A DNA stretch of 64,000 nucleotides from Deltaproteobacteria bacterium (GTDB lineage: Bacteria; Desulfobacterota; Binatia; UTPRO1): positions 10,825-74,824 of the forward strand of contig JAJCZP010000168.1 in the NCBI GenBank assembly GCA_029262315.1, given 5' to 3'. How positions within the stretch are numbered: position 1 is the first letter of the stretch; each line of letters begins with the position of its first letter. Positions 1 through 64,000 of the stretch are shown here, piece after piece. The notes under the pieces are model-generated. The model was not told the DNA's origin. It searched no databases and saw only the letters and a program-made list of their open reading frames with translations. Both the position numbers and the translations under genes were made by a program.

Positions 1-880
1 TGACATCCGCACGTGCCGTGCTGGGCTCCGACTCGAACCACTCCACCATCAGCTTGTTGACGTCGTCCGGGTGATCCAGCATCGACCAGTGACCGCCCTG
101 GATGATCTCGACGCGGCACTCGGCGTCCATGTACCGGGGTGTGTCGATGGCCTGCGTCTTCCACAGGAACATGTCGTCCTCGGGGAAGATCACCATGGTC
201 GGCACCTTGCAGTTCGGCAAGCTGTTCGGGTCCTTGGCTTGTGCCAGATAGTCCATCGGAACGTGGTTGGCCCTGTCATAGTTGAGCCACTCGATGCGGC
301 CGGTCTGCTTGACGGCCTCGATGACCTTCTCCGCCTCGGGGTGCTGGCAGAAGAAACTGCGGAAGAACCTGAAATCGTTCGCCATGTAGAGTTCTTCCAT
401 CCCATTGAGACAGTGCATGTACATGTACCAGTTGGCCTTGAGGCACTCATACATCCGTTCCGGGGTTTCATGGGCCTGGCCGAAAACGCACCGCAGGTGG
501 CCAACCGACATGGAAATGAACTTGCGGAACAGTTCCGGGCGTTGGAGGACCATGGGCCATGTGATGGCGGAACCCCAGTCATGGCCCATCAGACAAATGT
601 CCTTGAGGTCCAGCTGGTCGATGATCTCGAACATGTGCCCGATGACCTTCTCGACCTTGTACGCCTCGACCTCCACCGGCCGGTCGGTCCCTCCGTAGCC
701 GAGGGTGTCCGGCACGACCACGCGGTAGCCCGCCTTCAGCAGCGCCGGCGCCTGGTACTTCCAGCAGCTGCCGTCGTCGGGCATGCCGTGGACGAGGAAC
801 GCGACCTTGTCGCCCTCGCCCTGGTCGCTCACGTGATAGTTGTAGCCACCGATCTTCATCGTCTTGCCTGGTAGACTCAT
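1..880 (-). CDS. alpha/beta-hydrolase fold protein (epoxide-hydrolase-like); 3' end runs off window start
   Basis: Reverse-strand translation from ATG at 878-880 gives MSLPGKTMKIGGYNYHV...FLVHGMPDD...MGHDWGSAITW...GGHW. HG oxyanion motif and GHDWG nucleophile elbow are typical of the alpha/beta hydrolase / epoxide hydrolase family. The plus-strand ORF 71..874 is its antisense shadow. Confidence 0.7.
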   Translation of the reverse strand, partial: MSLPGKTMKIGGYNYHVSDQGEGDKVAFLVHGMPDDGSCWKYQAPALLKAGYRVVVPDTLGYGGTDRPVEVEAYKVEKVIGHMFEIIDQLDLKDICLMGHDWGSAITWPMVLQRPELFRKFISMSVGHLRCVFGQAHETPERMYECLKANWYMYMHCLNGMEELYMANDFRFFRSFFCQHPEAEKVIEAVKQTGRIEWLNYDRANHVPMDYLAQAKDPNSLPNCKVPTMVIFPEDDMFLWKTQAIDTPRYMDAECRVEIIQGGHWSMLDHPDDVNKLMVEWFESEPSTARADV

Positions 881-955
881 TCTCGGATCCCTTCCTTTCT
901 TTGAGAATACGGCTGCGGTCCACACGAAGACCGCCCGCTTCGAATGCGCCACCAA

Positions 956-989
956 CCTAGGGATGGGCAGGACCGTTCACATCCCTAGG
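956..989. promoter_or_regulatory. 10-bp perfect inverted repeat (cctagggatg N14 catccctagg) upstream of hydrolase start
   Basis: Read directly from sequence. It lies ~75-110 nt upstream of the minus-strand start at 880. Candidate operator or hairpin. Confidence 0.25.
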
Positions 990-1083
990 AACGGGGGAAA
1001 AACGGGGGACCACCTGGGGGAGTGCTCATCGTCGCCGACCCGGATGCCTCTGACGAAGAGGGTCGCCTCATGCTCCTCGGAAG

Positions 1084-1416
1084 CGGGTCGGGGACATCTC
1101 GGAGGACGCCTTGGCACAGCTGGGGCGATACGCGTTCCCCGGCAACATACGAGAGCTCGAGAACGAGCTGGAGCGGGCGATCCTTCTGGCCGATCCCGGG
1201 GCCGATCTCACGGAGGATCTGCTCTCGGATCATGTTCAGGATGGCGCCGGGGCTGACGCCCCGGCAAGCGCTCTAGACCGTCGCACTGCAGACTTCCAGC
1301 GGAAAGAGATCGAAGAAGCACTCAAACGGGCAGATAACGTCAAGACACGTGCCGCTGAACAACTCGGGATCACCACTCGCGGCCTCAGCAAGAAGATGCA
1401 CCGGCTGGGGATGTAG
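1084..1416 (+). pseudogene. C-terminal remnant of a sigma-54-dependent (NtrC-family) transcriptional activator
   Basis: Translation ...ISEDALAQLGRYAFPGNIRELENELERAILLA...AAEQLGITTRGLSKKMHRLGM. This is the AAA+ C-terminal 'PGNIRELEN' motif plus a Fis-type HTH. An in-frame stop lies immediately upstream (approx. 1051-1053), so there is no N-terminal receiver or AAA+ domain. Only about 110 aa remain. Confidence 0.6.
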
Positions 1417-1740
1417 CTCATCCGAAGGTCAACCGTTGCACCGCCGTGGATAGGCGAGGACCCACGGTATCTGAGCGGCGTCCATGCACCCGACCTCGAA
1501 GTCGCTGATGCAGCGCACGGAATCGATCAGGTCTACGATGGTCGCCACGTCCGCTTCGCAGGTCGCTCCGAGCGGGCCTCTCGCTCCACCGCCCACATAG
1601 CCGTCCTGGGCAAGGTGCCCTTGGGCATACGCGAGTGCTCGCCTACTGCGAGCGCGACACTATAGCGTTCGTCGAACTCCACGCCGCGTCGCGAAAGATA
1701 GGCCGCTAGCTCGATGTCGCCACCGGGAGGCTACGGCGCC

Positions 1741-2844
1741 TCATCCCGATCGCTTCTTTCTGAGCACACCCAGAGTCCGCTCCACCGTGGAGGCCGACCA
1801 TGGGTTACCCTGCTGCGTTCTGCCGCCAACGGCATCGAAACGCGCGGCAATCTCCACAGGCGTCAATCCGGCGTCAGCGAGGGCACGCATCTCCCTATGG
1901 AAGTAGGCTGGGAGCAGCACTTCGAAGGACGTTTCTCGGGCGCCGTCCTCCCAGTGGATGCGACCCCAGATACGCTCACGGTCCCGTCCCTCGATCAGAA
2001 TGGCCTGGACGGCGATCCGGAGAAGCTCCTTCTGGTCGCGCGCCTGGGTGGTTGGGGCAAACCAGATCGCACGAACGTCCCCGCAAATGGCCTCGACCTC
2101 CCTCCACTTCTCGTCCGAGAAGTCGTCTCCGATTCGATCCTCGCCAGCGGCAGCGCCTCCGCGTTCCATCTGCTCAACGCGCTCCGCCAGAGCCTCGATC
2201 TGACTTTCCAGCATCTCACGAACTCGGCGACGGTCCGGTCGACAGGTGGCGTACAGCGCGCCCAGACGATCGAACTCTTCGCGAAGTCGACGAAGCTCAT
2301 GCTGATGTCGTGTACCGGCTCGCCGCTGCTGGCGACGCCGCTCTTCCCAGAGGCGACGTACCTCTGGAATGGAAGGCCCCTGTAAATGATCCAGGAGAAG
2401 CTCAGCGACCCTCGCCTCGAAAGCGAGTCCTGGCATCGATATGCAGGCAGGACCTCCGCTCAGAAGATCTCCCATGCACCGTAGTTGGTACGACTTTGCG
2501 CGCTTCGAAGCGGAGGCCGCATACGCCACGCTCATGACGTGCTCGTCGTGACGCACGCAGCGAACGAGACCCTGCACAAGCGCAGGGCCTCGGCCCAAGG
2601 TCGAGTGGCGCGGGGTGTGGGCGTTTCGCGCGAGGATGCGGAGGTTCTCCTCGAATTCCTCGCGCGAGATGTAGCCCTCGTGATGGCCGAGCACCTCGAC
2701 CCACTGCCCGAACAGGCGCCCATTCACGACGGTGACCCCCTCCGCGCGCTCTTCCGCTTGTTGACCATTCCGTAGACGTAATCGCCGCAGAAGGCAGGGT
2801 GCCTGATCAAGTAGCGGACGCGCGCAACGGTTGGCGCGACCCAA
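1741..2844 (-). CDS. large serine recombinase, C-terminal part (recombinase domain, zinc-ribbon, coiled-coil); frame-shifted relative to the N-terminal ORF
   Basis: HEGYISREEFEENLRIL..., Cys-containing segment YQLRCMGDLLSGGPAC, and long Arg/Glu-rich coiled-coil are typical of large serine recombinases. It overlaps the 2724..3554 ORF in a different frame. Confidence 0.6.
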   Translation of the reverse strand: MGRANRCARPLLDQAPCLLRRLRLRNGQQAEERAEGVTVVNGRLFGQWVEVLGHHEGYISREEFEENLRILARNAHTPRHSTLGRGPALVQGLVRCVRHDEHVMSVAYAASASKRAKSYQLRCMGDLLSGGPACISMPGLAFEARVAELLLDHLQGPSIPEVRRLWEERRRQQRRAGTRHQHELRRLREEFDRLGALYATCRPDRRRVREMLESQIEALAERVEQMERGGAAAGEDRIGDDFSDEKWREVEAICGDVRAIWFAPTTQARDQKELLRIAVQAILIEGRDRERIWGRIHWEDGARETSFEVLLPAYFHREMRALADAGLTPVEIAARFDAVGGRTQQGNPWSASTVERTLGVLRKKRSG

Positions 2845-3554
2845 GCCACGCCGGACCCGCGCTTGGCTGGAATCTCGAGTCCGCGCCTTTTCAGCTCCCG
2901 TACCGTCTGCACGAGCGAGCGCACGGCGCGGAACACCTCGAACACCGACGCAACGGCCGTCCGGACCCGCTTGTCGGGATCCTTCCGCCAGCGACCCGTC
3001 CTGACTTCACGATCGCCCGAGCGCTCGTAGATCGCGCGATAGCCAACAGGCGGACGACTCACCGCCCGCCTATCTCGCACCTTGGCGATCCTGCCACGAT
3101 GCATGTTCTCGGTCCGGAGCTCGTTGTCACGCCCAGCGACGATCGCCTCGATCTGCTTCACGAACACTTGCGCCGAGTCGTGGGGATCGACGAGTCGACC
3201 GTCCACGATCAGCAAGACGTCGTGCGCCGCCAGCAGGCGTAGGAACAAGATCCATTCGACTGGGTCGCGGCCCGCTCGGCTGACATCCGAAATCAGGACG
3301 GCGCCCAGCTCGCCGCGCCGGATCATCGCCAGGAGCCTCTGGTAGCCCGGCCGCTTCGCCGTCATGCCGCTGAGCCCGAGGTCATCGTCGATCATGACGA
3401 TGTCGCGCTCCGACCACCCCAGGCGGAGCGCGTGCTCACGCTGTCCCTCTTGGTATCGCCGGCTGCCCTCGTTCTCTCTGACCTGCTCCAGCGTCGACTG
3501 CCGCTGGTATACGCCAGCCTTCTTCTTCAAGTACCGCTCTTCGATCTTCGTCAT
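2724..3554 (-). CDS. large serine recombinase, N-terminal part (resolvase/invertase catalytic domain plus start of recombinase domain)
   Basis: AGVYQRQSTLEQ carries the catalytic Ser. VLISDVSRAGRD, then ...NPAFCGDYVYG recombinase-domain motif. The ORF ends at 2724 while the continuation is in another frame (1741..2844). This is either a frameshifted pseudogene or a sequencing indel. Confidence 0.7.
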   Translation of the reverse strand: MTKIEERYLKKKAGVYQRQSTLEQVRENEGSRRYQEGQREHALRLGWSERDIVMIDDDLGLSGMTAKRPGYQRLLAMIRRGELGAVLISDVSRAGRDPVEWILFLRLLAAHDVLLIVDGRLVDPHDSAQVFVKQIEAIVAGRDNELRTENMHRGRIAKVRDRRAVSRPPVGYRAIYERSGDREVRTGRWRKDPDKRVRTAVASVFEVFRAVRSLVQTVRELKRRGLEIPAKRGSGVAWVAPTVARVRYLIRHPAFCGDYVYGMVNKRKSARRGSPS

Positions 3555-3743
3555 CGCTGCTTCCCTCCCCTACTCCTAGGTGCGCGCCCAGCACGCAGTT
3601 CTCGCCCTTTGGCCCCTGCCTTCCCCCGAGTCGCAGGGGGGAGCGCGACAACGCCCCCGTGCACCGCCTTGATCGCGAGATGCGCTAGCAACCTGACGGC
3701 GTCCGCCTTCCGCTTGTCGGCCTCCATGGGATGGACGACTAGC

Positions 3744-3783
3744 GCATGAGCTAACATGTTTCAAAAATTGTATGATCTCATGC
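3744..3783. promoter_or_regulatory. AT-rich imperfect inverted repeat (gcatgag N26 ctcatgc) in an otherwise GC-rich region; candidate att/recombinase or promoter site
   Basis: Seen in sequence, ~190-235 nt upstream of the serine recombinase start. Includes an ATGCAT palindrome at 3780-3785. Confidence 0.25.
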
Positions 3784-3961
3784 ATCGTATATCTCCGCTG
3801 TTACTTCGCGGGCTTACGCACGGTCGGCCTCGGCGCGGATCGTCTCGCCTCCAGATCCGTGAGGAGCTGGTGGAGGGCCCGAACCGACACGACTGCGCGG
3901 TCGAGGTCGCACCCTCGGCGGTTGTCGCCTCGCCGGTCGATGGGACCTTCCCGAACGCGAC

Positions 3962-4180
3962 TCATCGCAGCTTCCCCGTACCCGGCTGCGGAGTCCGATC
4001 GGTGGAGCCCTCAAGATCCTTCCCCTGGAGGAACTCCTCTAGAGCAGCGCGGGGCACGACGAAGCGACGCCCGACCCGAACAACCGGTATCTGCCCTTGG
4101 CGAGCTGCCTCGTAGGCACAGCTACGCCCTATCCCGAGGACCTGGGCCGCCTCTTCCACTGTCAGGGTCTCCCTCTCCAT
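3962..4180 (-). CDS. excisionase / AlpA-like helix-turn-helix DNA-binding protein
   Basis: 72 aa. LTVEEAAQVLGIGRSCAYEAARQGQIPVVRVGRRFVVPRAALEEFL matches the excisionase-family HTH_17 pattern. Confidence 0.7.
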   Translation of the reverse strand: MERETLTVEEAAQVLGIGRSCAYEAARQGQIPVVRVGRRFVVPRAALEEFLQGKDLEGSTDRTPQPGTGKLR

Positions 4181-4267
4181 CCCCTCACCTCACTGCTGAC
4201 CCTTGAACTTATAGCGATCGGCTACTAGTAAGGTAACACGCTTTCTCGCACATAAACGTCACGGAGG

Positions 4268-5353
4268 ATGGGGATGATAGATGAGGTCGTGAGGCGAGAG
4301 TTGTTCGACTTCTGCTGGGACGTGCACGTGGACGGCTACACGTTGCTCAAGACGAAGACGGTGAAGAACCGCCCCCCGCTAGTTCGCCCTACACGTCCCA
4401 GGGGCGACGCTGAGCAGGATGTCCATGAACTCGACAAGGAACGGTCACGACCCGCGCTGTTCATCACTAGTGGCCTCCCGCTCGAAGCTCAGGGATTCAA
4501 GCTGAGGAGGTTCGCCCCGCTCGCCGAGACCGGGTTGTTCCGCGAATTCGCGGGGACGGCACCTACACCAGAGGGAGTCCTGGCATTCGCTAACAAGTAT
4601 GGCCTCCTCGGCGGCAGGGTTGCGGCCGAGATCGAGCTTGACCGGCAAGCCGGTCGTGCCGCCGCTCTGGGTGAACCGCTGAGTGCCTGGCGCGATCAGA
4701 TCTTCTTCATTCGCGAGGCTCTGAGGCTCTGGGAGGATACTCGCGCGGGCAATGTCGAACGCCTCGCCAAGGTGATCCGCAAGCGAGAGGTTAGCGGCGA
4801 CGAAGGCGTCGAGTACCAAGCAGAGGAACACCCCAGCAATGAGGTCGGGTTCCCATGCTGGTACGAGAAAATCGCCACGAGAAACGTTTACTCGGACATC
4901 CTCGAGGCTTTTCCGCCAGGTGACTTGATCAAACCCGCGCTCTACCTCGTCCAGCGATGGGTGAACCGGCATCTAGAGGGAAACGTCTCACCCCTGATGC
5001 TGTGGGACAAGCACCGCTTGCGCCTGCAGCTGTACGTCGTGCCGCACAACCTGCTTGGCGCACTCTGGCTGCAGCTTGCTCGAGCGATCGAGGGAGACAA
5101 GATGTACCGCCAGTGCGGGGCCTGTATGAAGTGGTTCGAACTCTCCCCGGACACGGCCCGAACGAATCGGAAATTCTGCTCGAACGCCTGTCGGTCACGC
5201 GACTATCGCGAGCGCACTGCTGCCAGCATGCCTGCCGCTTCCCGAGGGCCTTCTGCCGACCCGCCCGCAAGACGGGAGAAGCCGACATCGCGACGTCAGC
5301 AAGGAAAGGCCGGGGCATCGAGAAGCCGGACCCGGAAGGGAGCAACCAAATGA
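4268..5353 (+). CDS. hypothetical protein with C-terminal zf-CGNR-like zinc ribbon and basic tail
   Basis: C-terminus YRQCGACMKWFELSPDTARTNRKFCSNACRSRDYRER resembles the CGNR zinc finger (C-x2-C ... RxxxFCS.ACRxRxYR). Its stop overlaps the integrase ATG (ATGA), implying translational coupling. An AT-rich divergent promoter region lies at 4181-4267. Confidence 0.5.
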   Translation: MGMIDEVVRRELFDFCWDVHVDGYTLLKTKTVKNRPPLVRPTRPRGDAEQDVHELDKERSRPALFITSGLPLEAQGFKLRRFAPLAETGLFREFAGTAPTPEGVLAFANKYGLLGGRVAAEIELDRQAGRAAALGEPLSAWRDQIFFIREALRLWEDTRAGNVERLAKVIRKREVSGDEGVEYQAEEHPSNEVGFPCWYEKIATRNVYSDILEAFPPGDLIKPALYLVQRWVNRHLEGNVSPLMLWDKHRLRLQLYVVPHNLLGALWLQLARAIEGDKMYRQCGACMKWFELSPDTARTNRKFCSNACRSRDYRERTAASMPAASRGPSADPPARREKPTSRRQQGKAGASRSRTRKGATK

Positions 5354-6519
5354 GGGGACACATTCGACAACGAGGGCAGAGGTCATGGGCGATCGTCCTC
5401 GATCTCGGTCGCGATGCACGAGGCAAGCGCCGACAGAAATGGCACAAGGTTGCCGGGACCAAGCGCGATGCCCAGCGAGAGCTTACTCGCCTACTTCGGG
5501 ATCTCGATACCGGCACCTACGTCGAGCCGTCGCAGATGACAGTCGGCACCTACCTCGAGAAGTGGCTGCGCGACTACGCGAAAACCAACGTCTCCGCCAA
5601 GACATTCGAACGCTATGCCGAGATCGCCCGCGTCCACCTCATCCCTGCGCTCGGCCACTTGCCTCTCGCAAGGATCCAGCCGCTTCATATCCAAGACTAC
5701 TACTCCGTCGCCCTAGAGAGCGGTCGTCGCGACGGCCACGGCGGGCTTTCTGCTCAAACGGTGCTCCATCATCATCGCCTGCTGCGGGCGGCCCTGCGCC
5801 AGGCGCTGAAGTGGCAGCTTCTCGGGCGGAACCCGGCCGACGCCGTCGAGCCTCCCCGGCCCAAACGTCCCGAAATGCGGGTCCTGGATGCAGCGGAAAC
5901 TGGTCGGCTCGTGGCGAGTACGAAGGGAACACGCCTATTCCTTCCTGTGCTGTTGGCCGTCACAACGGGCATGCGACGCGGAGAGATCCTTGGACTCCGT
6001 TGGAAGGACGTGGACTTGAAAAAGGCGACGCTGGCCGTACGACGGTCGCTCGAACAGACCAAGGGCGGCATTCAGTTCAAAGAACCGAAGACGCAGAAGG
6101 GGCGACGCGTGGTAGCTCTGCCAGAAATCGCCGTCGATGCCCTCCGCTCACACAAGACTCGGCAGGCAAAGCATCGCCTCCTATTGGGTCGTGTCTATGA
6201 GAATGGCGATCTCGTTTGCGCCAAGGAAAACGGTAAGCCGACCGTCCCCGCCGATCTCAGCAAGTCCTTCGCACGCCTTCTCGGTCGCCTGGAAGGCGAC
6301 GTCCCGCCGATTCGACTCCACGACCTCCGGCACACTCACGCGACACAATTGCTGCGCGAAGGCATCCACCCGAAGGTCGTTAGCGAGCGGCTCGGCCACT
6401 CGACGGTGGCTTTCACCCTCGACGTCTATTCCCATGTGCTGCCCAGCATGCAGGCTGATGCCGCCCGAAGCATCGACCGCGCACTTGCTCACACCGGAGT
6501 AGCGAACGACACCGATTGA
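5350..6519 (+). CDS. tyrosine-type site-specific integrase (phage integrase family)
   Basis: MRGHIRQRGQRSWAIVLDLG... has the N-terminal arm-binding/SAM-like organisation. Catalytic signature is RRGEILGLRWKDVDL...HDLRHTHAT...LGHSTVAFTLDVYSHV (R..HxxR..Y). The long ORF from 4957 is rejected because its upstream part is the out-of-frame tail of the preceding gene region. Confidence 0.85.
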   Translation: MRGHIRQRGQRSWAIVLDLGRDARGKRRQKWHKVAGTKRDAQRELTRLLRDLDTGTYVEPSQMTVGTYLEKWLRDYAKTNVSAKTFERYAEIARVHLIPALGHLPLARIQPLHIQDYYSVALESGRRDGHGGLSAQTVLHHHRLLRAALRQALKWQLLGRNPADAVEPPRPKRPEMRVLDAAETGRLVASTKGTRLFLPVLLAVTTGMRRGEILGLRWKDVDLKKATLAVRRSLEQTKGGIQFKEPKTQKGRRVVALPEIAVDALRSHKTRQAKHRLLLGRVYENGDLVCAKENGKPTVPADLSKSFARLLGRLEGDVPPIRLHDLRHTHATQLLREGIHPKVVSERLGHSTVAFTLDVYSHVLPSMQADAARSIDRALAHTGVANDTD

Positions 6520-6640
6520 TTTCGACCGCTTCGCGCGACGCTCCCGGCACGACTCTCCGCAAGCTGTTTCGTTCTGATACTCGTCGCACAGGCTCCCGCT
6601 TTCGATTGCGACGGCGCCGCCTTCCAGGTACCGGTGTCGC

Positions 6641-7732
6641 ATGGCCATCCGCCGGGTGCTCATCGAGAACTTCAGAAGCATCAAGAAATGCGAGTTCTTT
6701 CCAACCGACCTTTGCGCTCTTGTGGGGGAGAACAACGCGGGAAAGTCGAACATCCTCGAAGCGCTCGACCTAGTCCTCGGCAGGGACTTCGTAAGCGTGA
6801 ATACCTTCGCGGCATCTGACCACTTCAACCACGACCCAGCTGCGGACATCGTCATCGAAGTGGAGTTCGACCCACCGCTGAAGATCCAGCCGTTCAAGGG
6901 TAGCAGTCCCGTCGAGATCCCGGTTCTGCGCTACACTGTCACCCAGTTCAAGGTCGCAACGAAGCGCGGCAAGAAGGGCGACCCCAGACTGGATACGAAG
7001 TGCCTCGCTACCGACGGGAAGCCGGTTTTCATCCCACAAGAGGCTCCGAAGAAGGGCAAGAAGACGACTTTTGCTCCGCTGACGAACATCCCTCCAGAAG
7101 TCCGCGAGCAGATGCCGGTAATTTTCATAGGGACTGACCGAAGCCTTGATCGACAGCTTCCCTCAGCCGGTCGATGGTCGTTGCTTCGCCGGCTCCTTGA
7201 AGACGTGAACGATCGGCTGCGTGAGACTACCGTTACGGTCGAGAGCAACGGTAAGCTTGTGGAAAAGTCGGCTGTCGAGGTCTTCGAGGAGCAGCTCGCC
7301 TCTGCGCTCGGCACCCTTCGAATTCCGGAGTTCCAACAACTAGAGGAACTCCTGCGTGTACACGCACTCGAGAACCTCGGCTACGACCCCGAGCACGACG
7401 CGGACCGACTGCGCTTCCACTTCGGGCTCTTCGACTCGATGGCCTTCTACCGGACAGTCCGGCTTCTCTTCACAGAAGGAAGTCTCGAACTGGACGCGAC
7501 GCAAATGGGAGAGGGGGCGCAGAACGCACTCGTCATCGCGATCTTCCAGGCGTACGAGGCGCTGCGAAAGAAGGAAGCTGTCTTCCTCCTCGAGGAACCA
7601 GAGATGTTTCTACATCCGCATCGCCGTCGCTTCTTTTACCAAACCCTGCAACGCATCAGCGAGAACAACCAGATCCTCTACAGCACCCATTCTGCCAACT
7701 TCGTCTCGACGCCGGAATACGAGAACGTGTGA
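6641..7732 (+). CDS. OLD-family (overcoming lysogenization defect) ABC-type ATPase domain protein
   Basis: N-terminus IENFRSIKKCEFFPTDLCALVGENNAGKSNILEALDLVLG has the Walker A of the AAA_15/OLD family, cf. P2 Old. C-terminus AVFLLEEPEMFLHPHRRR...YSTHS has Walker B plus H-loop. It ends at TGA 7730-7732. Confidence 0.8.
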   Translation: MAIRRVLIENFRSIKKCEFFPTDLCALVGENNAGKSNILEALDLVLGRDFVSVNTFAASDHFNHDPAADIVIEVEFDPPLKIQPFKGSSPVEIPVLRYTVTQFKVATKRGKKGDPRLDTKCLATDGKPVFIPQEAPKKGKKTTFAPLTNIPPEVREQMPVIFIGTDRSLDRQLPSAGRWSLLRRLLEDVNDRLRETTVTVESNGKLVEKSAVEVFEEQLASALGTLRIPEFQQLEELLRVHALENLGYDPEHDADRLRFHFGLFDSMAFYRTVRLLFTEGSLELDATQMGEGAQNALVIAIFQAYEALRKKEAVFLLEEPEMFLHPHRRRFFYQTLQRISENNQILYSTHSANFVSTPEYENV

Positions 7733-7735
7733 CTC

Positions 7736-8320
7736 GTGTACCGGGATCCTTTCGAGTTCACGCAAGTACGAGCATCCTCACTCGAGCCAACTGAGCAACT
7801 CCGCGAGAAACTTCGTCAGGAACTGGACGCAGAACGCAACGAGCTATTCTTCGCGCGACACGTCATCCTCGTGGAAGGCGATACTGAGAAGCTGGCACTT
7901 CCGGAGTACGCGAGGCGTCTCGGGTTGAACCTCGACCGCGGGGGTTGCTCAATCGTGGAAGTTGGGGGGAAGCGGAACCTGCCCATGTTCCTAGACGTAG
8001 TCAGCTCTTTCGGCATCCCCGTTACCGTTGTCTTCGACACCGACTCGTCCGACTTCCCCAAGGGGAAACAAGACGAGGAGGAAGCCTTCAACGCCGAACT
8101 AAGCGCTCGCCAGAACGATTTAGTACGCGTCACCGAGGTCAGCCCAAAGTACGAGGCTGTTCTCCGCGACCAGATCGGCGACGCTACCTACCAAGCGCTC
8201 TGCCAGAAGTATCCGGGGGCCTCGAAACCGCGTCGGGCGCGACTGATCGCAGCCGACAACGAAGCACCCGTCCCCGCCCTCGCCAACGAGATCCTCAAAC
8301 CGCTCCTCGCACCGGAGTAG
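7736..8320 (+). CDS. OLD-family TOPRIM nuclease domain protein (in frame with upstream ATPase ORF, separated by one TGA)
   Basis: HVILVEGDTEKLALPEYARRLG...VVFDTDSSD are the TOPRIM glutamate and DxD motifs of OLD nucleases. GTG at 7736 is in the same frame as 6641..7732, 3 nt after its stop. Confidence 0.75.
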   Translation: MYRDPFEFTQVRASSLEPTEQLREKLRQELDAERNELFFARHVILVEGDTEKLALPEYARRLGLNLDRGGCSIVEVGGKRNLPMFLDVVSSFGIPVTVVFDTDSSDFPKGKQDEEEAFNAELSARQNDLVRVTEVSPKYEAVLRDQIGDATYQALCQKYPGASKPRRARLIAADNEAPVPALANEILKPLLAPE

Positions 8321-8336
8321 AACTCGGCTACCCGGT

Positions 8337-8359
8337 GGTTTGCAGATGGTTTGCAAACC
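8337..8359. promoter_or_regulatory. hairpin/palindrome ggtttgca-N7-tgcaaacc (contains perfect 12-bp palindrome GGTTTGCAAACC) between OLD gene and tRNA-Ser 3' end
   Basis: Seen in sequence. No U-tract follows. Candidate integrase core-type site or transcription attenuator. Confidence 0.3.
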
Positions 8360-8418
8360 GCTGGCAAGGCCCTCGCAGACTATCAGGACGAGGACCGCAA
8401 GCTCCTGAAGTTATTGAG

Positions 8419-8503
8419 CGGAGGGGGTGGGATTCGAACCCACGAGAGCTTGCGCCCTGCCGGTTTTCAAGACCGGTGCCTTCGACCGCTCGGCCACCCC
8501 TCC
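8419..8503 (-). tRNA. tRNA-Ser (anticodon UGA)
   Basis: Reverse complement folds as GGAGGGG-T-GGCCGAGCGGTCGAAGGC-ACCGG-CTTGAAA-ACCGG-long variable arm-GTGGGTTCGAATCCCAC-CCCCTCC-G. It has a 7-bp acceptor stem, a 5-bp anticodon stem and a loop CU-UGA-AA. The long variable arm indicates a class II tRNA. CCA is not encoded. Plus-strand ORF 8351..8650 ('GGGIRTHE') is the tRNA shadow. Confidence 0.85.
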
Positions 8504-8697
8504 GGTGGTGTGCGCGTGAAGCGCCGGGCCGAGTTTTGCCCTGCCCGCTCGAAGTTGCAACCGACGCCGTATCGGCGCGGCGGACACGGCCGTGAGGAAT
8601 TCGATGTACGGCGCCGCGGCTCAGCGTCGGAGCGCTACCCTACACCCTGATTGCGCTATTTGAGGTACCTGAGCACTCGCGAGCCGCGCCCCGCTGT

Positions 8698-11124
8698 TCA
8701 CGGATTGCACTCTGCCGCGTACTCGATACCGACCGCCGACACGTCATCCCCCACGCTCGCATCGGCCATGCAGTCGGCCTTGAACTCGAGAACGCAGCTG
8801 ATGCAGTCGACGTACTCCTGCAGGGTATCGACGTCGGCGTTGGTGCAGTCGAGGCCACTCGGATGAACGCCGTTCGGCGGCACACTGACGCTCGGGCATA
8901 CGTACGGCAGGTCGACGATGTCGCCGAGCGTGATCGTCACGCCGCTCACGGGTTCACCAACGGCATCACACACGCCGTCCTTGTCGGCGTCGCCGCCCCC
9001 ACCGCACGTCTTGCAGATCTTGGCGATGCTCTTCTGCTCGGCCTTTTTGATCTTCTCGGTGGTCTTGCTGTCGCCGGGGGTGGCGGGTGGATTGCCCGAG
9101 CCGAGTGAGGGATCGGTCTCGGGACATGCGTCGGCATCGTCATATCCGGTCTTGCTCTTCAACTTGGCGTCCCAGCACTTGTTCAAGAGCTTGTGCTTGG
9201 TCACCAGGAACTTGCCGCCCTCTTTGGCGATGGTCTCCTGACACTTGTTGACCCGCTTCCCGGGATCGCCGCTGTTGGCCGGGAAGAAGCTCGCCGTGTT
9301 GAACTCGTCGTAGAGGAGATGGTCGACGGCCTGATCCACGGCCTTGTCGACGATACATTCGAGGCACGTTCCGATGCCGCCACAATCGGTGATGGCATTG
9401 TCGCATTCGGTCCCGGTGCCTGACTCGAGGTTCATGCAGCTGCCGATGCCCCAGCCGATCGCAGCGAGCGTCTCGTCACCGTCACCCGGGGCAACCTCAC
9501 AGATCCTGTTCGACCCCCCGCAGCGCTTGGCGATCCCGTCCTTCAGCTTGGTGACGGCACGGTCGATCTTGCTACCGGGGGTCTTCAGGGCCGCGACCGT
9601 GCAGTTGGCAAAGTCGGGCATGAGCGGCGGATCGCCGCGGGTCATCGACGCTTTCTTGCACTTGTCGATGTTCTTCTGCACCTGCTTCGCGTACTTGCCG
9701 ACTTCTTTGTTGATGGCGCGCGTACACTTGGCGGAGTCGCTGCTTGCGGGTGTGGCCACGCCATCAGCAATCCCCTCGATGGCCGCCACGAGGGCGTTGT
9801 ACGCGATCAACTGGCCGGCGTTCAGGTTGCCGACGGGAAGCAGATTCATGGTCTCGAACGGGAAGGCGTTCAGGTCGAAGAACTCTTCATACACCCCATT
9901 CCGCCAGATCAACTTGTACTGATCGTCGCGAACGGCACGCTGCTCGTCGGTATACGGACCGAAACCGTTCGGCTCGAAGCGCTCGGCGTAGGAATAGGGC
10001 CGAGCCGAGGAGGTCGTGAGCGTGGGATCTTCGAGATACGGCACGAAACTCAGCGAGTCTTCGGTCGCGGCTGCGACCCCTGCGATCTCGGCGATGGTCG
10101 CGAGCAGATCCACCGAGCTGACGAGCGCCTGGCTCTCGTCGCCTTCGTCGAGGGCATCGATCCGCGGGCCCGTCACGATCAACGGGACGTTGGTTCCACC
10201 TTCGTACAGCGACCCCTTGGCGTGCGGCCCGGTGAACGGGGATTCCGACGCGCCCGACGGCGTACCGTTGTCGCCGATGAAGATGACCGTGGTATCGGCC
10301 CGGATGGGAGCAGGAATACTCGCCAATACACGGCCGATCTCGGTGTCCATCGCTTCCACGGCGGCCTTGAACTTGGTGGGATTGTCGGAGCCGGCATTGA
10401 CCGCAATGGTCGTGAGACTCGGTGGCGGCACGTGGAACGGCGTATGGGCAGCGTTGAACGCCAGCCACACGAACCACGGATCCTCGCCATACTCGGCGAT
10501 CTTCGCGATCGCCTCGTCGGCGGCGTCGGTCGTAGCATAGGTGGTCACGCCGACCTGGGTGGAGCCCGTCGTGCTCGTCGAGTTGGTCGTCTTGTTCCAC
10601 GATTCGTAGTCGCCGATGCCACCGCCGAGCCCGCCGGCGTAGTAGTCGAAGCCGGTGTCGATCGGGTGGTCGACATCGCCGTTATCGCCGATGTGCCATT
10701 TCCCGATCGCGGCGGTGTGATGCGTCGCCGTAAGTAACTCCGGAATCGTCGTCTCGTCGAGATCGAGCACCGCCGACTCGGGCACGCCGATGCCGGTCCG
10801 GAATCCGTAGCGTCCGGTCAGGGCCTCGGCGCGTGTCGGCGCGCATACGGGGTTCGTCGATGCGTGGCGAAACAGGATGCCGTCGGCGGCCAGCTGATCG
10901 ATATTGGGCGTGGGACCCGGAGCCGCCCCTTCGCCGTAGACGTTGATCCCGTCCACGCCGACGTCATCGGCGATGATGATCAGGAAGTTGTCTCGCGCCT
11001 GCGCCCACGTGGGGAGGAGAACGGCGACGAGCAACGCGATTGCCCGGAGCGCGCTCGCACTCCGACGTACGCGGCCCGCGTTGGTGGCGTGGCCCGCGTG
11101 AGCAACTCTTCGGGTTCTCGACAT
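8698..11124 (-). CDS. secreted formylglycine-type sulfatase (arylsulfatase family) with ~330-aa Cys/Lys-rich C-terminal extension
   Basis: Signal peptide ...ALRAIALLVAVLLPTWAQA. LIIIADDVG and NPVCAPTRAEALTGRY are the C-x-P-x-R formylglycine motif. GKWHIGD is also present. The C-terminal ~330 aa carry about 26 Cys in two similar modules (KCTRAINKEVGKYAKQVQKNIDKCKK... / KCQETIAKEGGKFLVTKHKLLNKCWDAKLK...). Confidence 0.8.
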   Translation of the reverse strand: MSRTRRVAHAGHATNAGRVRRSASALRAIALLVAVLLPTWAQARDNFLIIIADDVGVDGINVYGEGAAPGPTPNIDQLAADGILFRHASTNPVCAPTRAEALTGRYGFRTGIGVPESAVLDLDETTIPELLTATHHTAAIGKWHIGDNGDVDHPIDTGFDYYAGGLGGGIGDYESWNKTTNSTSTTGSTQVGVTTYATTDAADEAIAKIAEYGEDPWFVWLAFNAAHTPFHVPPPSLTTIAVNAGSDNPTKFKAAVEAMDTEIGRVLASIPAPIRADTTVIFIGDNGTPSGASESPFTGPHAKGSLYEGGTNVPLIVTGPRIDALDEGDESQALVSSVDLLATIAEIAGVAAATEDSLSFVPYLEDPTLTTSSARPYSYAERFEPNGFGPYTDEQRAVRDDQYKLIWRNGVYEEFFDLNAFPFETMNLLPVGNLNAGQLIAYNALVAAIEGIADGVATPASSDSAKCTRAINKEVGKYAKQVQKNIDKCKKASMTRGDPPLMPDFANCTVAALKTPGSKIDRAVTKLKDGIAKRCGGSNRICEVAPGDGDETLAAIGWGIGSCMNLESGTGTECDNAITDCGGIGTCLECIVDKAVDQAVDHLLYDEFNTASFFPANSGDPGKRVNKCQETIAKEGGKFLVTKHKLLNKCWDAKLKSKTGYDDADACPETDPSLGSGNPPATPGDSKTTEKIKKAEQKSIAKICKTCGGGGDADKDGVCDAVGEPVSGVTITLGDIVDLPYVCPSVSVPPNGVHPSGLDCTNADVDTLQEYVDCISCVLEFKADCMADASVGDDVSAVGIEYAAECNP

Positions 11125-11327
11125 GGCTTCACCCCCATCGTCGGATCAGTGCATCTGTTGAACCGCATTCAGGGTCACGGCGAGTCGGCACTCCCCCTAC
11201 GCGGCGTGCCAGCACTACAGCACTCGGGAACCCCTAGGGTCAACAGCGCACCAACGCTCATCTGGCCGGATTGCGATGTGCCCGCTTCGCAACCCGCACG
11301 GGCATCTGGCATCATCCGGCCGCGATC

Positions 11328-13652
11328 ATGCTTTATTTCCGTGTCAGCGAAGACCGCCCACGTACAGGGGAATCATCTTCGCGACGGCGGCAGTGGTCCC
11401 ATCCCGCCGTGCTCAGCGTCCTCGCAATGCTCCTGCTGGCTTGCGACGGCCCCACGGAGCCCACCGCACCCCCGGCGAACCCACCAACTCGGGCCGCGGC
11501 GACACCGGCCGCGCCCGCGGAGTACGTGACGAGCGAGGCGTGCGCTAGCTGCCATGCCGAAGCCTACGCGTCCTGGACAGGCTCGCACCACGACCTCGCC
11601 ATGCAACCCGCGACGGAGACGACTGTCGAGGGCGACTTCGACGACACCTCCTTCACGCACCGGGGAGTGACCTCGCGCTTCTTCCGCCGCAAGGAGCGTT
11701 TCGTCGTTCATACGCAGGGCGCCGACGGGGTCATGGCCGATTTCGAGGTCCTGTACACCTTCGGCGCGATGCCGCTCCAACAATACCTCGTTCGGCAACC
11801 GGACGGCCGGCTCCACGCGCTCACCACCGCCTGGGACGCGCGACCCGCGAGCGACGGCGGACAGCGCTGGTTCGAGCTGAACGATGGTGAGGTGCCACCG
11901 GGCGACGTGCTCCACTGGACAGGACCGGCTCAGAATTGGAACGCCACCTGCGCCGCATGCCATTCGACCGCCCTCCGGAAGGGTTTCGACATCGACGCCG
12001 GGACGTACGACACGACCTGGTCGGACGTGAACGTTGGGTGCGAGGCGTGTCACGGACCGGCCTCGCGACACGTCGCGTGGGCCGAGCGCGAACCAACAGA
12101 GAACACCGACGACGACACTCGCGGGCTGGTAGTCGATCTCGGCAACGACGGCGGGCGCTGGGTCATGAATCCCACGACAGGAATCGCCCGGCGCAGCACG
12201 CCACTCAGTACACGGACCGAGATCGACACCTGCGCCCCCTGCCATGCGCGACGCTCGATGCTACGTGAGGCGGATCCTGGCACTCCGTTTCTCGACGCCT
12301 ACCGTCCAGCATTGCTGGAGCCCGGGCTGTACCACGCCGACGGGCAGATCCGCGACGAGGTCTACGTGTGGGGCTCCTTCGTACAGAGTCGCATGTACCG
12401 TGCGGGCGTCACGTGCAGCGATTGCCATGAGCCACACACGCTGACCGTGCGCGGCGACACCGAACGCGTGTGCCACCAGTGTCACGATGTCGCGCGCTTC
12501 GGTACGACCGGGCATCACCACCATACGCCGGGAACACCAGGATCGGCTTGCGTCGACTGCCACATGCCTGCGCGCACGTACATGGGTGTCGACGAACGGC
12601 GCGATCACGGATTTCAGGTTCCGCGGCCGGATCTCAGCGCACGTCTCGATACCCCGAACGCCTGCAATGGATGCCACGCGGACCAACCCGCATCCTGGGC
12701 AGCGCGCGCGATCGCCGATTGGCCGGGCACGAAGCACGCGGGCACACCCCATTTTGCCGACGTGATGGTCACTGCCGCTCGCGGGGAGCCCGAGGCCATC
12801 CAAGGGCTGGCGGGCCTGAGCGCCGATCCGGACCTGGCCGGGATCGTGCGGGCGACGGCGTTGGCGCAGCTGCCCGGGGCGTTGACGCAGCTCCCCGGGG
12901 CCCCGGCCCCGCTCCTCGCCGCCGCCATCATGCGGGCGCGCGATGATACCGATCCACTGGTTCGCTTCGCCGCCGCGGGCGCCGCGGCTGGGCTCCCCCC
13001 CGCCGATCGCATCGCGCTGCTGACGCCTCTCCTTGCGGATCCCGTGGAGCTGGTTCGAAGCGAGGCCGGCCGCAACCTCGCGCCTGCGCCGCGAACCGCG
13101 CTCGACGCGGCGCAGGCCGAACGGCTCGACGCGGCCCTGCGCACGTACCGACGCCACCAACGGACGAACGCCGACCAGCCGAGCGCCCACGTCAATCTTG
13201 GCCTGCTCTACGCGGAGATGCAGCAACCCTCCCTGGCCGAGAGCGCCTACCGGCGCGCGATCGCGGTCGGGCCGTGGTTCATCCCGGCCTACGTCAACCT
13301 GGCCGATCTGTACCGCGCCACGGGACGGGACGAGAACAGCGAGGCGGTGCTGCTCGCCGCGCTCGAGCAGACACACGACGTCGCGGAGGTCCACCACGCA
13401 CTGGGCCTCCTCCGCGTGCGGCAACAGCGGCTCGATGCCGCCCTCCCTTCGCTCGAGACCGCTGCGACGCTCGCACCTGAGAATCCCCGCTTCGCCTACG
13501 TATACGGCGTGGCCCTGCACTCCTCCGGCCGGACCGAGCAGGCCCTCGACGTGCTGCGCGCGGCGCGCGCACGACATCCGCATCACACCGAGACGAGCCA
13601 GGCCCTCGCCACGTTCGGCCGCGAGCCCGGCGTCGACAGCGCCGACGACTAG
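11328..13652 (+). CDS. multiheme (8x CXXCH) c-type cytochrome lipoprotein with C-terminal TPR-like repeats
   Basis: Eight CXXCH motifs: CASCH, CAACH, CEACH, CAPCH, CSDCH, CHQCH, CVDCH, CNGCH. Lipobox LLLAC. The C-terminal ~250 aa are Ala/Leu-rich TPR-like (..AHVNLGLLYAEMQQPSLAESAYRRAIAVGP..YVNLADLY..). Start chosen is ATG 11328; alternatives are GTG 11409 and ATG 11427. The ORF from 11271 is possible. Confidence 0.7.
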   Translation: MLYFRVSEDRPRTGESSSRRRQWSHPAVLSVLAMLLLACDGPTEPTAPPANPPTRAAATPAAPAEYVTSEACASCHAEAYASWTGSHHDLAMQPATETTVEGDFDDTSFTHRGVTSRFFRRKERFVVHTQGADGVMADFEVLYTFGAMPLQQYLVRQPDGRLHALTTAWDARPASDGGQRWFELNDGEVPPGDVLHWTGPAQNWNATCAACHSTALRKGFDIDAGTYDTTWSDVNVGCEACHGPASRHVAWAEREPTENTDDDTRGLVVDLGNDGGRWVMNPTTGIARRSTPLSTRTEIDTCAPCHARRSMLREADPGTPFLDAYRPALLEPGLYHADGQIRDEVYVWGSFVQSRMYRAGVTCSDCHEPHTLTVRGDTERVCHQCHDVARFGTTGHHHHTPGTPGSACVDCHMPARTYMGVDERRDHGFQVPRPDLSARLDTPNACNGCHADQPASWAARAIADWPGTKHAGTPHFADVMVTAARGEPEAIQGLAGLSADPDLAGIVRATALAQLPGALTQLPGAPAPLLAAAIMRARDDTDPLVRFAAAGAAAGLPPADRIALLTPLLADPVELVRSEAGRNLAPAPRTALDAAQAERLDAALRTYRRHQRTNADQPSAHVNLGLLYAEMQQPSLAESAYRRAIAVGPWFIPAYVNLADLYRATGRDENSEAVLLAALEQTHDVAEVHHALGLLRVRQQRLDAALPSLETAATLAPENPRFAYVYGVALHSSGRTEQALDVLRAARARHPHHTETSQALATFGREPGVDSADD

Positions 13653-13697
13653 CAGAAGCCCGCACATCAGCTCGCTCATCGAGAGCTGACGCGATCG

Positions 13698-13730
13698 GCA
13701 CCCGCCTCCCGCTGGCGGGTGCCGTGTTTT
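13698..13730 (+). terminator. rho-independent terminator downstream of cytochrome gene
   Basis: gcacccgcc-tcccgct-ggcgggtgc, a 9-bp GC stem with 7-nt loop, followed by cgtgtttt. Confidence 0.55.
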
Positions 13731-13992
13731 GCTCCCTCCGCATCCGGGGCCCCACCCGCACGGCGATAGCGCACCCCAGACCCGCACCCAAGCGCGCGCA
13801 CCGAAAGCCGAAACGCGCAGGCGCGCCCGCGCCCACCATGAGACTTCCCGTGCCTCGCGCCACTCGCCGTCGCGGGCGCGCGACTTGCTGTTTCCCTCTG
13901 TCGTGAGCAGACCGAACACGAATTCGACGCACTCCACGGGCCGTAGCGCCGAGCGCACTGCGCGTGCGACCACGCAACCAAGCGGCGCCGCC

Positions 13993-15009
13993 GTGGCGGG
14001 CGTCACGAAATCGTCGACCTCACCCTCGAAACGACAACGGCTTTCGAAGGCGGCGCTCGCCCTCCTCGTGGGCGTGCTGGCAATCGCATGGAGTCCGCGC
14101 GTCGAGGCGTTGATCGTTGGCGGCGGAGGCAGCCGCACAACGGACTGCCTCGCCGTCTTCAACGCGCCCGCGAATCGCCCCGCGCGCCGGCCACGCCACA
14201 TTCAGTGCACCGACGGCGACCCCTGCGATGCGGACGGCCTGGTCGATGGCCAGTGCAGCTTCCCGGTCGCGGCCTGCATCAACAGCACGCTGATCGATCG
14301 CTGCTCCCTGACCGGCATCGAGACCCTCACGGTCGAGCATGCCGAGGACAATGGCGACCCGGAGTTCGACCCCGACTTCCAGGCACTGCAGGCGCGCATC
14401 GACGCCGACCTGACTTTCCCGAGCCTCGCGACGAACCAGTGTGCGCTACCAGCCACGATCCAGGTACCCGTCCGCGGGCCCTTCCGGAAGAATCGCTGCA
14501 AGAAGGGGAAGAAGCGCCTGCGAATGCGCGCCGTCTCGACCCTGATCGACGACCGACGCGTCAAGGTCGATCGCGACGACCTCAAGCTCACGTGCCTGCC
14601 GGCACCGAGCGGCTGCAGTCCACGTCAATTCTTCTCGTCCACCTTCGATCGAGTGCAGCGCCAGATCTTCAATCAGACCTGCGCGGTCAGTGCCTGCCAC
14701 GACTCGGAAGCCGTCGCGGGCAGCCTGCTCCTCGAGACGGGCGCGTCGCATGCCAACCTGGTGGGCGCGATCCCAACGAACGCTCTCGCCGGGAATGCCG
14801 GCTGGCACCGCGTCGCGGTTCCCGCGCCGGGCACCGGCGATCTCACACGAAGCTACCTGCTGCACAAGATCACGGGGGACCTGCCCACAGGCTTCGGCTC
14901 ACGCATGCCTCTCGGCGGACGCAAGCTCGATCGCACGTTGGTGGACGTCATCACGCTTTGGATCGCCGCGGGTGCTCCGAACGACGGGTGGGTCCCCGGA
15001 ACAGACTAG
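13993..15009 (+). CDS. secreted Cys-rich protein with C-terminal PSCyt1-like (planctomycete cytochrome-c-like) domain
   Basis: Putative signal peptide KRQRLSKAALALLVGVLAIAWSPRVEA after GTG 13993. C-terminus FDRVQRQIFNQTCAVSACHDS...LLLE...VPAPGTGDLTRSYLLHKITGDLP...MPLGGRKLDRTLVDVITLWIAAGAP matches the PSCyt1 pattern but with C-x4-CH instead of CXXCH. Start is uncertain; the long ORF from 13729 has an Arg-rich, unlikely N-terminus. Confidence 0.45.
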   Translation: MAGVTKSSTSPSKRQRLSKAALALLVGVLAIAWSPRVEALIVGGGGSRTTDCLAVFNAPANRPARRPRHIQCTDGDPCDADGLVDGQCSFPVAACINSTLIDRCSLTGIETLTVEHAEDNGDPEFDPDFQALQARIDADLTFPSLATNQCALPATIQVPVRGPFRKNRCKKGKKRLRMRAVSTLIDDRRVKVDRDDLKLTCLPAPSGCSPRQFFSSTFDRVQRQIFNQTCAVSACHDSEAVAGSLLLETGASHANLVGAIPTNALAGNAGWHRVAVPAPGTGDLTRSYLLHKITGDLPTGFGSRMPLGGRKLDRTLVDVITLWIAAGAPNDGWVPGTD

Positions 15010-15034
15010 GGCTTTCAGGAGGAGGAGAGACGAC

Positions 15035-16546
15035 ATGGGAGATGCGAACACCCTATTGACCCCGGCGGAAACCCGCCATGTGCTGAAGCGAACCGGCTTC
15101 GGACTCTCGAAGCGCGATCGGCGTACCGCGGAGCGCAATCGCAAATCACGCGGCGCCTTCGTCGACAAGCTGTTGCGGGCGAAACCGAAGAGCCCGCGCT
15201 TCAAAGGCGACAGCTTCAGCAACGCGCAGGACGCCTGGCTCATCCATTTGTCCAAGACCAAGGCGGTACTTCCCGAAAAGCTGGTGCTCTTCTGGCACGA
15301 CCACTTCTCGACGGGCATCGACGTCGTCGCGCGCACCGGCCTCATGACGCAACAGAACGAGTTGCTGCACACCTTCGCGAAGGGAAACTTCAAGGAGTTC
15401 GTGCGGGCGATGAATCGCAACCCGGCGATGATGGAGTTTCTCGACACGGTGCGGAACCGCAAGGAGAACCCGAACGAGAACTATCCGCGCGAGCTCTGCG
15501 AGCTCTTCACGCTCGGCGTGAAGGACCTGCTCGGACAGCCGAACTACACCCAGGACGACATAGTCCAGATCGCACGTGCGTTCACGGGCTGGCGCTATTC
15601 GGCTCCCGAGCGACGGGATGAGCGCCTCTACGAGCGTTCCGAGCCCTTCTTCGAGGAGAGCCGCCACGACTTCGCGGCCAACTATCCCGAGCGCGGCCCA
15701 AAGACGATCTTCACCACCACCGGCGGCTTCGGCCCGGGCGGCGCCGCGTTCGACGCCGACGGCGAAGGCCCGAGCGAGATCGACACAGTCATCGACATCC
15801 TGTTCGCGCACCGCGACAGCGAGGGCATGAACACGATCGCCCGTCGCACGGCGTACCGGCTGCTCGAGTATTTCGCGCACCCGAACCCGGACTTGGCGGT
15901 GGTGGACGAGGTCGTTGCGACGTCGAACTTCGACACCACCTGGAACATCAAAACGCTGCTCCGGGCGATCCTCACCCACGATGCGTTCTATGTCACCGCC
16001 GCACCCGCACCGTTCAATGCCTCGACCATCAAATCCGTGAAGTGGCCGATCGATCTGGTGATCGGCACGATCCGCGCTCTCGGCATGAAGCTCAAAGTCG
16101 ACCGGGAACGCGGTCTGCGGATCGAGGGCGGCGGCCGGGCACGCCTCCGCTCCCATCTCGAAGAGATGGGGCAGGAGCTCATGAACCCGCCGAGTGTCTT
16201 CGGCTGGGACTGGGAAGTGGCGTGGCTGAGCAGTGCGACGCTTCTCGCCCGTTTCGTGTTCGCGCGCGATGTCGGCGCGGCTCGCGGGAGGGGCCGCAAT
16301 ACCTTCATTCCGAAGAAGGTCCTCAACCTGAGACTCACCGATCCAGACGCCATCGTCGATGCCGTGCTCGCCATCCTCGGCCTGTCGGACCAACTCAGCG
16401 CGGCAGAACACGCGGCACTGGTCGACTATCTCACCGATGGCGGCACGCTCACGTCACTCGACCTGAAGGACGAGGACACGCACGACGAGCGACTGCATGG
16501 ACTGTTCGCACTGGCGCTGCAGGCGCCGGCCTATCAGCTGCACTAG
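15035..16546 (+). CDS. DUF1800 family protein
   Basis: LVLFWHDHFSTG and NENYPRELCELFTLGV...YTQDDI are DUF1800 signature blocks. ATG 15035 is preceded by AGGAGGAGGAG. The upstream in-frame extension to 14690 is Arg-rich junk. Confidence 0.75.
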   Translation: MGDANTLLTPAETRHVLKRTGFGLSKRDRRTAERNRKSRGAFVDKLLRAKPKSPRFKGDSFSNAQDAWLIHLSKTKAVLPEKLVLFWHDHFSTGIDVVARTGLMTQQNELLHTFAKGNFKEFVRAMNRNPAMMEFLDTVRNRKENPNENYPRELCELFTLGVKDLLGQPNYTQDDIVQIARAFTGWRYSAPERRDERLYERSEPFFEESRHDFAANYPERGPKTIFTTTGGFGPGGAAFDADGEGPSEIDTVIDILFAHRDSEGMNTIARRTAYRLLEYFAHPNPDLAVVDEVVATSNFDTTWNIKTLLRAILTHDAFYVTAAPAPFNASTIKSVKWPIDLVIGTIRALGMKLKVDRERGLRIEGGGRARLRSHLEEMGQELMNPPSVFGWDWEVAWLSSATLLARFVFARDVGAARGRGRNTFIPKKVLNLRLTDPDAIVDAVLAILGLSDQLSAAEHAALVDYLTDGGTLTSLDLKDEDTHDERLHGLFALALQAPAYQLH

Positions 16547-16567
16547 GACACGAGGGGGGAACGACTC

Positions 16568-17983
16568 ATGGCAATCACACGACGACAGTTTCTGAAGCGC
16601 TCGAGTGCGGCGGCGGCAGGTGGCTTCTTCGGGCCGACACTTCTTGGCAACGGCTGGATGCACCAGGCACTCGCCGACACGATCGGCGACCGATACTTCG
16701 TCCTGCTGTTCCTCGACGGTGGCAACGACGGCCTGAACACGGTCTCGCCGATCGACAACGGCGGCGGGCTCCTTCGCACGGCCTACGATGGATGGCGGAA
16801 TACCGGCGTCGGCGGCATCAATCTGTCGCCAGGCGAGCTGAGCCCGCAAGCGATCGCAGCCGATCCCGGCACGGGCGCCCAGCTCGGACTCCACCCGGGG
16901 CTGGCCGATCTGAAGACGCTCTACGATCTCGGCAAAGTGGCGGTCATCCAGGGGTGCGGCTACCCCGATTTCAGCCTCTCGCATGACGACTCACGACGCG
17001 CCTGGCGCACGGGGTCACCGGGTGGCACCTCGTCGACGGGATGGATGGGCCGGTATTTGGCCGCGAACTACGTCGGCACGGACATCCCCGCGGCCGGCAT
17101 CTCGAACGGAGTACCGGGCGAGTTCGTGCAGAGCGCCACCAGCGTGCTCACCGTGCGCCGGGTGCGCGACTTCCGCTTCCCGTACGACAACAGCTTCCGT
17201 TCGGACATTGATCTGAAACGGACGATATTCAACGATCTGCACGAGTCCGCTCGAGCCGGGGGGCAGCCGAGCGTACTCACGCACATCGGCAACGCCGGCA
17301 CGGCGACGCTGCTCAGCACTGAAGCCTACCCGGCACTCCACGACACGTATCAGCTGGAGCGGCCGACCTGGGATCAAGCGTACAGCGACAACAGCAGCAG
17401 CACGTCGAACGACCTCCGTGAAGTCGCCAAGATCATCTACGGCGTCGAGAGCGGGGTTCCGAACGTCAATGCGCGCTTCTTTCAGGTACGCAACGGCGGC
17501 TACGACACCCATTCGGACCAGGGCGGCGCCAACCCGGATGGCAGCCACTTCAACCTGCACAATGAAGTCGGCAGCGCGCTGAAGCTCTTCTACGACGACC
17601 TGGCCGACATGGGCGCGATCGACAAGGTATGCGTCATGGTCTTCAGCGAGTTCAGTCGTCGGATCCCGCAGAACGACAACGGGACGGACCATGGATCGCA
17701 GGGCCCGATGTTCGTCATCGGCGGCAACGTGGTCGGCGGCACCTATGGCAACCATCCCAACATCGAGGAGAGCGCGCTCGATCGATCGGGGAATACCGTC
17801 TACTCACAGGATGGGGTGGACTCGTTCCGCTCGACTGACTTCCGCGACGTGTACGGCACGGCGCTCAAGCACTGGTTGAACATGCCACACGGGCAGATCC
17901 TCACCGATGTGCTCCCGCTCGATAGCGGCGATCCGGCCGAGTGGTGGACGACCGAGAACTTCGACATGGGCTTCCTACCCTAG
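16568..17983 (+). CDS. DUF1501 family protein, Tat-exported (sulfatase/alkaline-phosphatase-like superfamily)
   Basis: Twin-arginine signal MAITRRQFLKRSSAAAAGG. VFSEFSRRIPQNDNGTDHGSQGPMFVIGGNVVGG is the DUF1501 core. DUF1800/DUF1501 commonly form a gene pair. Confidence 0.8.
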   Translation: MAITRRQFLKRSSAAAAGGFFGPTLLGNGWMHQALADTIGDRYFVLLFLDGGNDGLNTVSPIDNGGGLLRTAYDGWRNTGVGGINLSPGELSPQAIAADPGTGAQLGLHPGLADLKTLYDLGKVAVIQGCGYPDFSLSHDDSRRAWRTGSPGGTSSTGWMGRYLAANYVGTDIPAAGISNGVPGEFVQSATSVLTVRRVRDFRFPYDNSFRSDIDLKRTIFNDLHESARAGGQPSVLTHIGNAGTATLLSTEAYPALHDTYQLERPTWDQAYSDNSSSTSNDLREVAKIIYGVESGVPNVNARFFQVRNGGYDTHSDQGGANPDGSHFNLHNEVGSALKLFYDDLADMGAIDKVCVMVFSEFSRRIPQNDNGTDHGSQGPMFVIGGNVVGGTYGNHPNIEESALDRSGNTVYSQDGVDSFRSTDFRDVYGTALKHWLNMPHGQILTDVLPLDSGDPAEWWTTENFDMGFLP

Positions 17984-17997
17984 GGAGCCAAGCTGAC

Positions 17998-18032
17998 GGG
18001 CCCGTCCGGACGCATCGTGTTCGGACGGGCCC
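17998..18032. terminator. GC-rich hairpin (gggcccgtccg-N13-cggacgggccc) between convergent genes; candidate bidirectional terminator
   Basis: Perfect 11-bp stem read from sequence. No clear U-tract. Confidence 0.35.
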
Positions 18033-18055
18033 TGCCCGCTCGGACGGAACGCGAG

Positions 18056-18877
18056 CTACTCAGCGACGGCGAGGCCGGGCCGCAACAACGACCGCAGGCG
18101 ATCGATCGCTTGCGAGTGCAACTGCGAGACGCGTGACTCGCTGATGCCGATCTCATCCGCGACTTCGCGCATCGTCAGATCGCGGCGGTAGTACGCGTCG
18201 AGCGCGGTGAACTCTTTCGCGGGAAGCCGGCGCAGCCCTTCAGCCACCAGACACGCGCGTTCGTATCCGAGGACAGCCTGCAGCGGATCGCTATCGCGAT
18301 CCGGCATATGCTGGTCGATCTCGGTCCGCCCGTGCTCCGCGGGACTGAGATCTTCGAAGGAGATCGTCCCGAACTCGGTCTGCCGCGCCATCTTTCTGAG
18401 GGTGTCGACGTCAATACGCAACGCGCGTGCGATCTCGTCCTCGCGCGGAGCACGAGCAAGCACTCCCTCGAGTTGTGCGCGCGTCCGCTCGATCAAGACC
18501 GCCTTCTTGCGTGCGGTCCGCGAGAGCCAATCCTGCTCTCGGAGGTTGTCGAGAATCATGCCGCGCACGCGAAAACGCGCGTACGTACGAAATGAAGCGT
18601 GTTTGTCGGGCCGGTAGCGTTGGTAGGCGTCCAGCAGCCCTTCCATCCCCCAGCTGACCAACTCGTCGAACTCGACGCGCGGAGGCTGTCGACACGCGAT
18701 GGTATGCGCCACGTCCCGGACGAGAGGGAGGTGGCGACGCACGACTGCTTCGCAGCTCGAACCGGATGGCTCGTATGCGATTCTCGCTGGGGCTCCCACG
18801 ACGGACCTGAGACGCAAGAAGCTTGCCAGTCGTCGGCTCTGCGCGACCATACGGCAGACCGCATGCCAGCCCGCCAT
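18056..18877 (-). CDS. RNA polymerase sigma factor, sigma-70 family group 3 (FliA/WhiG-like)
   Basis: LPLVRDVAHTIACRQPPRVEFDELVSWGMEGLLDAYQRYRP...FRTYARFRVRGMILDNLR is region 2. LTMREVADEIGISESRVSQLHSQAIDRLR is the region 4 HTH. True start is probably downstream of 18877. Confidence 0.65.
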   Translation of the reverse strand: MAGWHAVCRMVAQSRRLASFLRLRSVVGAPARIAYEPSGSSCEAVVRRHLPLVRDVAHTIACRQPPRVEFDELVSWGMEGLLDAYQRYRPDKHASFRTYARFRVRGMILDNLREQDWLSRTARKKAVLIERTRAQLEGVLARAPREDEIARALRIDVDTLRKMARQTEFGTISFEDLSPAEHGRTEIDQHMPDRDSDPLQAVLGYERACLVAEGLRRLPAKEFTALDAYYRRDLTMREVADEIGISESRVSQLHSQAIDRLRSLLRPGLAVAE

Positions 18878-19207
18878 GCACCTCCCGTCCCGGGACGGAC
18901 CAGCAACCGTCGGTGTGCTGCTCGAGGACGAAACCTGGAGAGAAACCGACCGAGAAACGCCGCGATAGGGGCAGCGCGCACGGGTGCGGGACGCACTGAC
19001 ACAACGCCCCCCGCGCCGCCGCGCGACCGCCGGCAGGCGACGTACTCCACGCCACGATCAGCCGCATCACTTTGCTCGCGCGCACGACCGGCATCCTGGT
19101 AACACCAGTGCCGCGATGTGGCGCCTCGAAACGCGCTCCTGAGCCAGCCTTTACAGATCCGGCCACCTTGCGTATACGCGCCGGATTCCAACGGAGGTCG
19201 ACCACGC

Positions 19208-20077
19208 ATGCCCATCGAACTCAAGAAGGTACTCGGAGCCAAGCTCCCGCCCATGGACTTCTCCTGGGACCAGGACCGCCTCATGCTCTATGCACTCGGC
19301 GCAGGCGTCGGCATCGACGCCGATCCGACCACGCCCGGCGTGCTGCAGTACACCTACGAGGACGAGAATCTCAAGGCGCTCCCAACCTTCGGCGTCGTGC
19401 CGAGCTTCGCCGCCCTCATGAACCTGATGAGCGTCGATGGCCTCTCATTCAATCCGATGATGCTGCTGCATGGCGAGCAGTATCTCGAGATCCTGGCACG
19501 CCCGATTCCAACGAGCGCCACCGTGCGAAGCGAAGGCTCGATCAAGGCGATCTACGACAAAGGCAAAGGAGCACTCCTGGTGATCGAGGTCACGACGACC
19601 ACGACCGACGGGGCACCGCTATTCCGGAACGAATACGGCATCTTTCTTCGTGGCGAGGGCGGCTTCGGAGGTGAACAGGGACCGGCGGCCGGTCATCTTC
19701 CGCCCGATCGCGCCCCCGATGCGGTCGTCGAAACCCCGACGGTGGCACATCAGGCGCTCCTCTACCGTCTGTCCGGCGACAAGAACCCGCTCCATGCCGA
19801 CCCGAGCTTTGCGGCGCTTGGCGGCTTCGACCGCCCGATTCTGCACGGCCTCTGCACGTTCGCCAACGTCGCGCGAGCGGCGATTCAAGCATTCGCCGAC
19901 AACGACCCCACACGCTTCCGATCGATCCGCGTGCGCTTCGTCCGACCGGTCATGCCGGGGGAGACGATCGTCACCGAAATGTGGGACATGGGCGGCGGCG
20001 AGATCGTCCTACGCGCCAAGACCAAGCCGAACGACACTGTCGTCATCTCGAACGCGCAAGTGGTCCTCGACGCATGA
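19208..20077 (+). CDS. MaoC-like (R)-specific enoyl-CoA hydratase/dehydratase, double hot-dog fold
   Basis: DKNPLHADPSFAALGGFDRPILHGLCTF is the MaoC dehydratase motif. ATG at 19208 (MPIELKKVLGAKLPPMDF). Confidence 0.75.
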   Translation: MPIELKKVLGAKLPPMDFSWDQDRLMLYALGAGVGIDADPTTPGVLQYTYEDENLKALPTFGVVPSFAALMNLMSVDGLSFNPMMLLHGEQYLEILARPIPTSATVRSEGSIKAIYDKGKGALLVIEVTTTTTDGAPLFRNEYGIFLRGEGGFGGEQGPAAGHLPPDRAPDAVVETPTVAHQALLYRLSGDKNPLHADPSFAALGGFDRPILHGLCTFANVARAAIQAFADNDPTRFRSIRVRFVRPVMPGETIVTEMWDMGGGEIVLRAKTKPNDTVVISNAQVVLDA

Positions 20078-20105
20078 GCCGTGAATCAACCGCGCCTCGG
20101 CGATG

Positions 20106-20412
20106 TCAATCCGCGAGCGTAACCTCAGCGACGGGGACGACCACGTTCGGAGGCTCGTTCGAGAGCAGCACGTACAGCCCGAGCCCAAGAATCGCGCTCG
20201 TCAGCACGAGCGCCGTAACGCCCGCGGCACGCGTCACGCCCTCGTGGCGTGGAGCATGAACCCTCAGCGGTAAGATCCAGAGACGGCATCGGGGACAGCG
20301 GCGGTTGACGGGATCGATGCGTTGCCCGCATCCCGGGCACTCCCCGGGAAGCTTTCGCGTTTCCTCGGACGCGACTGTGACGGCGACACGCACCTGAGAG
20401 GATGATTTCACG
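20106..20412 (-). CDS. small zinc-ribbon protein with C-terminal transmembrane anchor (hypothetical)
   Basis: GTG start at complement of 20410-20412 with GGAGGTG upstream. ...KLPGECPGCGQRIDPVNRRCPRCRLW... has two CxxC pairs. Hydrophobic helix AAGVTALVLTSAILGLGLYVLL. The longer overlapping minus ORFs have Arg-rich, implausible N-termini. Confidence 0.45.
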
Positions 20413-20576
20413 GCACACCTCCAGGGCTTGGAGCCACGCGAACTGTAGTGCTTTCCGGCACCCCACGTCAAATTTTCCGGCGTTGACGCAACGCAGCGCA
20501 CCGTTGCCGTAGTCACACCTGCCCCGATTCGGGGCATGCTTGGTCCAGCCCGCGCGACTGTGCTTGAATACACGCG

Positions 20577-21095
20577 ATGGCGCCGCAGAAGCAGGGATCG
20601 AACCGGCAGGCAACACCGCAGCGCTCGCTGGGTTCCGCACATCTGCGGACGGTCTTCGAGGTGTCGGCGGGCGGAATCGTCTATCGCAAGAGCGACTCCG
20701 GTCTCGAGGTCTGTCTGATCTCGACGCGTGGCGGCACGCGCTGGCAACTCCCCAAGGGCCGACAGGAAGATGGCGAGTCACTGGGCCAAACCGCGGTCCG
20801 CGAGGTCGCCGAAGAAACCGGGCTCGAAGCGACCCTCGGACCGCCGCTCGATACGCTCGAACTCTGGTACACCTGGACGGAGAACGGCGAGCCCGTCCGC
20901 CACCACAAGCTGGTCCACCTTTTTCTCCTCACCTACGTCAGCGGGGACACGAGTAACCACGATGGCGAGGTCGATGATGCCGCGTGGTGCATACCGGCCG
21001 AGGCCTTGGCGCGCCTGACATTTCCCAGCGAGCGCCGCGTACTGAAGCGCGCCCTCGCGCTCCTCGACTTTCCGACCCCCAACGTCGGCGAGTAA
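20577..21095 (+). CDS. NUDIX hydrolase
   Basis: GGIVYR...WQLPKGRQEDGESLGQTAVREVAEETG is the Nudix box GX5EX7REUXEEXGU. Confidence 0.75.
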   Translation: MAPQKQGSNRQATPQRSLGSAHLRTVFEVSAGGIVYRKSDSGLEVCLISTRGGTRWQLPKGRQEDGESLGQTAVREVAEETGLEATLGPPLDTLELWYTWTENGEPVRHHKLVHLFLLTYVSGDTSNHDGEVDDAAWCIPAEALARLTFPSERRVLKRALALLDFPTPNVGE

Positions 21096-21099
21096 GCGC

Positions 21100-22380
21100 T
21101 CAGCGCGACGGCGCGATGACCGTCTGCTCGCCGAAATACGGCCGCAGCACATCCGGAATCGCCACCGTACCATCGGCCTGCTGATACGTCTCGAGCACCC
21201 CGATGAGGACGCGCGGCAGGGCCAGCCCAGAACCGTTCATCGTGTGCACAAACGCCGGACGTTCGCCCGCGGCCGCACGATATCGGATGTTGGCCCGCCG
21301 CGCTTGAAAGTCCCGGAAGTTGGAGCACGAACTGACCTCGAGCCACTCGCCACAACCCGGCGCCCACAACTCCACGTCGTACTTCATGGCCGCCACGAAA
21401 CTGAGATCGCCAGTGCACATCTGAACGACGCGGTGAGGAATGCCCAAACGACGACAGACATCCTCGGCGTCGTCGAGAAGCGCGAGCAGCTCACCATCCG
21501 AGGTCGATGGCTCGACGAACTTCACCATTTCGACCTTGTCGAACTGGTGGCCGCGCTTGATGCCGCGCACGTCACGTCCCGCCGACATCTTCTCGCGCCG
21601 GAAGCACGGCGTGTACGCCACGTGCCGCACAGGCAATGAGCCTGGCTCGAGGATCTCGTCGCGGTACATATTGGTGACGGGGACCTCGGCCGTGGGAACG
21701 AACCAGTAGTCGTCCTCGGCGTCCCGATAGAGGTTGTCGCCGAACTTCGGAAGATTGCCGGTCCCGACCAAGCACTCGCGACGCACCATGACCGGCGGAT
21801 ACACCTCCGCATAGTCGTGTTCGCGTGTGTGGAGATCGAGCATCCAGCTGATCAACGCCCGCTGAAGCCGGGCGCCGTCGCCCCGGAGCACATAGAAACG
21901 CGACCCAGAGATCTTGGCACCGCGCTCGAAGTCGATGATGCCGAGGGCCTCACCGAGTTCCCAGTGGGGCTTCGGCGCAAAGTCGTACTCGCGCGGACTC
22001 CCGATCGTGCGGAGCACGATGTTCGCGTCCTCGTCGGGGCCGACCGGCACGTCGGGATGGGGCAGGTTCGGAATCTCGAGCATGCGGGTCTCGAAGCGTT
22101 CTTCGATCTCGGTCAGTGCCGACTCGGCCGCCGCGATGGCTTCGCCAACGCCATGCTGGGCGGCAATCGCCGCTTCGCGCTCCTTCGGATCCTTCAGCGC
22201 GCCGATACGCTTCGAGGCCTTCCCCCGTTCGGCCTTGAGCGACTCGACTTTCTGGATGGCCGCCCGCCGCTCCGTATCCAGCGCGAGCAGCCCATCGACC
22301 TCGGCGGTGTCCACGCCGACGGTCGCCAGACGCGCCTTCACCGAATCGGGCTGCTCGCGGATCAGCTTGATGTCGAGCAT
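21100..22380 (-). CDS. serS: seryl-tRNA synthetase
   Basis: N-terminal coiled-coil ([18 protein letters not shown]...) and class II aaRS core ([25 protein letters not shown], ...[15 protein letters not shown]). Confidence 0.9.
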
Positions 22381-22482
22381 CGCCGCCTCGTAGCACGCGG
22401 CCCCGGAGGCATCAATTGAGCGGGCTGAACGGCAGCCCGCGCGCCCATGAAAGGCGGCACGGGGCTATCCCGGTGGCGCCGC

Positions 22483-22851
22483 TTAGTCCGCGCGGAACGC
22501 GTCGACGACGTGCGCGATCCCAACGACCGACCCACGCATGTCGATGGCGACCACGTCGAATCTGAGCCCCGCCGCCCGACGCGGATACTCCGCAAGGTAG
22601 TGCCGCGCGACCCGCAACACCTTGATCTGCTTCTGGCGCGTCACCGATTCGACGGCCTGCCCCGCGACCGCGCTCCGCCGGGTCCGCACCTCACAAAACA
22701 CGAGCACCGACCCGTCACGAAAGATGAGGTCGATCTCACCCCGCCGACAGCGATAGTTGCGTGAGACCACAACATGCCCGCGAGCCGCAATGAACGCCGC
22801 CGCCAGGTCCTCGCCAATTCTCCCCCAGCGCCGCCGCTCCTCCGTCACCAC
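22483..22851 (-). CDS. YraN family (UPF0102) endonuclease
   Basis: GEDLAAAFIAARGHVVVSRNYRCRRGEIDLIFRDGSVLVFCEVRTR is the YraN/UPF0102 pattern. Confidence 0.7.
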   Translation of the reverse strand: MVTEERRRWGRIGEDLAAAFIAARGHVVVSRNYRCRRGEIDLIFRDGSVLVFCEVRTRRSAVAGQAVESVTRQKQIKVLRVARHYLAEYPRRAAGLRFDVVAIDMRGSVVGIAHVVDAFRAD

Positions 22852-22919
22852 CCCATAGTGAAGCAGACCACCACGCTGGTCCCAGCACTACGAGTAGGCC
22901 CCGCGCAAACGAGACGTTC

Positions 22920-23711
22920 CTACGCCAGCCCCAACATCTCGCTGATGCCGTAGCGGTGCCCAGCCGTCAGGCCGCCGTCGACGACGAGGGCATGCCCGAC
23001 GACGAACGAGGCATCGTCCGAGGCCAGGAACAGCACGGCGGAGGCGATCTCTTCGGAGCGCCCCAAACGCCCGAGCTGATGCGCATCGGCGATGCGCTCG
23101 CGCACCGGACCGAGATCGTTCTGGTCGAAGATGGACCGCAACAGCGGCGTATCGACGAAGCCCGGGCAGACGCAGTTCACGCGGATGCCGCGCCGCGCAT
23201 AGTCGATGGCGAGGTTTTTCGTCAGGACCACGACCCCGCCCTTCGAGGCGTTGTAGGCGCTGCCGCCTTCGGTTCCTTCGAGGCCCTCGATACTCGCGAT
23301 ATTGACGATGTTGCCGGCGCGGCGTTCGAGCATCCCCTCGACCGCGTACTTGCACATGAGGTACGTGCCTTTGAGATTGATGTCGACGACGCGGTCCCAC
23401 TCCTCGCTCGGCAACATGTGCACCGGCCCACCACCGCCGACGCCAGCGGCATTCACGAGGACATCGAGCCGACCGAAACGCTCCTCGACCGCGCGCACCG
23501 TGGCTTGAACGCCCTGCTCATCTCGAACATCACCGGCGCGATACAGCGACTCCGGCGCGTCCGCGACCAACGTTGCCCAGTTGGCGGGCTCCTCACTGAC
23601 GTCGAAGCCGGCGACACGAGCCCCCTCGCGCGCGAACCGTTCAACACACGCGGCGCCTATACCCGATGCGGCGCCCGTCACGAGTGCAACCTTGTTCTCC
23701 AAACGTCCCAT
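22920..23711 (-). CDS. SDR family NAD(P)-dependent oxidoreductase
   Basis: TGAASGIG Rossmann motif, NAAG, and YNASK catalytic motif. Confidence 0.85.
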   Translation of the reverse strand: MGRLENKVALVTGAASGIGAACVERFAREGARVAGFDVSEEPANWATLVADAPESLYRAGDVRDEQGVQATVRAVEERFGRLDVLVNAAGVGGGGPVHMLPSEEWDRVVDINLKGTYLMCKYAVEGMLERRAGNIVNIASIEGLEGTEGGSAYNASKGGVVVLTKNLAIDYARRGIRVNCVCPGFVDTPLLRSIFDQNDLGPVRERIADAHQLGRLGRSEEIASAVLFLASDDASFVVGHALVVDGGLTAGHRYGISEMLGLA

Positions 23712-23714
23712 GAC

Positions 23715-24641
23715 TCAGCTCCAGTGCCCGCGAACGAAGGTGCCGATCTTGGCGACCGCGTCGTCGGCCTCGGGGATGATCGGCGAGAAAGCGTGCCACA
23801 CGTGGATCATCTCGTCCCACGCTTCGAGCGTCACCGCGACGCCCGCCGCGCGCGCGCGTTCGGCAAGCCTGGTCGCATCATCGAGCAACACTTCGCGGCC
23901 GCCCACGTGGATGAGCAGCGGCGGGAGCCCCGCGAGTTCCGCGAATACCGGACTGGCAAGCGGCGTCGCCGGATCGGCGCCGTGGAGATACGCCTCGGCC
24001 ATCGGCGCCAGGGTCTCCCGACTGACCATGGGATCGCTCGCGGCCTTGCTGCTCATCGAGGGTGCCGTGAGGGTGAGATCGGTCCACGGCGAGATGCAGA
24101 CCGCCGCCGCCGGCAACGGGATACCGGCGTCGCGCAGCGCAACGAGCGCCGCCGCCGTCAATCCGCCCCCGGCCGAGTCCCCGGCAATGACGATCTTGCC
24201 TGGCGCGACGCCAGTCTCCAGCAGCCACCGATACGACGCCACGGCGTCGTCGACTGCCGCCGGATACGGGTGCTCCGGTCCAAGCCGATAGTCGACGGTC
24301 AGCCCCTGCGCATCGCAAGCACGCGCCAGACGGGCGACGAGCAGCCGGTGGGTGCGCGGCGATCCCAGCACGTAGCCGCCGCCGTGCAGGTACAGCACGA
24401 CATGGTCGACGCGCGTTGCCTCGGGCCGCACCCATTCGGCCGGCACGCCCCCGGCGTCGATCGCTTCGAGGCGCGCCCCCTCGGGGGGCGGAGCCGCCGC
24501 TGTCAACGTCTCGAAGTTCGCACGCATCTGCTCGATGCTCAGGGGCTCCGCGACAGTACCCGCCCCCAGCATCTCGATGACCGCCTGCACGCCTGCGTTT
24601 GCCATGACGCCCGCTCTACCAGCCTGTCCGAGCAGTGTCAC
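23715..24641 (-). CDS. alpha/beta hydrolase, HSL-type esterase/lipase
   Basis: LYLHGGGYVLG is the HGGG oxyanion box. IVIAGDSAGG is the GDSAG nucleophile elbow. Confidence 0.8.
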   Translation of the reverse strand: MTLLGQAGRAGVMANAGVQAVIEMLGAGTVAEPLSIEQMRANFETLTAAAPPPEGARLEAIDAGGVPAEWVRPEATRVDHVVLYLHGGGYVLGSPRTHRLLVARLARACDAQGLTVDYRLGPEHPYPAAVDDAVASYRWLLETGVAPGKIVIAGDSAGGGLTAAALVALRDAGIPLPAAAVCISPWTDLTLTAPSMSSKAASDPMVSRETLAPMAEAYLHGADPATPLASPVFAELAGLPPLLIHVGGREVLLDDATRLAERARAAGVAVTLEAWDEMIHVWHAFSPIIPEADDAVAKIGTFVRGHWS

Positions 24642-24709
24642 ACTGTGCCGGCACTTTCACTCCCAGGCCTCGGTGGCAGGCGCAGGCCGCAGTTGCTAGA
24701 CTCTGCGCC

Positions 24710-24997
24710 GTGAAGATTGGCCCCGACGATATCCGCACGGTGGCACGCCTCGCCCGCCTCAATCTCACCCCGGAAGAAGAGGCGAGCATGGTCACGACCC
24801 TCGATGCGATCCTGACCTACATGGAAACCCTGAACGCCCTCGATACTACCGACATCGAACCGACCGCGCATATCATCGACCTCGAAACCCCGTGGCGCGC
24901 TGACGAGGTCACGAACGAGGCCAACACCGAGGCGCTGCTCGCCAACGCCCCTGCGCGCGACGGCAACCACTTCCGCGTCCCCAAGATCATCGATTGA
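24710..24997 (+). CDS. gatC: Asp-tRNA(Asn)/Glu-tRNA(Gln) amidotransferase subunit C
   Basis: [27 protein letters not shown]...NVMREDEV-like pattern. 95 aa from GTG 24710, immediately upstream of gatA. The long ORF from 24635 has a non-protein-like N-terminus. Confidence 0.8.
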
Positions 24998-25004
24998 TCC
25001 GCGC

Positions 25005-26489
25005 GTGACCACGCCCCTTCACGATCTCACGCTTGCCGAGGCCAGTGCGCGCCTGCGGGACGGCAGCGTCTCCTCGGAGGATCTGACCGAAGCGGCGCTC
25101 GCCCGCATCGCGGCCACGGATGAGACGTGGCACTCGTTCATCACCGTGAGCGCGGACGAAGCACGCGCAACCGCACGAGCGATCGACGCGCAACGGCAGT
25201 CCGGTGCGGCGGCTGGCGTCCTCGCCGGTATCCCGATCGCCGTGAAAGACGTCATCGCGACCGCGGGTATTCGAACGACCGCGGCCTCGAAGCTGCTGGA
25301 GGATTTCGTCCCCCCCTACGACGCCACGGTGACGACCCGCCTGAAGAACGCTGGGGCCGTCATCATCGGCAAGGCCAATTGTGACGAGTTCGCAATGGGA
25401 TCGTCCAACGAGAATTCCGCCTACGGCCCGACGCGCAATCCCTGGGACCCGACGCGTGTCCCCGGCGGCTCGTCGGGCGGCTCGGCGACCGCCATTGCCG
25501 GTCGGCAGGCGTACGGCAGCCTCGGCACAGATACTGGTGGATCCATCCGCCTCCCGGCGGCCTATTGCGGGGTGGTCGGCATGAAGCCGACCTACGGACG
25601 GGTCAGTCGCTACGGCGTCATCGCCTACGCCTCTTCACTCGATCAGGTCGGACCGTTCGGACGCACGGTCGAAGATTGCGCCCGCATGCTCGGCGTCATC
25701 GCCGGACACGATCCCCGCGATTCGACATCCGTCGACCGCCCCGTGCCCGATTATCACGCGGCGCTCGGCGGCGACGCCGCTGGCCTGCGCATCGGTGTCC
25801 CGAAGGAGTACTTCATCGACGGCATGCAGCCCGCCGTCGAGGGCGCGGTCCGTGCCGCCCTCGACACCCTGGGCGGCCTTGGAGCGACGACGAGCGACGT
25901 ATCGCTGCCCCATACCTCGTACGCTGTCGCCTGCTACTACATACTCGCGACCGCCGAAGCGAGCTCGAATCTCGGACGCTACGACGGTATCCGCTACGGC
26001 GCGCGCCAAGCCGCTGATGACGGACTCGCCAGCTTGTACCGCAATACTCGCGCGCTCGGTTTCGGGCCCGAGGTAAAGCGACGCATCATGCTGGGCACCT
26101 ACGCGCTTTCGGCCGGATACTACGACGCCTACTATCTGAAAGCACAGAAGGTCCGCACGCTCATCCGCCAAGATTTCGATCGCGTTTTCGCCGATGTCGA
26201 CGTGCTCGCGACGCCTGTCGCACCCACGACCGCATTTCGCCTCGCGGAAAAAACCTCCGATCCTCTCGCCATGTATCTCGTCGATGTGTTCACAAATCCA
26301 GCGAGTCTGGCGGGCCTTCCGGCCATCGTCGTCCCGTGTGGGCGCGACGAGGCAGGCATGCCGATCGGTCTTCAGCTGATCGGCCCTCCGTTCGGCGAGG
26401 AACTCGTGTTGCGCGCTGCCCACGCTTTCGAACAAGCGACGTCCTGGCATCGAGAGCGCCCCCCGGAGCCGGCAGGAGCAGCGGCATGA
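25005..26489 (+). CDS. gatA: Glu-tRNA(Gln) amidotransferase subunit A (amidase signature family)
   Basis: GGSSGGSA amidase signature and conserved GatA N-terminal region. Its stop overlaps the gatB ATG (ATGA). Confidence 0.9.
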
Positions 26490-27943
26490 ATCCCGATCTC
26501 GATCGCTATGAGGGCGTCATCGGGCTCGAGGTGCATGCCGAGATGCTCACCGCCTCGAAGATCTTCTGCGGTTGCTCGGCGGCGTTCGGCGCACCACCAA
26601 ACGACAACACCTGCCCCGTGTGTCTCGGGATGCCGGGTGTGCTCCCCGTCCTGAACCGCCGCGTGGTCGAGTTCGCCGTGCGTGCCGGGCTGGCGATCGA
26701 CTGCCGCATCGCCCGCCGCAATCGCTGGGCACGCAAGAACTACTTCTACCCCGACCTCTGCAAGGGCTATCAGATCAGCCAGTTCGAGTTACCGATCTGC
26801 GAAGGCGGCTACCTCGACATCCATGTCGACGAAACGACCAAACGGGTCCATCTGACCCGCATTCACATGGAAGAGGACACCGGCAAGAACATCCACGACG
26901 CGCACGGCGACTCGAGCCTGGTCGACTTCAATCGCTCGGGCGTCCCCTTGCTCGAGATCGTGAGCGAGCCCGAGATGTCCTCGCCTGCCGAAGCCGGAGC
27001 GTACCTCCGGAAGCTCCGCACGTTGGTCCAGTATCTCGGGATCTGCGACGGCAACATGGAAGAAGGGAGCTTCCGCTGCGACGCCAACGTCTCGGTCCGC
27101 CTGCGCGGCGCGACCGAGCTCGGCGTCAAAGTCGAGGTCAAGAACATGAACTCGTTTCGCGCCGTGGAGAAAGCGATCGCGTTCGAGCTCGAGCGTCAGG
27201 CCGACACGCTCGATGACGGCGGCCACCTGGTTCAGGAGACACGCCTGTGGGACGCCGACCGGGAAGAGACGCGCTCGATGCGCAGCAAGGAGTCGGCACA
27301 CGACTACCGATACTTCCCGGATCCCGACCTGCCGCCCATCATTCTGTCCGAGGACTTCATCGAGACTATACGGCGCGCGTTGCCCGAGCTTCCCGATGCC
27401 CGCCGCGAGCGGTTCGTGTCGGCGTTCGGCCTCCCCGCGTACGACGCAGAGGTCCTGACCTCACGGCGCGATCTGGCCGAGTACTTCGAAGCCGTCGTCG
27501 CCGCACATGGGAACGCGAAGGCCGCAAGCAATTGGATCATGGGCGACATCATTCGGCTGATCCACGAACGCAAGCTCGACGATGCCCCGATCATCACCGA
27601 CTGGCCGGTTCCCGCCGCGAACCTGGCTGCCCTGATCGCCCTCATCGACGAAGGCACCATCAGCGGCAAGATCGCCAAGACCGTCTTCGAGGAGATGCTA
27701 ACGAGCGACGAATCACCGCGTGCCATCGTCGAACGCAAGGGCCTGGTCCAGATGTCCGACGAGAGTGCGATCCAGGCGGTCATCGACGAGGTCCTTGCCG
27801 CCAGCCCCGACAAGGTCGCGGAATATCGTGGCGGCAAGGAAAAACTGCAGGGGTTCTTCGTCGGCCAGGTGATGAAGGCCACAGGCGGCAAGGCCAACCC
27901 GCCCCTGGTCAACAAGCTGCTGATGGCAAAGCTCAAGGCGTAG
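26486..27943 (+). CDS. gatB: Asp-tRNA(Asn)/Glu-tRNA(Gln) amidotransferase subunit B
   Basis: [20 protein letters not shown]...CGC...[15 protein letters not shown] is GatB N-terminal. C-terminal GatB/YqeY domain. ATG 26486. Confidence 0.9.
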
Positions 27944-27990
27944 CCGCCGGAACTTGACCCGTCGCCCTGAAGGCGCCAGAACCCAGGAAC

Positions 27991-28908
27991 ATGCGGATCG
28001 GATCGGAAGAGCACCTGACGCTTCTGTGTCGCGAGTTCATCGATTCTCACCTGGAGTTCGATCCCAACGGCTTGCCATGGCCGGCTCTCGGCGAGGACGA
28101 TGTCGCCAAGCTCCGCGCGCTCCCCTTTTGGGACGAGGCCGTCCGGACCGAGCGGCGGACGGGCGCCAAGATCACCGCCTACGCGCCGGAGGAGTCACCG
28201 GCCCTCCTCCGTGAAGCCGTGGCGCTGCAGGGCTTCGAGGAGACGCGCCACGCCGGATTGCTCGACGCGCTGATCTCCCACTACGGCATCGTGGTCGACC
28301 CGGGACCAGAGCAGCCGCTGCCGACGAATCTCCAGGCGGCGTTCATCCGCACCGGATACGGAGAGTGTATCGACTCGTTCTTCGCCTTCGGGCTTTTCGC
28401 CATGGCCGAGGATCTCGAGTTTCTGCCGCGTCCACTGCTCGCGCTCCTCGAGCCGATCGTGCACGAGGAAGTCCGACACATCCTCTTCCTCGTGAACTGG
28501 GTCGCCTACAAACGGCGCCAGGAACCGCTGCCTCTGCGCCCGCTACACGTGGCGCGATGTGTCGGCGCGTTCGCCGGCGCCGCCTACGACCGCGCCCGTT
28601 CAGCCGGGAACGTCGCCGGGGGCGTGAGCGGCACCTCGAAGGACGGATTTACGGCCAGCGGCGCTAGCGCGATCGCAGGCGACTTCTCCCTCACCGGCTT
28701 CGTCGGTCGCTGCCTCGCAGAAAACGAGCGTCGATTCGCGGCGTACGACCCGCGACTGCTCCGCCCCCGCCTCGTACCGACCGCGGCACGGAGCTTCCTG
28801 GTGCTCGCCAACCTCCAGGCCAAAGCACGATCGGCGCTCCGACCCGGGGCACCGAGTCCGCCCCGAAGCGATCATCCGACCCACGATTCCAGCAGCAACG
28901 CCGCCTAG
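27991..28908 (+). CDS. ferritin-like diiron-carboxylate family protein (hypothetical)
   Basis: Two E-x-x-H motifs (FEETRHAG, HEEVRHILF) spaced as in diiron oxygenases/desaturase-like proteins. Ala/Gly-rich C-terminal tail. Confidence 0.5.
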   Translation: MRIGSEEHLTLLCREFIDSHLEFDPNGLPWPALGEDDVAKLRALPFWDEAVRTERRTGAKITAYAPEESPALLREAVALQGFEETRHAGLLDALISHYGIVVDPGPEQPLPTNLQAAFIRTGYGECIDSFFAFGLFAMAEDLEFLPRPLLALLEPIVHEEVRHILFLVNWVAYKRRQEPLPLRPLHVARCVGAFAGAAYDRARSAGNVAGGVSGTSKDGFTASGASAIAGDFSLTGFVGRCLAENERRFAAYDPRLLRPRLVPTAARSFLVLANLQAKARSALRPGAPSPPRSDHPTHDSSSNAA

Positions 28909-29141
28909 GAACACGCGTTTTCCAGCGCGGTAGAAGTAGCGTTCCCCACGCGTCGCGGGGTAACGGCACCGCGCACCACAAGCGGCGGCCCCTACGCACC
29001 ACGTCGCCCCGCAAGCGTGGAGCCGCACCAGAACCGCGACTCAGTGACCGTGTGGCACGTGGCCGATGCCGAAGTGCAGAAAAGGCAGGCTCGCCAAGGC
29101 GAGTCCGAGAAGTGTCGCCAGCGTCCATGCCGCAGCGGATC

Positions 29142-29549
29142 TCACGCCGCGCTCTTCTCGCTCCGCGCGAGGAGTCCCAGCAGGACGATCAGGAACCCGG
29201 TCGTCCCATAGACCGGTCCGGCATCTATCGCCCATTGGCCGGGAGGAAAGAGACCTCGCACCGTATCGAGTACGTGGATCAGTGCATGCGCGGTGTTGAA
29301 CACCGTCACCACGACAAGAAGCGGAAAGCGGAACGCAGGACGACGTGCACCCCAGGCCAGGGCCGCGCCGAGGGTCGAGAAGGTGGCGCCGATGTCGCGA
29401 ACGAAGTGCTCGTTCAGCGGCCCCGAACCAGGCACGCCAGGGAACGCGTGATACCAACCAGCCGGGTCGACCAGCATCCACAGCCCAATGGCCAGATTGC
29501 CAACCGCTCCGATCGCGAAGATCAGCCCCCATCGGCGCTCGTTCAGCAT
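29142..29549 (-). CDS. small integral membrane protein (hypothetical)
   Basis: Three predicted hydrophobic helices (GLIFAIGAVGNLAIGLWMLV, FPLLVVVTVFNTAHALIHV, TTGFLIVLLGLLA). Confidence 0.5.
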   Translation of the reverse strand: MLNERRWGLIFAIGAVGNLAIGLWMLVDPAGWYHAFPGVPGSGPLNEHFVRDIGATFSTLGAALAWGARRPAFRFPLLVVVTVFNTAHALIHVLDTVRGLFPPGQWAIDAGPVYGTTGFLIVLLGLLARSEKSAA

Positions 29550-29685
29550 CGACGAACTGTAGCGAAGCCGCTCGGCAATCGGAACCCTCCACGCCTCCGG
29601 GAGCGACCACCTGGATGGCGCGGATGCGCCGTCTTGCCAGGCCGGCGATCGGCAAACAAGCGCTACTCGCAGACGTAAAAGGAAA

Positions 29686-30897
29686 TCAGGTCGAGTACGC
29701 GGAATTGAAGCGCACGTACGCTGGCGTGAGATCGCTCGTCGTCATCGCCGCCGCGCCGGTCCCGCCGCTGCCGAGATCGATACCGACGGTGAACGCCGAC
29801 TGGCGCATCAAGCGCGCCGCGCGGCGTTCGGCATCGCCTGGCACGGGCGCTCCCCGACGTAGCACCGGCACATTCCCGATGCGGACCGTCATCCGCTCGA
29901 GTCGCAGCGGCACGCCGGCATAGCCCGCCGCGCATACGATCCGGCCCCAGTTGGGATCTCCGCCGTACAACGCCGTCTTGACCAGCAGCGAGCCAGCAAT
30001 CGAGCGCGCCACCTGCCGCGCGGCCCGTCCACTTCGCGCGCCCCGGACGGCGATCCGCACGCGCTTGGTCGCCCCCTCCCCGTCGGCCACGACGTAATCC
30101 GCGAGTTCGCGCGTGACCGCCGCCAGTGCCGCACCGAACCGGCGACCATCGGCCGAGGTTCGGGCGAGAGGAGCGTTTCCGGCGTATCCGTTCGCCAGCG
30201 CAAGCACCGTGTCGTTCGTGCTCGTGTCTCCGTCGACCGTGATCGCATTGAAGGACTCGGCAACCGCGTCCGCGAGAAAGCCGCGGAGTGCCGGTGTGGG
30301 CACCGTCGCATCGGTGAGCAGGCACACGATCAGCGTTGCGAGGTCGGGCGCGATCATGCCCGCCCCCTTGGCGAGCCCAGCGATCGTCACCATGCGGCCG
30401 TCGATCCGCAGCCTACGGGACGCCACCTTGGGAAAAGCATCGGTCGTCATCATGGCGCGAGCTGCGTGCCACAACCGATCGTCGCCCAGCGCCCGCACTG
30501 CCTTTGCGATGCCCCGCACCATCGGCACGGCGGGGAGCGGCACGCCGATCTTCCCGGTAGAACACGGCACTACGGCGGAGACTGGTATGCCGAGCGCGAT
30601 CGCGGTCTGCCGACATGCGGCTCGCGCCACCCGTTCGCCCGCCGCGCCCGTACACGCGTTGGCATTGCCGCTGTTGATCAAGACGGCCTGCCCATGGCCT
30701 CGTCGCACGTGCCGCGCCGCCAGATCCACGGCGATCGCCCGAACCCGATTCTGCGTGAACACGCCCGCAACCGTCGCGGGAACCTCGGAGTGAATCAGCG
30801 CCAGATCGCGGCGGCCGCTCGGCTTGATGCCGCAAGTGACACCGGCGAACCGAAATCCGGGAACGCGAAGCGGCCGTTCGCGGATCTCACGTCGCAT
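29686..30897 (-). CDS. argJ: bifunctional glutamate N-acetyltransferase / amino-acid acetyltransferase (ornithine acetyltransferase)
   Basis: ArgJ family: ...GMIAPDLATLIVCLLTDA contains the autoprocessing Thr site (ATL). Confidence 0.85.
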   Translation of the reverse strand: MRREIRERPLRVPGFRFAGVTCGIKPSGRRDLALIHSEVPATVAGVFTQNRVRAIAVDLAARHVRRGHGQAVLINSGNANACTGAAGERVARAACRQTAIALGIPVSAVVPCSTGKIGVPLPAVPMVRGIAKAVRALGDDRLWHAARAMMTTDAFPKVASRRLRIDGRMVTIAGLAKGAGMIAPDLATLIVCLLTDATVPTPALRGFLADAVAESFNAITVDGDTSTNDTVLALANGYAGNAPLARTSADGRRFGAALAAVTRELADYVVADGEGATKRVRIAVRGARSGRAARQVARSIAGSLLVKTALYGGDPNWGRIVCAAGYAGVPLRLERMTVRIGNVPVLRRGAPVPGDAERRAARLMRQSAFTVGIDLGSGGTGAAAMTTSDLTPAYVRFNSAYST

Positions 30898-30972
30898 GAC
30901 ACACCACTACGCCTTCACGTCGCATGACACACCACTACGCCTTCACGTCGCATGACACACCACTACGCCTTC
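30889..30972. repeat. perfect 28-bp tandem repeat x3 (acgtcgcatgacacaccactacgccttc) spanning secA stop / argJ start junction
   Basis: Three identical contiguous units at 30889-30916, 30917-30944 and 30945-30972. Each unit contains the reverse complement of '...AAG GCG TAG' (secA K-A-stop), a 9-nt spacer, and 'ATG CGA CGT' (argJ M-R-R). Confidence 0.9.
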
Positions 30973-33656
30973 GCGCCGCAACACTTCTTGTACTTCTTGC
31001 CCGAACCGCACACGCACGGATCGTTCCGTCCCACCTTGGGCTGGTCGCGGCGGACGGTCTCTGGCTTCGCATCGGCACCCGCCTCGCCGTGGCTCATGAC
31101 CATGGGCGTCGCCCGGCGCTTCTGCTCGAGCCGCTCGACGTCCTCCTCGCGCGCGAGTTGGACCGTATAGAGCCGCTCCACGATATCGACATCGAGCCGC
31201 CCCATCATTTCCTGGAACATCTCGAACCCTTCGCGCTGATACTCGTTCAAGGGATTCTTCTGCCCGTAACCGCGGAGACCGATGCCTTCCTTGAGATGGT
31301 CCATCGCGAGGAGATGGTCCTTCCACGTGCCATCGATCGTCTGCAGCATGATCACCTTCTCGAGGTGCCGCAGCACGGGCGCGGTGAACGTTTGTTCTCG
31401 CTCTCCGTAGAGCGCCTTGACCCGCTCGACGAGGAGCTCTTGCACCGCCTCGGGTGTCAGGCCGGCCTGCTCATCCTCGGAAAGATTCAGACGACAATTG
31501 AATTGCTTGAACACCAGATCGTCGAGCGCCTTCCAGTCCCACTCGGAAGGATGGATGTCTTTACTGATCACCTGCGGCACGAGGTTCTCGGCCAGGTCCT
31601 CGGCGGCCTCGATCACGTCTTCCTTGAGATCGACCTCGGCCAGTACCGCGCGACGGCGGGCGTAGATGACCTCACGCTGCTTGTTCATGACGTCGTCGTA
31701 TTCGAGGAGGTGCTTCCGGATGTCGAAGTTGTGCCCTTCGACCTTCTTTTGCGCATTCTCGATGGCGGCGTTGATCCACCGATGCTCGATGGGCTCGCCT
31801 TCCTCCATCCCAAGGCGCTCCATGATCTTCTGCACCCGCTCGGCGCCGAAGATGCGCAGGAGATCGTCCTCGAGCGACATGTAGAACCGCGATGTTCCGG
31901 GATCGCCTTGGCGCCCGGAACGGCCGCGCAGCTGATTGTCGATACGCCGACTCTCGTGGCGCTCGGTGCCCAGGATGTGCAGCCCGCCGGCCTCCAGCAC
32001 CTTCTCGCGATCGGCGGCACACTCCACCTTGTGCTTCTCGAACGCGGCCTGGAACGTTGGATCGTTCGGATCGCGGGTGCCGGCCTCGTTCGCGGCCAGC
32101 GTCTCCGCGTTGCCTCCGAGGACGATGTCGGTACCGCGGCCGGCCATGTTCGTCGAGATCGTGAGCGAGCCCGAGCTGCCCGCCTGCGCAACGATCTCGG
32201 CCTCGCGGCCGTGCTGCTTGGCGTTCAGCACGTCGTGCTTGATGCCGCGCTGCTTTAGAAGTCGGCCGACGTGTTCTGACTTTTCGATCGAGATGGTGCC
32301 GACCAAGATCGGTTGGCCGCGGGCGTGGCGCTCGGCAATATCGTCGGCGACCGCCTCGAACTTCTCGCGTTCGGTCTTGTAGACGACGTCGGGCAAGTCT
32401 TCACGAACCATCGGCTTGTGCGTCGGCATGACCATCACGCCGAGCCCGTAGATCTGCCCGAACTCCACGGCCTCGGTGTCGGCAGTGCCGGTCATGCCCG
32501 CGAGCTTCTTGTACATGCGAAAATAGTTCTGGAACGTCACCGTCGCGAGCGTCTGGTTCTCGCGCTCGATCTTGACGTTCTCCATCGCCTCCACGGCCTG
32601 GTGGAGCCCATCGCTCCAACGCCGCCCGGGCATCATTCGGCCGGTGAACTCGTCGACGATGATGATCTCGCCGTCCTTCACGACATAGTCGACGTCGCGC
32701 CTGTAGAGCGCGTGCGCGCGCAGCGCCTGATTCACATGGTGGAGCGTGTCGATCTGGCCCGGATCGTACAGGTTCGAAACGCCAAGAATCTCCTCGACCT
32801 TATTGATACCCTCCTCGGTCAGTAGGGCGTTCTTCGTCTTCTCGTCGACCGTGAAGTGCTCTTCCTTCTGCAGCCGGGGAATGACGCGATCGACGACATA
32901 GTACTTCTCCGTCGACTCCTCCGCCGGGCCGGAGATGATGAGCGGCGTCCGCGCCTCATCTATGAGAATCGAATCGACCTCGTCGACGATCGCGTAGTTG
33001 AAGAGCTTGGTGACTTGTTGGCCTTTGAAGTTCGTCACCTCCTCCGGCTTCACGCGATGCACGTACTCGTCGAGGTCGAACTTCATGTTGTCGCGGAGGT
33101 AATCGAACCCGAACTCGTTGTTCTGTCCGTAGGTGACGTCGGCGTTGTAGGCGACCTTCCGTTCCTGATCGTCCATCCCATGAAGGATGACGCCGATCGA
33201 CAAGCCGAGGAAGTTGTAGAGCCGCCCCATCCACTCGGCGTCACGCCGGGCCAGGTAATCGTTCACGGTGATGACGTGCACGCCCTCGCCGGCAAGCGCG
33301 TTCAGGTAGACCGGAAGCGTGGCCACCAGCGTCTTCCCTTCACCGGTCTTCATCTCGGCCAGGACGCCTCGGTGGAGCACCACACCACCGAGCAGCTGGA
33401 CATCGAAGTGGCGCATCCCGAGGACGCGTATGGAGGCCTCCCGGCAGACGGCGAACGCCTCCGGCAGGAGATCGTCGAGCGAGGCCCCCTGCTCGAGCTG
33501 CTCCTTGAACGCACCCGTCTTGGCACGCAACTCGTCGTCCGAGAGCGCCTGTATCGCCGGCTCGAGCTCATTGATGCTCGCCACGATGGGCTGCATCTTC
33601 TTGAGGTCGCGGTCGTTCTTGGTCCCGATGACCCTACGGACGAGACTTTTCAGCAT
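30963..33656 (-). CDS. secA: preprotein translocase ATPase subunit SecA
   Basis: Full-length SecA: DEAD-like motor ([12 protein letters not shown]...), C-terminal zinc-binding tail [14 protein letters not shown]. 897 aa. Confidence 0.95.
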
Positions 33657-33735
33657 CGAATCCTTCTAGTCATAACGCAGCCGCGAAGGTGCCGCAAAGG
33701 TGGCTCCTTTCGGGGGGCCGTGTTAGCCGACACGC

Positions 33736-34668
33736 ATGGCTATCGAGACCTTGAAAACGATGACCTACGAGGTCACCGGGCGGATCGCGCGCATCACCTT
33801 GAACCGGCCTGCCCGGGGCAATGGCATCACCCTCGACCTACCGCGCGAGCTCGCCAGTTGCGTGGAACAGGCCGATCTCGACCCCACCGTCCACGTAATC
33901 GCGCTTGCCGGCAACGGCAAGGGCTTCTGTGGCGGGTACGATCTGGTCGCCAGCGCCGAACGCCTCACGGACGGTGATCGTCCGGGCCTCGGCGAGGCGA
34001 CGGCACCCGCAGGCTCGGCGATCGACCCACGCGTCACCGCCCGCAACCACGACCCACGGGAGACCTGGGACCCGATGGTCGACTATCAGATGATGGCCCG
34101 GAATGTCCGCGGATTCATGAGCCTCTTCCACGCCAACAAGCCGGTCGTCTGCAAGGTGCAGGGCTTCTGCGTCGCCGGCGGTACCGACATGGCCCTCTGC
34201 AGCGATCTGCTGGTGATCGCCGAGGATGCGAAGATCGGCTACCCCCCGGCACGCGTCTGGGGATCGCCCACGACTTCGGTCTGGGCCTTTCGGATCGGCA
34301 TCGAGAAAGCGAAGCGACTGCTCTTCACGGGCGACTGCCTGAACGGACGCGAGGCCGTCGACTGGGGCCTCGCCACCGAGTGCGCACCGGCCGCCGATCT
34401 CGACACGCGCTTCGAAGTACTACTCGACCGCATCGCCCAGATGCCCATCAATCAGCTGATGATGATGAAGCTTCTCGTCAATCAAACGGTACTCGCGGCC
34501 GGGCTCCAGCCAACGCAAATCCTTGGTACTGTCTTCGACGGCATCACGCGACACACCCCTGAAGGCTACGCGTTCCAGCAGCGCGCGGCGGACGTGGGCT
34601 TCAAGACCGCTGTCCGCGAACGCGATGAACCCTTCGGCGACACCGGCCCACGTACGTTCAAGGGGTAG
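33736..34668 (+). CDS. enoyl-CoA hydratase/isomerase (crotonase) family protein
   Basis: RITLNRPARGNGITLDLPRELASCVEQADLDPTVHVIALAGNGKGFCGGYDL is the crotonase fold N-terminal signature. Confidence 0.8.
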   Translation: MAIETLKTMTYEVTGRIARITLNRPARGNGITLDLPRELASCVEQADLDPTVHVIALAGNGKGFCGGYDLVASAERLTDGDRPGLGEATAPAGSAIDPRVTARNHDPRETWDPMVDYQMMARNVRGFMSLFHANKPVVCKVQGFCVAGGTDMALCSDLLVIAEDAKIGYPPARVWGSPTTSVWAFRIGIEKAKRLLFTGDCLNGREAVDWGLATECAPAADLDTRFEVLLDRIAQMPINQLMMMKLLVNQTVLAAGLQPTQILGTVFDGITRHTPEGYAFQQRAADVGFKTAVRERDEPFGDTGPRTFKG

Positions 34669-34728
34669 GGATCGGCGAACGCGCACCGTCGCCAGGTCCG
34701 CACGACAATCGTTTCGTTGCCAATTTCC

Positions 34729-34777
34729 GCCTCAGCGCTCGATGCGTACGGCGGCCTCAGCGCTCGATGCGTACGGC
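34729..34777. repeat. 24-bp direct repeat x2 (gcctcagcgctcgatgcgtacggc, period 25) duplicating the murI 3' end/stop
   Basis: Units at 34729-34752 and 34754-34777. Unit 2 contains the murI stop (complement of 34757-34759) and last codons (..R-I-E-R-stop). Unit 1 is an extra copy in the downstream intergenic region. Confidence 0.85.
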
Positions 34778-35554
34778 CGAGTCGACCGTACTGCCGAGAA
34801 ACCGGCTTCCGATCTTGACGAAACGATCCGGAACATCGGTCACGAAAAAGGACGCCGATCCCGCCACGCCCGCACGCGCACTCCCCTGCTCCGCGAGCGT
34901 TGCCGCGACTTCGCGGGCAGTCTCGGTGGCCGAGTCGACGAGCTGGACTTCGGGCCCGAGCACCGCGCCGATCGTCTCGGCAAGCAACGGATAGTGCGTG
35001 CAGCCGAGAATCAAGCTGTCGATGTGGCTCTGGCGGAGGCTCGCGAGATAGACCCCCGCGGCCTCGCGGGCGACCGGGTTGGCCACCCACCCCTCCTCGG
35101 CCAGCGGCACGAAGAGCGGACACGCGCGGGTATAGATCTCGAGGGTCGGATCCAACGCCTGCAGTGCGCGCGTGTAGCTCCCGCTCGCGATCGTGGCCTC
35201 GGTACCAATGACGCCGACCTTCCGGTTGCGGGTCGCGCCGATGGCGGCCCGCGCCCCGGGCTCGATGACGCCGATGATCGGCACGGCAAAGCGGGCCCGC
35301 AGCATCTCGAGCGCCACTGCCGACGCACTATTGCAGGCCACGACGACCAACTTGACGCCCTTGTCCACCAGGAAGGCGGTATTCTCCTCCGCATAGCTGG
35401 CGACGGTCGCCGCCGACTTCGTTCCGTAGGGGTGGCGCGCGGTGTCGCCGAGGTAGAGGAGATCCTCGCCCGGCACGACCTCGAGCAAGCGTTGCACGAC
35501 GGTCAGTCCGCCGACGCCCGAGTCGAAAATGCCGATGCCGGGAACGCGCGTCAC
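34757..35554 (-). CDS. murI: glutamate racemase
   Basis: IGIFDSGVGGLTV, VVACNSAS and LGCTHYP motifs. Start set at GTG (complement of 35552-35554), 5 aa before IGIFDSG. The longer ORF to 35851 adds an Arg/Ala-rich, unlikely extension. Confidence 0.8.
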   Translation of the reverse strand: MTRVPGIGIFDSGVGGLTVVQRLLEVVPGEDLLYLGDTARHPYGTKSAATVASYAEENTAFLVDKGVKLVVVACNSASAVALEMLRARFAVPIIGVIEPGARAAIGATRNRKVGVIGTEATIASGSYTRALQALDPTLEIYTRACPLFVPLAEEGWVANPVAREAAGVYLASLRQSHIDSLILGCTHYPLLAETIGAVLGPEVQLVDSATETAREVAATLAEQGSARAGVAGSASFFVTDVPDRFVKIGSRFLGSTVDSAVRIER

Positions 35555-35556
35555 GA

Positions 35557-36630
35557 CTACCGGGCGGCGAGCGTCGCGCCGAGGAGTTGCTCGCGGGGCG
35601 GCGTCTCGCCGAACACCTTCTCCCACACGGGCGGCGTCTCCATGCAGAGGTAGAGCGGCACATCGGCGAAAGCCTCGGTCAGCCACGCGCGGATCTGGCG
35701 ATACATATGGACGCGTAGGGGTTGAAAGTCCCGCCACTTTCCGTCGAGCCCGGGCACCTGCTCGCCCGCCAACAACGGCAGAGGACCGAAGCGCTCGCGG
35801 ATGCGTGTTCGGAGCCCCGGGGAGAGCCGCAGAGCCCCCATGCTCGTCCACGCCAATCGATCACGCGGCACCGCGACAGCCACCGCCGCGATCAGCTCAC
35901 GGTAGCCCTCGGCCCAACCGTCGTGCTCGATCAGCGGATCGAGATGCACGCCTACTTTGTAGCCGGCCGCAACGACACGGCGCATCGCATCCAGGCGATG
36001 CGCGATCGAGGCCGTTCCGAACTCGGCTGTGGCCACGACCGCCTCGGGCGCCAGTGACCATGACACCACGACACGATCGCACGGATCGAGATCGAGCAGA
36101 TCCTCGATGGCCGTCGTCTTCGTCTTCAGCTCCAGCAACCCATTCGGCCGCGCGGCAAAGAAGGGCACCAGCTCGCGGCTGAGGCCGGTAAGCGGATCGA
36201 GAGCCAAGCTGTCGGCAAGCTCTCCGGTACCGATCCGGAACTGCCGCTCGGGATGGGCATCCAACATCGCCCCGATCTCGGCCAAACCCGCCTCGGGGTT
36301 CACGAAGGCCGTCAAAGGCGCGTTCGCGGCGAGATACTCCTGCAAGAAGCAGTAGCGACAGTCCATCGGGCAGTTCGAGGCGAAATGCATCACCAGATAG
36401 TTGCAGCAGGCCATGCCGCGCGTCCCCGCCGGGCAGTGCTCGAGAAACGCGCTCCGTCTGAGGGCGAGAACCAGCTGGCGCTTGGAGGATGCGACGTCGC
36501 CCTCGCCGAGCAGTTGGCGCCGGTCGTCGATCTCCACGACCGGCACGTCGGGCGCGCGCGACCGGCAACGCCGCACCATGGGAGCCCCGAGAACCTCACG
36601 CTCGACGAAGATGGTTTCCGGGACGAACAC
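35557..36630 (-). CDS. radical SAM protein, spore-photoproduct-lyase-like (SPL) family
   Basis: CNYLVMHFASNCPMDCRYCFLQ contains the CxxxCxxC radical SAM cluster motif in an SPL-like context. Confidence 0.7.
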   Translation of the reverse strand: MFVPETIFVEREVLGAPMVRRCRSRAPDVPVVEIDDRRQLLGEGDVASSKRQLVLALRRSAFLEHCPAGTRGMACCNYLVMHFASNCPMDCRYCFLQEYLAANAPLTAFVNPEAGLAEIGAMLDAHPERQFRIGTGELADSLALDPLTGLSRELVPFFAARPNGLLELKTKTTAIEDLLDLDPCDRVVVSWSLAPEAVVATAEFGTASIAHRLDAMRRVVAAGYKVGVHLDPLIEHDGWAEGYRELIAAVAVAVPRDRLAWTSMGALRLSPGLRTRIRERFGPLPLLAGEQVPGLDGKWRDFQPLRVHMYRQIRAWLTEAFADVPLYLCMETPPVWEKVFGETPPREQLLGATLAAR

Positions 36631-36688
36631 GCCTGATTTGTATACCTTTCCGCCCCTGCTCGGCTACGTCGAGGGGCCTCCCCTCGGC

Positions 36689-37165
36689 CTACAATTCGTC
36701 GAGGAGGCCGAAGAGGCGGGCGATGTCCCCGGCGCGAAGACTCGTGTCGAGGCGGGCAAGCGCCTGCGCAAGCGCGTCGGCGGACGTCACGGTGAGCGTC
36801 ACGGTGAGCGCTCCGCCTTCGAGCGCCGGCGGGAGCTGGATACGGGCCGCCGGGCCCAACGCCATGCCGCGAATCAGTGTCGTTGCCTCCGCCTCGCGCG
36901 CGACCAGGCGAGGATAGCGCAGGCGCCGGAGCGCCTCCTTCCAGCGCTTCAAACGGTCGGGCGCGGAGCCGCGCGCGGCGAGCAGGCGGCTGAGACCCGG
37001 GTCGGCGAGCACCGCACCTGGTCGCCCCGCGTCGCGGGTGGCGATGTCGTCCAGCCAATCGAGAATGTCGCGAAGATGGCGTGGACTCGGGCGCAACACG
37101 TCGACCACACGACCGAGCGCCACGCATTCGTGGTCGGACCAGTCGGCCGTGCGCGCATCGATCAT
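36689..37165 (-). CDS. hypothetical protein
   Basis: ORF with protein-like composition (MIDARTADWSDHECVALGRVVDVLRPSPRHLRDILDWLDD...LFGLLDEL) filling the gap between the radical SAM and GT2 genes. Start is uncertain; the longest ORF extends to 37405 but then overlaps the GT2 3' end. Confidence 0.35.
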   Translation of the reverse strand: MIDARTADWSDHECVALGRVVDVLRPSPRHLRDILDWLDDIATRDAGRPGAVLADPGLSRLLAARGSAPDRLKRWKEALRRLRYPRLVAREAEATTLIRGMALGPAARIQLPPALEGGALTVTLTVTSADALAQALARLDTSLRAGDIARLFGLLDEL

Positions 37166-37193
37166 CTCGGTGATGGCGGCGGAGGCCACGGCG

Positions 37194-38102
37194 TCACCCC
37201 CCGACACCAGCGGTGGCCCGAGCATGCGCTTGCCGCAACCCGCGACTATCCCCACATGCGGGCGGCACCAGATCGTGCGCAGCGGTCGCGAGCGCACGGT
37301 AGCGAGCCGCCTCGTCATGCCGCCCGCGACGGGCAGCCCCACCAGCCAATAGCGCGCACTTGGTGTCGAGCACGCGCAGCACTGCCTCGCGAGCCGCCGC
37401 GTCAAGCGATCGCTGCGCCAGGAACTTCACCAGCGCGGCAACGCGATATCGGTCGAGTCCCCACATCGAACGGGAAAGCTGATCCGCATGACCTCCCCGC
37501 TTTACGACCAACTGCTCAGGCACCAACCCCACGGGCTCGTCGAGGGCGACCCGCAGCCAGAGCTCGTAGTCCTCGCAGACGGGAAAACTCTCATCGAAAC
37601 CACCGAGTTCGTCGTACGCATCACGGCGAATGGCGACCGCCGAGGGACTCACGAGGCAACGCTCGAGACAGCGCGGAAAGAGCTGCTCTTCCTTGCGATG
37701 CCAGTACCGCGGGTTGCGGTGCCTCCCCGCATCGATCCAGCGCTCCGCCGTCTGCGTAAGCCGATAGGTAGGGTGTGCATCGACCCAGGCCATCTGACGT
37801 GCGAGCTTCGTCTCGAGCCAGAGATCGTCGGAATCGAGAAAGGCGATCCACGCGCTGTCGACCGCAGCAACCCCGGCGTTGCGGGCGGCGGCAACGCCGA
37901 CGTGCGGCCGGCAGAGGACGCTGGCGGCAATCGAAGCACCCTGCATCGCCTCCTCGGCCGCCACAGCGGTCCGGTCGTCCGAGCCATCGTCGACCACGAC
38001 CAGCGCGTGATCGTCATATGTTTGCGACAGCACCGACGCGATGGCGTCGAGCACGAAATCTGCCCGGTTGCGCACGGGGATCACGCACAGCACCCGCGGC
38101 AT
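37194..38102 (-). CDS. family 2 glycosyltransferase
   Basis: MPRVLCVIPVRNRADFVLDAIASVLSQTYDDHALVVVDDGSDD...FLDSDD has the GT-A DxD motifs. ATG at complement of 38100-38102 overlaps the engB stop (ATGA). The longer ORF to 38207 is rejected. Confidence 0.75.
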   Translation of the reverse strand: MPRVLCVIPVRNRADFVLDAIASVLSQTYDDHALVVVDDGSDDRTAVAAEEAMQGASIAASVLCRPHVGVAAARNAGVAAVDSAWIAFLDSDDLWLETKLARQMAWVDAHPTYRLTQTAERWIDAGRHRNPRYWHRKEEQLFPRCLERCLVSPSAVAIRRDAYDELGGFDESFPVCEDYELWLRVALDEPVGLVPEQLVVKRGGHADQLSRSMWGLDRYRVAALVKFLAQRSLDAAAREAVLRVLDTKCALLAGGAARRGRHDEAARYRALATAAHDLVPPACGDSRGLRQAHARATAGVGG

Positions 38103-38764
38103 CAGCGCGCCCGTGCTTTCGGAGCCGAGGATGCTGGCTGCGATTTCGGTCTCGGCGGGGCACCTGGCTTGCCGCGTGGCCCAGCCGGCTCCTTCTCCTG
38201 CATCCACTGCCGGATCGTACGCCAGACCGCGTCCACCCCCTCGCCCTTGACCGCGGAGAACGGCACGACCGGCAGGCCAACCTCGGACAATGCCTTCAAG
38301 GCACGGGTGCGGTCGCGCCGGTTCAGCTTGTCCACCTTCGTGGCCACGAGCAACGCCGGCAGGCCACGGGTCGCCAGAAAGTCGAGGAGCTGTTGCTCCT
38401 CGGCCTCGGGTCCGCGACGCACATCGACCAGGATCACGACACCGACCAGGACCGCGCGATCGCCGAGATAGCTCTCGACCAGCGGACGCCAGGCGGCACG
38501 CGCGCTCTGGGAGACCCTGGCATAGCCGTACCCCGGAAGGTCGACGAACACGAGGCGATCGTCGATCGCGAAAAAGTTGATCTGCTGCGTACGCCCGGGG
38601 GTACTGCTCGTACGCGCGAGCTTCCGACGCCCGAGGAGCCGGTTGATCGCCGAAGACTTGCCAACGTTGGACCGACCCGCGAACGCCACCTCCGGATGCG
38701 TGGCCGGAGGGAAGCGCCCAGGCTGACTCGATGCGCCGGCGAACGTGGCCGTGGAAATCTTCAC
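38102..38764 (-). CDS. engB: ribosome biogenesis GTP-binding protein YihA/EngB
   Basis: GRSNVGKSSAINRL is G1. DLPGYGYA is G3. TKVDKL is G4. Confidence 0.85.
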   Translation of the reverse strand: MKISTATFAGASSQPGRFPPATHPEVAFAGRSNVGKSSAINRLLGRRKLARTSSTPGRTQQINFFAIDDRLVFVDLPGYGYARVSQSARAAWRPLVESYLGDRAVLVGVVILVDVRRGPEAEEQQLLDFLATRGLPALLVATKVDKLNRRDRTRALKALSEVGLPVVPFSAVKGEGVDAVWRTIRQWMQEKEPAGPRGKPGAPPRPKSQPASSAPKARAR

Positions 38765-38792
38765 CCGGCCACCCTTCGCCGACCGGCGATCG

Positions 38793-39341
38793 CTATCCTT
38801 GTGCCTCGATCTGTTTCAGGGTCCCGCTGACGAGGTCGTCAAACAGGCCCTTGATCGCCGTCTTCTGCACACTCACGGGCACCGGGATATTCGCCTTGTC
38901 CTTCTGAATGGCCCGGTAGATGAGGGTCGTGCCTTTGCCGTCGGCGCTCGGCTTCAGCTCGTAGCTCCCATCGATCTCGGCGAGCGAACTCTCGAGGGTC
39001 TTGAGATTCACCCTCTTGGCATCCGGCTCCATGGTGAGTTGCATCGTAAACGCTTGCACCTGTCCCAGCGCTTTCACCCGGTAGTCGAGAACCTTGACGT
39101 TCCCCTCTTCCTTGACGAGCTTCGTCTGCTGGTAGGACTCGGAATACTTCTCGAGGTTCTCCGGCGACTGCAGCCCCGCCCACGCCTTGTCGATCGGGAT
39201 ATCGATGTCTTTGCTGAGCCGAATGGTAAAGGTGTCGCCCACCTTCTCGAGGACCTCGCCTTCCTCGAGCTTCGGCGAGCACGCGGCCAAGCCAACCAAC
39301 ACGACGGCGACCGCACTGGTCGCGATGAGCGTTCTCTTCAT
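38793..39341 (-). CDS. lipoprotein (hypothetical); locally lower-GC gene
   Basis: MKRTLIATSAVAVVLVGLAACSP is a lipoprotein signal with lipobox LAAC. Lys-rich mature protein. GC looks ~58% by eye versus ~68-70% in neighbours. Confidence 0.6.
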   Translation of the reverse strand: MKRTLIATSAVAVVLVGLAACSPKLEEGEVLEKVGDTFTIRLSKDIDIPIDKAWAGLQSPENLEKYSESYQQTKLVKEEGNVKVLDYRVKALGQVQAFTMQLTMEPDAKRVNLKTLESSLAEIDGSYELKPSADGKGTTLIYRAIQKDKANIPVPVSVQKTAIKGLFDDLVSGTLKQIEAQG

Positions 39342-39459
39342 GGGTGAGCCCTCCTGATTCGATGCTTCGGGGCTTCCCTGTCAGAAACCCGCCGCGCTGA
39401 CAAGCCGACAGGCCCCGAGGCTGATCCGCCCCGAAACCCGCGGCATGTCATTTAGACCC

Positions 39460-39903
39460 TCAATAGCCCTTGAAAGACTCGTCCGAGCCTGCCTCAACGG
39501 GCGCCGGCGGGGTGCTCTCGGTCCGGGTGGGTGTCAGCTGCTGCGCCCCGGACAAGGCGACCTCGGTCGGCTTCGGCTCGGTCGTACCGCTGAACATGAC
39601 CGTTTCCTCGCCACGAAGCATGGTCGGCGTGACGACGTAGGTTCCACCCATCGACGGGTTCCAGACCTTGCGCGCGACGTCGAGGTTGCCGCCCGTCAAC
39701 GCGTACGCGAAACCACCCGTGATCCCGCCTAGCGTGGCATAGACGATCTTCGTGGGCATGTAGACCAGGTTGGCTCCACTTGCGCCAAGGCCCATGCCGA
39801 AGTCGCGGGCGAATTGATTCTCCTCAGCCTGCGCGATCGTCCCGGAGCCCAACAGCATGCCCAACAGCGCGACCACTACTGCCGCGCCCCTTGTCTTCCG
39901 CAT
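39460..39903 (-). CDS. secreted hypothetical protein
   Basis: MRKTRGAAVVVALLGMLLGSGTIAQA is a signal peptide. Gly/Thr-rich mature protein. An upstream in-frame extension to 39948 is possible. Confidence 0.5.
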   Translation of the reverse strand: MRKTRGAAVVVALLGMLLGSGTIAQAEENQFARDFGMGLGASGANLVYMPTKIVYATLGGITGGFAYALTGGNLDVARKVWNPSMGGTYVVTPTMLRGEETVMFSGTTEPKPTEVALSGAQQLTPTRTESTPPAPVEAGSDESFKGY

Positions 39904-39947
39904 TACCGCTTCTCCCATCATCAACCCCTCCTCAGCGTTATTTACCA

Positions 39948-40682
39948 CTACTCCTCGGTTTTGACGACACTCCCGTCCGGTAGCACCCCTAAAAGATAGG
40001 CGAAGGCGCGGGCGACATACGGACCGTCCTTCGATTCCAGCGTCACCTTGACGGTGTACTCCGGGTGGCCAATTTTCGGATAAGATCCCAGCATCAAGTC
40101 CGGGAATTCACGCATCGTGTCGTTCAGAAACTCCGCGATCGTCCCCTCTCCAGCCGAAGTATAGATCACTTTCAGCTGGTACGGGATCCCGGTGAACCGG
40201 GTTTTCAAGCGCGCGACCTTCTGCTGAAAGATCTCGGGAATCCCCGGCAGAATGTAGATGTTCTCGACCTTGATGGTGGGGAAATTCAGGCTGACATCGG
40301 TAATGAGCTCGGCGCCATCAGGGACCTCGGCCATCTTCAGCCGCGCATCGTTGATCTTGTCACCGTAGAAGCCCCGCAGCTTCTCCTCGATGTCAGGATG
40401 TCGGACGACCGCCCGGCCCAGTGCACCTGCGATCCCCTCGATCGTAATATCGTCGTGCGTCGGGCCCACTCCGCCGGAGGTGAACACGAGATCGTACGCC
40501 GCGCGGCACGCGTTCACCTCCTGGCCGATCATCGCCAGATCGTCGGGCACGACCACCACGCGCTGCAGCGCGACCCCGACGCTCCGCAATTCGGTTGCGA
40601 GGAAGTGAGAATTCGAGTCCGCGACCTTCCCGGAGAGAATCTCGTTGCCGATGACAATTGCGGACGCGGTGAGCTCACCCAT
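39948..40682 (-). CDS. CinA-like molybdopterin-binding (MoCF biosynthesis domain) protein
   Basis: MGELTASAIVIGNEILSGKVADSNSHFLATEL...VFTSGGVGPTHDDIT is the CinA N-terminal / MogA-MoaB-like domain. Confidence 0.75.
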   Translation of the reverse strand: MGELTASAIVIGNEILSGKVADSNSHFLATELRSVGVALQRVVVVPDDLAMIGQEVNACRAAYDLVFTSGGVGPTHDDITIEGIAGALGRAVVRHPDIEEKLRGFYGDKINDARLKMAEVPDGAELITDVSLNFPTIKVENIYILPGIPEIFQQKVARLKTRFTGIPYQLKVIYTSAGEGTIAEFLNDTMREFPDLMLGSYPKIGHPEYTVKVTLESKDGPYVARAFAYLLGVLPDGSVVKTEE

Positions 40683-40691
40683 GCACGAGCC

Positions 40692-42344
40692 TCAGATCGA
40701 CATCGAGCCTTTGCGAAACTCGCTCACGCCGAGCTTGACGTTGACGAGCGCCGGCTTACCCGCGCCGAGTGCCCGCTCGAGCGCGGGGCGGATGTCGGCG
40801 GGGCGCTCGACGTACTCGCCGTGCCCACCGAGCGCCTCGACCACCTGATCGTACCGGGTGAAGGCCAACTCCGTGGCGACGGACCGCTCCATGCCGTACA
40901 TCTCGACCTGGCCGCGCCGGATCTGCATCCATGCGGCATCGTTGCCGATCACGCCGACGACGTTGATCTTCTGACGTACCATCGCCTCGAACTCGAACCC
41001 GTTCAATCCGAACGCCCCGTCACCGTACACGATGACGACGTTCTTGTCGGGTCGTGCGAGCTTGGCGGCCATCGCGTAGCCCGGCCCGACGCCAAGGGTG
41101 CCGAGTGGTCCGGGATCGAGCCAGTGCGCGATCTTCGAGATCCGCAAGACCGACGCCGCCGTCGCGACGAAGTCACCGCCGTCGCCGATCACCGTCGTGT
41201 CCGGATCGAGTACTCCGTCGAGCTCCTTACAGAGGCGGAGCGGATTGACCGGGGCCGCGTCGGATTCCATCTCGGGACGCATCTGCTCGTGACGCTGCGT
41301 CTCCTTCTCGCGCAACTCCGCGACCCACGACCGGACGTCCGCACTCCCACCTTTGGCCTGCCCGGGGGTCGCCGCCGCGAGCTGCGCCATCACGAGACCG
41401 GTATCACCGACGATGCCAACATCGACATTCCGATTGCGACCGATCTCACCGCCATCGAGATCGACCTGGATCAGCTTCGCGTCGGGGTTGAGATGGGTAT
41501 CGCGCCCGTAGCCCAGCCGGAAATCGAGCGGTGTCCCGAACACGAGGATCACATCGGCCCCGCGCAGAGCGTCTTTCCGTGTCCGGTGGAAATAGTTCGC
41601 GTGATCCGGAGGAAGCGATCCCCGTCCCTGCCCGTTTACGTACACGGGCATGCCGAAGTGCTCGACGAACGGCTCGTAGGCGTCGCGGCGCTTCGACCAG
41701 AAGAGCTGGCTCCCGACCAGCGCGACGGGACGTTTCGCCCCGGCCAGCAACTCGGCCGCACGCTCGATGTAGGTGGGGTCACCCGCGATGGTCGCCTCGG
41801 TTCGATAGCCGGTTGGGACGACGACGTCGTCCTCGGCGACAGTCCCGAACAAGAAGTCGACCGGCATCTCGAGAAACACCGGACCGGGGACGCCGGTCGT
41901 CGCGATGCGGAACGCCATGCTGACGTACTCCGCCAGCCGCCGTGGCTCGGGAACGGCGTGCGACCACTTGGTGATGGGCCGCATCAAATCGACATGATTC
42001 ATGTCCTGCAGCGAGCCCATGTCCTGGAGGCTGCGTGGGCCCTGTCCGCCGATGCAGATCATCGGGATATTGGCCCGCCACGCACTGGCCACACCCGTCA
42101 CGGCGTCGGTCAATCCGGGCCCCGCTGTCACGATCGCGACGCCGGGCTGGCCGGTGACGCGCGCCCAGCCATCCGCGGCGTGAGACGCCGTCTGCTCGTG
42201 CCGGGTATCGACGACGCGAATCCCGACATCGAGGCAGCCGTCGTAGATGGGCATGACGTGCCCGCCGCAAAGCGTAAACACATGGGACACGCCCTCGGCC
42301 TTGAGTGCGCGCGCAACGATCCTACCGCCGTGAAGCTGCTCCAT
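40692..42344 (-). CDS. thiamine-pyrophosphate-dependent enzyme (acetolactate synthase large-subunit-like)
   Basis: N-terminal TPP pyrimidine-binding domain (GVSHVFTLCGGHVMPIYDG), central domain, and C-terminal TPP-binding GDGAFGLNGFE motif. Start at ATG complement of 42342-42344 (MEQLHGGRIVARAL). Confidence 0.8.
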   Translation of the reverse strand: MEQLHGGRIVARALKAEGVSHVFTLCGGHVMPIYDGCLDVGIRVVDTRHEQTASHAADGWARVTGQPGVAIVTAGPGLTDAVTGVASAWRANIPMICIGGQGPRSLQDMGSLQDMNHVDLMRPITKWSHAVPEPRRLAEYVSMAFRIATTGVPGPVFLEMPVDFLFGTVAEDDVVVPTGYRTEATIAGDPTYIERAAELLAGAKRPVALVGSQLFWSKRRDAYEPFVEHFGMPVYVNGQGRGSLPPDHANYFHRTRKDALRGADVILVFGTPLDFRLGYGRDTHLNPDAKLIQVDLDGGEIGRNRNVDVGIVGDTGLVMAQLAAATPGQAKGGSADVRSWVAELREKETQRHEQMRPEMESDAAPVNPLRLCKELDGVLDPDTTVIGDGGDFVATAASVLRISKIAHWLDPGPLGTLGVGPGYAMAAKLARPDKNVVIVYGDGAFGLNGFEFEAMVRQKINVVGVIGNDAAWMQIRRGQVEMYGMERSVATELAFTRYDQVVEALGGHGEYVERPADIRPALERALGAGKPALVNVKLGVSEFRKGSMSI

Positions 42345-42494
42345 GAGTGTCCTGCCCCCCTGAAGAAGAAATGAGCGAGCGGGTATTATATCCGCCGTGC
42401 TCGAACCCTGGCAAGGAGAGGCTGGCTGGAGCACCGTCGCAGGGCGGTTCACCTCGCAACCGACGTCGGCGCGGGCAGAAAGCTCGTGATCCGC

Positions 42495-43547
42495 CTAGCC
42501 GACTTCCATGTCGACACCGCGGAGATCCTCGAAATGCTCTTCGAGGAACTCGCGCAGCCGCCGTTTTACGCGACTCTCGATCTGACGAACCCGCTCGCGA
42601 CTGATGCCGTAGCGGTCACCGATTTCCTGCAGCGTGTGTGGCTCCTCGGCCAGCAAACGCTCGTCGAAGATCACGCGATCCTTGTCCCGCAACGTCGCCC
42701 CGAACTCACGGATCTTGGTGCCGACGCGTGCCCGGAACTCCTCGCGGGCGACTTCGTCCTCGGTCGTCTCGGTGCCACTTTTCAAGAGGTCGAGCAGCGT
42801 CGACTCGTCACCCTCTCGCACCGGCGCGTCGACGGACAGATCGCGCCCCGACAACCGCTGATCCATCTCGATGACCTCGCGCTCCTTCACGTCGAGCTGC
42901 TTGGCGAGCGCCTTCGCGTCCGCTGAGAACCCCTTCGCTTCGAGCTTGTCTTTCTCTTTCTGCAGATTGAAGAAGAGCTTCCGCTGGGCTTGGGTGGTCC
43001 CAAGCTTCACCATGCGCCAATTGTTCATGACGTAGCGAATGACGTAGGCGCGAATCCACCACACCGCGTAGGACGGGAAGCGAACGCCCCGATAGGGGTC
43101 GAAGTTCTTCACCGCCTCCATGAGCCCGATGTTGCCCTCCTGAATGAGGTCAAGGAGGGCCTTGAACGAGCGCTGATACTGGCGCGCGATCATGACGACC
43201 AAGCGCAAGTTTCCCGTCACGAGGCGGTACGCGGCCTCGACGTCATGGTCGCGTTGATATCGCACCGCAAGCTCGTGCTCTTCCTCACGCGTCAGCAACG
43301 GGTGGCGGCGGATCTCCTGCAGATAGCGCTGCAGGGGATCGTAGCGGACCAGCGCGCCCGCGTCCGGATCCTCGGACGCAGCGAGAGCACCTCCGATCGG
43401 GCGCGCGATCGGCCGTCCCTCGTCGTCGAGCGCGGTCTCGACCTCGATCTCGGCAACGGCATCGGCCGCGGCGGCCGGCTCTGCATCCGTCTCGGCTACG
43501 ACCTCGACTTCGGGCTCGAGCGGGCCCTTCTGGGATCGTCGACTCAT
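42495..43547 (-). CDS. rpoH: RNA polymerase sigma-32 factor (heat-shock sigma)
   Basis: QRKLFFNLQKEK is the RpoH box. Regions 2 and 4 are conserved. About 70-aa acidic N-terminal extension if the annotated ATG is used. Confidence 0.85.
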   Translation of the reverse strand: MSRRSQKGPLEPEVEVVAETDAEPAAAADAVAEIEVETALDDEGRPIARPIGGALAASEDPDAGALVRYDPLQRYLQEIRRHPLLTREEEHELAVRYQRDHDVEAAYRLVTGNLRLVVMIARQYQRSFKALLDLIQEGNIGLMEAVKNFDPYRGVRFPSYAVWWIRAYVIRYVMNNWRMVKLGTTQAQRKLFFNLQKEKDKLEAKGFSADAKALAKQLDVKEREVIEMDQRLSGRDLSVDAPVREGDESTLLDLLKSGTETTEDEVAREEFRARVGTKIREFGATLRDKDRVIFDERLLAEEPHTLQEIGDRYGISRERVRQIESRVKRRLREFLEEHFEDLRGVDMEVG

Positions 43548-43551
43548 CGGC

Positions 43552-44562
43552 TCAGAGCCTCACGTCAGCGCGAGGATCTCGCGAATAGCCCTTCTCGAGG
43601 GTCTGGATGGCCTCGCGAACACCGTCGTCTGTGCGGTCGGGAACGTGCACCTGAAGCACGACGTAGAAATCGCCGTGCCCGCTCCCTTTCATGCGAGGCA
43701 CCCCTTTGCCCCGCAGGCGCAATTTCGCGCCGCTTTGGCTTCCAACTGGAATCTTGACCTTCACGTTCCCCGCGGGCGTGGGAACCGTGACCTGCGCCCC
43801 GAGCAGCGCCTCACCGATGGTGATCGGGAGGTCGAGCGCCAGATCCTGCCCCAGACGACGTAGCAACGGATGCGGGCGCACCCGGGTAGCAATGAAGAGA
43901 TCCCCGGCCGCACCGCCGCCCGACCCCGCGCCGCCCTTGCCAGCGAGACGGACCCGCGATCCGTCGTCGACCCCCGCGGGGATCTTCACACGCAGGCGCT
44001 CCGATTTCTCGATCGCGCCGGTCCCGTAGCAAGTCGGACACCGGCGGGTCGCCCCGTCCATACCCGACCCACGACAGGTCGTGCAGGTCACCGGCTTCTG
44101 CAACGCGATCGTGGCACTGGTGCCGCGAACGGCCTCGAGGAAATCGATCTCGAGCGAGGACTCGAGATCCGCTCCCCGCGCGGCTGGGGCCTTGCGTCGA
44201 CCCTGGCTCCCGCGGGTCGCACGTTGACCGAACAGATCGCCGAGGATGTCCTCGAAACTGTAGCCGCCGAAGTCGCCCTGGGGCTGAGGACCCGGGCCTC
44301 GCTTGAACTGACGCGCGCGGGTGGGATCGAACCCCGCCTGTAATCCATCGAACCCGAACTCGTCGTACAGACCGCGCTTGTCCGGGTCGGACAGAATGTC
44401 GTGCGCGACCGAGATCCGCTTGAACCGTTCCTCGGCCTTCGCCTCCCCCTGATTCACATCAGGGTGAAACTTACGCGCGAGCTTCCGGTAGGCCTTCTTG
44501 ATGTCGTCGGCCGAGGCCGACTTCTTAACACCAAGCTCGGCGTACAGTTCGGGTGTTGCCAT
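43552..44562 (-). CDS. DnaJ-family chaperone (J-domain, 2 CxxCxGxG zinc motifs, C-terminal substrate-binding domain)
   Basis: ELYAELGVKKSASADDIKKAYRKLARKFHPDVN is the J-domain with HPD. CTTCRGSG and CPTCYGTG are also present. Start set at MATPELY. Confidence 0.8.
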   Translation of the reverse strand: MATPELYAELGVKKSASADDIKKAYRKLARKFHPDVNQGEAKAEERFKRISVAHDILSDPDKRGLYDEFGFDGLQAGFDPTRARQFKRGPGPQPQGDFGGYSFEDILGDLFGQRATRGSQGRRKAPAARGADLESSLEIDFLEAVRGTSATIALQKPVTCTTCRGSGMDGATRRCPTCYGTGAIEKSERLRVKIPAGVDDGSRVRLAGKGGAGSGGGAAGDLFIATRVRPHPLLRRLGQDLALDLPITIGEALLGAQVTVPTPAGNVKVKIPVGSQSGAKLRLRGKGVPRMKGSGHGDFYVVLQVHVPDRTDDGVREAIQTLEKGYSRDPRADVRL

Positions 44563-44652
44563 CGGAGCAAAGACCGCCGTCTCAGGGGGCCAAACGCACC
44601 CGGCACCCGGCCCAGCGCGCGACAATGCGCGGCGTCATCGCGAGGGCCGAAA

Positions 44653-44874
44653 TCAGTCGGTCTTCTCGGGCGGCAATGCCGGCGGCCCGGGATCGCCGAT
44701 CCATACTTTGCCCGAAGCAATCTCCCGCAGCGCGGTGACGACTTCTTTGTTGTCGGCATCGAGCAACGGCCGCGAACCTTTGAGAAGCTGCTTGGCCCGC
44801 TTGGCACCCAGGAGGACGAGCTGGAACCGGTTCGCCACGTTATCGAGACAATCTTCAACGGTGATCCTGGCCAT
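44653..44874 (-). CDS. rpoZ: DNA-directed RNA polymerase subunit omega
   Basis: [30 protein letters not shown] is the canonical RpoZ N-terminus. Confidence 0.85.
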
Positions 44875-44956
44875 CTAGTCCTCCTCGGCGAAACCTACGA
44901 GCCACGGGCAATATAGCGGAATCACACCCGTAAGGAAACTGGGCGCCCAGGGCAAC

Positions 44957-45460
44957 TTGACAGCCCCGTGGGGCGCCGATAACGAGAGCGACCTCATGGG
45001 ACTGTTCACAAACATCCGTCGCATGGCGGCGGGCCCACGCGGGCGCCTCCTGGAAGACCTGGTCACCGCATTCAACAGTGAGCAGCAGCTGGCGGACCAA
45101 CTCCGCGCCCATGCCAAGGCCGTGCCGTACCCCTCCCTCGCCGGCAGCCTCAGCGATCTCGCAGGGGGCAACGAACAGAACGGCAGCCTCCTCAAGAGCG
45201 AGATCGAGCGGCTCGGGGGCACGATCCGCGTCCCCGACCAGCCTGTACCGCGCCCTGGCAAAAACTACTGGGAGCGGCTGACGTTCGACCTCGACGATCT
45301 ACGCGCAATGAGCCGCCGCTACGTCGAGTTTGCCCAGCACTGGGACACCGAGTACCCGGAAGCCGCCGCGCTATTCAGCACGCTGGCGCGCGAAGCCGGC
45401 ACCAGCGGACGCACCGTCCGCGATATGATCGCGCGTAGCGACTCACACGCCGTCGACTGA
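44957..45460 (+). CDS. hypothetical protein
   Basis: ORF with protein-like composition and no recognised motifs. Start uncertain (alternative ATG ~44996). Confidence 0.4.
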   Translation: MTAPWGADNESDLMGLFTNIRRMAAGPRGRLLEDLVTAFNSEQQLADQLRAHAKAVPYPSLAGSLSDLAGGNEQNGSLLKSEIERLGGTIRVPDQPVPRPGKNYWERLTFDLDDLRAMSRRYVEFAQHWDTEYPEAAALFSTLAREAGTSGRTVRDMIARSDSHAVD

Positions 45461-45466
45461 TCCCCT

Positions 45467-46222
45467 TCAGCGCCCGCTCGGCACGCGCAGCACCAGGAAG
45501 AACTCGCGATTGCCCGCCGGCCCGATGAGCGGCGACGTCAGCAATCCCTCCACCGCGAGCCCGAGGCCTAGGCTCACCCCCTGCACGGCGGCAAGAACCT
45601 CGGCGTGCAGCGCCGGATCGCGCACGACCCCGCCGGCGCCGACGCGGCCTTTCCCCACCTCGAATTGCGGCTTCACCAACGCGACCACGGTCGCTCCTGG
45701 TCGGAGAAGCGGGATGACCGCCGGCAGCACCAATCGCAACGAGATGAACGAGACGTCGATCGTCGCGAGATCCAGGATCTCCGGGAAGCTGGTCGGCGTC
45801 AGCGTGCGCGCATTGGTGCGCTCCAGGTTGATGACGCGCGCGTCCTCACGCAGTTGCCACGCCAGCTGGCCGTAGCCGACATCGACGGCGTAGACCCGTG
45901 CCGCCCCGCGCTGCAAGAGACAATCGGTAAACCCGCCGGTGGACGCCCCCATATCGAGGCACACCAAGCCGGTGACATCGAGCCCCACACCATCGAGTGC
46001 CCCCGCGAGCTTGACCCCACCCCGGCTGACGAAAGGATGCTCGTGCCCGCGAACCTCGAGCGGGCCATCGATCGCGATCTTCAGACCAGGCTTGTCGAGC
46101 CGCCGGTCGCCCGCGAACACCGCCCCGGCCATGATCAGGCGCTGCGCTCGCTCACGGCTAGGAGCGAGCCCCCGATCGACGAGCACTTTGTCCAGGCGCT
46201 CCTTCCGTCCGGCCGCTGTCAC
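45467..46222 (-). CDS. tlyA: TlyA family rRNA (cytidine-2'-O)-methyltransferase (hemolysin A-like)
   Basis: S4 domain (RLDKVLVDRGLAPSRERAQRLIMAGAV) plus FtsJ-like MTase (CLDMGASTGGFTDCLLQRGAARVYAVDVG). GTG start at complement of 46220-46222. Confidence 0.8.
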   Translation of the reverse strand: MTAAGRKERLDKVLVDRGLAPSRERAQRLIMAGAVFAGDRRLDKPGLKIAIDGPLEVRGHEHPFVSRGGVKLAGALDGVGLDVTGLVCLDMGASTGGFTDCLLQRGAARVYAVDVGYGQLAWQLREDARVINLERTNARTLTPTSFPEILDLATIDVSFISLRLVLPAVIPLLRPGATVVALVKPQFEVGKGRVGAGGVVRDPALHAEVLAAVQGVSLGLGLAVEGLLTSPLIGPAGNREFFLVLRVPSGR

Positions 46223-46254
46223 CTGCTCGCCCCGAGCACTCGACGCTCCCTGGA

Positions 46255-47145
46255 CTACGCCGTCGCGCGCTCGACCACGAACGACGCCAGGGCTCGCAGC
46301 TGGTCGCCCGCCGGGCCGAGAGGCTCGAGCGCCGCGTGGCACTGGGTCTTCAGATCGCACGCGACGCGGCGTGCGCCGTCCACACCAAGCACCGCGGGAT
46401 ACGTGGCCTTCTGGTGCTCGGCATCACGGCCGGCGCGCTTGCCCGTCACCGCTGTCGGTGCGGCATCGAGGATGTCGTCGGCAACCTGGAATGCCAGCCC
46501 GAGCGCACGGCCGAAGGCTCGCAGCGCCTCCAGCGTCCGCCCGGAAGCCCCGCCAGCCAGCGCGCCGGTCTCGACGGCTACCCCCAGGAGCGCGCCGGTC
46601 TTGCGACGATGAATGGCTTCGACCAGCGTCAGATCGGCGGGCTTCCCCGCGGCGTCGAGATCCAGGGCTTGGCCTCCCACCATGCCTCGCTCACCCGCGG
46701 CGACCGCGATCGCCGTGACGATGGCCAGCACACGATCAGGTGCGAGCCCGCTCCGCACACCGCCCTCCGCAGCAACGCGGAACGCGGCCGTCAGCAACGC
46801 GTCGCCAGTGAGCACGGCGACCGCTTCGCCGAACGCAACGTGGACCGTGGGACGACCCCGACGGAGGTCGTCGTCATCCATGGCCGGCAGATCGTCATGT
46901 ACGAGTGAGTACGTATGAATCAGCTCGAGCGCGCAGGCGAAGGGCTCCGCGTGGGCACTCGAACCGCCGACGGCCTCGCACGCGGCAAGCGCCAGGACCG
47001 GACGCATGCGCTTGCCTCCGGAGAACACGGCATAGCGCATCGCCTCGACCAGGTGCGCCGGTGCATCGTCGTGCGGCTGAAGCACCGCGTCGAGCGCGGC
47101 ATCGATCGTCGTCCGCCAATCCGCGAGACTGGCATCGAGCGTCAC
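46255..47145 (-). CDS. ispA: polyprenyl diphosphate synthase (farnesyl/geranylgeranyl diphosphate synthase)
   Basis: LIHTYSLVHDDLPAMDDDDLRRGRPT is the FARM. FQVADDILD is the SARM. GTG start overlaps the xseB stop (GTGA). Confidence 0.85.
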   Translation of the reverse strand: MTLDASLADWRTTIDAALDAVLQPHDDAPAHLVEAMRYAVFSGGKRMRPVLALAACEAVGGSSAHAEPFACALELIHTYSLVHDDLPAMDDDDLRRGRPTVHVAFGEAVAVLTGDALLTAAFRVAAEGGVRSGLAPDRVLAIVTAIAVAAGERGMVGGQALDLDAAGKPADLTLVEAIHRRKTGALLGVAVETGALAGGASGRTLEALRAFGRALGLAFQVADDILDAAPTAVTGKRAGRDAEHQKATYPAVLGVDGARRVACDLKTQCHAALEPLGPAGDQLRALASFVVERATA

Positions 47146-47417
47146 TCGTCCACCGGGTCGAGGGGCCTGGTGCGTAGGCCGCCCTCCGCCCCACCCTCGT
47201 GATCGCGCATGAGCACGTCGACGCGACGCTCGACGCCTGCGAGCTTCTCGTTCAGCACCCGGACGAGTGCCACTCCCTGCTCGAACGCCGCGAGGGAGTC
47301 CTCGAGCGAGAGGTCGCCCGACTCGAGACGCTGGACGGTGCTCTCCAGATCGCGGAGCGCCTCCTCGAACCGGAGGGCGTCGGGCGTCGGATTTTTGTCG
47401 GTCTTGCGTGGGCTCAT
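47142..47417 (-). CDS. xseB: exodeoxyribonuclease VII small subunit
   Basis: FEEALRDLESTVQRLESGDLSLEDSLAAFEQGVAL is the XseB pattern. 91 aa, upstream of ispA as in the classic xseB-ispA arrangement. Confidence 0.85.
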   Translation of the reverse strand: MSPRKTDKNPTPDALRFEEALRDLESTVQRLESGDLSLEDSLAAFEQGVALVRVLNEKLAGVERRVDVLMRDHEGGAEGGLRTRPLDPVDE

Positions 47418-47478
47418 TTAGCGCATCGCCGCCGTCGGACGGCTTACTCGAAACGACCGCGGATGCCAACGGGGAAGA

Positions 47479-48867
47479 TCACGCTGACGTCGGGTCGTCC
47501 CCGCCACTGCTCTCGATCCGGGCCCGCGCCCGTCCAGCTGCGAACCTGATCTCGACCTCGTCGCCCGCTGCCACTGCCGCCGCGTCTCGGACGACCGTCC
47601 GATCAGGGAGCGTCCGGGTAAGACTGTAACCGCGCTGCAGGACGGCAAGCGGGCTGAGGTCGTCGAGCGCCGAAGCCGCGCGCGCCACCCGGCCCCGCGC
47701 CTGCTGCACCACGTGCCCGGCGGCAAGCTGCAGGCGGCGCTCTACCGCGTCCAGGTGCGCCGCCAGCCCCGCGGTCCGCGTCCGCGGATCCTGCACGTGC
47801 AGGCGATGCCGGGCGCTGTCAACCGCCGTGCGCGCGGCATCGAGCAGTCCACCAAGGGCCTGCGTCGCGCGCACGGTGAGCCCTTCGATGCGAACCCGAC
47901 GCTCGAGCAAGGTCCGGCGCGGATCACGGAGGCGGCGACCGAGATCGTCTACCCGCCGACGCTCTCGCGTCGTCTGGCGCTCGACCGAGGCAACGAGCGC
48001 CGCCGTCGCGCGGGCGACGGTCGCCGCGAGGTCGACGACACGCGGCACCACGATCTCGGCGGCAGCCGTTGGTGTCGGCGCCCGGCGATCGGCAACCAGA
48101 TCGGCGATCGTAACATCGACCTCGTGCCCAACCGCCGAGATAACCGGAATGCGGGACGCCAAGATGGCACGCGCTACCCGTTCCTCGTTGAAGGGCCAAA
48201 GATCCTCGAGCGATCCACCCCCGCGCCCGACGATGAGCACTTCCACCCCCGGATAGGCATTCAAGTCGGCGATGGCGCGTACCAGGTCGTCCGCGGCGCC
48301 CTCGCCTTGCACCCGCGCGGAACTGACGACCACGTGGGCTCCCGGATGTCGCTCGTGGAGCACGACGAGGATGTCCCGAAGCGCCGCACCGCCAACAGCC
48401 GTGGCGATACCGATACGGTGTGGGAAGAACGGCAGCGGACGTTTGCGCTCCTCGGCGAAGAGCCCCTCGGCGGCGAGGCGTGCCTTCAACTGCTCGAAGG
48501 CGAGTTGCAGGGCGCCCCGCCCTTGGGGGTCCATCGTCTCGACGTAGAGCTGCATCTCACCCCGCGCCGGATAGACACTCACCTGCCCACGGACGATGAC
48601 CTCCTGACCGTCCGCCGGGGTAAAGACCAACGACTGCAGGGCGCTGCGAAACATCACGCACCGCACCTGACAGCGGTCGTCCTTCAACGTGAAGTAGGCG
48701 TGCCCGGACGGAGCACGGCGCAAGTTCGACACCTCGCCGGCAACCAGGACCTGCCCGACCTCGCGCTCGAGCGTGGCGCGCAGCAGCGTCGCCAGCTCGG
48801 TCACGGAGAGCGTCGGCGACAATCCGTGGGGTCCCAGGGATCGCGACGGGCGACGAGCGACCCTCAT
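47479..48867 (-). CDS. xseA: exodeoxyribonuclease VII large subunit
   Basis: N-terminal OB-fold (LSVTELATLLRATLEREVGQVLVAGEVSNLRRAPSGHAYFTLKD) and catalytic core (RGGGSLEDLWPFNEE). Confidence 0.85.
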   Translation of the reverse strand: MRVARRPSRSLGPHGLSPTLSVTELATLLRATLEREVGQVLVAGEVSNLRRAPSGHAYFTLKDDRCQVRCVMFRSALQSLVFTPADGQEVIVRGQVSVYPARGEMQLYVETMDPQGRGALQLAFEQLKARLAAEGLFAEERKRPLPFFPHRIGIATAVGGAALRDILVVLHERHPGAHVVVSSARVQGEGAADDLVRAIADLNAYPGVEVLIVGRGGGSLEDLWPFNEERVARAILASRIPVISAVGHEVDVTIADLVADRRAPTPTAAAEIVVPRVVDLAATVARATAALVASVERQTTRERRRVDDLGRRLRDPRRTLLERRVRIEGLTVRATQALGGLLDAARTAVDSARHRLHVQDPRTRTAGLAAHLDAVERRLQLAAGHVVQQARGRVARAASALDDLSPLAVLQRGYSLTRTLPDRTVVRDAAAVAAGDEVEIRFAAGRARARIESSGGDDPTSA

Positions 48868-48894
48868 CGCTCGCTCATCGCTCGCATGGCGTGC

Positions 48895-50253
48895 CTACTC
48901 CCGCTTGGCGAGAACCGTGCTGAACACGCGCCAGCTCTTCAGCAACTCGAGCGCGTGGTCGAGCTGTGGATCGCCTCCGAGCACGCCCTGCTCAGGTAGA
49001 CCCGGCTCGGCATCTTCCGCATCGTCCGCGTCCGCATCGGGCTCGGCCCGCGCCGGCTCGCTGCCACGCCCGCGCCCGTCGATATGCCCCGGCAGATTCA
49101 GCTCGCGCACGCCAGACGTGCGATCTTCATCGACGCGCGCCATCCGCACGTTCTCCATGACGATGTCGGGCTCGATGCCTTTTGCCTGAATGGAACGTCC
49201 GCTCGGCGTGTAGTAGCGCGCCGTCGTCAGTCGAAGTGCCGAACGGTCGTCGAGTGGAAGGATGGTCTGGACGGACCCCTTGCCAAACGTGGTCGTCCCG
49301 AGCACCAGGGCGCGCTTGTGGTCCTGCAACGCGCCGGCAACGATCTCGGAGGCGCTCGCGGTGCCGCCGTTCACGAGGATCACCATCGGGAAGTCGGGAT
49401 AGCTCCCGGTGCGATGGGCGAAGTACTTCTGCTTCTGATTGTCGAGACGCCCGTCGGTGTACACGATCAGGCCCGAGTCGAGGAACAGGTCGCTGACCTT
49501 GACGGCCTGGGTGAGCAGCCCGCCGGGATCGTTGCGAAGGTCGAGCACGAGCCCCTCGATCCCGTCGCTGCGTGTCCATTCCTCGAGTGCCCGCCCGACA
49601 TCGTTGGCGGTGCGCTCCTGAAACTGTGCGATCCGGATGTAGCCGTACCCGTCGTCGAGCGTCTTCGACTTGACGCTGCGGATCTTGATCACCTCGCGCA
49701 CGAGCGAAACGTCGAGCAGTCTGCCCACCCCTTCGCGACGCAAGGTCAGCTCGATCTTCGTGCCCTTCTTGCCGCGCATTTTCTTCACGGCCTCGAGCAA
49801 CGACATGTCTTTGGTGAACTCGCCGTCGATCTTGATGATCTGGTCGGCCGCCTGCATGCCGGCCCGGTGGGCTGGCGTGTCTTCGATCGGGGAGACCACC
49901 GTCAGCACACCATCGCGCAGCGTGATCTCGATACCGAGGCCCCCGAAGCTCCCCTTCGTGTCGACCTGCAACTCCTTGTAGAGATCCGGCGTCAGGTACG
50001 CGCTGTGGGGATCCAGCGACATGAGCATGCCGGTAATGGCGCCCTCGACCAGTTGCTCGGTCTCGATCTCCTCGACGTAGTTCTTCTGCACGATCGCGAG
50101 GATGTTGGTGAAGGCCTGCAACTCTTCATAGGCCGCATCCCTGCCAACCGCGCCCACATGCTCGACCACACGCCCGCCCGCAAGGAAGGTCAACAGGACC
50201 ACGAGCAACGCGACAAAGAACGTGACACCACGCCGTGAGGAGGCCATCGTCAT
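48895..50253 (-). CDS. ctpA: carboxyl-terminal processing protease (S41 family, PDZ domain)
   Basis: Signal/TM N-terminus, PDZ (GGLGIEITLRDGVLTVVSPIEDTPAHRAGMQAADQIIKIDG), and S41 catalytic region (ILVNGGTASASEIVAGALQD...). Confidence 0.85.
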   Translation of the reverse strand: MTMASSRRGVTFFVALLVVLLTFLAGGRVVEHVGAVGRDAAYEELQAFTNILAIVQKNYVEEIETEQLVEGAITGMLMSLDPHSAYLTPDLYKELQVDTKGSFGGLGIEITLRDGVLTVVSPIEDTPAHRAGMQAADQIIKIDGEFTKDMSLLEAVKKMRGKKGTKIELTLRREGVGRLLDVSLVREVIKIRSVKSKTLDDGYGYIRIAQFQERTANDVGRALEEWTRSDGIEGLVLDLRNDPGGLLTQAVKVSDLFLDSGLIVYTDGRLDNQKQKYFAHRTGSYPDFPMVILVNGGTASASEIVAGALQDHKRALVLGTTTFGKGSVQTILPLDDRSALRLTTARYYTPSGRSIQAKGIEPDIVMENVRMARVDEDRTSGVRELNLPGHIDGRGRGSEPARAEPDADADDAEDAEPGLPEQGVLGGDPQLDHALELLKSWRVFSTVLAKRE

Positions 50254-50321
50254 CCACTATACTAGACCCGCCCGCCGCCGCAAAGGAGTGTATCGGAGCT
50301 TCCGAGGATCGGGTGGAACCG

Positions 50322-51638
50322 CTACAGGCCCGTCCATTCTCCCGAATCGATCAGTCGGCGGACGGCGGTAAACGTCGTCGGAGTGCTCCAATGGTGGGGA
50401 CCGATCGTATGCGAGACCACCCGGCCATTGCGATCGATGAGGAAGGTCTCCGGGTAGCCGGTGACGCGGTAGCGGGAGGACACCTGGCGCTCCGGGTCGC
50501 GGAGCACGCGAAACGTCAGGGCCAAGGACTCGGCGAACGCGCGCACGTCGGCCCCATCACCCGTATCGGCGCTCACCGCCAACATCTCGAAGTCGGCGCC
50601 ACCGAAACGCTCGTACAACGCCTGCATCGACGGCATCTCCTGACGACAGGGCTCGCACCAGGTCGCCCATACGTTGACGAACACCACGCGACCTTTCAGG
50701 TTGGCGAGGCGCACGGTACGACCGTCGAGGTCACTGAGCGCGAAATCGGGTGCGGGCTTGCCGACCAGCGCACTGCCCTGCTCGCACCCCACGCCGACGA
50801 ACGCCAGGAGCATGAGCGCCGTGGCCTGGAGGCCGAAACCTCGCGTGCGCACCAATTGCAGGACGCCGATCGTCACCAGAACGATGCTGATGAGTTGGGC
50901 CTCGCTGAGCCCGTACGCGAGCTTCGGATTGAGTCGGATGAACTCGACGCAAAAGCGCACCGCGGGACTGAGGATGAGGTAGAGCCAGAACATCGTCCCC
51001 GGCCGGTGGGGGCGGTGGCGCAGCGACCAGAGGACCAGGAACACGGTCGTGTACCCCAGGGTTTCGTAGATCGGTGCCGGATGGACCAACACATCCGCCG
51101 GGAGACCGCTCGATTGTACCCAGGCATCCCAGCCAATGATCGCGTTCGGGAAACGCATCGCCCAGGGCAGCGTCGTCGGCGTTCCCCAGTCACCATCGCC
51201 CGCGAGCAGGCAGCCGATGCGGCCGATGGCCTGCCCAACGGCGAGCGCCGGAGCGCAGCAATCGACAATCACGCCCCACGGCAAGCCGCGGCGCCAGATG
51301 AACATCGACACGGTGGCGAAACCGCCAATGAGGCCGCCGTAGAAGACGAATCCTGCGCCCGTGAACACGAAGGCGAGAGGATCGGCAAGAAACCCCTTCC
51401 AGTCATCGACGAACGAGAGCAGGCGCGAACCGACCAATCCACCGACGGCCGCCCACAGCACGAAGGACGACGCGAGCTCTGGATCGAGCCGCTCGCGGCG
51501 CAACTCGCGCTCTACGACGTTCCCGGCAGCCAGGAACGCGATCGCCAACATGACCCCGAAGCTGTAGATCGTGATGGGTCCGATCGAAAAGATGATCGGG
51601 TGCACTGTCGGCGAAGCATATCGAAACGCCGCGCACAC
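50322..51638 (-). CDS. lgt: prolipoprotein diacylglyceryl transferase fused to C-terminal TlpA-like thioredoxin domain
   Basis: N-terminal ~280 aa are Lgt (HPIIFSIGPITIYSFGV..., ..GRIGCLLAGDGDWG..). C-terminal ~150 aa form a thioredoxin fold with WATWCEPC (CxxC) preceded by the lipobox-like VGVGCEQG. Confidence 0.8.
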   Translation of the reverse strand: MCAAFRYASPTVHPIIFSIGPITIYSFGVMLAIAFLAAGNVVERELRRERLDPELASSFVLWAAVGGLVGSRLLSFVDDWKGFLADPLAFVFTGAGFVFYGGLIGGFATVSMFIWRRGLPWGVIVDCCAPALAVGQAIGRIGCLLAGDGDWGTPTTLPWAMRFPNAIIGWDAWVQSSGLPADVLVHPAPIYETLGYTTVFLVLWSLRHRPHRPGTMFWLYLILSPAVRFCVEFIRLNPKLAYGLSEAQLISIVLVTIGVLQLVRTRGFGLQATALMLLAFVGVGCEQGSALVGKPAPDFALSDLDGRTVRLANLKGRVVFVNVWATWCEPCRQEMPSMQALYERFGGADFEMLAVSADTGDGADVRAFAESLALTFRVLRDPERQVSSRYRVTGYPETFLIDRNGRVVSHTIGPHHWSTPTTFTAVRRLIDSGEWTGL

Positions 51639-51706
51639 TACCAGGCGGGTGGTGCCGACCCGATGCCCATTTGCGTCAACGTCCCCGCCCCGCCTAAAGT
51701 TGGCGC

Positions 51707-52168
51707 GTGGTACAGGGCGGCTTTTGGGCAGTTTCGTCGGGCAAGATCAGCTTCCGGGCAGACGGACGCTGGTATTCGGACGACGAGCCGATCAACAACC
51801 CACGCATCGCCAAGCTGTTCAGCAAGTGCCTGAGCCAGGGTGAAGACGGCCGCTGGCAGATCGCCATGGCCGACGAGCGAGCGTTCGTCGAGATCGAGGA
51901 CACCCCCTGGGTCGTCACCTCGGCAAGCACTGCCGCCGACGCCGGCTGGACGCTGCACCTGAACGACGACACGGAGGAATCGCTGGACCCGAGCACCCTC
52001 GTGAGCGGAGCCGGGCACGTGCTCTACGCCACAGTGAAGGGTGGCCGCTACCCGGCGCGTTTTCTACGCCCGGCCTACTACCAGCTGGCCGCCGCGTTTC
52101 AGGACGATGACGGACATGTCGTGCTCCCGAGCCGCGGCCAGCGGTACACCATCGCCTCACGCGCCTGA
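51707..52168 (+). CDS. conserved hypothetical protein (small; DUF1285-like pattern)
   Basis: GTG start. DGRWYSDDEPINNPRIAKLF motif. Its stop overlaps the trmL start. Confidence 0.45.
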   Translation: MVQGGFWAVSSGKISFRADGRWYSDDEPINNPRIAKLFSKCLSQGEDGRWQIAMADERAFVEIEDTPWVVTSASTAADAGWTLHLNDDTEESLDPSTLVSGAGHVLYATVKGGRYPARFLRPAYYQLAAAFQDDDGHVVLPSRGQRYTIASRA

Positions 52169-52614
52169 TGCACGTCGCCCTGGTTGAACCGGAAATTCCC
52201 CCCAATACTGGCTCGATCGCCCGATTGTGCGCCGCCACCGAGACGTCCCTGCACCTGATCGGGCAGCTCGGATTCAAGATCGACGACCGCCACCTCAAGC
52301 GCGCCGGACTGGACTACTGGCCATTCGTCACCGTCACCCAGCATACGAGCTGGGCGACATTCCGTGCGGCGGTCCCCGGACGCCGACTGGCCTTCTCGGC
52401 GCAGGCCACGACGCCCTACACCGCCATCCGATTCGCCAGCGACGACATCCTGGTCTTTGGGGGCGAAACCCGCGGCCTGCCCGCGATCATCAAGGACGAG
52501 CTGGCCGCCGACCTGTACACAATCCCGATGACGAGTTCGCACGTGCGAAGCCTGAACCTGGCCAATGCGGTTTCGATCGTCCTCTACGAGGGCCTGCGCC
52601 AGCTGGGACTATGA
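52168..52614 (+). CDS. trmL: tRNA (cytidine/uridine-2'-O)-methyltransferase TrmL (SpoU family)
   Basis: MHVALVEPEIPPNTGSIARLCAATETSLHLI...LVFGGETRGLP...SLNLANAVSIVLYE are SPOUT motifs. 148 aa. Confidence 0.8.
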   Translation: MHVALVEPEIPPNTGSIARLCAATETSLHLIGQLGFKIDDRHLKRAGLDYWPFVTVTQHTSWATFRAAVPGRRLAFSAQATTPYTAIRFASDDILVFGGETRGLPAIIKDELAADLYTIPMTSSHVRSLNLANAVSIVLYEGLRQLGL

Positions 52615-52691
52615 GGCTGGCACGGGGTCAATTGAATACCCGGACCGCTTCCAGTACACAGTGAATAGGCCCTCCTGACCTTGGCACCGGC

Positions 52692-54167
52692 TTGGGAGGC
52701 CGGAGCTCGGGTCCCATGCGACAGGTTCTGACCCTCGGTATCGTCGCTTCGTGGGTCGTCATGGCGACATTGCTGGTCCAACGCCATGCACGACCAAGCG
52801 CGGAGCCGTTGATGCTGCCCACGGCAGCAACGCTCGACGAACGAGACGAATGGTTCGGGGTCTACGCCGAGGGTCGCAAGATCGGCCACGCGCACCGGGT
52901 GACCGCTCGCACCGAGGACGGCTACGCCTTCTATGAGGACTCGGTCGTCGCGCTCGCCATGCTGGGCGTCCCACAGACGCTCCGGACCGCGCTCGCCACC
53001 GAGACCGACGATACCTTCGCCCTGCGGAGCTTCACCTTCACGCTGACGTCGCCGGCCACCGAATTCAGCGCCCATGGCACCAGCGACGGACACCGCCTCG
53101 ATGTCACCTACGGCGCGGCCGGCCACGAGGCCGAGCTCAGCCTCCCGCTCGACGACCCAATCCACCTGCCGAGCACGCTTCGGCCACACGTCCTGGCGGC
53201 AGCTCCCGCCCCGGGAACACGCTACACCCTGCCCGTCTTCAGCCCGATGACACTCGGCAACGAACCCATGACCGTGACGATCGAGGGACGCGAGCAGCTC
53301 CCCGGCACCGTAGGGGCCCCCGAGGCCCTAAAGCTGTCCGAGGAGTACGGCGGCGTCCGCACCACGGTCTGGTTGGATGACACCGGGGCCGTGCTCCGGG
53401 AGACCACGGCGCTGGGATTCGCGCTCGAACGCGAGCCGCGCGCCATGGCACTGCGCGGGGCCGACGACCACGCCCCGATCGATCTGGTCACGGTCAGTCG
53501 CATCCCGCTCACCGGCACGATCCCGTCGCCACGCGGCGCGGCCCTGCTGAAGCTCCGCGTGACCGGCGCCGGACGAACGACGATCCCCAACGCCCCGCCA
53601 CGGCAGCACCTGCGCCGCGATCTCCTGCGCGTAGTCCGAGAGCCGATGCCCGTGGCCGCGCCGCTCGACGAGATGCGCCAGGCCTCACTCGCCCCGTACC
53701 TCCTCGCCGCCCCGCTCATCGAAGCCGACGATCCCGAGATCGCCGCCCGGGCGCGGGCCATCGTCGGGGACACCGACGATGGCGTCGTTGCGGCCCGCCG
53801 CCTGGTCCACTGGGTCTACGCCCACGTGGCCAAGGAGCCGAGCGTCACCGTCCCGAGTGCCCGCGCCGTGCTTGCGGCCGGGCGGGGCGATTGCAATGAA
53901 CACGCCGTACTTCTGACGGCCCTGGCGCGGGCCAGCGGCATCCCGGCCCGGATGGTCGCCGGCGCGGTGTATGCCAACGACGGATTCTACTATCACGCAT
54001 GGACGGAGCTTTGGCTGGGAGCATGGATCAGCGCCGATGCGGTGTTCGATCAGCTCCCCGTCGATGCGACGCACGTGAAGCTCATGGATGGAGGACCCGA
54101 ACGCCATATCGCCCTGGTCAGCGTCATCGGGCGTCTGGCGTTCGAGGTGGAGGGGGTGTCGTCATGA
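52692..54167 (+). CDS. transglutaminase-like domain membrane protein
   Basis: N-terminal TM helix. C-terminal GRGDCNEHAVLLTALARASGIPAR (catalytic Cys), FYYHAWTE (His), and ..D forming the transglutaminase-like Cys-His-Asp triad. Its stop overlaps the ABC ATPase start (ATGA). Confidence 0.7.
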   Translation: MGGRSSGPMRQVLTLGIVASWVVMATLLVQRHARPSAEPLMLPTAATLDERDEWFGVYAEGRKIGHAHRVTARTEDGYAFYEDSVVALAMLGVPQTLRTALATETDDTFALRSFTFTLTSPATEFSAHGTSDGHRLDVTYGAAGHEAELSLPLDDPIHLPSTLRPHVLAAAPAPGTRYTLPVFSPMTLGNEPMTVTIEGREQLPGTVGAPEALKLSEEYGGVRTTVWLDDTGAVLRETTALGFALEREPRAMALRGADDHAPIDLVTVSRIPLTGTIPSPRGAALLKLRVTGAGRTTIPNAPPRQHLRRDLLRVVREPMPVAAPLDEMRQASLAPYLLAAPLIEADDPEIAARARAIVGDTDDGVVAARRLVHWVYAHVAKEPSVTVPSARAVLAAGRGDCNEHAVLLTALARASGIPARMVAGAVYANDGFYYHAWTELWLGAWISADAVFDQLPVDATHVKLMDGGPERHIALVSVIGRLAFEVEGVSS

Positions 54168-54916
54168 TCGAATTCGTGGAGCTGCGCAAAGAGTTCGGCA
54201 CGAGTACCGTCGTCGAAGATCTCGACCTGATCATCCCGGCGGGCGAGATCTTCGGCTTTCTCGGGCCGAACGGAGCCGGCAAAACGACCACCATCAAGAT
54301 GATGATGGGCGTGCTCGAGCCGACATCGGGTACCGTCATCCTGAACGGCCACGACATCGCGAAGGCGCCCGAGGAAGCGAAAGCGCAGACGGGATACGTC
54401 CCCGACCAGCCCGCGCTCTACGACAAGCTGACCGGGATGGAGTTCCTGCGCTTCGTCGGCGGATTGTACGGACTCGATCGCGGCGACATCGATGAGCGCG
54501 CCCGCGACCTGCTCGAAGAGTTCGACATGCTGGCACGCGCAGAGGAGCTCATCGAGACCTACTCCCACGGCATGAAGCAGCGCCTGACCTTGAGTGCCGC
54601 GCTCATGCACCGGCCCCGCATCCTGGTCCTCGACGAGCCCATGGTCGGCCTCGACCCCCAAGGGGGACTCGAGCTCCGGCAGATCTTGCTGGCCCTCGCC
54701 GCTGGCGGCGTGACCGTGTTTCTCTCGACGCACAGCCTGAGCGTCGCCGAGGAACTCTGCGACCGAATCGGCATCCTCGATGCGGGCCGACTCGTTGCAC
54801 TCGGGAGTCTCGACGAGCTCCAATCCCGCGCGGCCCTCCGGCCGGAAACGGCGCCGCGCGACGCCTCGCTCGAGTCTGTGTTCCTACGACTCACCGGCAC
54901 GGAGGATCGCGAGTGA
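54164..54916 (+). CDS. ABC transporter ATP-binding protein
   Basis: GPNGAGKTT is Walker A. YSHGMKQRL is the signature. ILVLDEP is Walker B. LSTHS is the H-loop. Confidence 0.9.
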   Translation: MIEFVELRKEFGTSTVVEDLDLIIPAGEIFGFLGPNGAGKTTTIKMMMGVLEPTSGTVILNGHDIAKAPEEAKAQTGYVPDQPALYDKLTGMEFLRFVGGLYGLDRGDIDERARDLLEEFDMLARAEELIETYSHGMKQRLTLSAALMHRPRILVLDEPMVGLDPQGGLELRQILLALAAGGVTVFLSTHSLSVAEELCDRIGILDAGRLVALGSLDELQSRAALRPETAPRDASLESVFLRLTGTEDRE

Positions 54917-56601
54917 GTCGCGGTCCGTCGCTCGGGCTGCTGGTCGCCCCCCGCCTGCTCGCCGCGCGCCACGCACTCCGACGGAGCTACCTCAAGGCCG
55001 TGGTGCTGGTCGCCTTCACGGCGGCGTTCTGGGTCGGCTGCTTCACGTTCTTCACCAACGTCCTCGAGTTCTTCCAGACGGTCACGGCACTCGGCCCACT
55101 GCTGACGCAGCGACTGCTGGTGATGATCCTGGTGAGCTTCTTCGCGATTCTGACGATCAGTAACATCGTCACGGCTCTCACGACGTTCTACCTCGCCAAC
55201 GACGTCCGATTTCTCCTCGCCGCTCCCGTCAGTCGGCGCCGGCTCCATCAAGCCCGCTTCACCGAAACTCTGGTTGCATCATCGTGGATGGTCTTGCTCT
55301 TCGGCCTGCCAGTCTTCCTGGCATACGGCGTCGTCTACCAGGCGGGCCCGCTCTTCTATGGAGCGGCGCTGGCAACCATGCTGCTGCTCCTCATCCTGTG
55401 CGCGGCCCTCGGCGTGATCATCACCACCGGGCTGGTCCTGGTGTTTCCAGCGCGACGCACGCGCGATGCGCTCCTCGTCATCACCGTGGCCCTTGTCGCT
55501 GGTGGCTACATGACGCTCCGCCTGCTCCAACCAGAGCGCCTCGCGGACCCCACGGAGATGGCGGGCTTCATGGCATTTCTCACGAGCTTCGAGGCCCCGT
55601 CCTCGCCCTACCTGCCAACGACATGGGCGGCCGAGGTCCTGATCCCGCTCCTTGGCGACCGCGGCGGCGATCCCCTCTTCTATCTGGGCATGTTGCTGAC
55701 GACGACGGCGGTCGCCTACCTGGCAAGTGCCGGCCTCGTGGCGTCGCTGTATCTCAAGGCTTGGACCCGCGCCCAGGAGGGCGAAGCGCGGAGCGGCGGC
55801 CGGCGGCGACTCGCCTCGTGGCTCCGACCGCTCGCCGCCCCGCTCCCGCGCACGTCGGGTCTTCTACTCGTCAAAGACCTGACGGTGTTTTTCCGAGACC
55901 CCAGCCAGTGGTCGCAGCTGCTCCTGCTGCTGGCGCTCGTGGTCGTCTACATCTACAATTTCTCCGCACTCCCGATCGACGACGGAACGCCGCTCGCCGC
56001 AACGCTCCGCGAAGTCGTGGCGTTCGCGAATCTGGCCCTGGCCGCTTTCGTCATCGCGGCCGTGGCCGTCCGCTTCGTCTACCCTGTCGTCAGTCTCGAA
56101 GGCCGCGCGTGGTGGGTACTCCGAGCGGCACCTCTGTCGCTTCGGACCCTGTGGTGGAGCAAATTCTGGATCGCGTTCCTGCCGCTGGCGACCCTCGGCG
56201 AGATCCTGATCGTCGTTACGGGCCGGTTCCTTGGGGTGGCCCCAGAGCAGACCGTCGTATTCATGGCCACCCTGCTGCTGCTGATCGCGGCCATCGTCAG
56301 TCTCGGGCTCGCGTTCGGCGCGGCCTATCCCAGACTCGACACGCAGAACGCGGCCCAAATCGCCACCGGCTTCGGCGGCGTGATCTACATGGTCTCCTGT
56401 CTCGGCCTGATTGCCGTGGTCGTCGCCCTCGAGGCCTGGCCGGTTTCGCGCCTGTTCTGGCATCAGTTCGCGCCGTTCCCGGTCACGACGGGTGAGCAGG
56501 CAGCCATCGGCATCGCCTTTGCTGGCGTCGCCGTAGTGACGATTGTGACCTGGGCCGTCGCCCGAAGCACGGCCATCCGGCACTTCGCGCGCCTCGGCTG
56601 A
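54913..56601 (+). CDS. ABC transporter permease ('putative ABC exporter' family), polytopic membrane protein
   Basis: About 12 hydrophobic helices. Its start overlaps the ATPase stop. Architecture is typical of the ABC_exp family paired with a single NBD gene. Confidence 0.7.
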   Translation: MSRGPSLGLLVAPRLLAARHALRRSYLKAVVLVAFTAAFWVGCFTFFTNVLEFFQTVTALGPLLTQRLLVMILVSFFAILTISNIVTALTTFYLANDVRFLLAAPVSRRRLHQARFTETLVASSWMVLLFGLPVFLAYGVVYQAGPLFYGAALATMLLLLILCAALGVIITTGLVLVFPARRTRDALLVITVALVAGGYMTLRLLQPERLADPTEMAGFMAFLTSFEAPSSPYLPTTWAAEVLIPLLGDRGGDPLFYLGMLLTTTAVAYLASAGLVASLYLKAWTRAQEGEARSGGRRRLASWLRPLAAPLPRTSGLLLVKDLTVFFRDPSQWSQLLLLLALVVVYIYNFSALPIDDGTPLAATLREVVAFANLALAAFVIAAVAVRFVYPVVSLEGRAWWVLRAAPLSLRTLWWSKFWIAFLPLATLGEILIVVTGRFLGVAPEQTVVFMATLLLLIAAIVSLGLAFGAAYPRLDTQNAAQIATGFGGVIYMVSCLGLIAVVVALEAWPVSRLFWHQFAPFPVTTGEQAAIGIAFAGVAVVTIVTWAVARSTAIRHFARLG

Positions 56602-56745
56602 CCTACGCGCAGAGCGCCGCATGCGAGTTGCGTGGGCGGCTGCGTGCGGACTTCTCCGGGTGCCACCTCAAGTCGTCCCCGATTCGTTCCGATAAGCATG
56701 TCGCAACGGGAACGCGACAGCACCGCCTGACATGTCACACGCGAT

Positions 56746-58773
56746 GTGCGCTGCGCAAAGGGGCTACTGGTGGAACCGATCTCACCCGCACTGCAAGGCA
56801 CGAACGAAAACGATACACCCGCGAGCGGAGCCACCCGCCCGTCGGTCACGCTAGCCGCCACGGACTCGCCGTCGAGCGAGCCCGCGGTCGACACTCGTCC
56901 GGTCGAGCAGATCCTGGTCGAGCAAGGCCTGCTCACGTCGAAGCAGGTCGACAAAGCGCTCAGGATCCAGAGCCGACTCGAAGAACAAAAGCCCCTCGCG
57001 GCACTGGTCGTAGAACTCGGATGGGTCTCACGGAACGCCATCGAGTGCGCGCTGAAGTCGCACCGGAGGCAGCTGCCCATCGAGGAGATCCTTCTCGAAA
57101 AGGGCGCCGTCACCGGCGACGAACTCGAGCACGCCCGCGAGCATGCGCGCAAGAACCCGGGCCACACGGTCGTGCAATCGCTGATCGAGATGAACTTCGT
57201 CGCCGAGCGAGAGTATCTCAGCGCGTGCTGCGAGCGCTACGATCTCCCGTTCGTCGAAGCCGACGCGAATCTCGTCGACCGACGCCTCTTGAAGAAGGCG
57301 AGCGTCCAGTACCTCACGCGCCACCGGATTCTCCCCCTGACGACGGACGACGCCGGCCAGATCACCGTCCTGGTGGACGACCCGGAACAGCCGGATCTGG
57401 TCGTCGAGATGAGCCGTCTGTTTGGGGGCCCGGTCACCCTGGCTCTCTCGACACGTGCCGGGATTGAAGAAGCCCTCGCCGCGCTCGCCGGCTCCCGCCC
57501 CGAGTCGGGTGCCGTGCCCCACGGCTCGATTCAGTACCACAAGATCCAAGAGGATCTGGATACCGAGAAGACCACCAGCATCGTCGACCACATCTTCCTC
57601 AAGGCGATTCGGCAGGGCGCGAGCGACATCCACCTCGAACCGATGGCGTCGAAGATGCGCGTACGTTTTCGCATCGACGGCAGCCTCGTGCACGTTACCG
57701 ACTACCCGAGCGCCTACGCGGGACCCATCATCTCGCGCATGAAGGTGCTCGCGCAGGCCGACGTCGCCCAACACCGGATTCACCAGGACGGCCGCATCTA
57801 CGTCCGCGACGGCAGCGAGGAAATCGACTGCCGCGCCTCATTTTACGTGACCGTCTTCGGGGAAAACTGCGTCATCCGCGTCCTGCGGAAAGACCAGGCG
57901 CTCGTCGGCCTCGAGTCACTCGGACTCCCGCCACCCGTCCTGCGGACCTTCATCGACGATGTCGTCGAGCCCACGACGGGTATCGTACTCGTCTGCGGCC
58001 CCACCGGGAGCGGCAAGACGACGACGCTCTATTCGACGGTGGACAGGCTGAACGACAACTCCCGGAAAATCATCACCTGCGAGGATCCCGTCGAGTACGT
58101 CATTCAGGGCATCACGCAGTGCTCCGTGCAGAACCGCCCTGGCATCAACTTCGTCGACTCCCTCAAAGCGATCGTGCGCCAGGACCCGGACATCATCCTC
58201 ATTGGGGAGGTCCGGGACGCCGCCTCGGCCGAAATGGCCATCCAATCGGCACTCACCGGCCACAAGGTTCTGTCGACGTTCCACACCGAGGATTCGGTCG
58301 GCGCGCTGGTGCGTCTGCTCGACATGGGCATCGAAGCCTTTCTCCTCGCGTCAACGATCACCGCCATCATGAGCCAGCGCCTCGTCCGCCGGCAATGCAA
58401 GGAGTGCAAGGTCCCCTACACGCCGACACCTCGCGAGGTACGAGCGCTCTCCCTCGCTCGCGCCGAACTCGAGGGCGTCAAACTCACCCGCGGGAAAGGC
58501 TGTGAACGATGCCTGCATACGGGGTACCGCGGCCGCACCGGTTTGTACGAGCTCCTGGTACTCACCGACGATATCCGCGACGGCATCATTCAACGCCTGC
58601 CGTCCCATGAACTACGCACCATGGCTGCCAAAGCGCCGAGCTTCGTTCACCTCCAAGAGGACGGCGTCTTGAAGACCATTCAGGGAGAAACCACCTTCGC
58701 GGAGGTTCTCGACAACACGCCTCGCGTTCAGGACGTACGCCCGGTTCGCGAGCTCATGGAGATGTATGGATAA
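56746..58773 (+). CDS. GspE/PilB-family secretion ATPase with tandem N-terminal MshEN/GSPII_E_N-like domains
   Basis: Walker A GPTGSGKTT. Asp box, Walker B DPDIILIGEVRD, His box. Tetracysteine C..C...C..C (CKECKV...CERCLHTGY). Two N-terminal T2SSE_N-like repeats (LLTSKQVDKALRIQ..., LLEKGAVTGDELEHA...). Confidence 0.85.
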   Translation: MRCAKGLLVEPISPALQGTNENDTPASGATRPSVTLAATDSPSSEPAVDTRPVEQILVEQGLLTSKQVDKALRIQSRLEEQKPLAALVVELGWVSRNAIECALKSHRRQLPIEEILLEKGAVTGDELEHAREHARKNPGHTVVQSLIEMNFVAEREYLSACCERYDLPFVEADANLVDRRLLKKASVQYLTRHRILPLTTDDAGQITVLVDDPEQPDLVVEMSRLFGGPVTLALSTRAGIEEALAALAGSRPESGAVPHGSIQYHKIQEDLDTEKTTSIVDHIFLKAIRQGASDIHLEPMASKMRVRFRIDGSLVHVTDYPSAYAGPIISRMKVLAQADVAQHRIHQDGRIYVRDGSEEIDCRASFYVTVFGENCVIRVLRKDQALVGLESLGLPPPVLRTFIDDVVEPTTGIVLVCGPTGSGKTTTLYSTVDRLNDNSRKIITCEDPVEYVIQGITQCSVQNRPGINFVDSLKAIVRQDPDIILIGEVRDAASAEMAIQSALTGHKVLSTFHTEDSVGALVRLLDMGIEAFLLASTITAIMSQRLVRRQCKECKVPYTPTPREVRALSLARAELEGVKLTRGKGCERCLHTGYRGRTGLYELLVLTDDIRDGIIQRLPSHELRTMAAKAPSFVHLQEDGVLKTIQGETTFAEVLDNTPRVQDVRPVRELMEMYG

Positions 58774-59644
58774 CCTAGTCCCGGAAAGCACCCCCACAGA
58801 CGCAACACGCCAAGGCGAGATCACCCTGGTCGGCGTCATCGAGGCCGAAATCCTGGCCGGCAATGTCGAGCTCCCGCCATTGCCGAAGATCGCACTCAAA
58901 GTGCGCGAGCTGATCAACAACGATGGAGACCTCAAAGACATTGCGGCTCTCATTGAACAGGATCCGGGATACGCAGCCGCCATCCTGCGGTACGCGAACT
59001 CGGTAGCGTTCGCCGGGCTGAAGCAGGTCGCCGATCTCTCTACCGCGACGCAACGCCTCGGCCTGAAGGCGGTGGAACAGACCGTGCTCGCCCTCTCCGC
59101 ACAGGAAGCGTTCACGAGCGACAACCCCGAGGAGGAGCGCATCCTCAGCCAGCTGTGGGACCACTCGCTGGCGACAGCCCTGGGGGCGCGTCGTCTCACC
59201 ATCAAGGGCGTGAGTCCGGAGCTCGCCTTCCTCGCGGGCCTCCTCCACGACGTCGGTAAGGTAATCGTCCTGCGTTGCGCGAGTGACCTTCGCAAGCAGA
59301 ATCCGGAGCGCTTCAACTTCTCCGATCTCGTGCTCCGCGAGTTCCTCGACGAGCTCCACTGCAGGATCGGCGATCAGTTTCTGGAGAGCTGGAACATCCC
59401 CGCGGAAGTGCGTGACGCCGTCCGCCGACACCACGACACCGAGTTTGGCGCCGACGATCTCCTCCCGGCCATCGTGTCATGCGCGGACCTGGTGGCGAGC
59501 AAGCTCGGGGTGAGCCTGCACCCGAACCCGGACGCACATCTCCTCGAGTGCCCCGCCGCCGAGATTCTGCATCTCGACGACGTGAAGGTCGCGAATCTCT
59601 TGATCGACGTCGAGGACGACCTCGAGAATTTCAAGGGGGCGTAG
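58766..59644 (+). CDS. HDOD domain protein
   Basis: LPPLPKIALKVRELINNDGDLKDIAALIEQDPGYAAAILRYANS...LLHDVGK is the HDOD signature. Its ATG overlaps the GspE stop by 8 nt. Confidence 0.8.
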   Translation: MDNLVPESTPTDATRQGEITLVGVIEAEILAGNVELPPLPKIALKVRELINNDGDLKDIAALIEQDPGYAAAILRYANSVAFAGLKQVADLSTATQRLGLKAVEQTVLALSAQEAFTSDNPEEERILSQLWDHSLATALGARRLTIKGVSPELAFLAGLLHDVGKVIVLRCASDLRKQNPERFNFSDLVLREFLDELHCRIGDQFLESWNIPAEVRDAVRRHHDTEFGADDLLPAIVSCADLVASKLGVSLHPNPDAHLLECPAAEILHLDDVKVANLLIDVEDDLENFKGA

Positions 59645-60689
59645 GCTCGCCGGACGTCTGCAGGGCGGCCCGAACGGCGGCGAGCGGCGCCTCCGGCGCC
59701 GTCTTCGCCGCCGCCTCGATGCGGTCGAGCGCCGGGCGCAGGCCACCGGCGTCCTGCCAGAGTTGCTCGAAGACATCGAGCTCGCTGGCATACATCCGAT
59801 AGTGAAGGACGAGCGCGTTGTCGAGCCGCCTGTCCGTGAAGCCCGTGTAGCGCTTCCCCTCGAAGGGTAGCGCTTCAAACTCCGCACGGGCCTCCGCGAA
59901 CACCGCCTCGCGAGCGACCAGGATGTGCGCCGTATCGGTTCCGGCGTAGAGGGCCTCGAGCCGAGCGACGAGGCCGCGCATGAACGTCGCGAAGCGCCGT
60001 GCGTCGGCCCACCGCGCCTCGGCTTCTCGCAGCAGTGTGGCATCCCCGCCACGAGTGGCGAAAAACTCGAGGGCGCCCCGGTGTCCGACGAAACTCGCCA
60101 CCGACTCGTTGAAGACGCTCGCCCCGGCGCCCTTCAGGAAGAACGTACGATGGTACGTCTCGTGGAGCACCAGGTCGACGAGAAAAACGTCGTCGCTCTC
60201 GAGCAGATGGCGGAGCAACGGATCGTCGAACCATCCGAGGGTGCTGAACGCGGCCGCTGGCCGCACCAGCGTATCGTAGCCTTCGGCCTCGATACGCCCC
60301 GCCTCTTGCTTCGCGCGCTCGCGATCGAAGAATCCCTTGTAGGGGAGATGGCCGACGATCGGGAACCACCACACGTAGGGCTCGAGCGCGGTCCGTTTCG
60401 CGGCCGTGACGACGAAGACCGTATCCTCTGCATCGACGTACGAGAGACTCCCGAAGCTACCGCCGACGTCCAGCCCAAGGTCCGTGGCAAAGGCCCGTAC
60501 CTCCTCGACCAGCACGATTTTTCGACGCCAGTCCGGATCGAGATCGTCGCGAGCCAATACCGCGGCGAACGGCTCACGTCGCCAGAGGATCTTGGCCTCG
60601 CCGTACGCGGCCTGCAGGACATAGAGCGGGGAGCAGCCCGCGAGCAGGCCGGCCAGCGCCACAAGGACCCAGCGCTGCGGACCCGTCAC
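59631..60689 (-). CDS. predicted zinc aminopeptidase lipoprotein (HExxH; Aminopep/DUF2265-like)
   Basis: Lipobox LLAGCS. VLHETYH is an HExxH zinc motif. Pattern matches the 'predicted aminopeptidase' family. Its start overlaps the upstream ABC gene stop. Confidence 0.6.
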   Translation of the reverse strand: MTGPQRWVLVALAGLLAGCSPLYVLQAAYGEAKILWRREPFAAVLARDDLDPDWRRKIVLVEEVRAFATDLGLDVGGSFGSLSYVDAEDTVFVVTAAKRTALEPYVWWFPIVGHLPYKGFFDRERAKQEAGRIEAEGYDTLVRPAAAFSTLGWFDDPLLRHLLESDDVFLVDLVLHETYHRTFFLKGAGASVFNESVASFVGHRGALEFFATRGGDATLLREAEARWADARRFATFMRGLVARLEALYAGTDTAHILVAREAVFAEARAEFEALPFEGKRYTGFTDRRLDNALVLHYRMYASELDVFEQLWQDAGGLRPALDRIEAAAKTAPEAPLAAVRAALQTSGEPTPP

Positions 60690-62509
60690 GACGTCACGGG
60701 CGCAACGGCAACAGGCGCCTTCGCCGGAACGTGGTACTGCAACTCGTAGAGGCGGCGATAGATCCCACGCACCTCGAGGAGCTCTTGATGGGTTCCGATC
60801 TCGCGAATCTCACCGTGGTGGAGCACGACGATCCGATCCGCGTGCTCGATCGTGGACAGCCGGTGCGCGATCACGACAGAGGTTCTGTCGGCCATCAAGG
60901 TCACGAGCGCGTCCTGAATGAGATTCTCCGTCTCGGTATCGACGCTCGAGGTTGCCTCGTCGAGCACGAGAATTTTCGGATCGTACGCCAGCGCCCGCGC
61001 GAAGGCGAGGAGTTGCCGCTGCCCGGTCGAGAGATTGGACCCGCGCTCGCGGAGTCGATGGTGCAACCCACCAGGAAGGGCGGCGATGAACGGCCACGCG
61101 TTCACCCGTCGCGCCGCCTCTTCCATGACCGCCGGCGAGATCTCATCGTTGCCGAGAGAGATATTGCTCGCGATGTCTCCGCTGAAGAGGTAGACGTCCT
61201 GCAGCACGACCCCGATCCGCCGCCGGAGGGCCGCGAGTTCCCACTCACGCACGTCGACGCCATCCACCCGGATCGTACCGCGATTGACGTCGTAGAAACG
61301 AGACAGCAGCTTGATGAGACTCGTCTTGCCGGAGCCCGTCGCCCCGACGATGGCGATCTTCTCGCCCGGCGCGACCCGAAAGGACACGTCGCGGAGCACG
61401 TAGTCGTCGTCCTTGTAGGCGAACCAGACGCCGTCGAACTCAATCGCCCCCGCAGCCGTCGGCTCGGGACTGGGCACGGCAGGTGAGACAATCGCCGGCT
61501 CGGTGTCGAGCAACTGGAAGATACGTTCCGCGGATGCCATCGCTGATTGCATCACCGCATACTTCGTACTGAAGTCACGAATCGGAATGAAGAACCGCTG
61601 CAGGTACTCGATGAACGCGACCAGGGTCCCAAGCGCCAACACACCGGAGGCGATGCCGCCCGCCGCCCACCAAATCATCAATGCGGCCGAGATACTGGCC
61701 AGCGACTCGACCATGGAAAAGAGCGCGGCCTCATAGATGTTCGACCAGTGATTGGCGCGGCGATGCTGATCGTTCAAGGCGCGGAACTCGTCGAGGCTTC
61801 GGGCCTCGCGCACGAAGAGTTGGATGACGAGCATCCCCGACAGCGCCTCCTGGAGATAGGAGTTCAACCGGGCCAACGCCTCACGAATGGCCCGATAGGT
61901 GTGCCGAGCGGCGATCCTAAAGTAGTTGATCGCGAGCAGGAGCACCGGCATCGTCGCCAGGGCGACGAGCGCAAGCTTGAAATCGAGGCTCAGCATGATC
62001 GCAACGATGCCGGCCATCGTGATGACGTCCATGAAGATCGTCATTGCCCCGGCCGAAAACATCTCGTTCATGACATCGACGTCCGACGTCAGTCGGGTAA
62101 CCAGGCGGCCGATGGGATTGCGATCGAAATAGCTGAGCGGCAAGCGCTGGATGTGCGCGAACACGCGCACCCGGAGGTCGGCGAGGCTGCGCTGCGCCAC
62201 CAGCATGGTGCAGTAGTACTGGGCGTAGAAGAAGCAGCACTCCCCGATGATCGCCGCGAGGTAGACCATCCCCATGAGGGCCAAGCCGTCCGCATCGCCG
62301 GTCGCGACGTGACGATCGATGGCCAATTTCAAGATGTAGGGCTGGGTCAACATCAACGCCGAGCTGATCGGCAGCAACAAGATCGAGAGCGCGAAGAGCC
62401 CCCGATAGGGGCGCACGAAGCCCCACAAACGACGCGCCAAGCGCGCGTCGTACGCTTTCCCGAGGGCGTCTTCCTGTTGATGTTCGACGACGTCGCCCGC
62501 GTTGCTCAT
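60686..62509 (-). CDS. ABC transporter ATP-binding/permease protein (MsbA-like exporter half-transporter)
   Basis: Six-helix TMD plus NBD: GATGSGKTS, LSTGQRQLLAFARAL, ILVLDEATSSVD, AHRLST. Confidence 0.9.
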   Translation of the reverse strand: MSNAGDVVEHQQEDALGKAYDARLARRLWGFVRPYRGLFALSILLLPISSALMLTQPYILKLAIDRHVATGDADGLALMGMVYLAAIIGECCFFYAQYYCTMLVAQRSLADLRVRVFAHIQRLPLSYFDRNPIGRLVTRLTSDVDVMNEMFSAGAMTIFMDVITMAGIVAIMLSLDFKLALVALATMPVLLLAINYFRIAARHTYRAIREALARLNSYLQEALSGMLVIQLFVREARSLDEFRALNDQHRRANHWSNIYEAALFSMVESLASISAALMIWWAAGGIASGVLALGTLVAFIEYLQRFFIPIRDFSTKYAVMQSAMASAERIFQLLDTEPAIVSPAVPSPEPTAAGAIEFDGVWFAYKDDDYVLRDVSFRVAPGEKIAIVGATGSGKTSLIKLLSRFYDVNRGTIRVDGVDVREWELAALRRRIGVVLQDVYLFSGDIASNISLGNDEISPAVMEEAARRVNAWPFIAALPGGLHHRLRERGSNLSTGQRQLLAFARALAYDPKILVLDEATSSVDTETENLIQDALVTLMADRTSVVIAHRLSTIEHADRIVVLHHGEIREIGTHQELLEVRGIYRRLYELQYHVPAKAPVAVAPVTS

Positions 62510-64000
62510 AGCGCTTCCAACTCCTCGGTGAGACGCTGGCGCTGGTAGAGATCGGCGTAGAATCCGTCACGGTCCAAGAGCGCAGCGTGATTCCCCACCT
62601 CGATGATGCGTCCCTCGTCGACGACGAGAATGAGGTCCGCCTCCATGACTGTCGAGATACGATGCGCGATGAGGATACTGGTGCGCTCGTGCATCATCCC
62701 CCGCAGGCGCCCGAGAATACGACGCTCGGTCTCCGTATCGACGCTCGACAACGCGTCATCGAGGATGAGAATGGTCGGATCGACGATCAGGGCCCGCGCG
62801 AGCGTGACGCGCTGCTTCTGCCCCCCCGAGAGGGTGATCCCGCGTTCGCCGACGATGGTGTCGTAGCCACGCAACAACTCGTCGAGGTCGCGATCGAGCC
62901 CCGCCGTCTCCGCCGCGCGCTTGATCGCCTCCTCATCCGCGCCGGGCGCGCCAAAACGGATGTTCTCGCGCACCGTGCGCGAGAACAGGAAAGGATCCTG
63001 CGGTACGAAGCCGATACTCCGGCGCAGCACTCCGACCGGAATCTCGCGGAGATCGCGCCCATCGATCGTGATGACCCCGGCGGTGGGATCGTAGAGCCGC
63101 GGAATGAGATCGACGATGCTGGTCTTCCCAGAGCCGGTGCGCCCCACGATGCCCAGCGTGCCACCCGCCGGCAATGTGAAGCTGATGTCCGACAGCACAC
63201 GCGCACCGTTGGTTGCACCATCATAGCCGAAGTCGACCCGATGAAACGCGATCTCTCCTGTGAGCCCGGTGCCATTGGTGACGGCCCGACGATCGTCAAT
63301 GGCGGGCTCGACGGCGAAGACCGCCTCGAGTCTGATGAGCGCCGCCCGGCCGCGCTGCACGATCGACAACATCCACCCGAGCGCCATCGTGGGCCACGCC
63401 AGCAAGTGCAAGTAGCCAATGAACGCGACGAGGTCGCCCAGACTGATCGCACCGGAAATGACCCGAAGACCGCCATACCAGAGAACGACGAGCGTCCCGA
63501 ACGAGCTGACACCGCGCATCACCGGCATGATGGTACCGCGCACACGCGCGAGCCCCATGTTCTGCTCCGAGAAGTCGTGATTCATCGCACGAAACGTCTC
63601 GATCTCTGCCGACTCCCGCGCGTAGGCCTGCAACACATGGATCCCAGAGAGACTCTCCTGAACGCGGCTACTCATGGCCGCAAGCCCCTCCTGCACCTTG
63701 AGCGTGCGCTCCATCAGCTCGCGACTCGAGCGCTTCACGAAGGCGAGCGCGAGCGGGTACGTCAAGAGCGATGCGATGGTCAACCGCCAGTCGATCGACA
63801 CCATGATCGACACGCCGTAGATGTAGTAGATGGGCGTATTGATCATGTTGAGAAGCCCGATCCCCAGCAGCAGGCGCACGGCGGTGATGTCGTTCACGAG
63901 TCGCGACATCAAGTCGCCGGTCTGCTGCCCCTGGTAGTAGGCAAGCGGCAGACGTTCGAGGTGTGAGAAGAGGTCGTTCCGGAGGTCGAACTCGATGTCG
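62506..64000 (-). CDS. ABC transporter ATP-binding/permease protein (MsbA-like); 5' end beyond window
   Basis: TMD plus NBD: GRTGSGKTS, LSGGQKQRVTLARAL, ILILDDALSSVD, AHRIST. The in-frame coding sequence continues upstream of 63912 to the window edge (...DIEFDLRNDLFSHLERLPLAYYQGQQTGDLMS). Its stop overlaps the start of the downstream partner, suggesting a heterodimeric exporter. Confidence 0.9.
   Translation of the reverse strand, partial: DIEFDLRNDLFSHLERLPLAYYQGQQTGDLMSRLVNDITAVRLLLGIGLLNMINTPIYYIYGVSIMVSIDWRLTIASLLTYPLALAFVKRSSRELMERTLKVQEGLAAMSSRVQESLSGIHVLQAYARESAEIETFRAMNHDFSEQNMGLARVRGTIMPVMRGVSSFGTLVVLWYGGLRVISGAISLGDLVAFIGYLHLLAWPTMALGWMLSIVQRGRAALIRLEAVFAVEPAIDDRRAVTNGTGLTGEIAFHRVDFGYDGATNGARVLSDISFTLPAGGTLGIVGRTGSGKTSIVDLIPRLYDPTAGVITIDGRDLREIPVGVLRRSIGFVPQDPFLFSRTVRENIRFGAPGADEEAIKRAAETAGLDRDLDELLRGYDTIVGERGITLSGGQKQRVTLARALIVDPTILILDDALSSVDTETERRILGRLRGMMHERTSILIAHRISTVMEADLILVVDEGRIIEVGNHAALLDRDGFYADLYQRQRLTEELEAL

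Follow-up and report, generated by a model that had tools for sequence, protein, structure and literature searches.

In the window, by which we mean the whole stretch of 64,000 nucleotides analysed, a gene for a secreted two-domain protein (here geneA), a DUF1800 gene and a DUF1501 gene form a three-gene operon that is conserved as a unit across Candidatus Binatia and uncultured lineages allied to it. The linkage of the three genes is real, and no description of it was found in the literature searched. The open reading frames are co-directional and tightly spaced, with intergenic gaps of 25 nt (geneA/DUF1800) and 21 nt (DUF1800/DUF1501) and Shine–Dalgarno-like runs 5′ of the second and third genes, GGAGGAGGAG lying 5′ of the DUF1800 ATG. 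We read them as an operon because these short gaps come with ribosome-binding sites and because the gene order recurs across genomes. A first-pass annotation of this DNA had described a PSCyt1-like secreted protein followed by a DUF1800–DUF1501 pair and had proposed a neighbouring sulfatase and multihaem cytochrome as their functional context; what it observed was confirmed in part, and its interpretation found partial support. The features of the locus are:

8698-11124, minus strand: sulfatase with a CAPTR formylglycine motif, 5′ of the trio
11271-13652: multihaem cytochrome–TPR protein (octahaem, eight CXXCH), 5′ of the trio
13993-15009, plus strand: geneA, 338-aa two-domain protein, predicted from the sequence to be secreted, of a family with no Pfam or NCBIfam model
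13993-14109, plus strand: predicted Sec-type signal peptide of geneA, with basic n-region KSSTSPSKRQRLSK, hydrophobic AALALLVGVLAIAW and SPRVEA cleavage region
14113-14610, plus strand: geneA N-terminal disulfide-rich beta-sandwich domain with 10 invariant Cys, from invariant alignment columns and the AF2 model
14608-15006, plus strand: geneA C-terminal cytochrome-c-like domain of PSCyt1/class-I type, from profile search, BLASTP and AF2
14680-14700, plus strand: CAVSACH (C230-x4-C235-H236), proposed to attach haem covalently and to supply the proximal His
14905-14910, plus strand: M305-P306 of geneA, proposed distal (sixth) haem ligand, invariant in orthologues
15035-16546, plus strand: DUF1800 protein, 503 aa, all-alpha, without signal peptide (Pfam PF08811)
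16568-17983, plus strand: DUF1501 protein, 471 aa, with Tat signal, putative metalloenzyme (Pfam PF07394)
16568-16675, plus strand: twin-arginine signal peptide of DUF1501 (MAITRRQFLKRS...HQALA/D), from TIGR01409 and RRQFLK

Conservation of the neighbourhood was assessed in a synteny set of 80 species-level genome loci of geneA, 78 of which could be evaluated for the downstream neighbour. DUF1800 lies directly 3′ of geneA in 72 of the 78, and among those 72 loci DUF1501 is also seen in 64 and a contig end cuts 8; geneA stands without a downstream DUF1800 in the other 6. The median gap from the geneA stop to the DUF1800 start is short (21 nt) and thus suggests co-translation. The arrangement is kept at loci whose DUF1800 and DUF1501 are down to ~32% identity, no other neighbouring gene family occurs in more than 14 of the 80 loci, and in several genomes the trio is present as at least two paralogues, every one of which includes a geneA copy. 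As motif and gene order are both conserved across the 80 species-level genomes, they are not the product of chance. All geneA loci come from one broad lineage, made up of Binatia and MAGs labelled 'Deltaproteobacteria'.

The family models agree with the description of the downstream genes as a DUF1800 followed by a Tat-exported DUF1501. The DUF1800 protein matches PF08811 over model positions 1–419 of 419 (E 2.4e-81, 274.5 bits vs. a cut-off of 26.1) and carries the invariant motifs WHDHF, PNENYxRE, HD and WxWE; its N-terminus begins with M1-G2, invariant in all 39 aligned homologues, and has no hydrophobic leader. Its AF2 model (pLDDT 89, pTM 0.89) gave no Foldseek match in the PDB at E ≤ 0.001 (best 0.44), and phmmer found no sequence relatives there; neither search, nor the comparison with PSCyt2 and PSD1, yielded a hint of what chemistry DUF1800 performs. 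DUF1501 matches PF07394 over model positions 5–345 of 390 (E 2.3e-22, 80.1 bits vs. 27) and the Tat model TIGR01409 (24.9 bits vs. 16.7), with R5, R6, F8 and A36 (RRxF) invariant in 16 orthologues. Further invariant residues are found in GGNDGxNT (D54), S138-H139, GGxDxH (D313, H315), E361/R364, Q368-N369 and GTDH (D374, H375), among which D54, S138-H139, D313/H315 and D374-H375 would fit the pattern of a metal site. We take PF07394 to sit in the Pfam alkaline-phosphatase clan; enzymes of the alkaline-phosphatase superfamily as a rule catalyse hydrolysis or group transfer and not redox reactions. No sequence relatives of DUF1501 were found in the PDB, and an hhalign comparison of its alignment with the sulfatase of the window was not significant (probability 0.2), aligning only the first-strand D-x-x-x-DG segment. 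The sulfatase-superfamily fold that the first pass had assigned to DUF1501 thus went unconfirmed in this comparison.

GeneA has 161 relatives at E ≤ 1e-3; every one of the 120 listed is either unnamed or annotated as 'hypothetical'. With the GTG at 13993 as start, the signal peptide is complete; the start chosen by NCBI (P0001, 313 aa) lies 25 codons further in, within the hydrophobic core. Equivalent N-termini occur in the orthologues, ahead of an invariant GGGG-x3-DC. The N-terminal domain carries the Asp-rich motifs CxDGDxCDxDG and HAxDNGDPxFDPDFQ and is mostly beta in the AF2 model, with 10-residue block means of ~73–91 over residues 71–220 and 51–78 over residues 41–70. A profile search with this domain returned nothing beyond the geneA family and fragments of it, apart from a few paralogues of ~190 aa that stand alone. 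Compared with the PDB by Foldseek, the geneA model had no match at E ≤ 0.001 (best 0.17) and no cytochrome match.

For the C-terminus, sequence comparison supports a cytochrome-c-like domain of PSCyt1 type in which the motif is the variant CX4CH, by homology and not by Pfam membership. GeneA gives no Pfam or NCBIfam match even at E ≤ 10, either as the whole protein or as the C-terminal 108 aa alone. The first-pass annotation had held that its PSCyt1-like reading would fall if the PSCyt1 model (PF07635, gathering threshold 22 bits) did not recognize the protein, and with no match the reading formally fails on its own terms; sub-threshold PSCyt1 matches occur in 4 of 31 orthologues (best E 0.0023). 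The likeness itself survives by means other than the Pfam HMM, as the C-terminal 130 aa are homologous to PSCyt1 units. BLASTP aligned the C-terminus with residues 38–144 of the protein P0213, a CXXCH unit, at 40% identity (E 7e-18); the PSCyt1 match on P0213 (26.1 bits vs. 22, residues 54–117) lies inside the aligned unit, and the sole motif difference is two added residues between the Cys. A profile of the geneA C-terminal domain collected 7,255 representative proteins (E ≤ 1e-3), in many of which the unit occurs in tandem. The units matched by the profile pass Pfam PSCyt1, Cytochrome_CBB3 or Cytochrom_C, and single CXXCH units that pass PSCyt1 cover almost all of the profile, with scores of up to 62 bits. 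PSCyt1 matches on CX4CH units begin at model position 3, so that the second Cys and the His fall on the C-H of the model. The 'Planctomycete cytochrome C' domain and geneA are collinear from the pre-motif helix, past the (R)MP loop, as far as the C-terminal helix with WI..GA and share the His after the second Cys and the conserved Met-Pro. They differ in that PSCyt1 has CXXCH, whereas geneA has CX4CH and stays below the Pfam threshold, and in that the geneA cytochrome domain is joined to a novel Cys-rich domain and not fused to PSCyt2 or PSD1. In the AF2 model, helix 217–230 leads into the putative haem motif and helix 314–325 follows the Met loop at the C-terminus.

The unusual Cys spacing noticed in the first pass is genuine: the geneA sequence ...FNQTCAVSACHDSE... 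contains C230-x4-C235-H236, and this motif shares its reading frame with the Cys-rich N-terminal part; the first pass had allowed that a wrong start might place the Cys-rich region in another frame. The motif is also kept by orthologues, being invariant in 31/31 aligned sequences, with CAxxxCHDS present in 120/120 orthologue clusters and 80/80 genome loci and CXXCH absent from all 120 clusters. A conserved Met-Pro follows ~69 residues after the His. We surveyed 272 superfamily units in 141 proteins, 184 of them CX4CH and 83 CXXCH, and found Met-Pro at the geneA profile position in 173/176 CX4CH and 80/81 CXXCH units (98% of each); 24 of the 141 related multi-domain proteins hold both kinds of unit, pointing to interchange. 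GeneA has the class-I-like c-type features of an export signal (read from the sequence), Cys-Xn-Cys-His and a distal Met before the C-terminal helix, and the AF2 helix order fits. The pLDDT falls below 50 at residues 231–250, which in a predicted model is consistent with a haem-dependent loop. The host genome makes c-type cytochromes, as a protein with eight CXXCH is encoded next to the trio. Tetrahaem cytochrome c3 also has CX4CH haem sites. CX4CH is a documented rare covalent haem-attachment motif (PMC11492766; PMC6469936) and binds haem in solved cytochromes (PMC6469936). Multihaem CX4CH sites, such as haem 3 of hydrazine dehydrogenase (PMC6469936) and those in the rare-motif list (PMC11492766), share the spacing and the following proximal His but belong to bis-His multihaem folds, whereas geneA would be monohaem and class-I-like, with a probable His/Met pair.

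We give about an even chance to the reading in which geneA is a Sec-exported monohaem cytochrome dedicated to redox exchange with a periplasmic DUF1800/DUF1501 enzyme. GeneA, combining the disulfide-rich beta-sandwich with a monohaem c-type domain, would be exported by Sec and would hold its haem via C230 and C235, with H236 and M305 as axial ligands. DUF1501 would be a metal-dependent member of the alkaline-phosphatase superfamily, exported by Tat; DUF1800 would fold with it in the cytoplasm and then ride across the membrane with it as a 'hitch-hiker' on Tat. On the periplasmic side, geneA may dock on DUF1800/DUF1501 and carry electrons, in one direction or the other, between the enzyme and the respiratory chain, the complex acting as a redox enzyme on some periplasmic substrate. 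The Acidisarcina DUF1800 carries its own signal peptide, and hitch-hiking is thus at most clade-specific. In the SorAB sulfite dehydrogenase, which is periplasmic, the catalytic subunit is exported via Tat and the cytochrome c subunit via Sec, from adjacent genes in one operon. The trio would share this export logic (Tat enzyme, Sec cytochrome, one operon) as a functional analogy only, SorAB-type dehydrogenases having no sequence or fold kinship to it and no redox cofactor being identified in DUF1501/DUF1800. Counting against a dedicated redox partner are the absence of any curated cytochrome model passed by geneA or cytochrome match in Foldseek, the 6/78 uncoupled loci, the DUF1800–DUF1501 pairs of other phyla that have no such cytochrome nearby and the normally non-redox nature of the superfamily.

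Alternatively, the C-terminus could be a degenerate cytochrome-like fold without haem, C-x4-C-H serving as a disulfide or metal site and geneA as an accessory without redox function, such as a subunit binding substrate or partner through its beta-sandwich. We consider this unlikely. The failure of geneA to pass curated cytochrome HMMs, its non-canonical Cys spacing and its ten further invariant Cys, which make it clearly a disulfide-rich periplasmic protein, would fit, as would the carbohydrate-binding modules often carried by PSCyt-bearing proteins of Verrucomicrobia (PMC5615132). A disulfide or structural role, however, leaves unexplained both why an invariant His follows the second Cys and why Met-Pro is invariant at the class-I distal-ligand position, and it sits poorly with CX4CH and CXXCH units that interchange at the same position within single proteins and with the haem bound by CX4CH in solved structures (PMC6469936).

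It is rather improbable that geneA is a genuine cytochrome that serves the periplasm as a general electron carrier, placed beside the pair by inherited gene order and with no specific partnership. The confinement of every locus to one broad lineage and the 6/78 uncoupled loci are in its favour, together with the closest di-domain CX4CH relatives of geneA, which are not adjacent to DUF1800 or DUF1501, and the DUF1800–DUF1501 pairs without a cytochrome elsewhere. Yet the linkage has outlasted both the reshuffling of its surroundings, where other neighbours reach at most 14/80 loci, and the divergence of its partners to ~32% identity; paralogous trios each retain a geneA, and the median gap suggests co-translation. 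Very improbable, and largely refuted by synteny, is a joint role of the trio with the sulfatase and multihaem cytochrome beside it, such as breaking down sulfated substrates with coupled electron transfer: the CAPTR sulfatase and octahaem–TPR genes do lie immediately 5′ of the trio, but they flank it otherwise only in the closest relative (86% identical), just 2/80 species-level loci have a sulfatase-family ORF within 8 kb and 0/80 an ORF with three or more CXXCH at that distance, the sulfatase is on the opposite strand and a strong terminator-like hairpin with a T-run (13696-13724) separates the multihaem gene from geneA, even though sulfatase genes often adjoin PSCyt genes in Verrucomicrobia (PMC5615132). 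The neighbourhood that the first pass had proposed is conserved for DUF1800–DUF1501 and not for these flanking genes.

The dedicated-partner reading has a published counterpart. In Planctomycetes and Verrucomicrobia, the strongest associations of DUF1501 genes are with proteins that carry PSCyt1/PSCyt2/PSD1 cytochrome motifs (Kamneva et al. 2012, PMC3542564), and by analogy the trio parallels these PSCyt–DUF1501 modules. In the modules of Planctomycetes, Verrucomicrobia and Lentisphaerae (PMC3542564), as in the trio, a Tat-signal DUF1501 stands beside a PSCyt1-type cytochrome-motif gene; the modules have also multiplied within genomes, and an electron-transfer role has been proposed for them. 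There, however, the partners are PSCyt2 (DUF1549) and PSD1 (DUF1553), whereas the Binatia trio has DUF1800, and the trio cytochrome is a separate small gene in a lineage outside PVC. The 39 DUF1800 homologues gave no PSCyt2 or PSD1 match even at E ≤ 10, and no relationship of DUF1800 to either was detected among them.

DUF1800–DUF1501 is itself a recognized operon pair, found for example beside horizontally transferred chitin synthase genes (PMC5122149). We saw it in replicons of Thermus, Chondrinema, Miltoncostaea, Sphingomonas, Azospirillum and Acidisarcina. In many bacteria the pair has the same order, tight spacing and Tat motif on DUF1501, but those pairs lack a PSCyt1-like or CX4CH gene 5′. 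Since the pairs of Thermus, Chondrinema, Sphingomonas, Azospirillum and Acidisarcina, all in other phyla, have no such cytochrome nearby, a cytochrome is not generally required by the pair; in the Binatia clade, geneA has been added to it as a third conserved member.

Window positions 13993-17983 contain three genes on the forward strand, with 25 nt between the stop of the first and the ATG of the second and 21 nt between the end of the second and the ATG of the third:

13993-15009, + strand, gene A, 338 aa, GTG start, TAG stop
15035-16546, + strand, DUF1800 gene, 503 aa, ATG start preceded by GGAGGAGGAG
16568-17983, + strand, DUF1501 gene, 471 aa, ATG start after GAGGGGGG

Homologue alignments match only these frames and starts. 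Longer overlapping ORFs called mechanically (13729-15009, 14088-15059, 14690-16546 and, on the minus strand, 12261-14201) were rejected as shadows usual at ~65% G+C; for 14690-16546 this concerns only the upstream part, the rest being the DUF1800 frame. The case raised in the first-pass annotation, that gene A might have a wrong start or frame, was rejected because the entire 13993-15009 frame is conserved as protein. At 13993-14070 the public NCBI call of the protein (P0001, 313 aa) differs in its start, which lies 25 codons 3' of the GTG at 13993 and within the signal peptide's hydrophobic core. This start is probably mis-called, which would keep the protein out of secretome predictions. We regard the operon and the family assignments as close to certain.

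The second gene covers the full Pfam DUF1800 model (E 2.4e-81, 274.5 bits). Its product lacks a signal peptide, and the Met-Gly start is invariant in 39 of 39 aligned homologues. The AlphaFold model (pLDDT 89, pTM 0.89) is nearly all helix, and both Foldseek (no match at E<0.1) and sequence searches turned up no relative in the PDB. A site for a metal or a substrate is suggested by the invariant WHDHF, PNENYxRE, HD and WxWE motifs. A scan of the 39 homologues at E<=10 gave no similarity to PSCyt2 or PSD1. The third gene matches Pfam DUF1501 (E 2.3e-22, 80.1 bits); the protein, with the N-terminus MAITRRQFLKRS...HQALA↓D, scores 24.9 bits on the twin-arginine signal model of NCBIfam, above the cut-off of 16.7. 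Across 16 orthologues with identity down to 35%, the RR pair, D54 in GGNDGxNT, S138-H139, D313, H315, E361, R364, Q368-N369 and D374-H375 are invariant, from which we infer a putative metal site and nucleophile of the alkaline-phosphatase-superfamily kind. Profile comparison with hhalign gave no significant match between DUF1501 and the sulfatase of the window, and a sequence search of the PDB found no DUF1501 relative of solved structure.

Gene A, searched whole or in halves, had no match in Pfam and NCBIfam, even at E<=10. It belongs to a family of well-conserved "hypothetical" proteins of ~320 aa, with 161 relatives at E<=1e-3, that a genome-collection scan traced to MAGs with labels such as Candidatus Binatia, "Deltaproteobacteria" and Polyangiaceae. 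The family alignment divides into a signal peptide, an N-domain with ten invariant cysteines and Asp-rich motifs, and a C-domain whose invariant residues include C230, A231, C235, H236, D237, S238 and M305-P306. In the AlphaFold model (pLDDT 77.8), the N-domain is a beta-sandwich of fair confidence, and in the C-domain one helix runs up to the Cys motif while another, at the C-terminal end, follows the Met loop. Model confidence collapses precisely at residues 231-250, a behavior consistent with a loop that would need haem for folding. Against the PDB, Foldseek with this model found nothing at E<0.1, and sequence searches with gene A and its C-domain profile gave nothing meaningful. Profile searches recovered the N-domain only in its own family, in fragments and in a few stand-alone paralogues, and HMM searches found no second copy of either domain in the window. 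Two Binatia loci (L087 1537-2684 and L088 1528-2675) carry two tandem stand-alone N-domain paralogues of 191 and 189 aa (~32% identity), without a cytochrome domain and not adjoining DUF1800.

The first-pass annotation had ascribed the C-terminus of gene A to PSCyt1 (PF07635, planctomycete cytochrome C). As a matter of HMM membership the assignment fell, but homology to PSCyt1 units was recovered. Among 1.84 billion representative proteins, 7255 matched a profile built on residues 206-338 at E<=1e-3, and 1498 did so at E<=1e-10; many of the matched proteins have two to seven units in tandem. In sampled matches, Pfam PSCyt1, Cytochrome_CBB3 or Cytochrom_C fell on the matched units, and single CXXCH units reached 62 bits over profile positions 10-128. 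The clearest link to PSCyt1 is the CXXCH protein P0213, residues 38-144 of which align with the C-domain at 40% identity (BLASTP E 7e-18), collinear save for a two-residue gap between the cysteines (C--TSCH vs CAVSACH); this protein passes PF07635 at 54-117, within the aligned unit (26.1 bits vs 22). Where Pfam touches CX4CH units, the PSCyt1 match begins at model position 3, so that the second Cys and the His fall on the Cys-His of the model. On the strength of the profile matches, the collinear alignment and the model-position match, we identify the C-domain as a PSCyt1 homologue that lies below the Pfam threshold for membership and has two residues inserted into its haem motif.

The variant spacing pointed out by the first-pass annotation holds across orthologues, with C-x4-C-H-D-S/T in 120 of 120 clusters among the matches listed and in 80 of 80 genome loci, and CXXCH in none of them. 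The feature is genuine and invariant, yet not unique to the gene A protein. We counted units in the best 150 of the 7255 representative matches, a ranking biased to CX4CH, as in the query profile: of 272 motif-covering units, 184 were CX4CH, with the consensus C-A-(V/T/L)-S-G-C-H, 83 were CXXCH, 2 CX3CH and 3 truncated. Within these 150 matches, both spacings occurred in one protein in 24 of 141 cases, and Met-Pro occupied the distal-ligand position in 173 of 176 CX4CH units and 80 of 81 CXXCH units. CX4CH is a rare but documented covalent haem motif (PMC11492766), present at haem 3 of hydrazine dehydrogenase (PMC6469936). According to one of the two main rival explanations, gene A is a non-haem accessory. 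Clustering of the flanking ORFs at 80 loci found no conserved nearby gene fit as a dedicated haem lyase; the interchangeability of the units, the invariant His and the invariant Met-Pro would be expected of a haem site, not of a disulfide. Gene A probably binds haem. CX4CH marks a large PSCyt1-like subfamily, tested members of which have no match in the Pfam/NCBIfam libraries searched. Since this version of the PSCyt1-type domain is common and tested examples escape Pfam, metagenome counts of c-type cytochromes by motif may overlook CX4CH proteins.

Conservation of the neighborhood was borne out among 80 loci from one-genome-per-species contigs compared by tblastn, 78 of which were evaluable, the other two stopping straight after gene A. 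DUF1800 lies directly 3' of gene A on the same strand in 72 of the 78 and is missing downstream in 6; the median distance from the gene A stop to the DUF1800 start is 21 nt. DUF1501 is present too in 64 of the 72; at the remaining 8 the contig breaks off first. The order persists in a deep branch whose DUF1800 and DUF1501 share only ~32% identity with those of the window. The other main rival holds that gene A is a general-purpose cytochrome and that this linkage is mere synteny. As clustering of all flanking ORFs showed every other family at 14 or fewer of the 80 loci, the three genes are the conserved unit.

Several Binatia-type genomes have two or more trios per MAG (paralogous pairs from single MAGs: L013+L045, L023+L027, L007+L049, L030+L066 and L040+L052), which suggests diversification comparable to that of the DUF1501 modules that have multiplied in Planctomycetes and Verrucomicrobia. 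One trio copy, on a 618-kb contig (L086 6001-10045), looks broken, with gene A cut to 194 aa and DUF1800 in two pieces, probably by an assembly frameshift error rather than as a pseudogene. Locus L001 has a BatA/BatD/VWA/DUF58 ("Bat" aerotolerance-like) cluster upstream of the trio (1-6792). ORF clustering points to upstream genes common to about 14 loci (L001 and 13 others, e.g. L008), which we take to be this cluster in one sub-lineage; the L001-type cluster is not conserved outside that group.

Upstream of the trio, the window contains the following genes:

4957-6519, + strand, phage-type integrase
6641-7732, + strand, AAA_15/AAA_21 (AbiEii/OLD-like) ATPase, after the integrase and just upstream of the sulfatase
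8698-11124, - strand, Cys-type sulfatase (Pfam Sulfatase 1.1e-40, CAPTR formylglycine motif)
11271-13652, + strand, multihaem protein, eight CXXCH fused to HEAT/TPR repeats, possible lipobox LLLAC near the N-terminus

The sulfatase and the multihaem cytochrome, proposed earlier as functional context, flank the trio only in an 86%-identical relative. Within 8 kb of the trio, a sulfatase-family ORF was found at 2 of the 80 loci and an ORF with three or more CXXCH at none. The proposed context thus finds no support. The sulfatase has a cysteine-rich C-terminal extension of ~360 aa without a Pfam match, and HMM searches found no relation between this tail and the gene A domains. At 13696-13724, 3' of the multihaem gene, a G+C-rich hairpin of 11 bp with a T-run resembles that gene's own terminator; hairpin/T-run sites are no more numerous in the region than expected by chance. 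The integrase and the ATPase (4957-7732) may mark the border of an integrated element or defence island.

In Planctomycetes, Verrucomicrobia and Lentisphaerae, DUF1501 genes often have Tat signals, and their strongest association is with proteins that carry PSCyt1, PSCyt2 and PSD1; Kamneva et al. put forward an unknown electron-transport role (PMC3542564). He et al. found such genes abundant in freshwater Verrucomicrobia (PMC5615132), and in Proteobacteria DUF1800 and DUF1501 are known as an operon pair (PMC5122149); the literature examined assigns no function to DUF1501 or DUF1800. The Binatia trio newly merges two known patterns, the DUF1800-DUF1501 pair and a separate PSCyt1-like cytochrome. 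In contrast, the pairs on Thermus, Chondrinema, Sphingomonas, Azospirillum and Acidisarcina replicons are without such a cytochrome, which is therefore a lineage-specific addition. The locus is a real conserved, uncharacterised three-gene module, a variant of the known DUF1501-cytochrome and DUF1800-DUF1501 arrangements. The surroundings of the closest di-domain CX4CH proteins were uninformative.

The Miltoncostaea oceani plasmid NZ_CP064357.1 (L091 2817-3254, + strand) has a gene for a secreted protein of 145 aa, the stop of which overlaps the start of DUF1800. This protein has a type-1-copper-like C-x4-H-x4-M loop (CSLTGHRAHGM) and weak matches, under threshold, to Cupredoxin_1 (E 0.038) and sulfocyanin (E 0.093). 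This is at most a hint that a different small electron carrier may sit in the slot of the Binatia CX4CH cytochrome. The Acidisarcina polymorpha plasmid pACPOL2 (L092 1345-5112, + strand) encodes a DUF1800 protein of 1255 aa that has a signal peptide of its own but no cytochrome motif; Ig-like repeats take up ~800 aa before the DUF1800 part.

In the mechanism we propose, gene A would be exported via Sec, take up haem at CX4CH and work as a His/Met monohaem cytochrome. DUF1501 would cross folded via Tat, possibly with the signal-less DUF1800 as passenger, and the cytochrome would trade electrons with a DUF1800/DUF1501 enzyme acting on a periplasmic substrate. For this mechanism as a whole we see the chances as evenly balanced, and those of a dedicated redox partnership between gene A and DUF1800/DUF1501 as slightly poorer. 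The hitch-hiking of DUF1800 with DUF1501 is speculative and would not be general, since the Acidisarcina DUF1800 bears its own signal peptide.

A broader reading, which we think unlikely, makes DUF1800/DUF1501 a widespread periplasmic oxidoreductase, not a hydrolase, with a small electron carrier to the respiratory chain that differs by lineage. In Binatia the carrier would then be the stand-alone CX4CH cytochrome; in Planctomycetes and Verrucomicrobia it would be PSCyt1 domains fused to the large partner protein and, on weak evidence, in Miltoncostaea possibly the cupredoxin-like protein. If true, the CA-x-S-G-CH units would form a large haem-binding subfamily of class-I-like cytochromes without a match in the Pfam/NCBIfam libraries searched and invisible to CXXCH-based cytochrome surveys. 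DUF1501 and DUF1800 rank among the commoner uncharacterised exported protein families, and their steady coupling to a dedicated small cytochrome in one lineage, which independently echoes the PSCyt-DUF1501 association of Planctomycetes and Verrucomicrobia, would give them a testable handle: redox chemistry.

Follow-up and report, generated by a model that had tools for sequence, protein, structure and literature searches.

The junction between secA and argJ in this genome carries the same short sequence three times over, which raises the question of how the repeat arose and whether it does anything for the two genes that it separates. The repeat was analysed within a 64-kb stretch of DNA, here called the window, whose G+C content is 65%; the array itself was read from a single NCBI contig. 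Our preferred answer, to which we assign a probability of roughly 0.8, is that the array is a tandem repeat of recent origin, best called a nascent minisatellite or VNTR, which was produced by replication slippage and has been tolerated by selection. Mechanism, recency and near-neutrality are the parts of this answer that we infer.

The array occupies window positions 30889-30972 and consists of three identical, contiguous, head-to-tail copies of the 28-nt unit acgtcgcatgacacaccactacgccttc. In our own scan, perfect periodicity extended over 86 nt (30887-30972), which is 3 x 28 + 2, while Tandem Repeats Finder reported 30887-30980 with a period of 28, 3.4 copies, 96% matches and a score of 174. 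The sequence, the periodicity scan and Tandem Repeats Finder thus agree on the perfect 28-bp triplication at the secA-stop/argJ-start junction that a preliminary description of this DNA had reported. When up to three mismatches were allowed, the unit matched only the three array positions within the 64-kb window, against an expectation of 0.00 (none of 100 dinucleotide-preserving shuffles gave a match). The JGI metagenome contigs contained no match to a 21-mer taken from the unit. Read on the minus strand, the unit is G AAG GCG TAG TGGTGTGTC ATG CGA CGT, where TGGTGTGTC is a 9-nt spacer. The positions of the copies and of the other features discussed below are collected in Table 1.

Table 1. 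Features at the secA-argJ junction and at two other tandem duplications (window coordinates).
Feature	Position	Strand	Remarks
argJ	29686-30897	-	403 aa, complete
Mini-ORF 2	30887-30925	-	peptide identical to that of mini-ORF 1; TGA 30889-30887; frame differs from argJ
Unit copy 3 (argJ-proximal)	30889-30916	-	vestigial TAG 30909-30907; functional argJ ATG 30897-30895
Mini-ORF 1	30915-30953	-	12 codons; starts 9 nt past the secA stop; TGA 30917-30915
Unit copy 2	30917-30944	-	vestigial TAG 30937-30935; second ATG 30925-30923
Unit copy 1 (secA-proximal)	30945-30972	-	last two SecA codons; functional TAG 30965-30963; first non-argJ ATG 30953-30951
secA	30963-33656	-	897 aa, complete; C-terminal SEC-C zinc motif intact
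Upstream microhomology arm (arm') TCGCGCCGCA	30971-30980	given on +	inside the SecA codons for C-G-A
25-nt tandem duplication at the end of murI	34729-34777	-	24 consecutive matches, then a mismatch
xseA (exonuclease VII large subunit)	47479-48867		ORF intact
11-nt tandem duplication, CGAGCGATGAG x 2.1	48863-48885	-	spans the xseA start, just past the stop of the S41 peptidase gene
S41 peptidase gene	48895-50253		

The secA ORF scored 1255 bits against the NCBIfam SecA model PRK12904 (cut-off 814) and the argJ ORF scored 451 bits against the NCBIfam ArgJ model (cut-off 351); both are full length and score as equivalogs. SecA ends in ...CCGAKA*, its stop being the first TAG (30965-30963), and argJ starts at the last ATG (30897). 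The three ATGs of the array (30953, 30925 and 30897) lie in three different frames because 28 mod 3 = 1, and the distance from the secA stop to the argJ start is now 65 nt. The anatomy given in the preliminary description, with a TAG ending secA, an ATG opening argJ and three frames, was right in every detail. Since every copy brings its own stop and its own start, both proteins are unchanged at any copy number. Translation of SecA always stops at the first TAG, and the last ATG, with the original 19 nt in front of it, always opens ArgJ.

The junction was then compared with that of related genomes. The gene order of an SPL-like radical SAM gene, murI, a convergent enoyl-CoA hydratase gene, secA and argJ is conserved in three related species, whose ArgJ proteins are 91% (contigs L081-L083), 89% (L084) and 78% (L085-L088) identical to that of the window. 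All three species have one copy of the secA-argJ junction, the two genes being 24 or 30 nt apart. The closing codons of secA and the opening codons of argJ (the latter ATG CGA CGT GAG ATC CGC in L081) align with the window, which indicates that the unit was built from the local gene ends and not from inserted foreign DNA. The repeat thus consists of head-to-tail copies of a segment that is single-copy in relatives, as expected of a tandem duplication. A transposon footprint and an attachment-site scar were also considered as origins and rejected, as neither gives three tandem copies made of local gene ends.

Two further observations concern this region in the relatives. The single-copy spacer that we infer for the window (TGGTGTGTC, 9 nt; the present spacer spans 30898-30962) is 15 nt shorter than the 24-nt spacer of L081 (9977-10000). 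With a deletion as well as duplications in its apparent history, the secA-argJ junction looks indel-prone. Separately, in the ENA assembly L086, which belongs to the 78% relative, secA is broken into a 495-aa and a 435-aa ORF that overlap (7221-9970). Its sister assembly L085 has one 916-aa secA, and the two assemblies are 99.7% identical with a single gap; the split would represent either a frameshift error or a variant.

The sequence at the unit boundaries bears on the mechanism. On the plus strand the region is laid out as arm-core-arm-core-arm-core-arm', in which the arm is TCACGTCGCA (30887-30896, 30915-30924 and 30943-30952). The arm matches arm' at 8 of 10 positions, so that the two form an imperfect 10-nt direct repeat, 28 nt apart and exactly at the unit boundaries. 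The microhomology is weak in one respect: the perfect homology that extends beyond the three units is 2 bases only (TC on the plus strand, GA on the minus strand). The 8/10 arms are therefore best described as a suggestive candidate for the slippage substrate.

If the array did arise by slippage, the steps could have been as follows. The single-copy ancestor would have read, on the coding strand, ...TGCGGCGCGA AGGCGTAGTGGTGTGTCA TGCGACGTGA GATCC.... The two 10-nt arms, with their 8/10 matches, would let the nascent strand re-pair one unit back, giving two copies, and two perfect 28-nt copies could then slip or recombine to give three. The internal arms are all of the argJ-side type, as would be expected from one nascent-strand misalignment after which the core was copied again. 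The three copies are 100% identical, which argues that the events were recent. As the duplicated segment includes both the stop of secA and the start of argJ, together with all 9 nt of spacer between them, neither protein would have been altered, and the duplication would have escaped purifying selection. In bacteria, and likewise in other organisms, microhomology-flanked segments are known to duplicate and to expand from 1x to 2x to 3x (bioRxiv 10.64898/2026.02.28.708716), and long, GC-rich microhomology is far more prone to tandem duplication (PMC8639346). The removal by selection of frame-breaking duplications from important genes has been shown experimentally in yeast (PMC8639346). The slipped-strand origin put forward in the preliminary description fits both the imperfect flanking direct repeat and the single copy in relatives.

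A quite different explanation is that the organism has only one or two copies and that the array was inflated by the assembler or by a chimeric read. The array is known from a single NCBI contig, and the ArgJ cluster member that is 100% identical to the window ArgJ (P0121) lies on one NCBI contig of 84,262 bp; no second assembly spanning the array was found. Exact look-ups of ArgJ and SecA, aimed at finding the species elsewhere, gave no hit, and no fragment with 100% identity emerged when the N-terminus of ArgJ and the C-terminus of SecA served as protein queries. The ArgJ scan of the genome collection and the XseA scan of metagenomes gave distant relatives, at most 54% and 52% identical, respectively, among the matches listed. 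The nearest named relatives, which are metagenome-assembled genomes, are labelled Deltaproteobacteria or Candidatus Binatia.

Sequence from the organism is also present in a public sequencing run. Three Logan contigs from run SRR15505516 matched the window at 100%: L089 over 22414-24116 (1,703 bp), L090 over 28924-29867 (944 bp) and L171 over 32970-38454 (5,485 bp). These perfect matches indicate that the organism is present in SRR15505516. The contigs of this run are fragmentary near the array, and none of the three recovered stretches (0/3) covers 30887-30972, which leaves some room for an inflated copy number. However, an array of 84 nt would probably fit within one short read of typical length. 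Furthermore, L171 includes a second tandem duplication, of 25 nt at the end of murI and 3.8 kb from the 28-nt array, and reproduces it base for base. As L171 comes from an independent k-mer assembly, such duplications are in the data and are not the product of one assembler.

The murI duplication had been pointed out in the preliminary description as a similar boundary duplication (34729-34777), and it proved to be real, with a period of 25. The duplicated stretch comprises the six final codons of murI (AVRIER), the TGA and a further 3-4 nt, with the real stop at 34759-34757, and it sits in the 88-nt spacer between murI and the convergent enoyl-CoA hydratase gene. No flanking microhomology was found at this duplication. 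In the 91% relative, the murI C-terminal 9-mer CGCATCGAG recurs 22 nt later, right after the murI stop (L081, 6225-6260); this could be what is left of an earlier duplication there, which would hint at recurrence, or it may be chance.

A third duplication, of 11 nt, lies at the start of xseA. Its two upstream ATGs open a 7-codon ORF, MRAMSER*, whose TGA overlaps the xseA ATG as ATGA, and the start used before the duplication was probably 9 nt further upstream. In E. coli, ExoVII belongs to a group of single-strand exonucleases that keep tandem-repeat rearrangements in check. The window also contains a perfect in-frame repeat of 12 nt x 2.2 (36785-36810), encoding LTVTLTVT near the C-terminus of a 178-aa protein (36689-37225, called on L171) that has no family match. 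This repeat was rejected as a fresh duplication because L081 has a diverged LTVTITAT at the same place, which makes it older; it could have been homogenised in the window or could have diverged in L081.

All three perfect out-of-frame duplications in the window (28, 25 and 11 nt) straddle a stop or a start. The proportion of positions at which a duplication would spare a frame was estimated from a crude and deliberately incomplete gene model (coding fraction 0.81) and was at most 0.20, so that three out of three by chance has a probability of at most ~0.008. Such a pattern is what real mutations leave behind once selection has filtered them and is not what random artefacts leave, and it is no evidence that duplications target gene boundaries. 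The genome-wide boundary tendency suggested in the preliminary description is accordingly better read as survivorship, with out-of-frame duplications persisting only where frames are spared. The same pattern counts against an inflated array, since random artefacts would not all land at frame-sparing positions, and we regard an artefact as distinctly improbable.

The density of such duplications was also compared with that of other genomes. Perfect duplications with a period of at least 20 nt numbered two in the 64-kb window versus two loci in ~1.03 Mb of unrelated bacterial control loci. The control rate predicts ~0.12 in the window, giving a Poisson P of ~0.007, which is a post hoc value based on small numbers. 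In ~40 kb from the two closest relatives no such duplications were found. The excess of tandem duplications in the window is suggestive only; a high density, if it held genome-wide, would bear on replication or repair in this lineage. The sole perfect duplications of this period in the ~1 Mb of controls were those of a marine metagenome contig (L163, 3859-4256), where a 21-nt array of several copies and a perfect 31-nt x 3 array lie immediately downstream of an xseA homologue.

We next consider whether the array could affect expression of the genes around it. The duplication has created two mini-ORFs. The first ATG lies 9 nt past the secA stop, and the TGA of each mini-ORF starts 8 nt past the A of the ATG that follows, so that each overlaps the next ORF by 11 nt in a coupling-like geometry. 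Both the mini-ORFs and this stop-restart geometry are by-products of the duplication. The most likely effect of the array, judged from its sequence, would be a modest shift in the dependence of argJ translation on secA translation. Changes of under 20 nt in the distance from stop to start are enough to lower coupling efficiency (PMC12548453), which makes a modest effect on ArgJ synthesis plausible.

A stronger claim would be that the array is an adaptive tuning of argJ translation. It might lengthen a spacer that had shrunk to 9 nt, or a relay from the secA stop through mini-ORF 1 and mini-ORF 2 to argJ might set the ArgJ:SecA ratio by termination-reinitiation. The close spacing of stops and starts, the sensitivity of coupling to small changes in distance and the absence from the window lineage of 15 nt of spacer found in relatives all accord with such a role. 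However, a simple spacer of 24-30 nt without any repeat suffices in the relatives, and spacer length is very free across lineages. Among 80 diverse genomes sampled, secA lies directly upstream of argJ in ~19, with spacers that range from an overlap to ~400 nt; a spacer of 65 nt therefore falls within the usual range, and close coupling of the two genes is not conserved as a requirement. The copies are perfectly identical, which points to a very recent event with no sign of maintenance, and a comparable duplication lies behind murI, where the genes are convergent and no downstream gene could benefit. We consider adaptive tuning unlikely. The modulation of translational coupling or restart proposed in the preliminary description is possible but unsupported, given the range of spacers elsewhere and an unremarkable RNA fold.

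Short tandem repeats were seen in two of the other secA-argJ spacers, with CCAAATC units in a Syntrophaceae genome (L004, ~2090-2120) and GATCAAGAT-like units in a Geomonas genome (L020, ~1680-1850). Repeat formation in this spacer is thus not unique to the lineage of the window.

Searches for signals in the array itself were negative. The fold of the RNA spanning the array was no better than the folds of shuffled sequences (z = 0.09), no promoter- or terminator-like sites were found (promoter scan 30500-31400), Rfam gave no match at the array, and the inverted repeats around it were nothing notable. Elsewhere in the window, a tRNA-Ser with anticodon TGA (8418-8503, minus strand) was the sole structured RNA that Rfam found. 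Nothing in these results points to a dedicated function for the array.

The preliminary description had also called the repeat phase-variable-like. A phase-variable contingency locus would gain or lose units and thereby switch a gene on or off, and it is true that perfect tandem repeats are unstable and that 28 is not a multiple of three. In contingency loci, however, the repeat lies within a reading frame or between promoter elements, so that copy number switches expression, and here it does neither. The array is in no reading frame that matters, both ORFs stay intact whatever the copy number because each copy has its own stop and start, and no promoter-like hexamers flank it or lie inside it. 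Moreover, secA and argJ are housekeeping genes and not surface or restriction genes. Phase variation at this locus is, in our estimation, very improbable, and this part of the preliminary description was set aside.

Read as a young and selectively tolerated duplication, the array matters little alone. It is a clean natural case of a compact bacterial genome in which a frame-shifting duplication is tolerated only if the copied segment brings a stop and a start of its own, and it shows that short upstream ORFs with a coupling-like geometry can arise for free. It is also a candidate strain marker (VNTR) for an uncultivated lineage, and a place at which gene callers, and assemblers that use a short k, can err.

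Several known kinds of element resemble the array to different degrees. MIRUs (mycobacterial interspersed repetitive units) are tandem units that separate genes of the same orientation and contain a small ORF whose translation is linked to the start that follows (PMC12548453), and the array, which is likewise intercistronic and tandem with small ORFs whose ends overlap the next start, could on this likeness be a MIRU-like mobile intercistronic repeat inserted between secA and argJ. Whereas MIRUs form a dispersed and apparently mobile family with a shared consensus and an ORF coupled at a -4 overlap (PMC12548453), the array unit is a unique copy of the local junction, made of secA and argJ gene ends that are conserved in relatives, and its mini-ORFs overlap the next ORF by 11 nt. 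No dispersed family was seen either in the 64-kb window, with up to three mismatches allowed, or among the JGI metagenome contigs. MIRUs are 40-100 nt long, and the 28-nt unit is below this range. A MIRU insertion is almost certainly not the explanation. A looser version of the analogy would be that the organism generates or retains short tandem duplications at an unusually high rate, and that the secA-argJ array is a copy-number-tunable stop-restart chain which sets ArgJ per SecA, a locally born analogue of the supposed role of MIRUs in mycobacteria; we offer this as speculation and would give it little credence.

The stop followed by a start within 9 nt, and the stops that overlap the next start, also recall pairs of genes coupled by termination-reinitiation at short stop-start distances, as described in work cited in PMC12548453 (Huber et al. 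2019, 2023). In the pairs as presented there the arrangement is conserved and functional, whereas here it is a duplication by-product that is not present in relatives, and its geometry is read from sequence only.

The array also resembles the loci used for strain typing. The bacterial VNTR or minisatellite loci on which MLVA typing relies, among them the exact tandem repeats of Mycobacterium tuberculosis, have perfect units of tens of base pairs and are often intergenic. The array shares with them its short perfect units and the expectation of variation between strains, which for the array is presumed.

The closest match is with microhomology-mediated tandem duplications (Dan et al. 2021, PMC8639346; Wei et al. 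2026 preprint, 10.64898/2026.02.28.708716). These too involve a unique segment bounded by short direct repeats, perfect head-to-tail copies and expansion from 1x to 2x to 3x, and there too frame-breaking events are purged and the survivors lie where frames are spared. They are defined experimentally by copy-number variation within a population and by reversion, whereas the array is known from one sequence, and they differ from it in that its perfect arm is only 2 bp, within the 8/10 imperfect 10-nt arm. With these differences noted, the array can be classed as a microhomology-mediated tandem duplication that has grown into a three-copy minisatellite, and it is a candidate VNTR; the mutation behind it is of a known kind, of which this is an ordinary new example.
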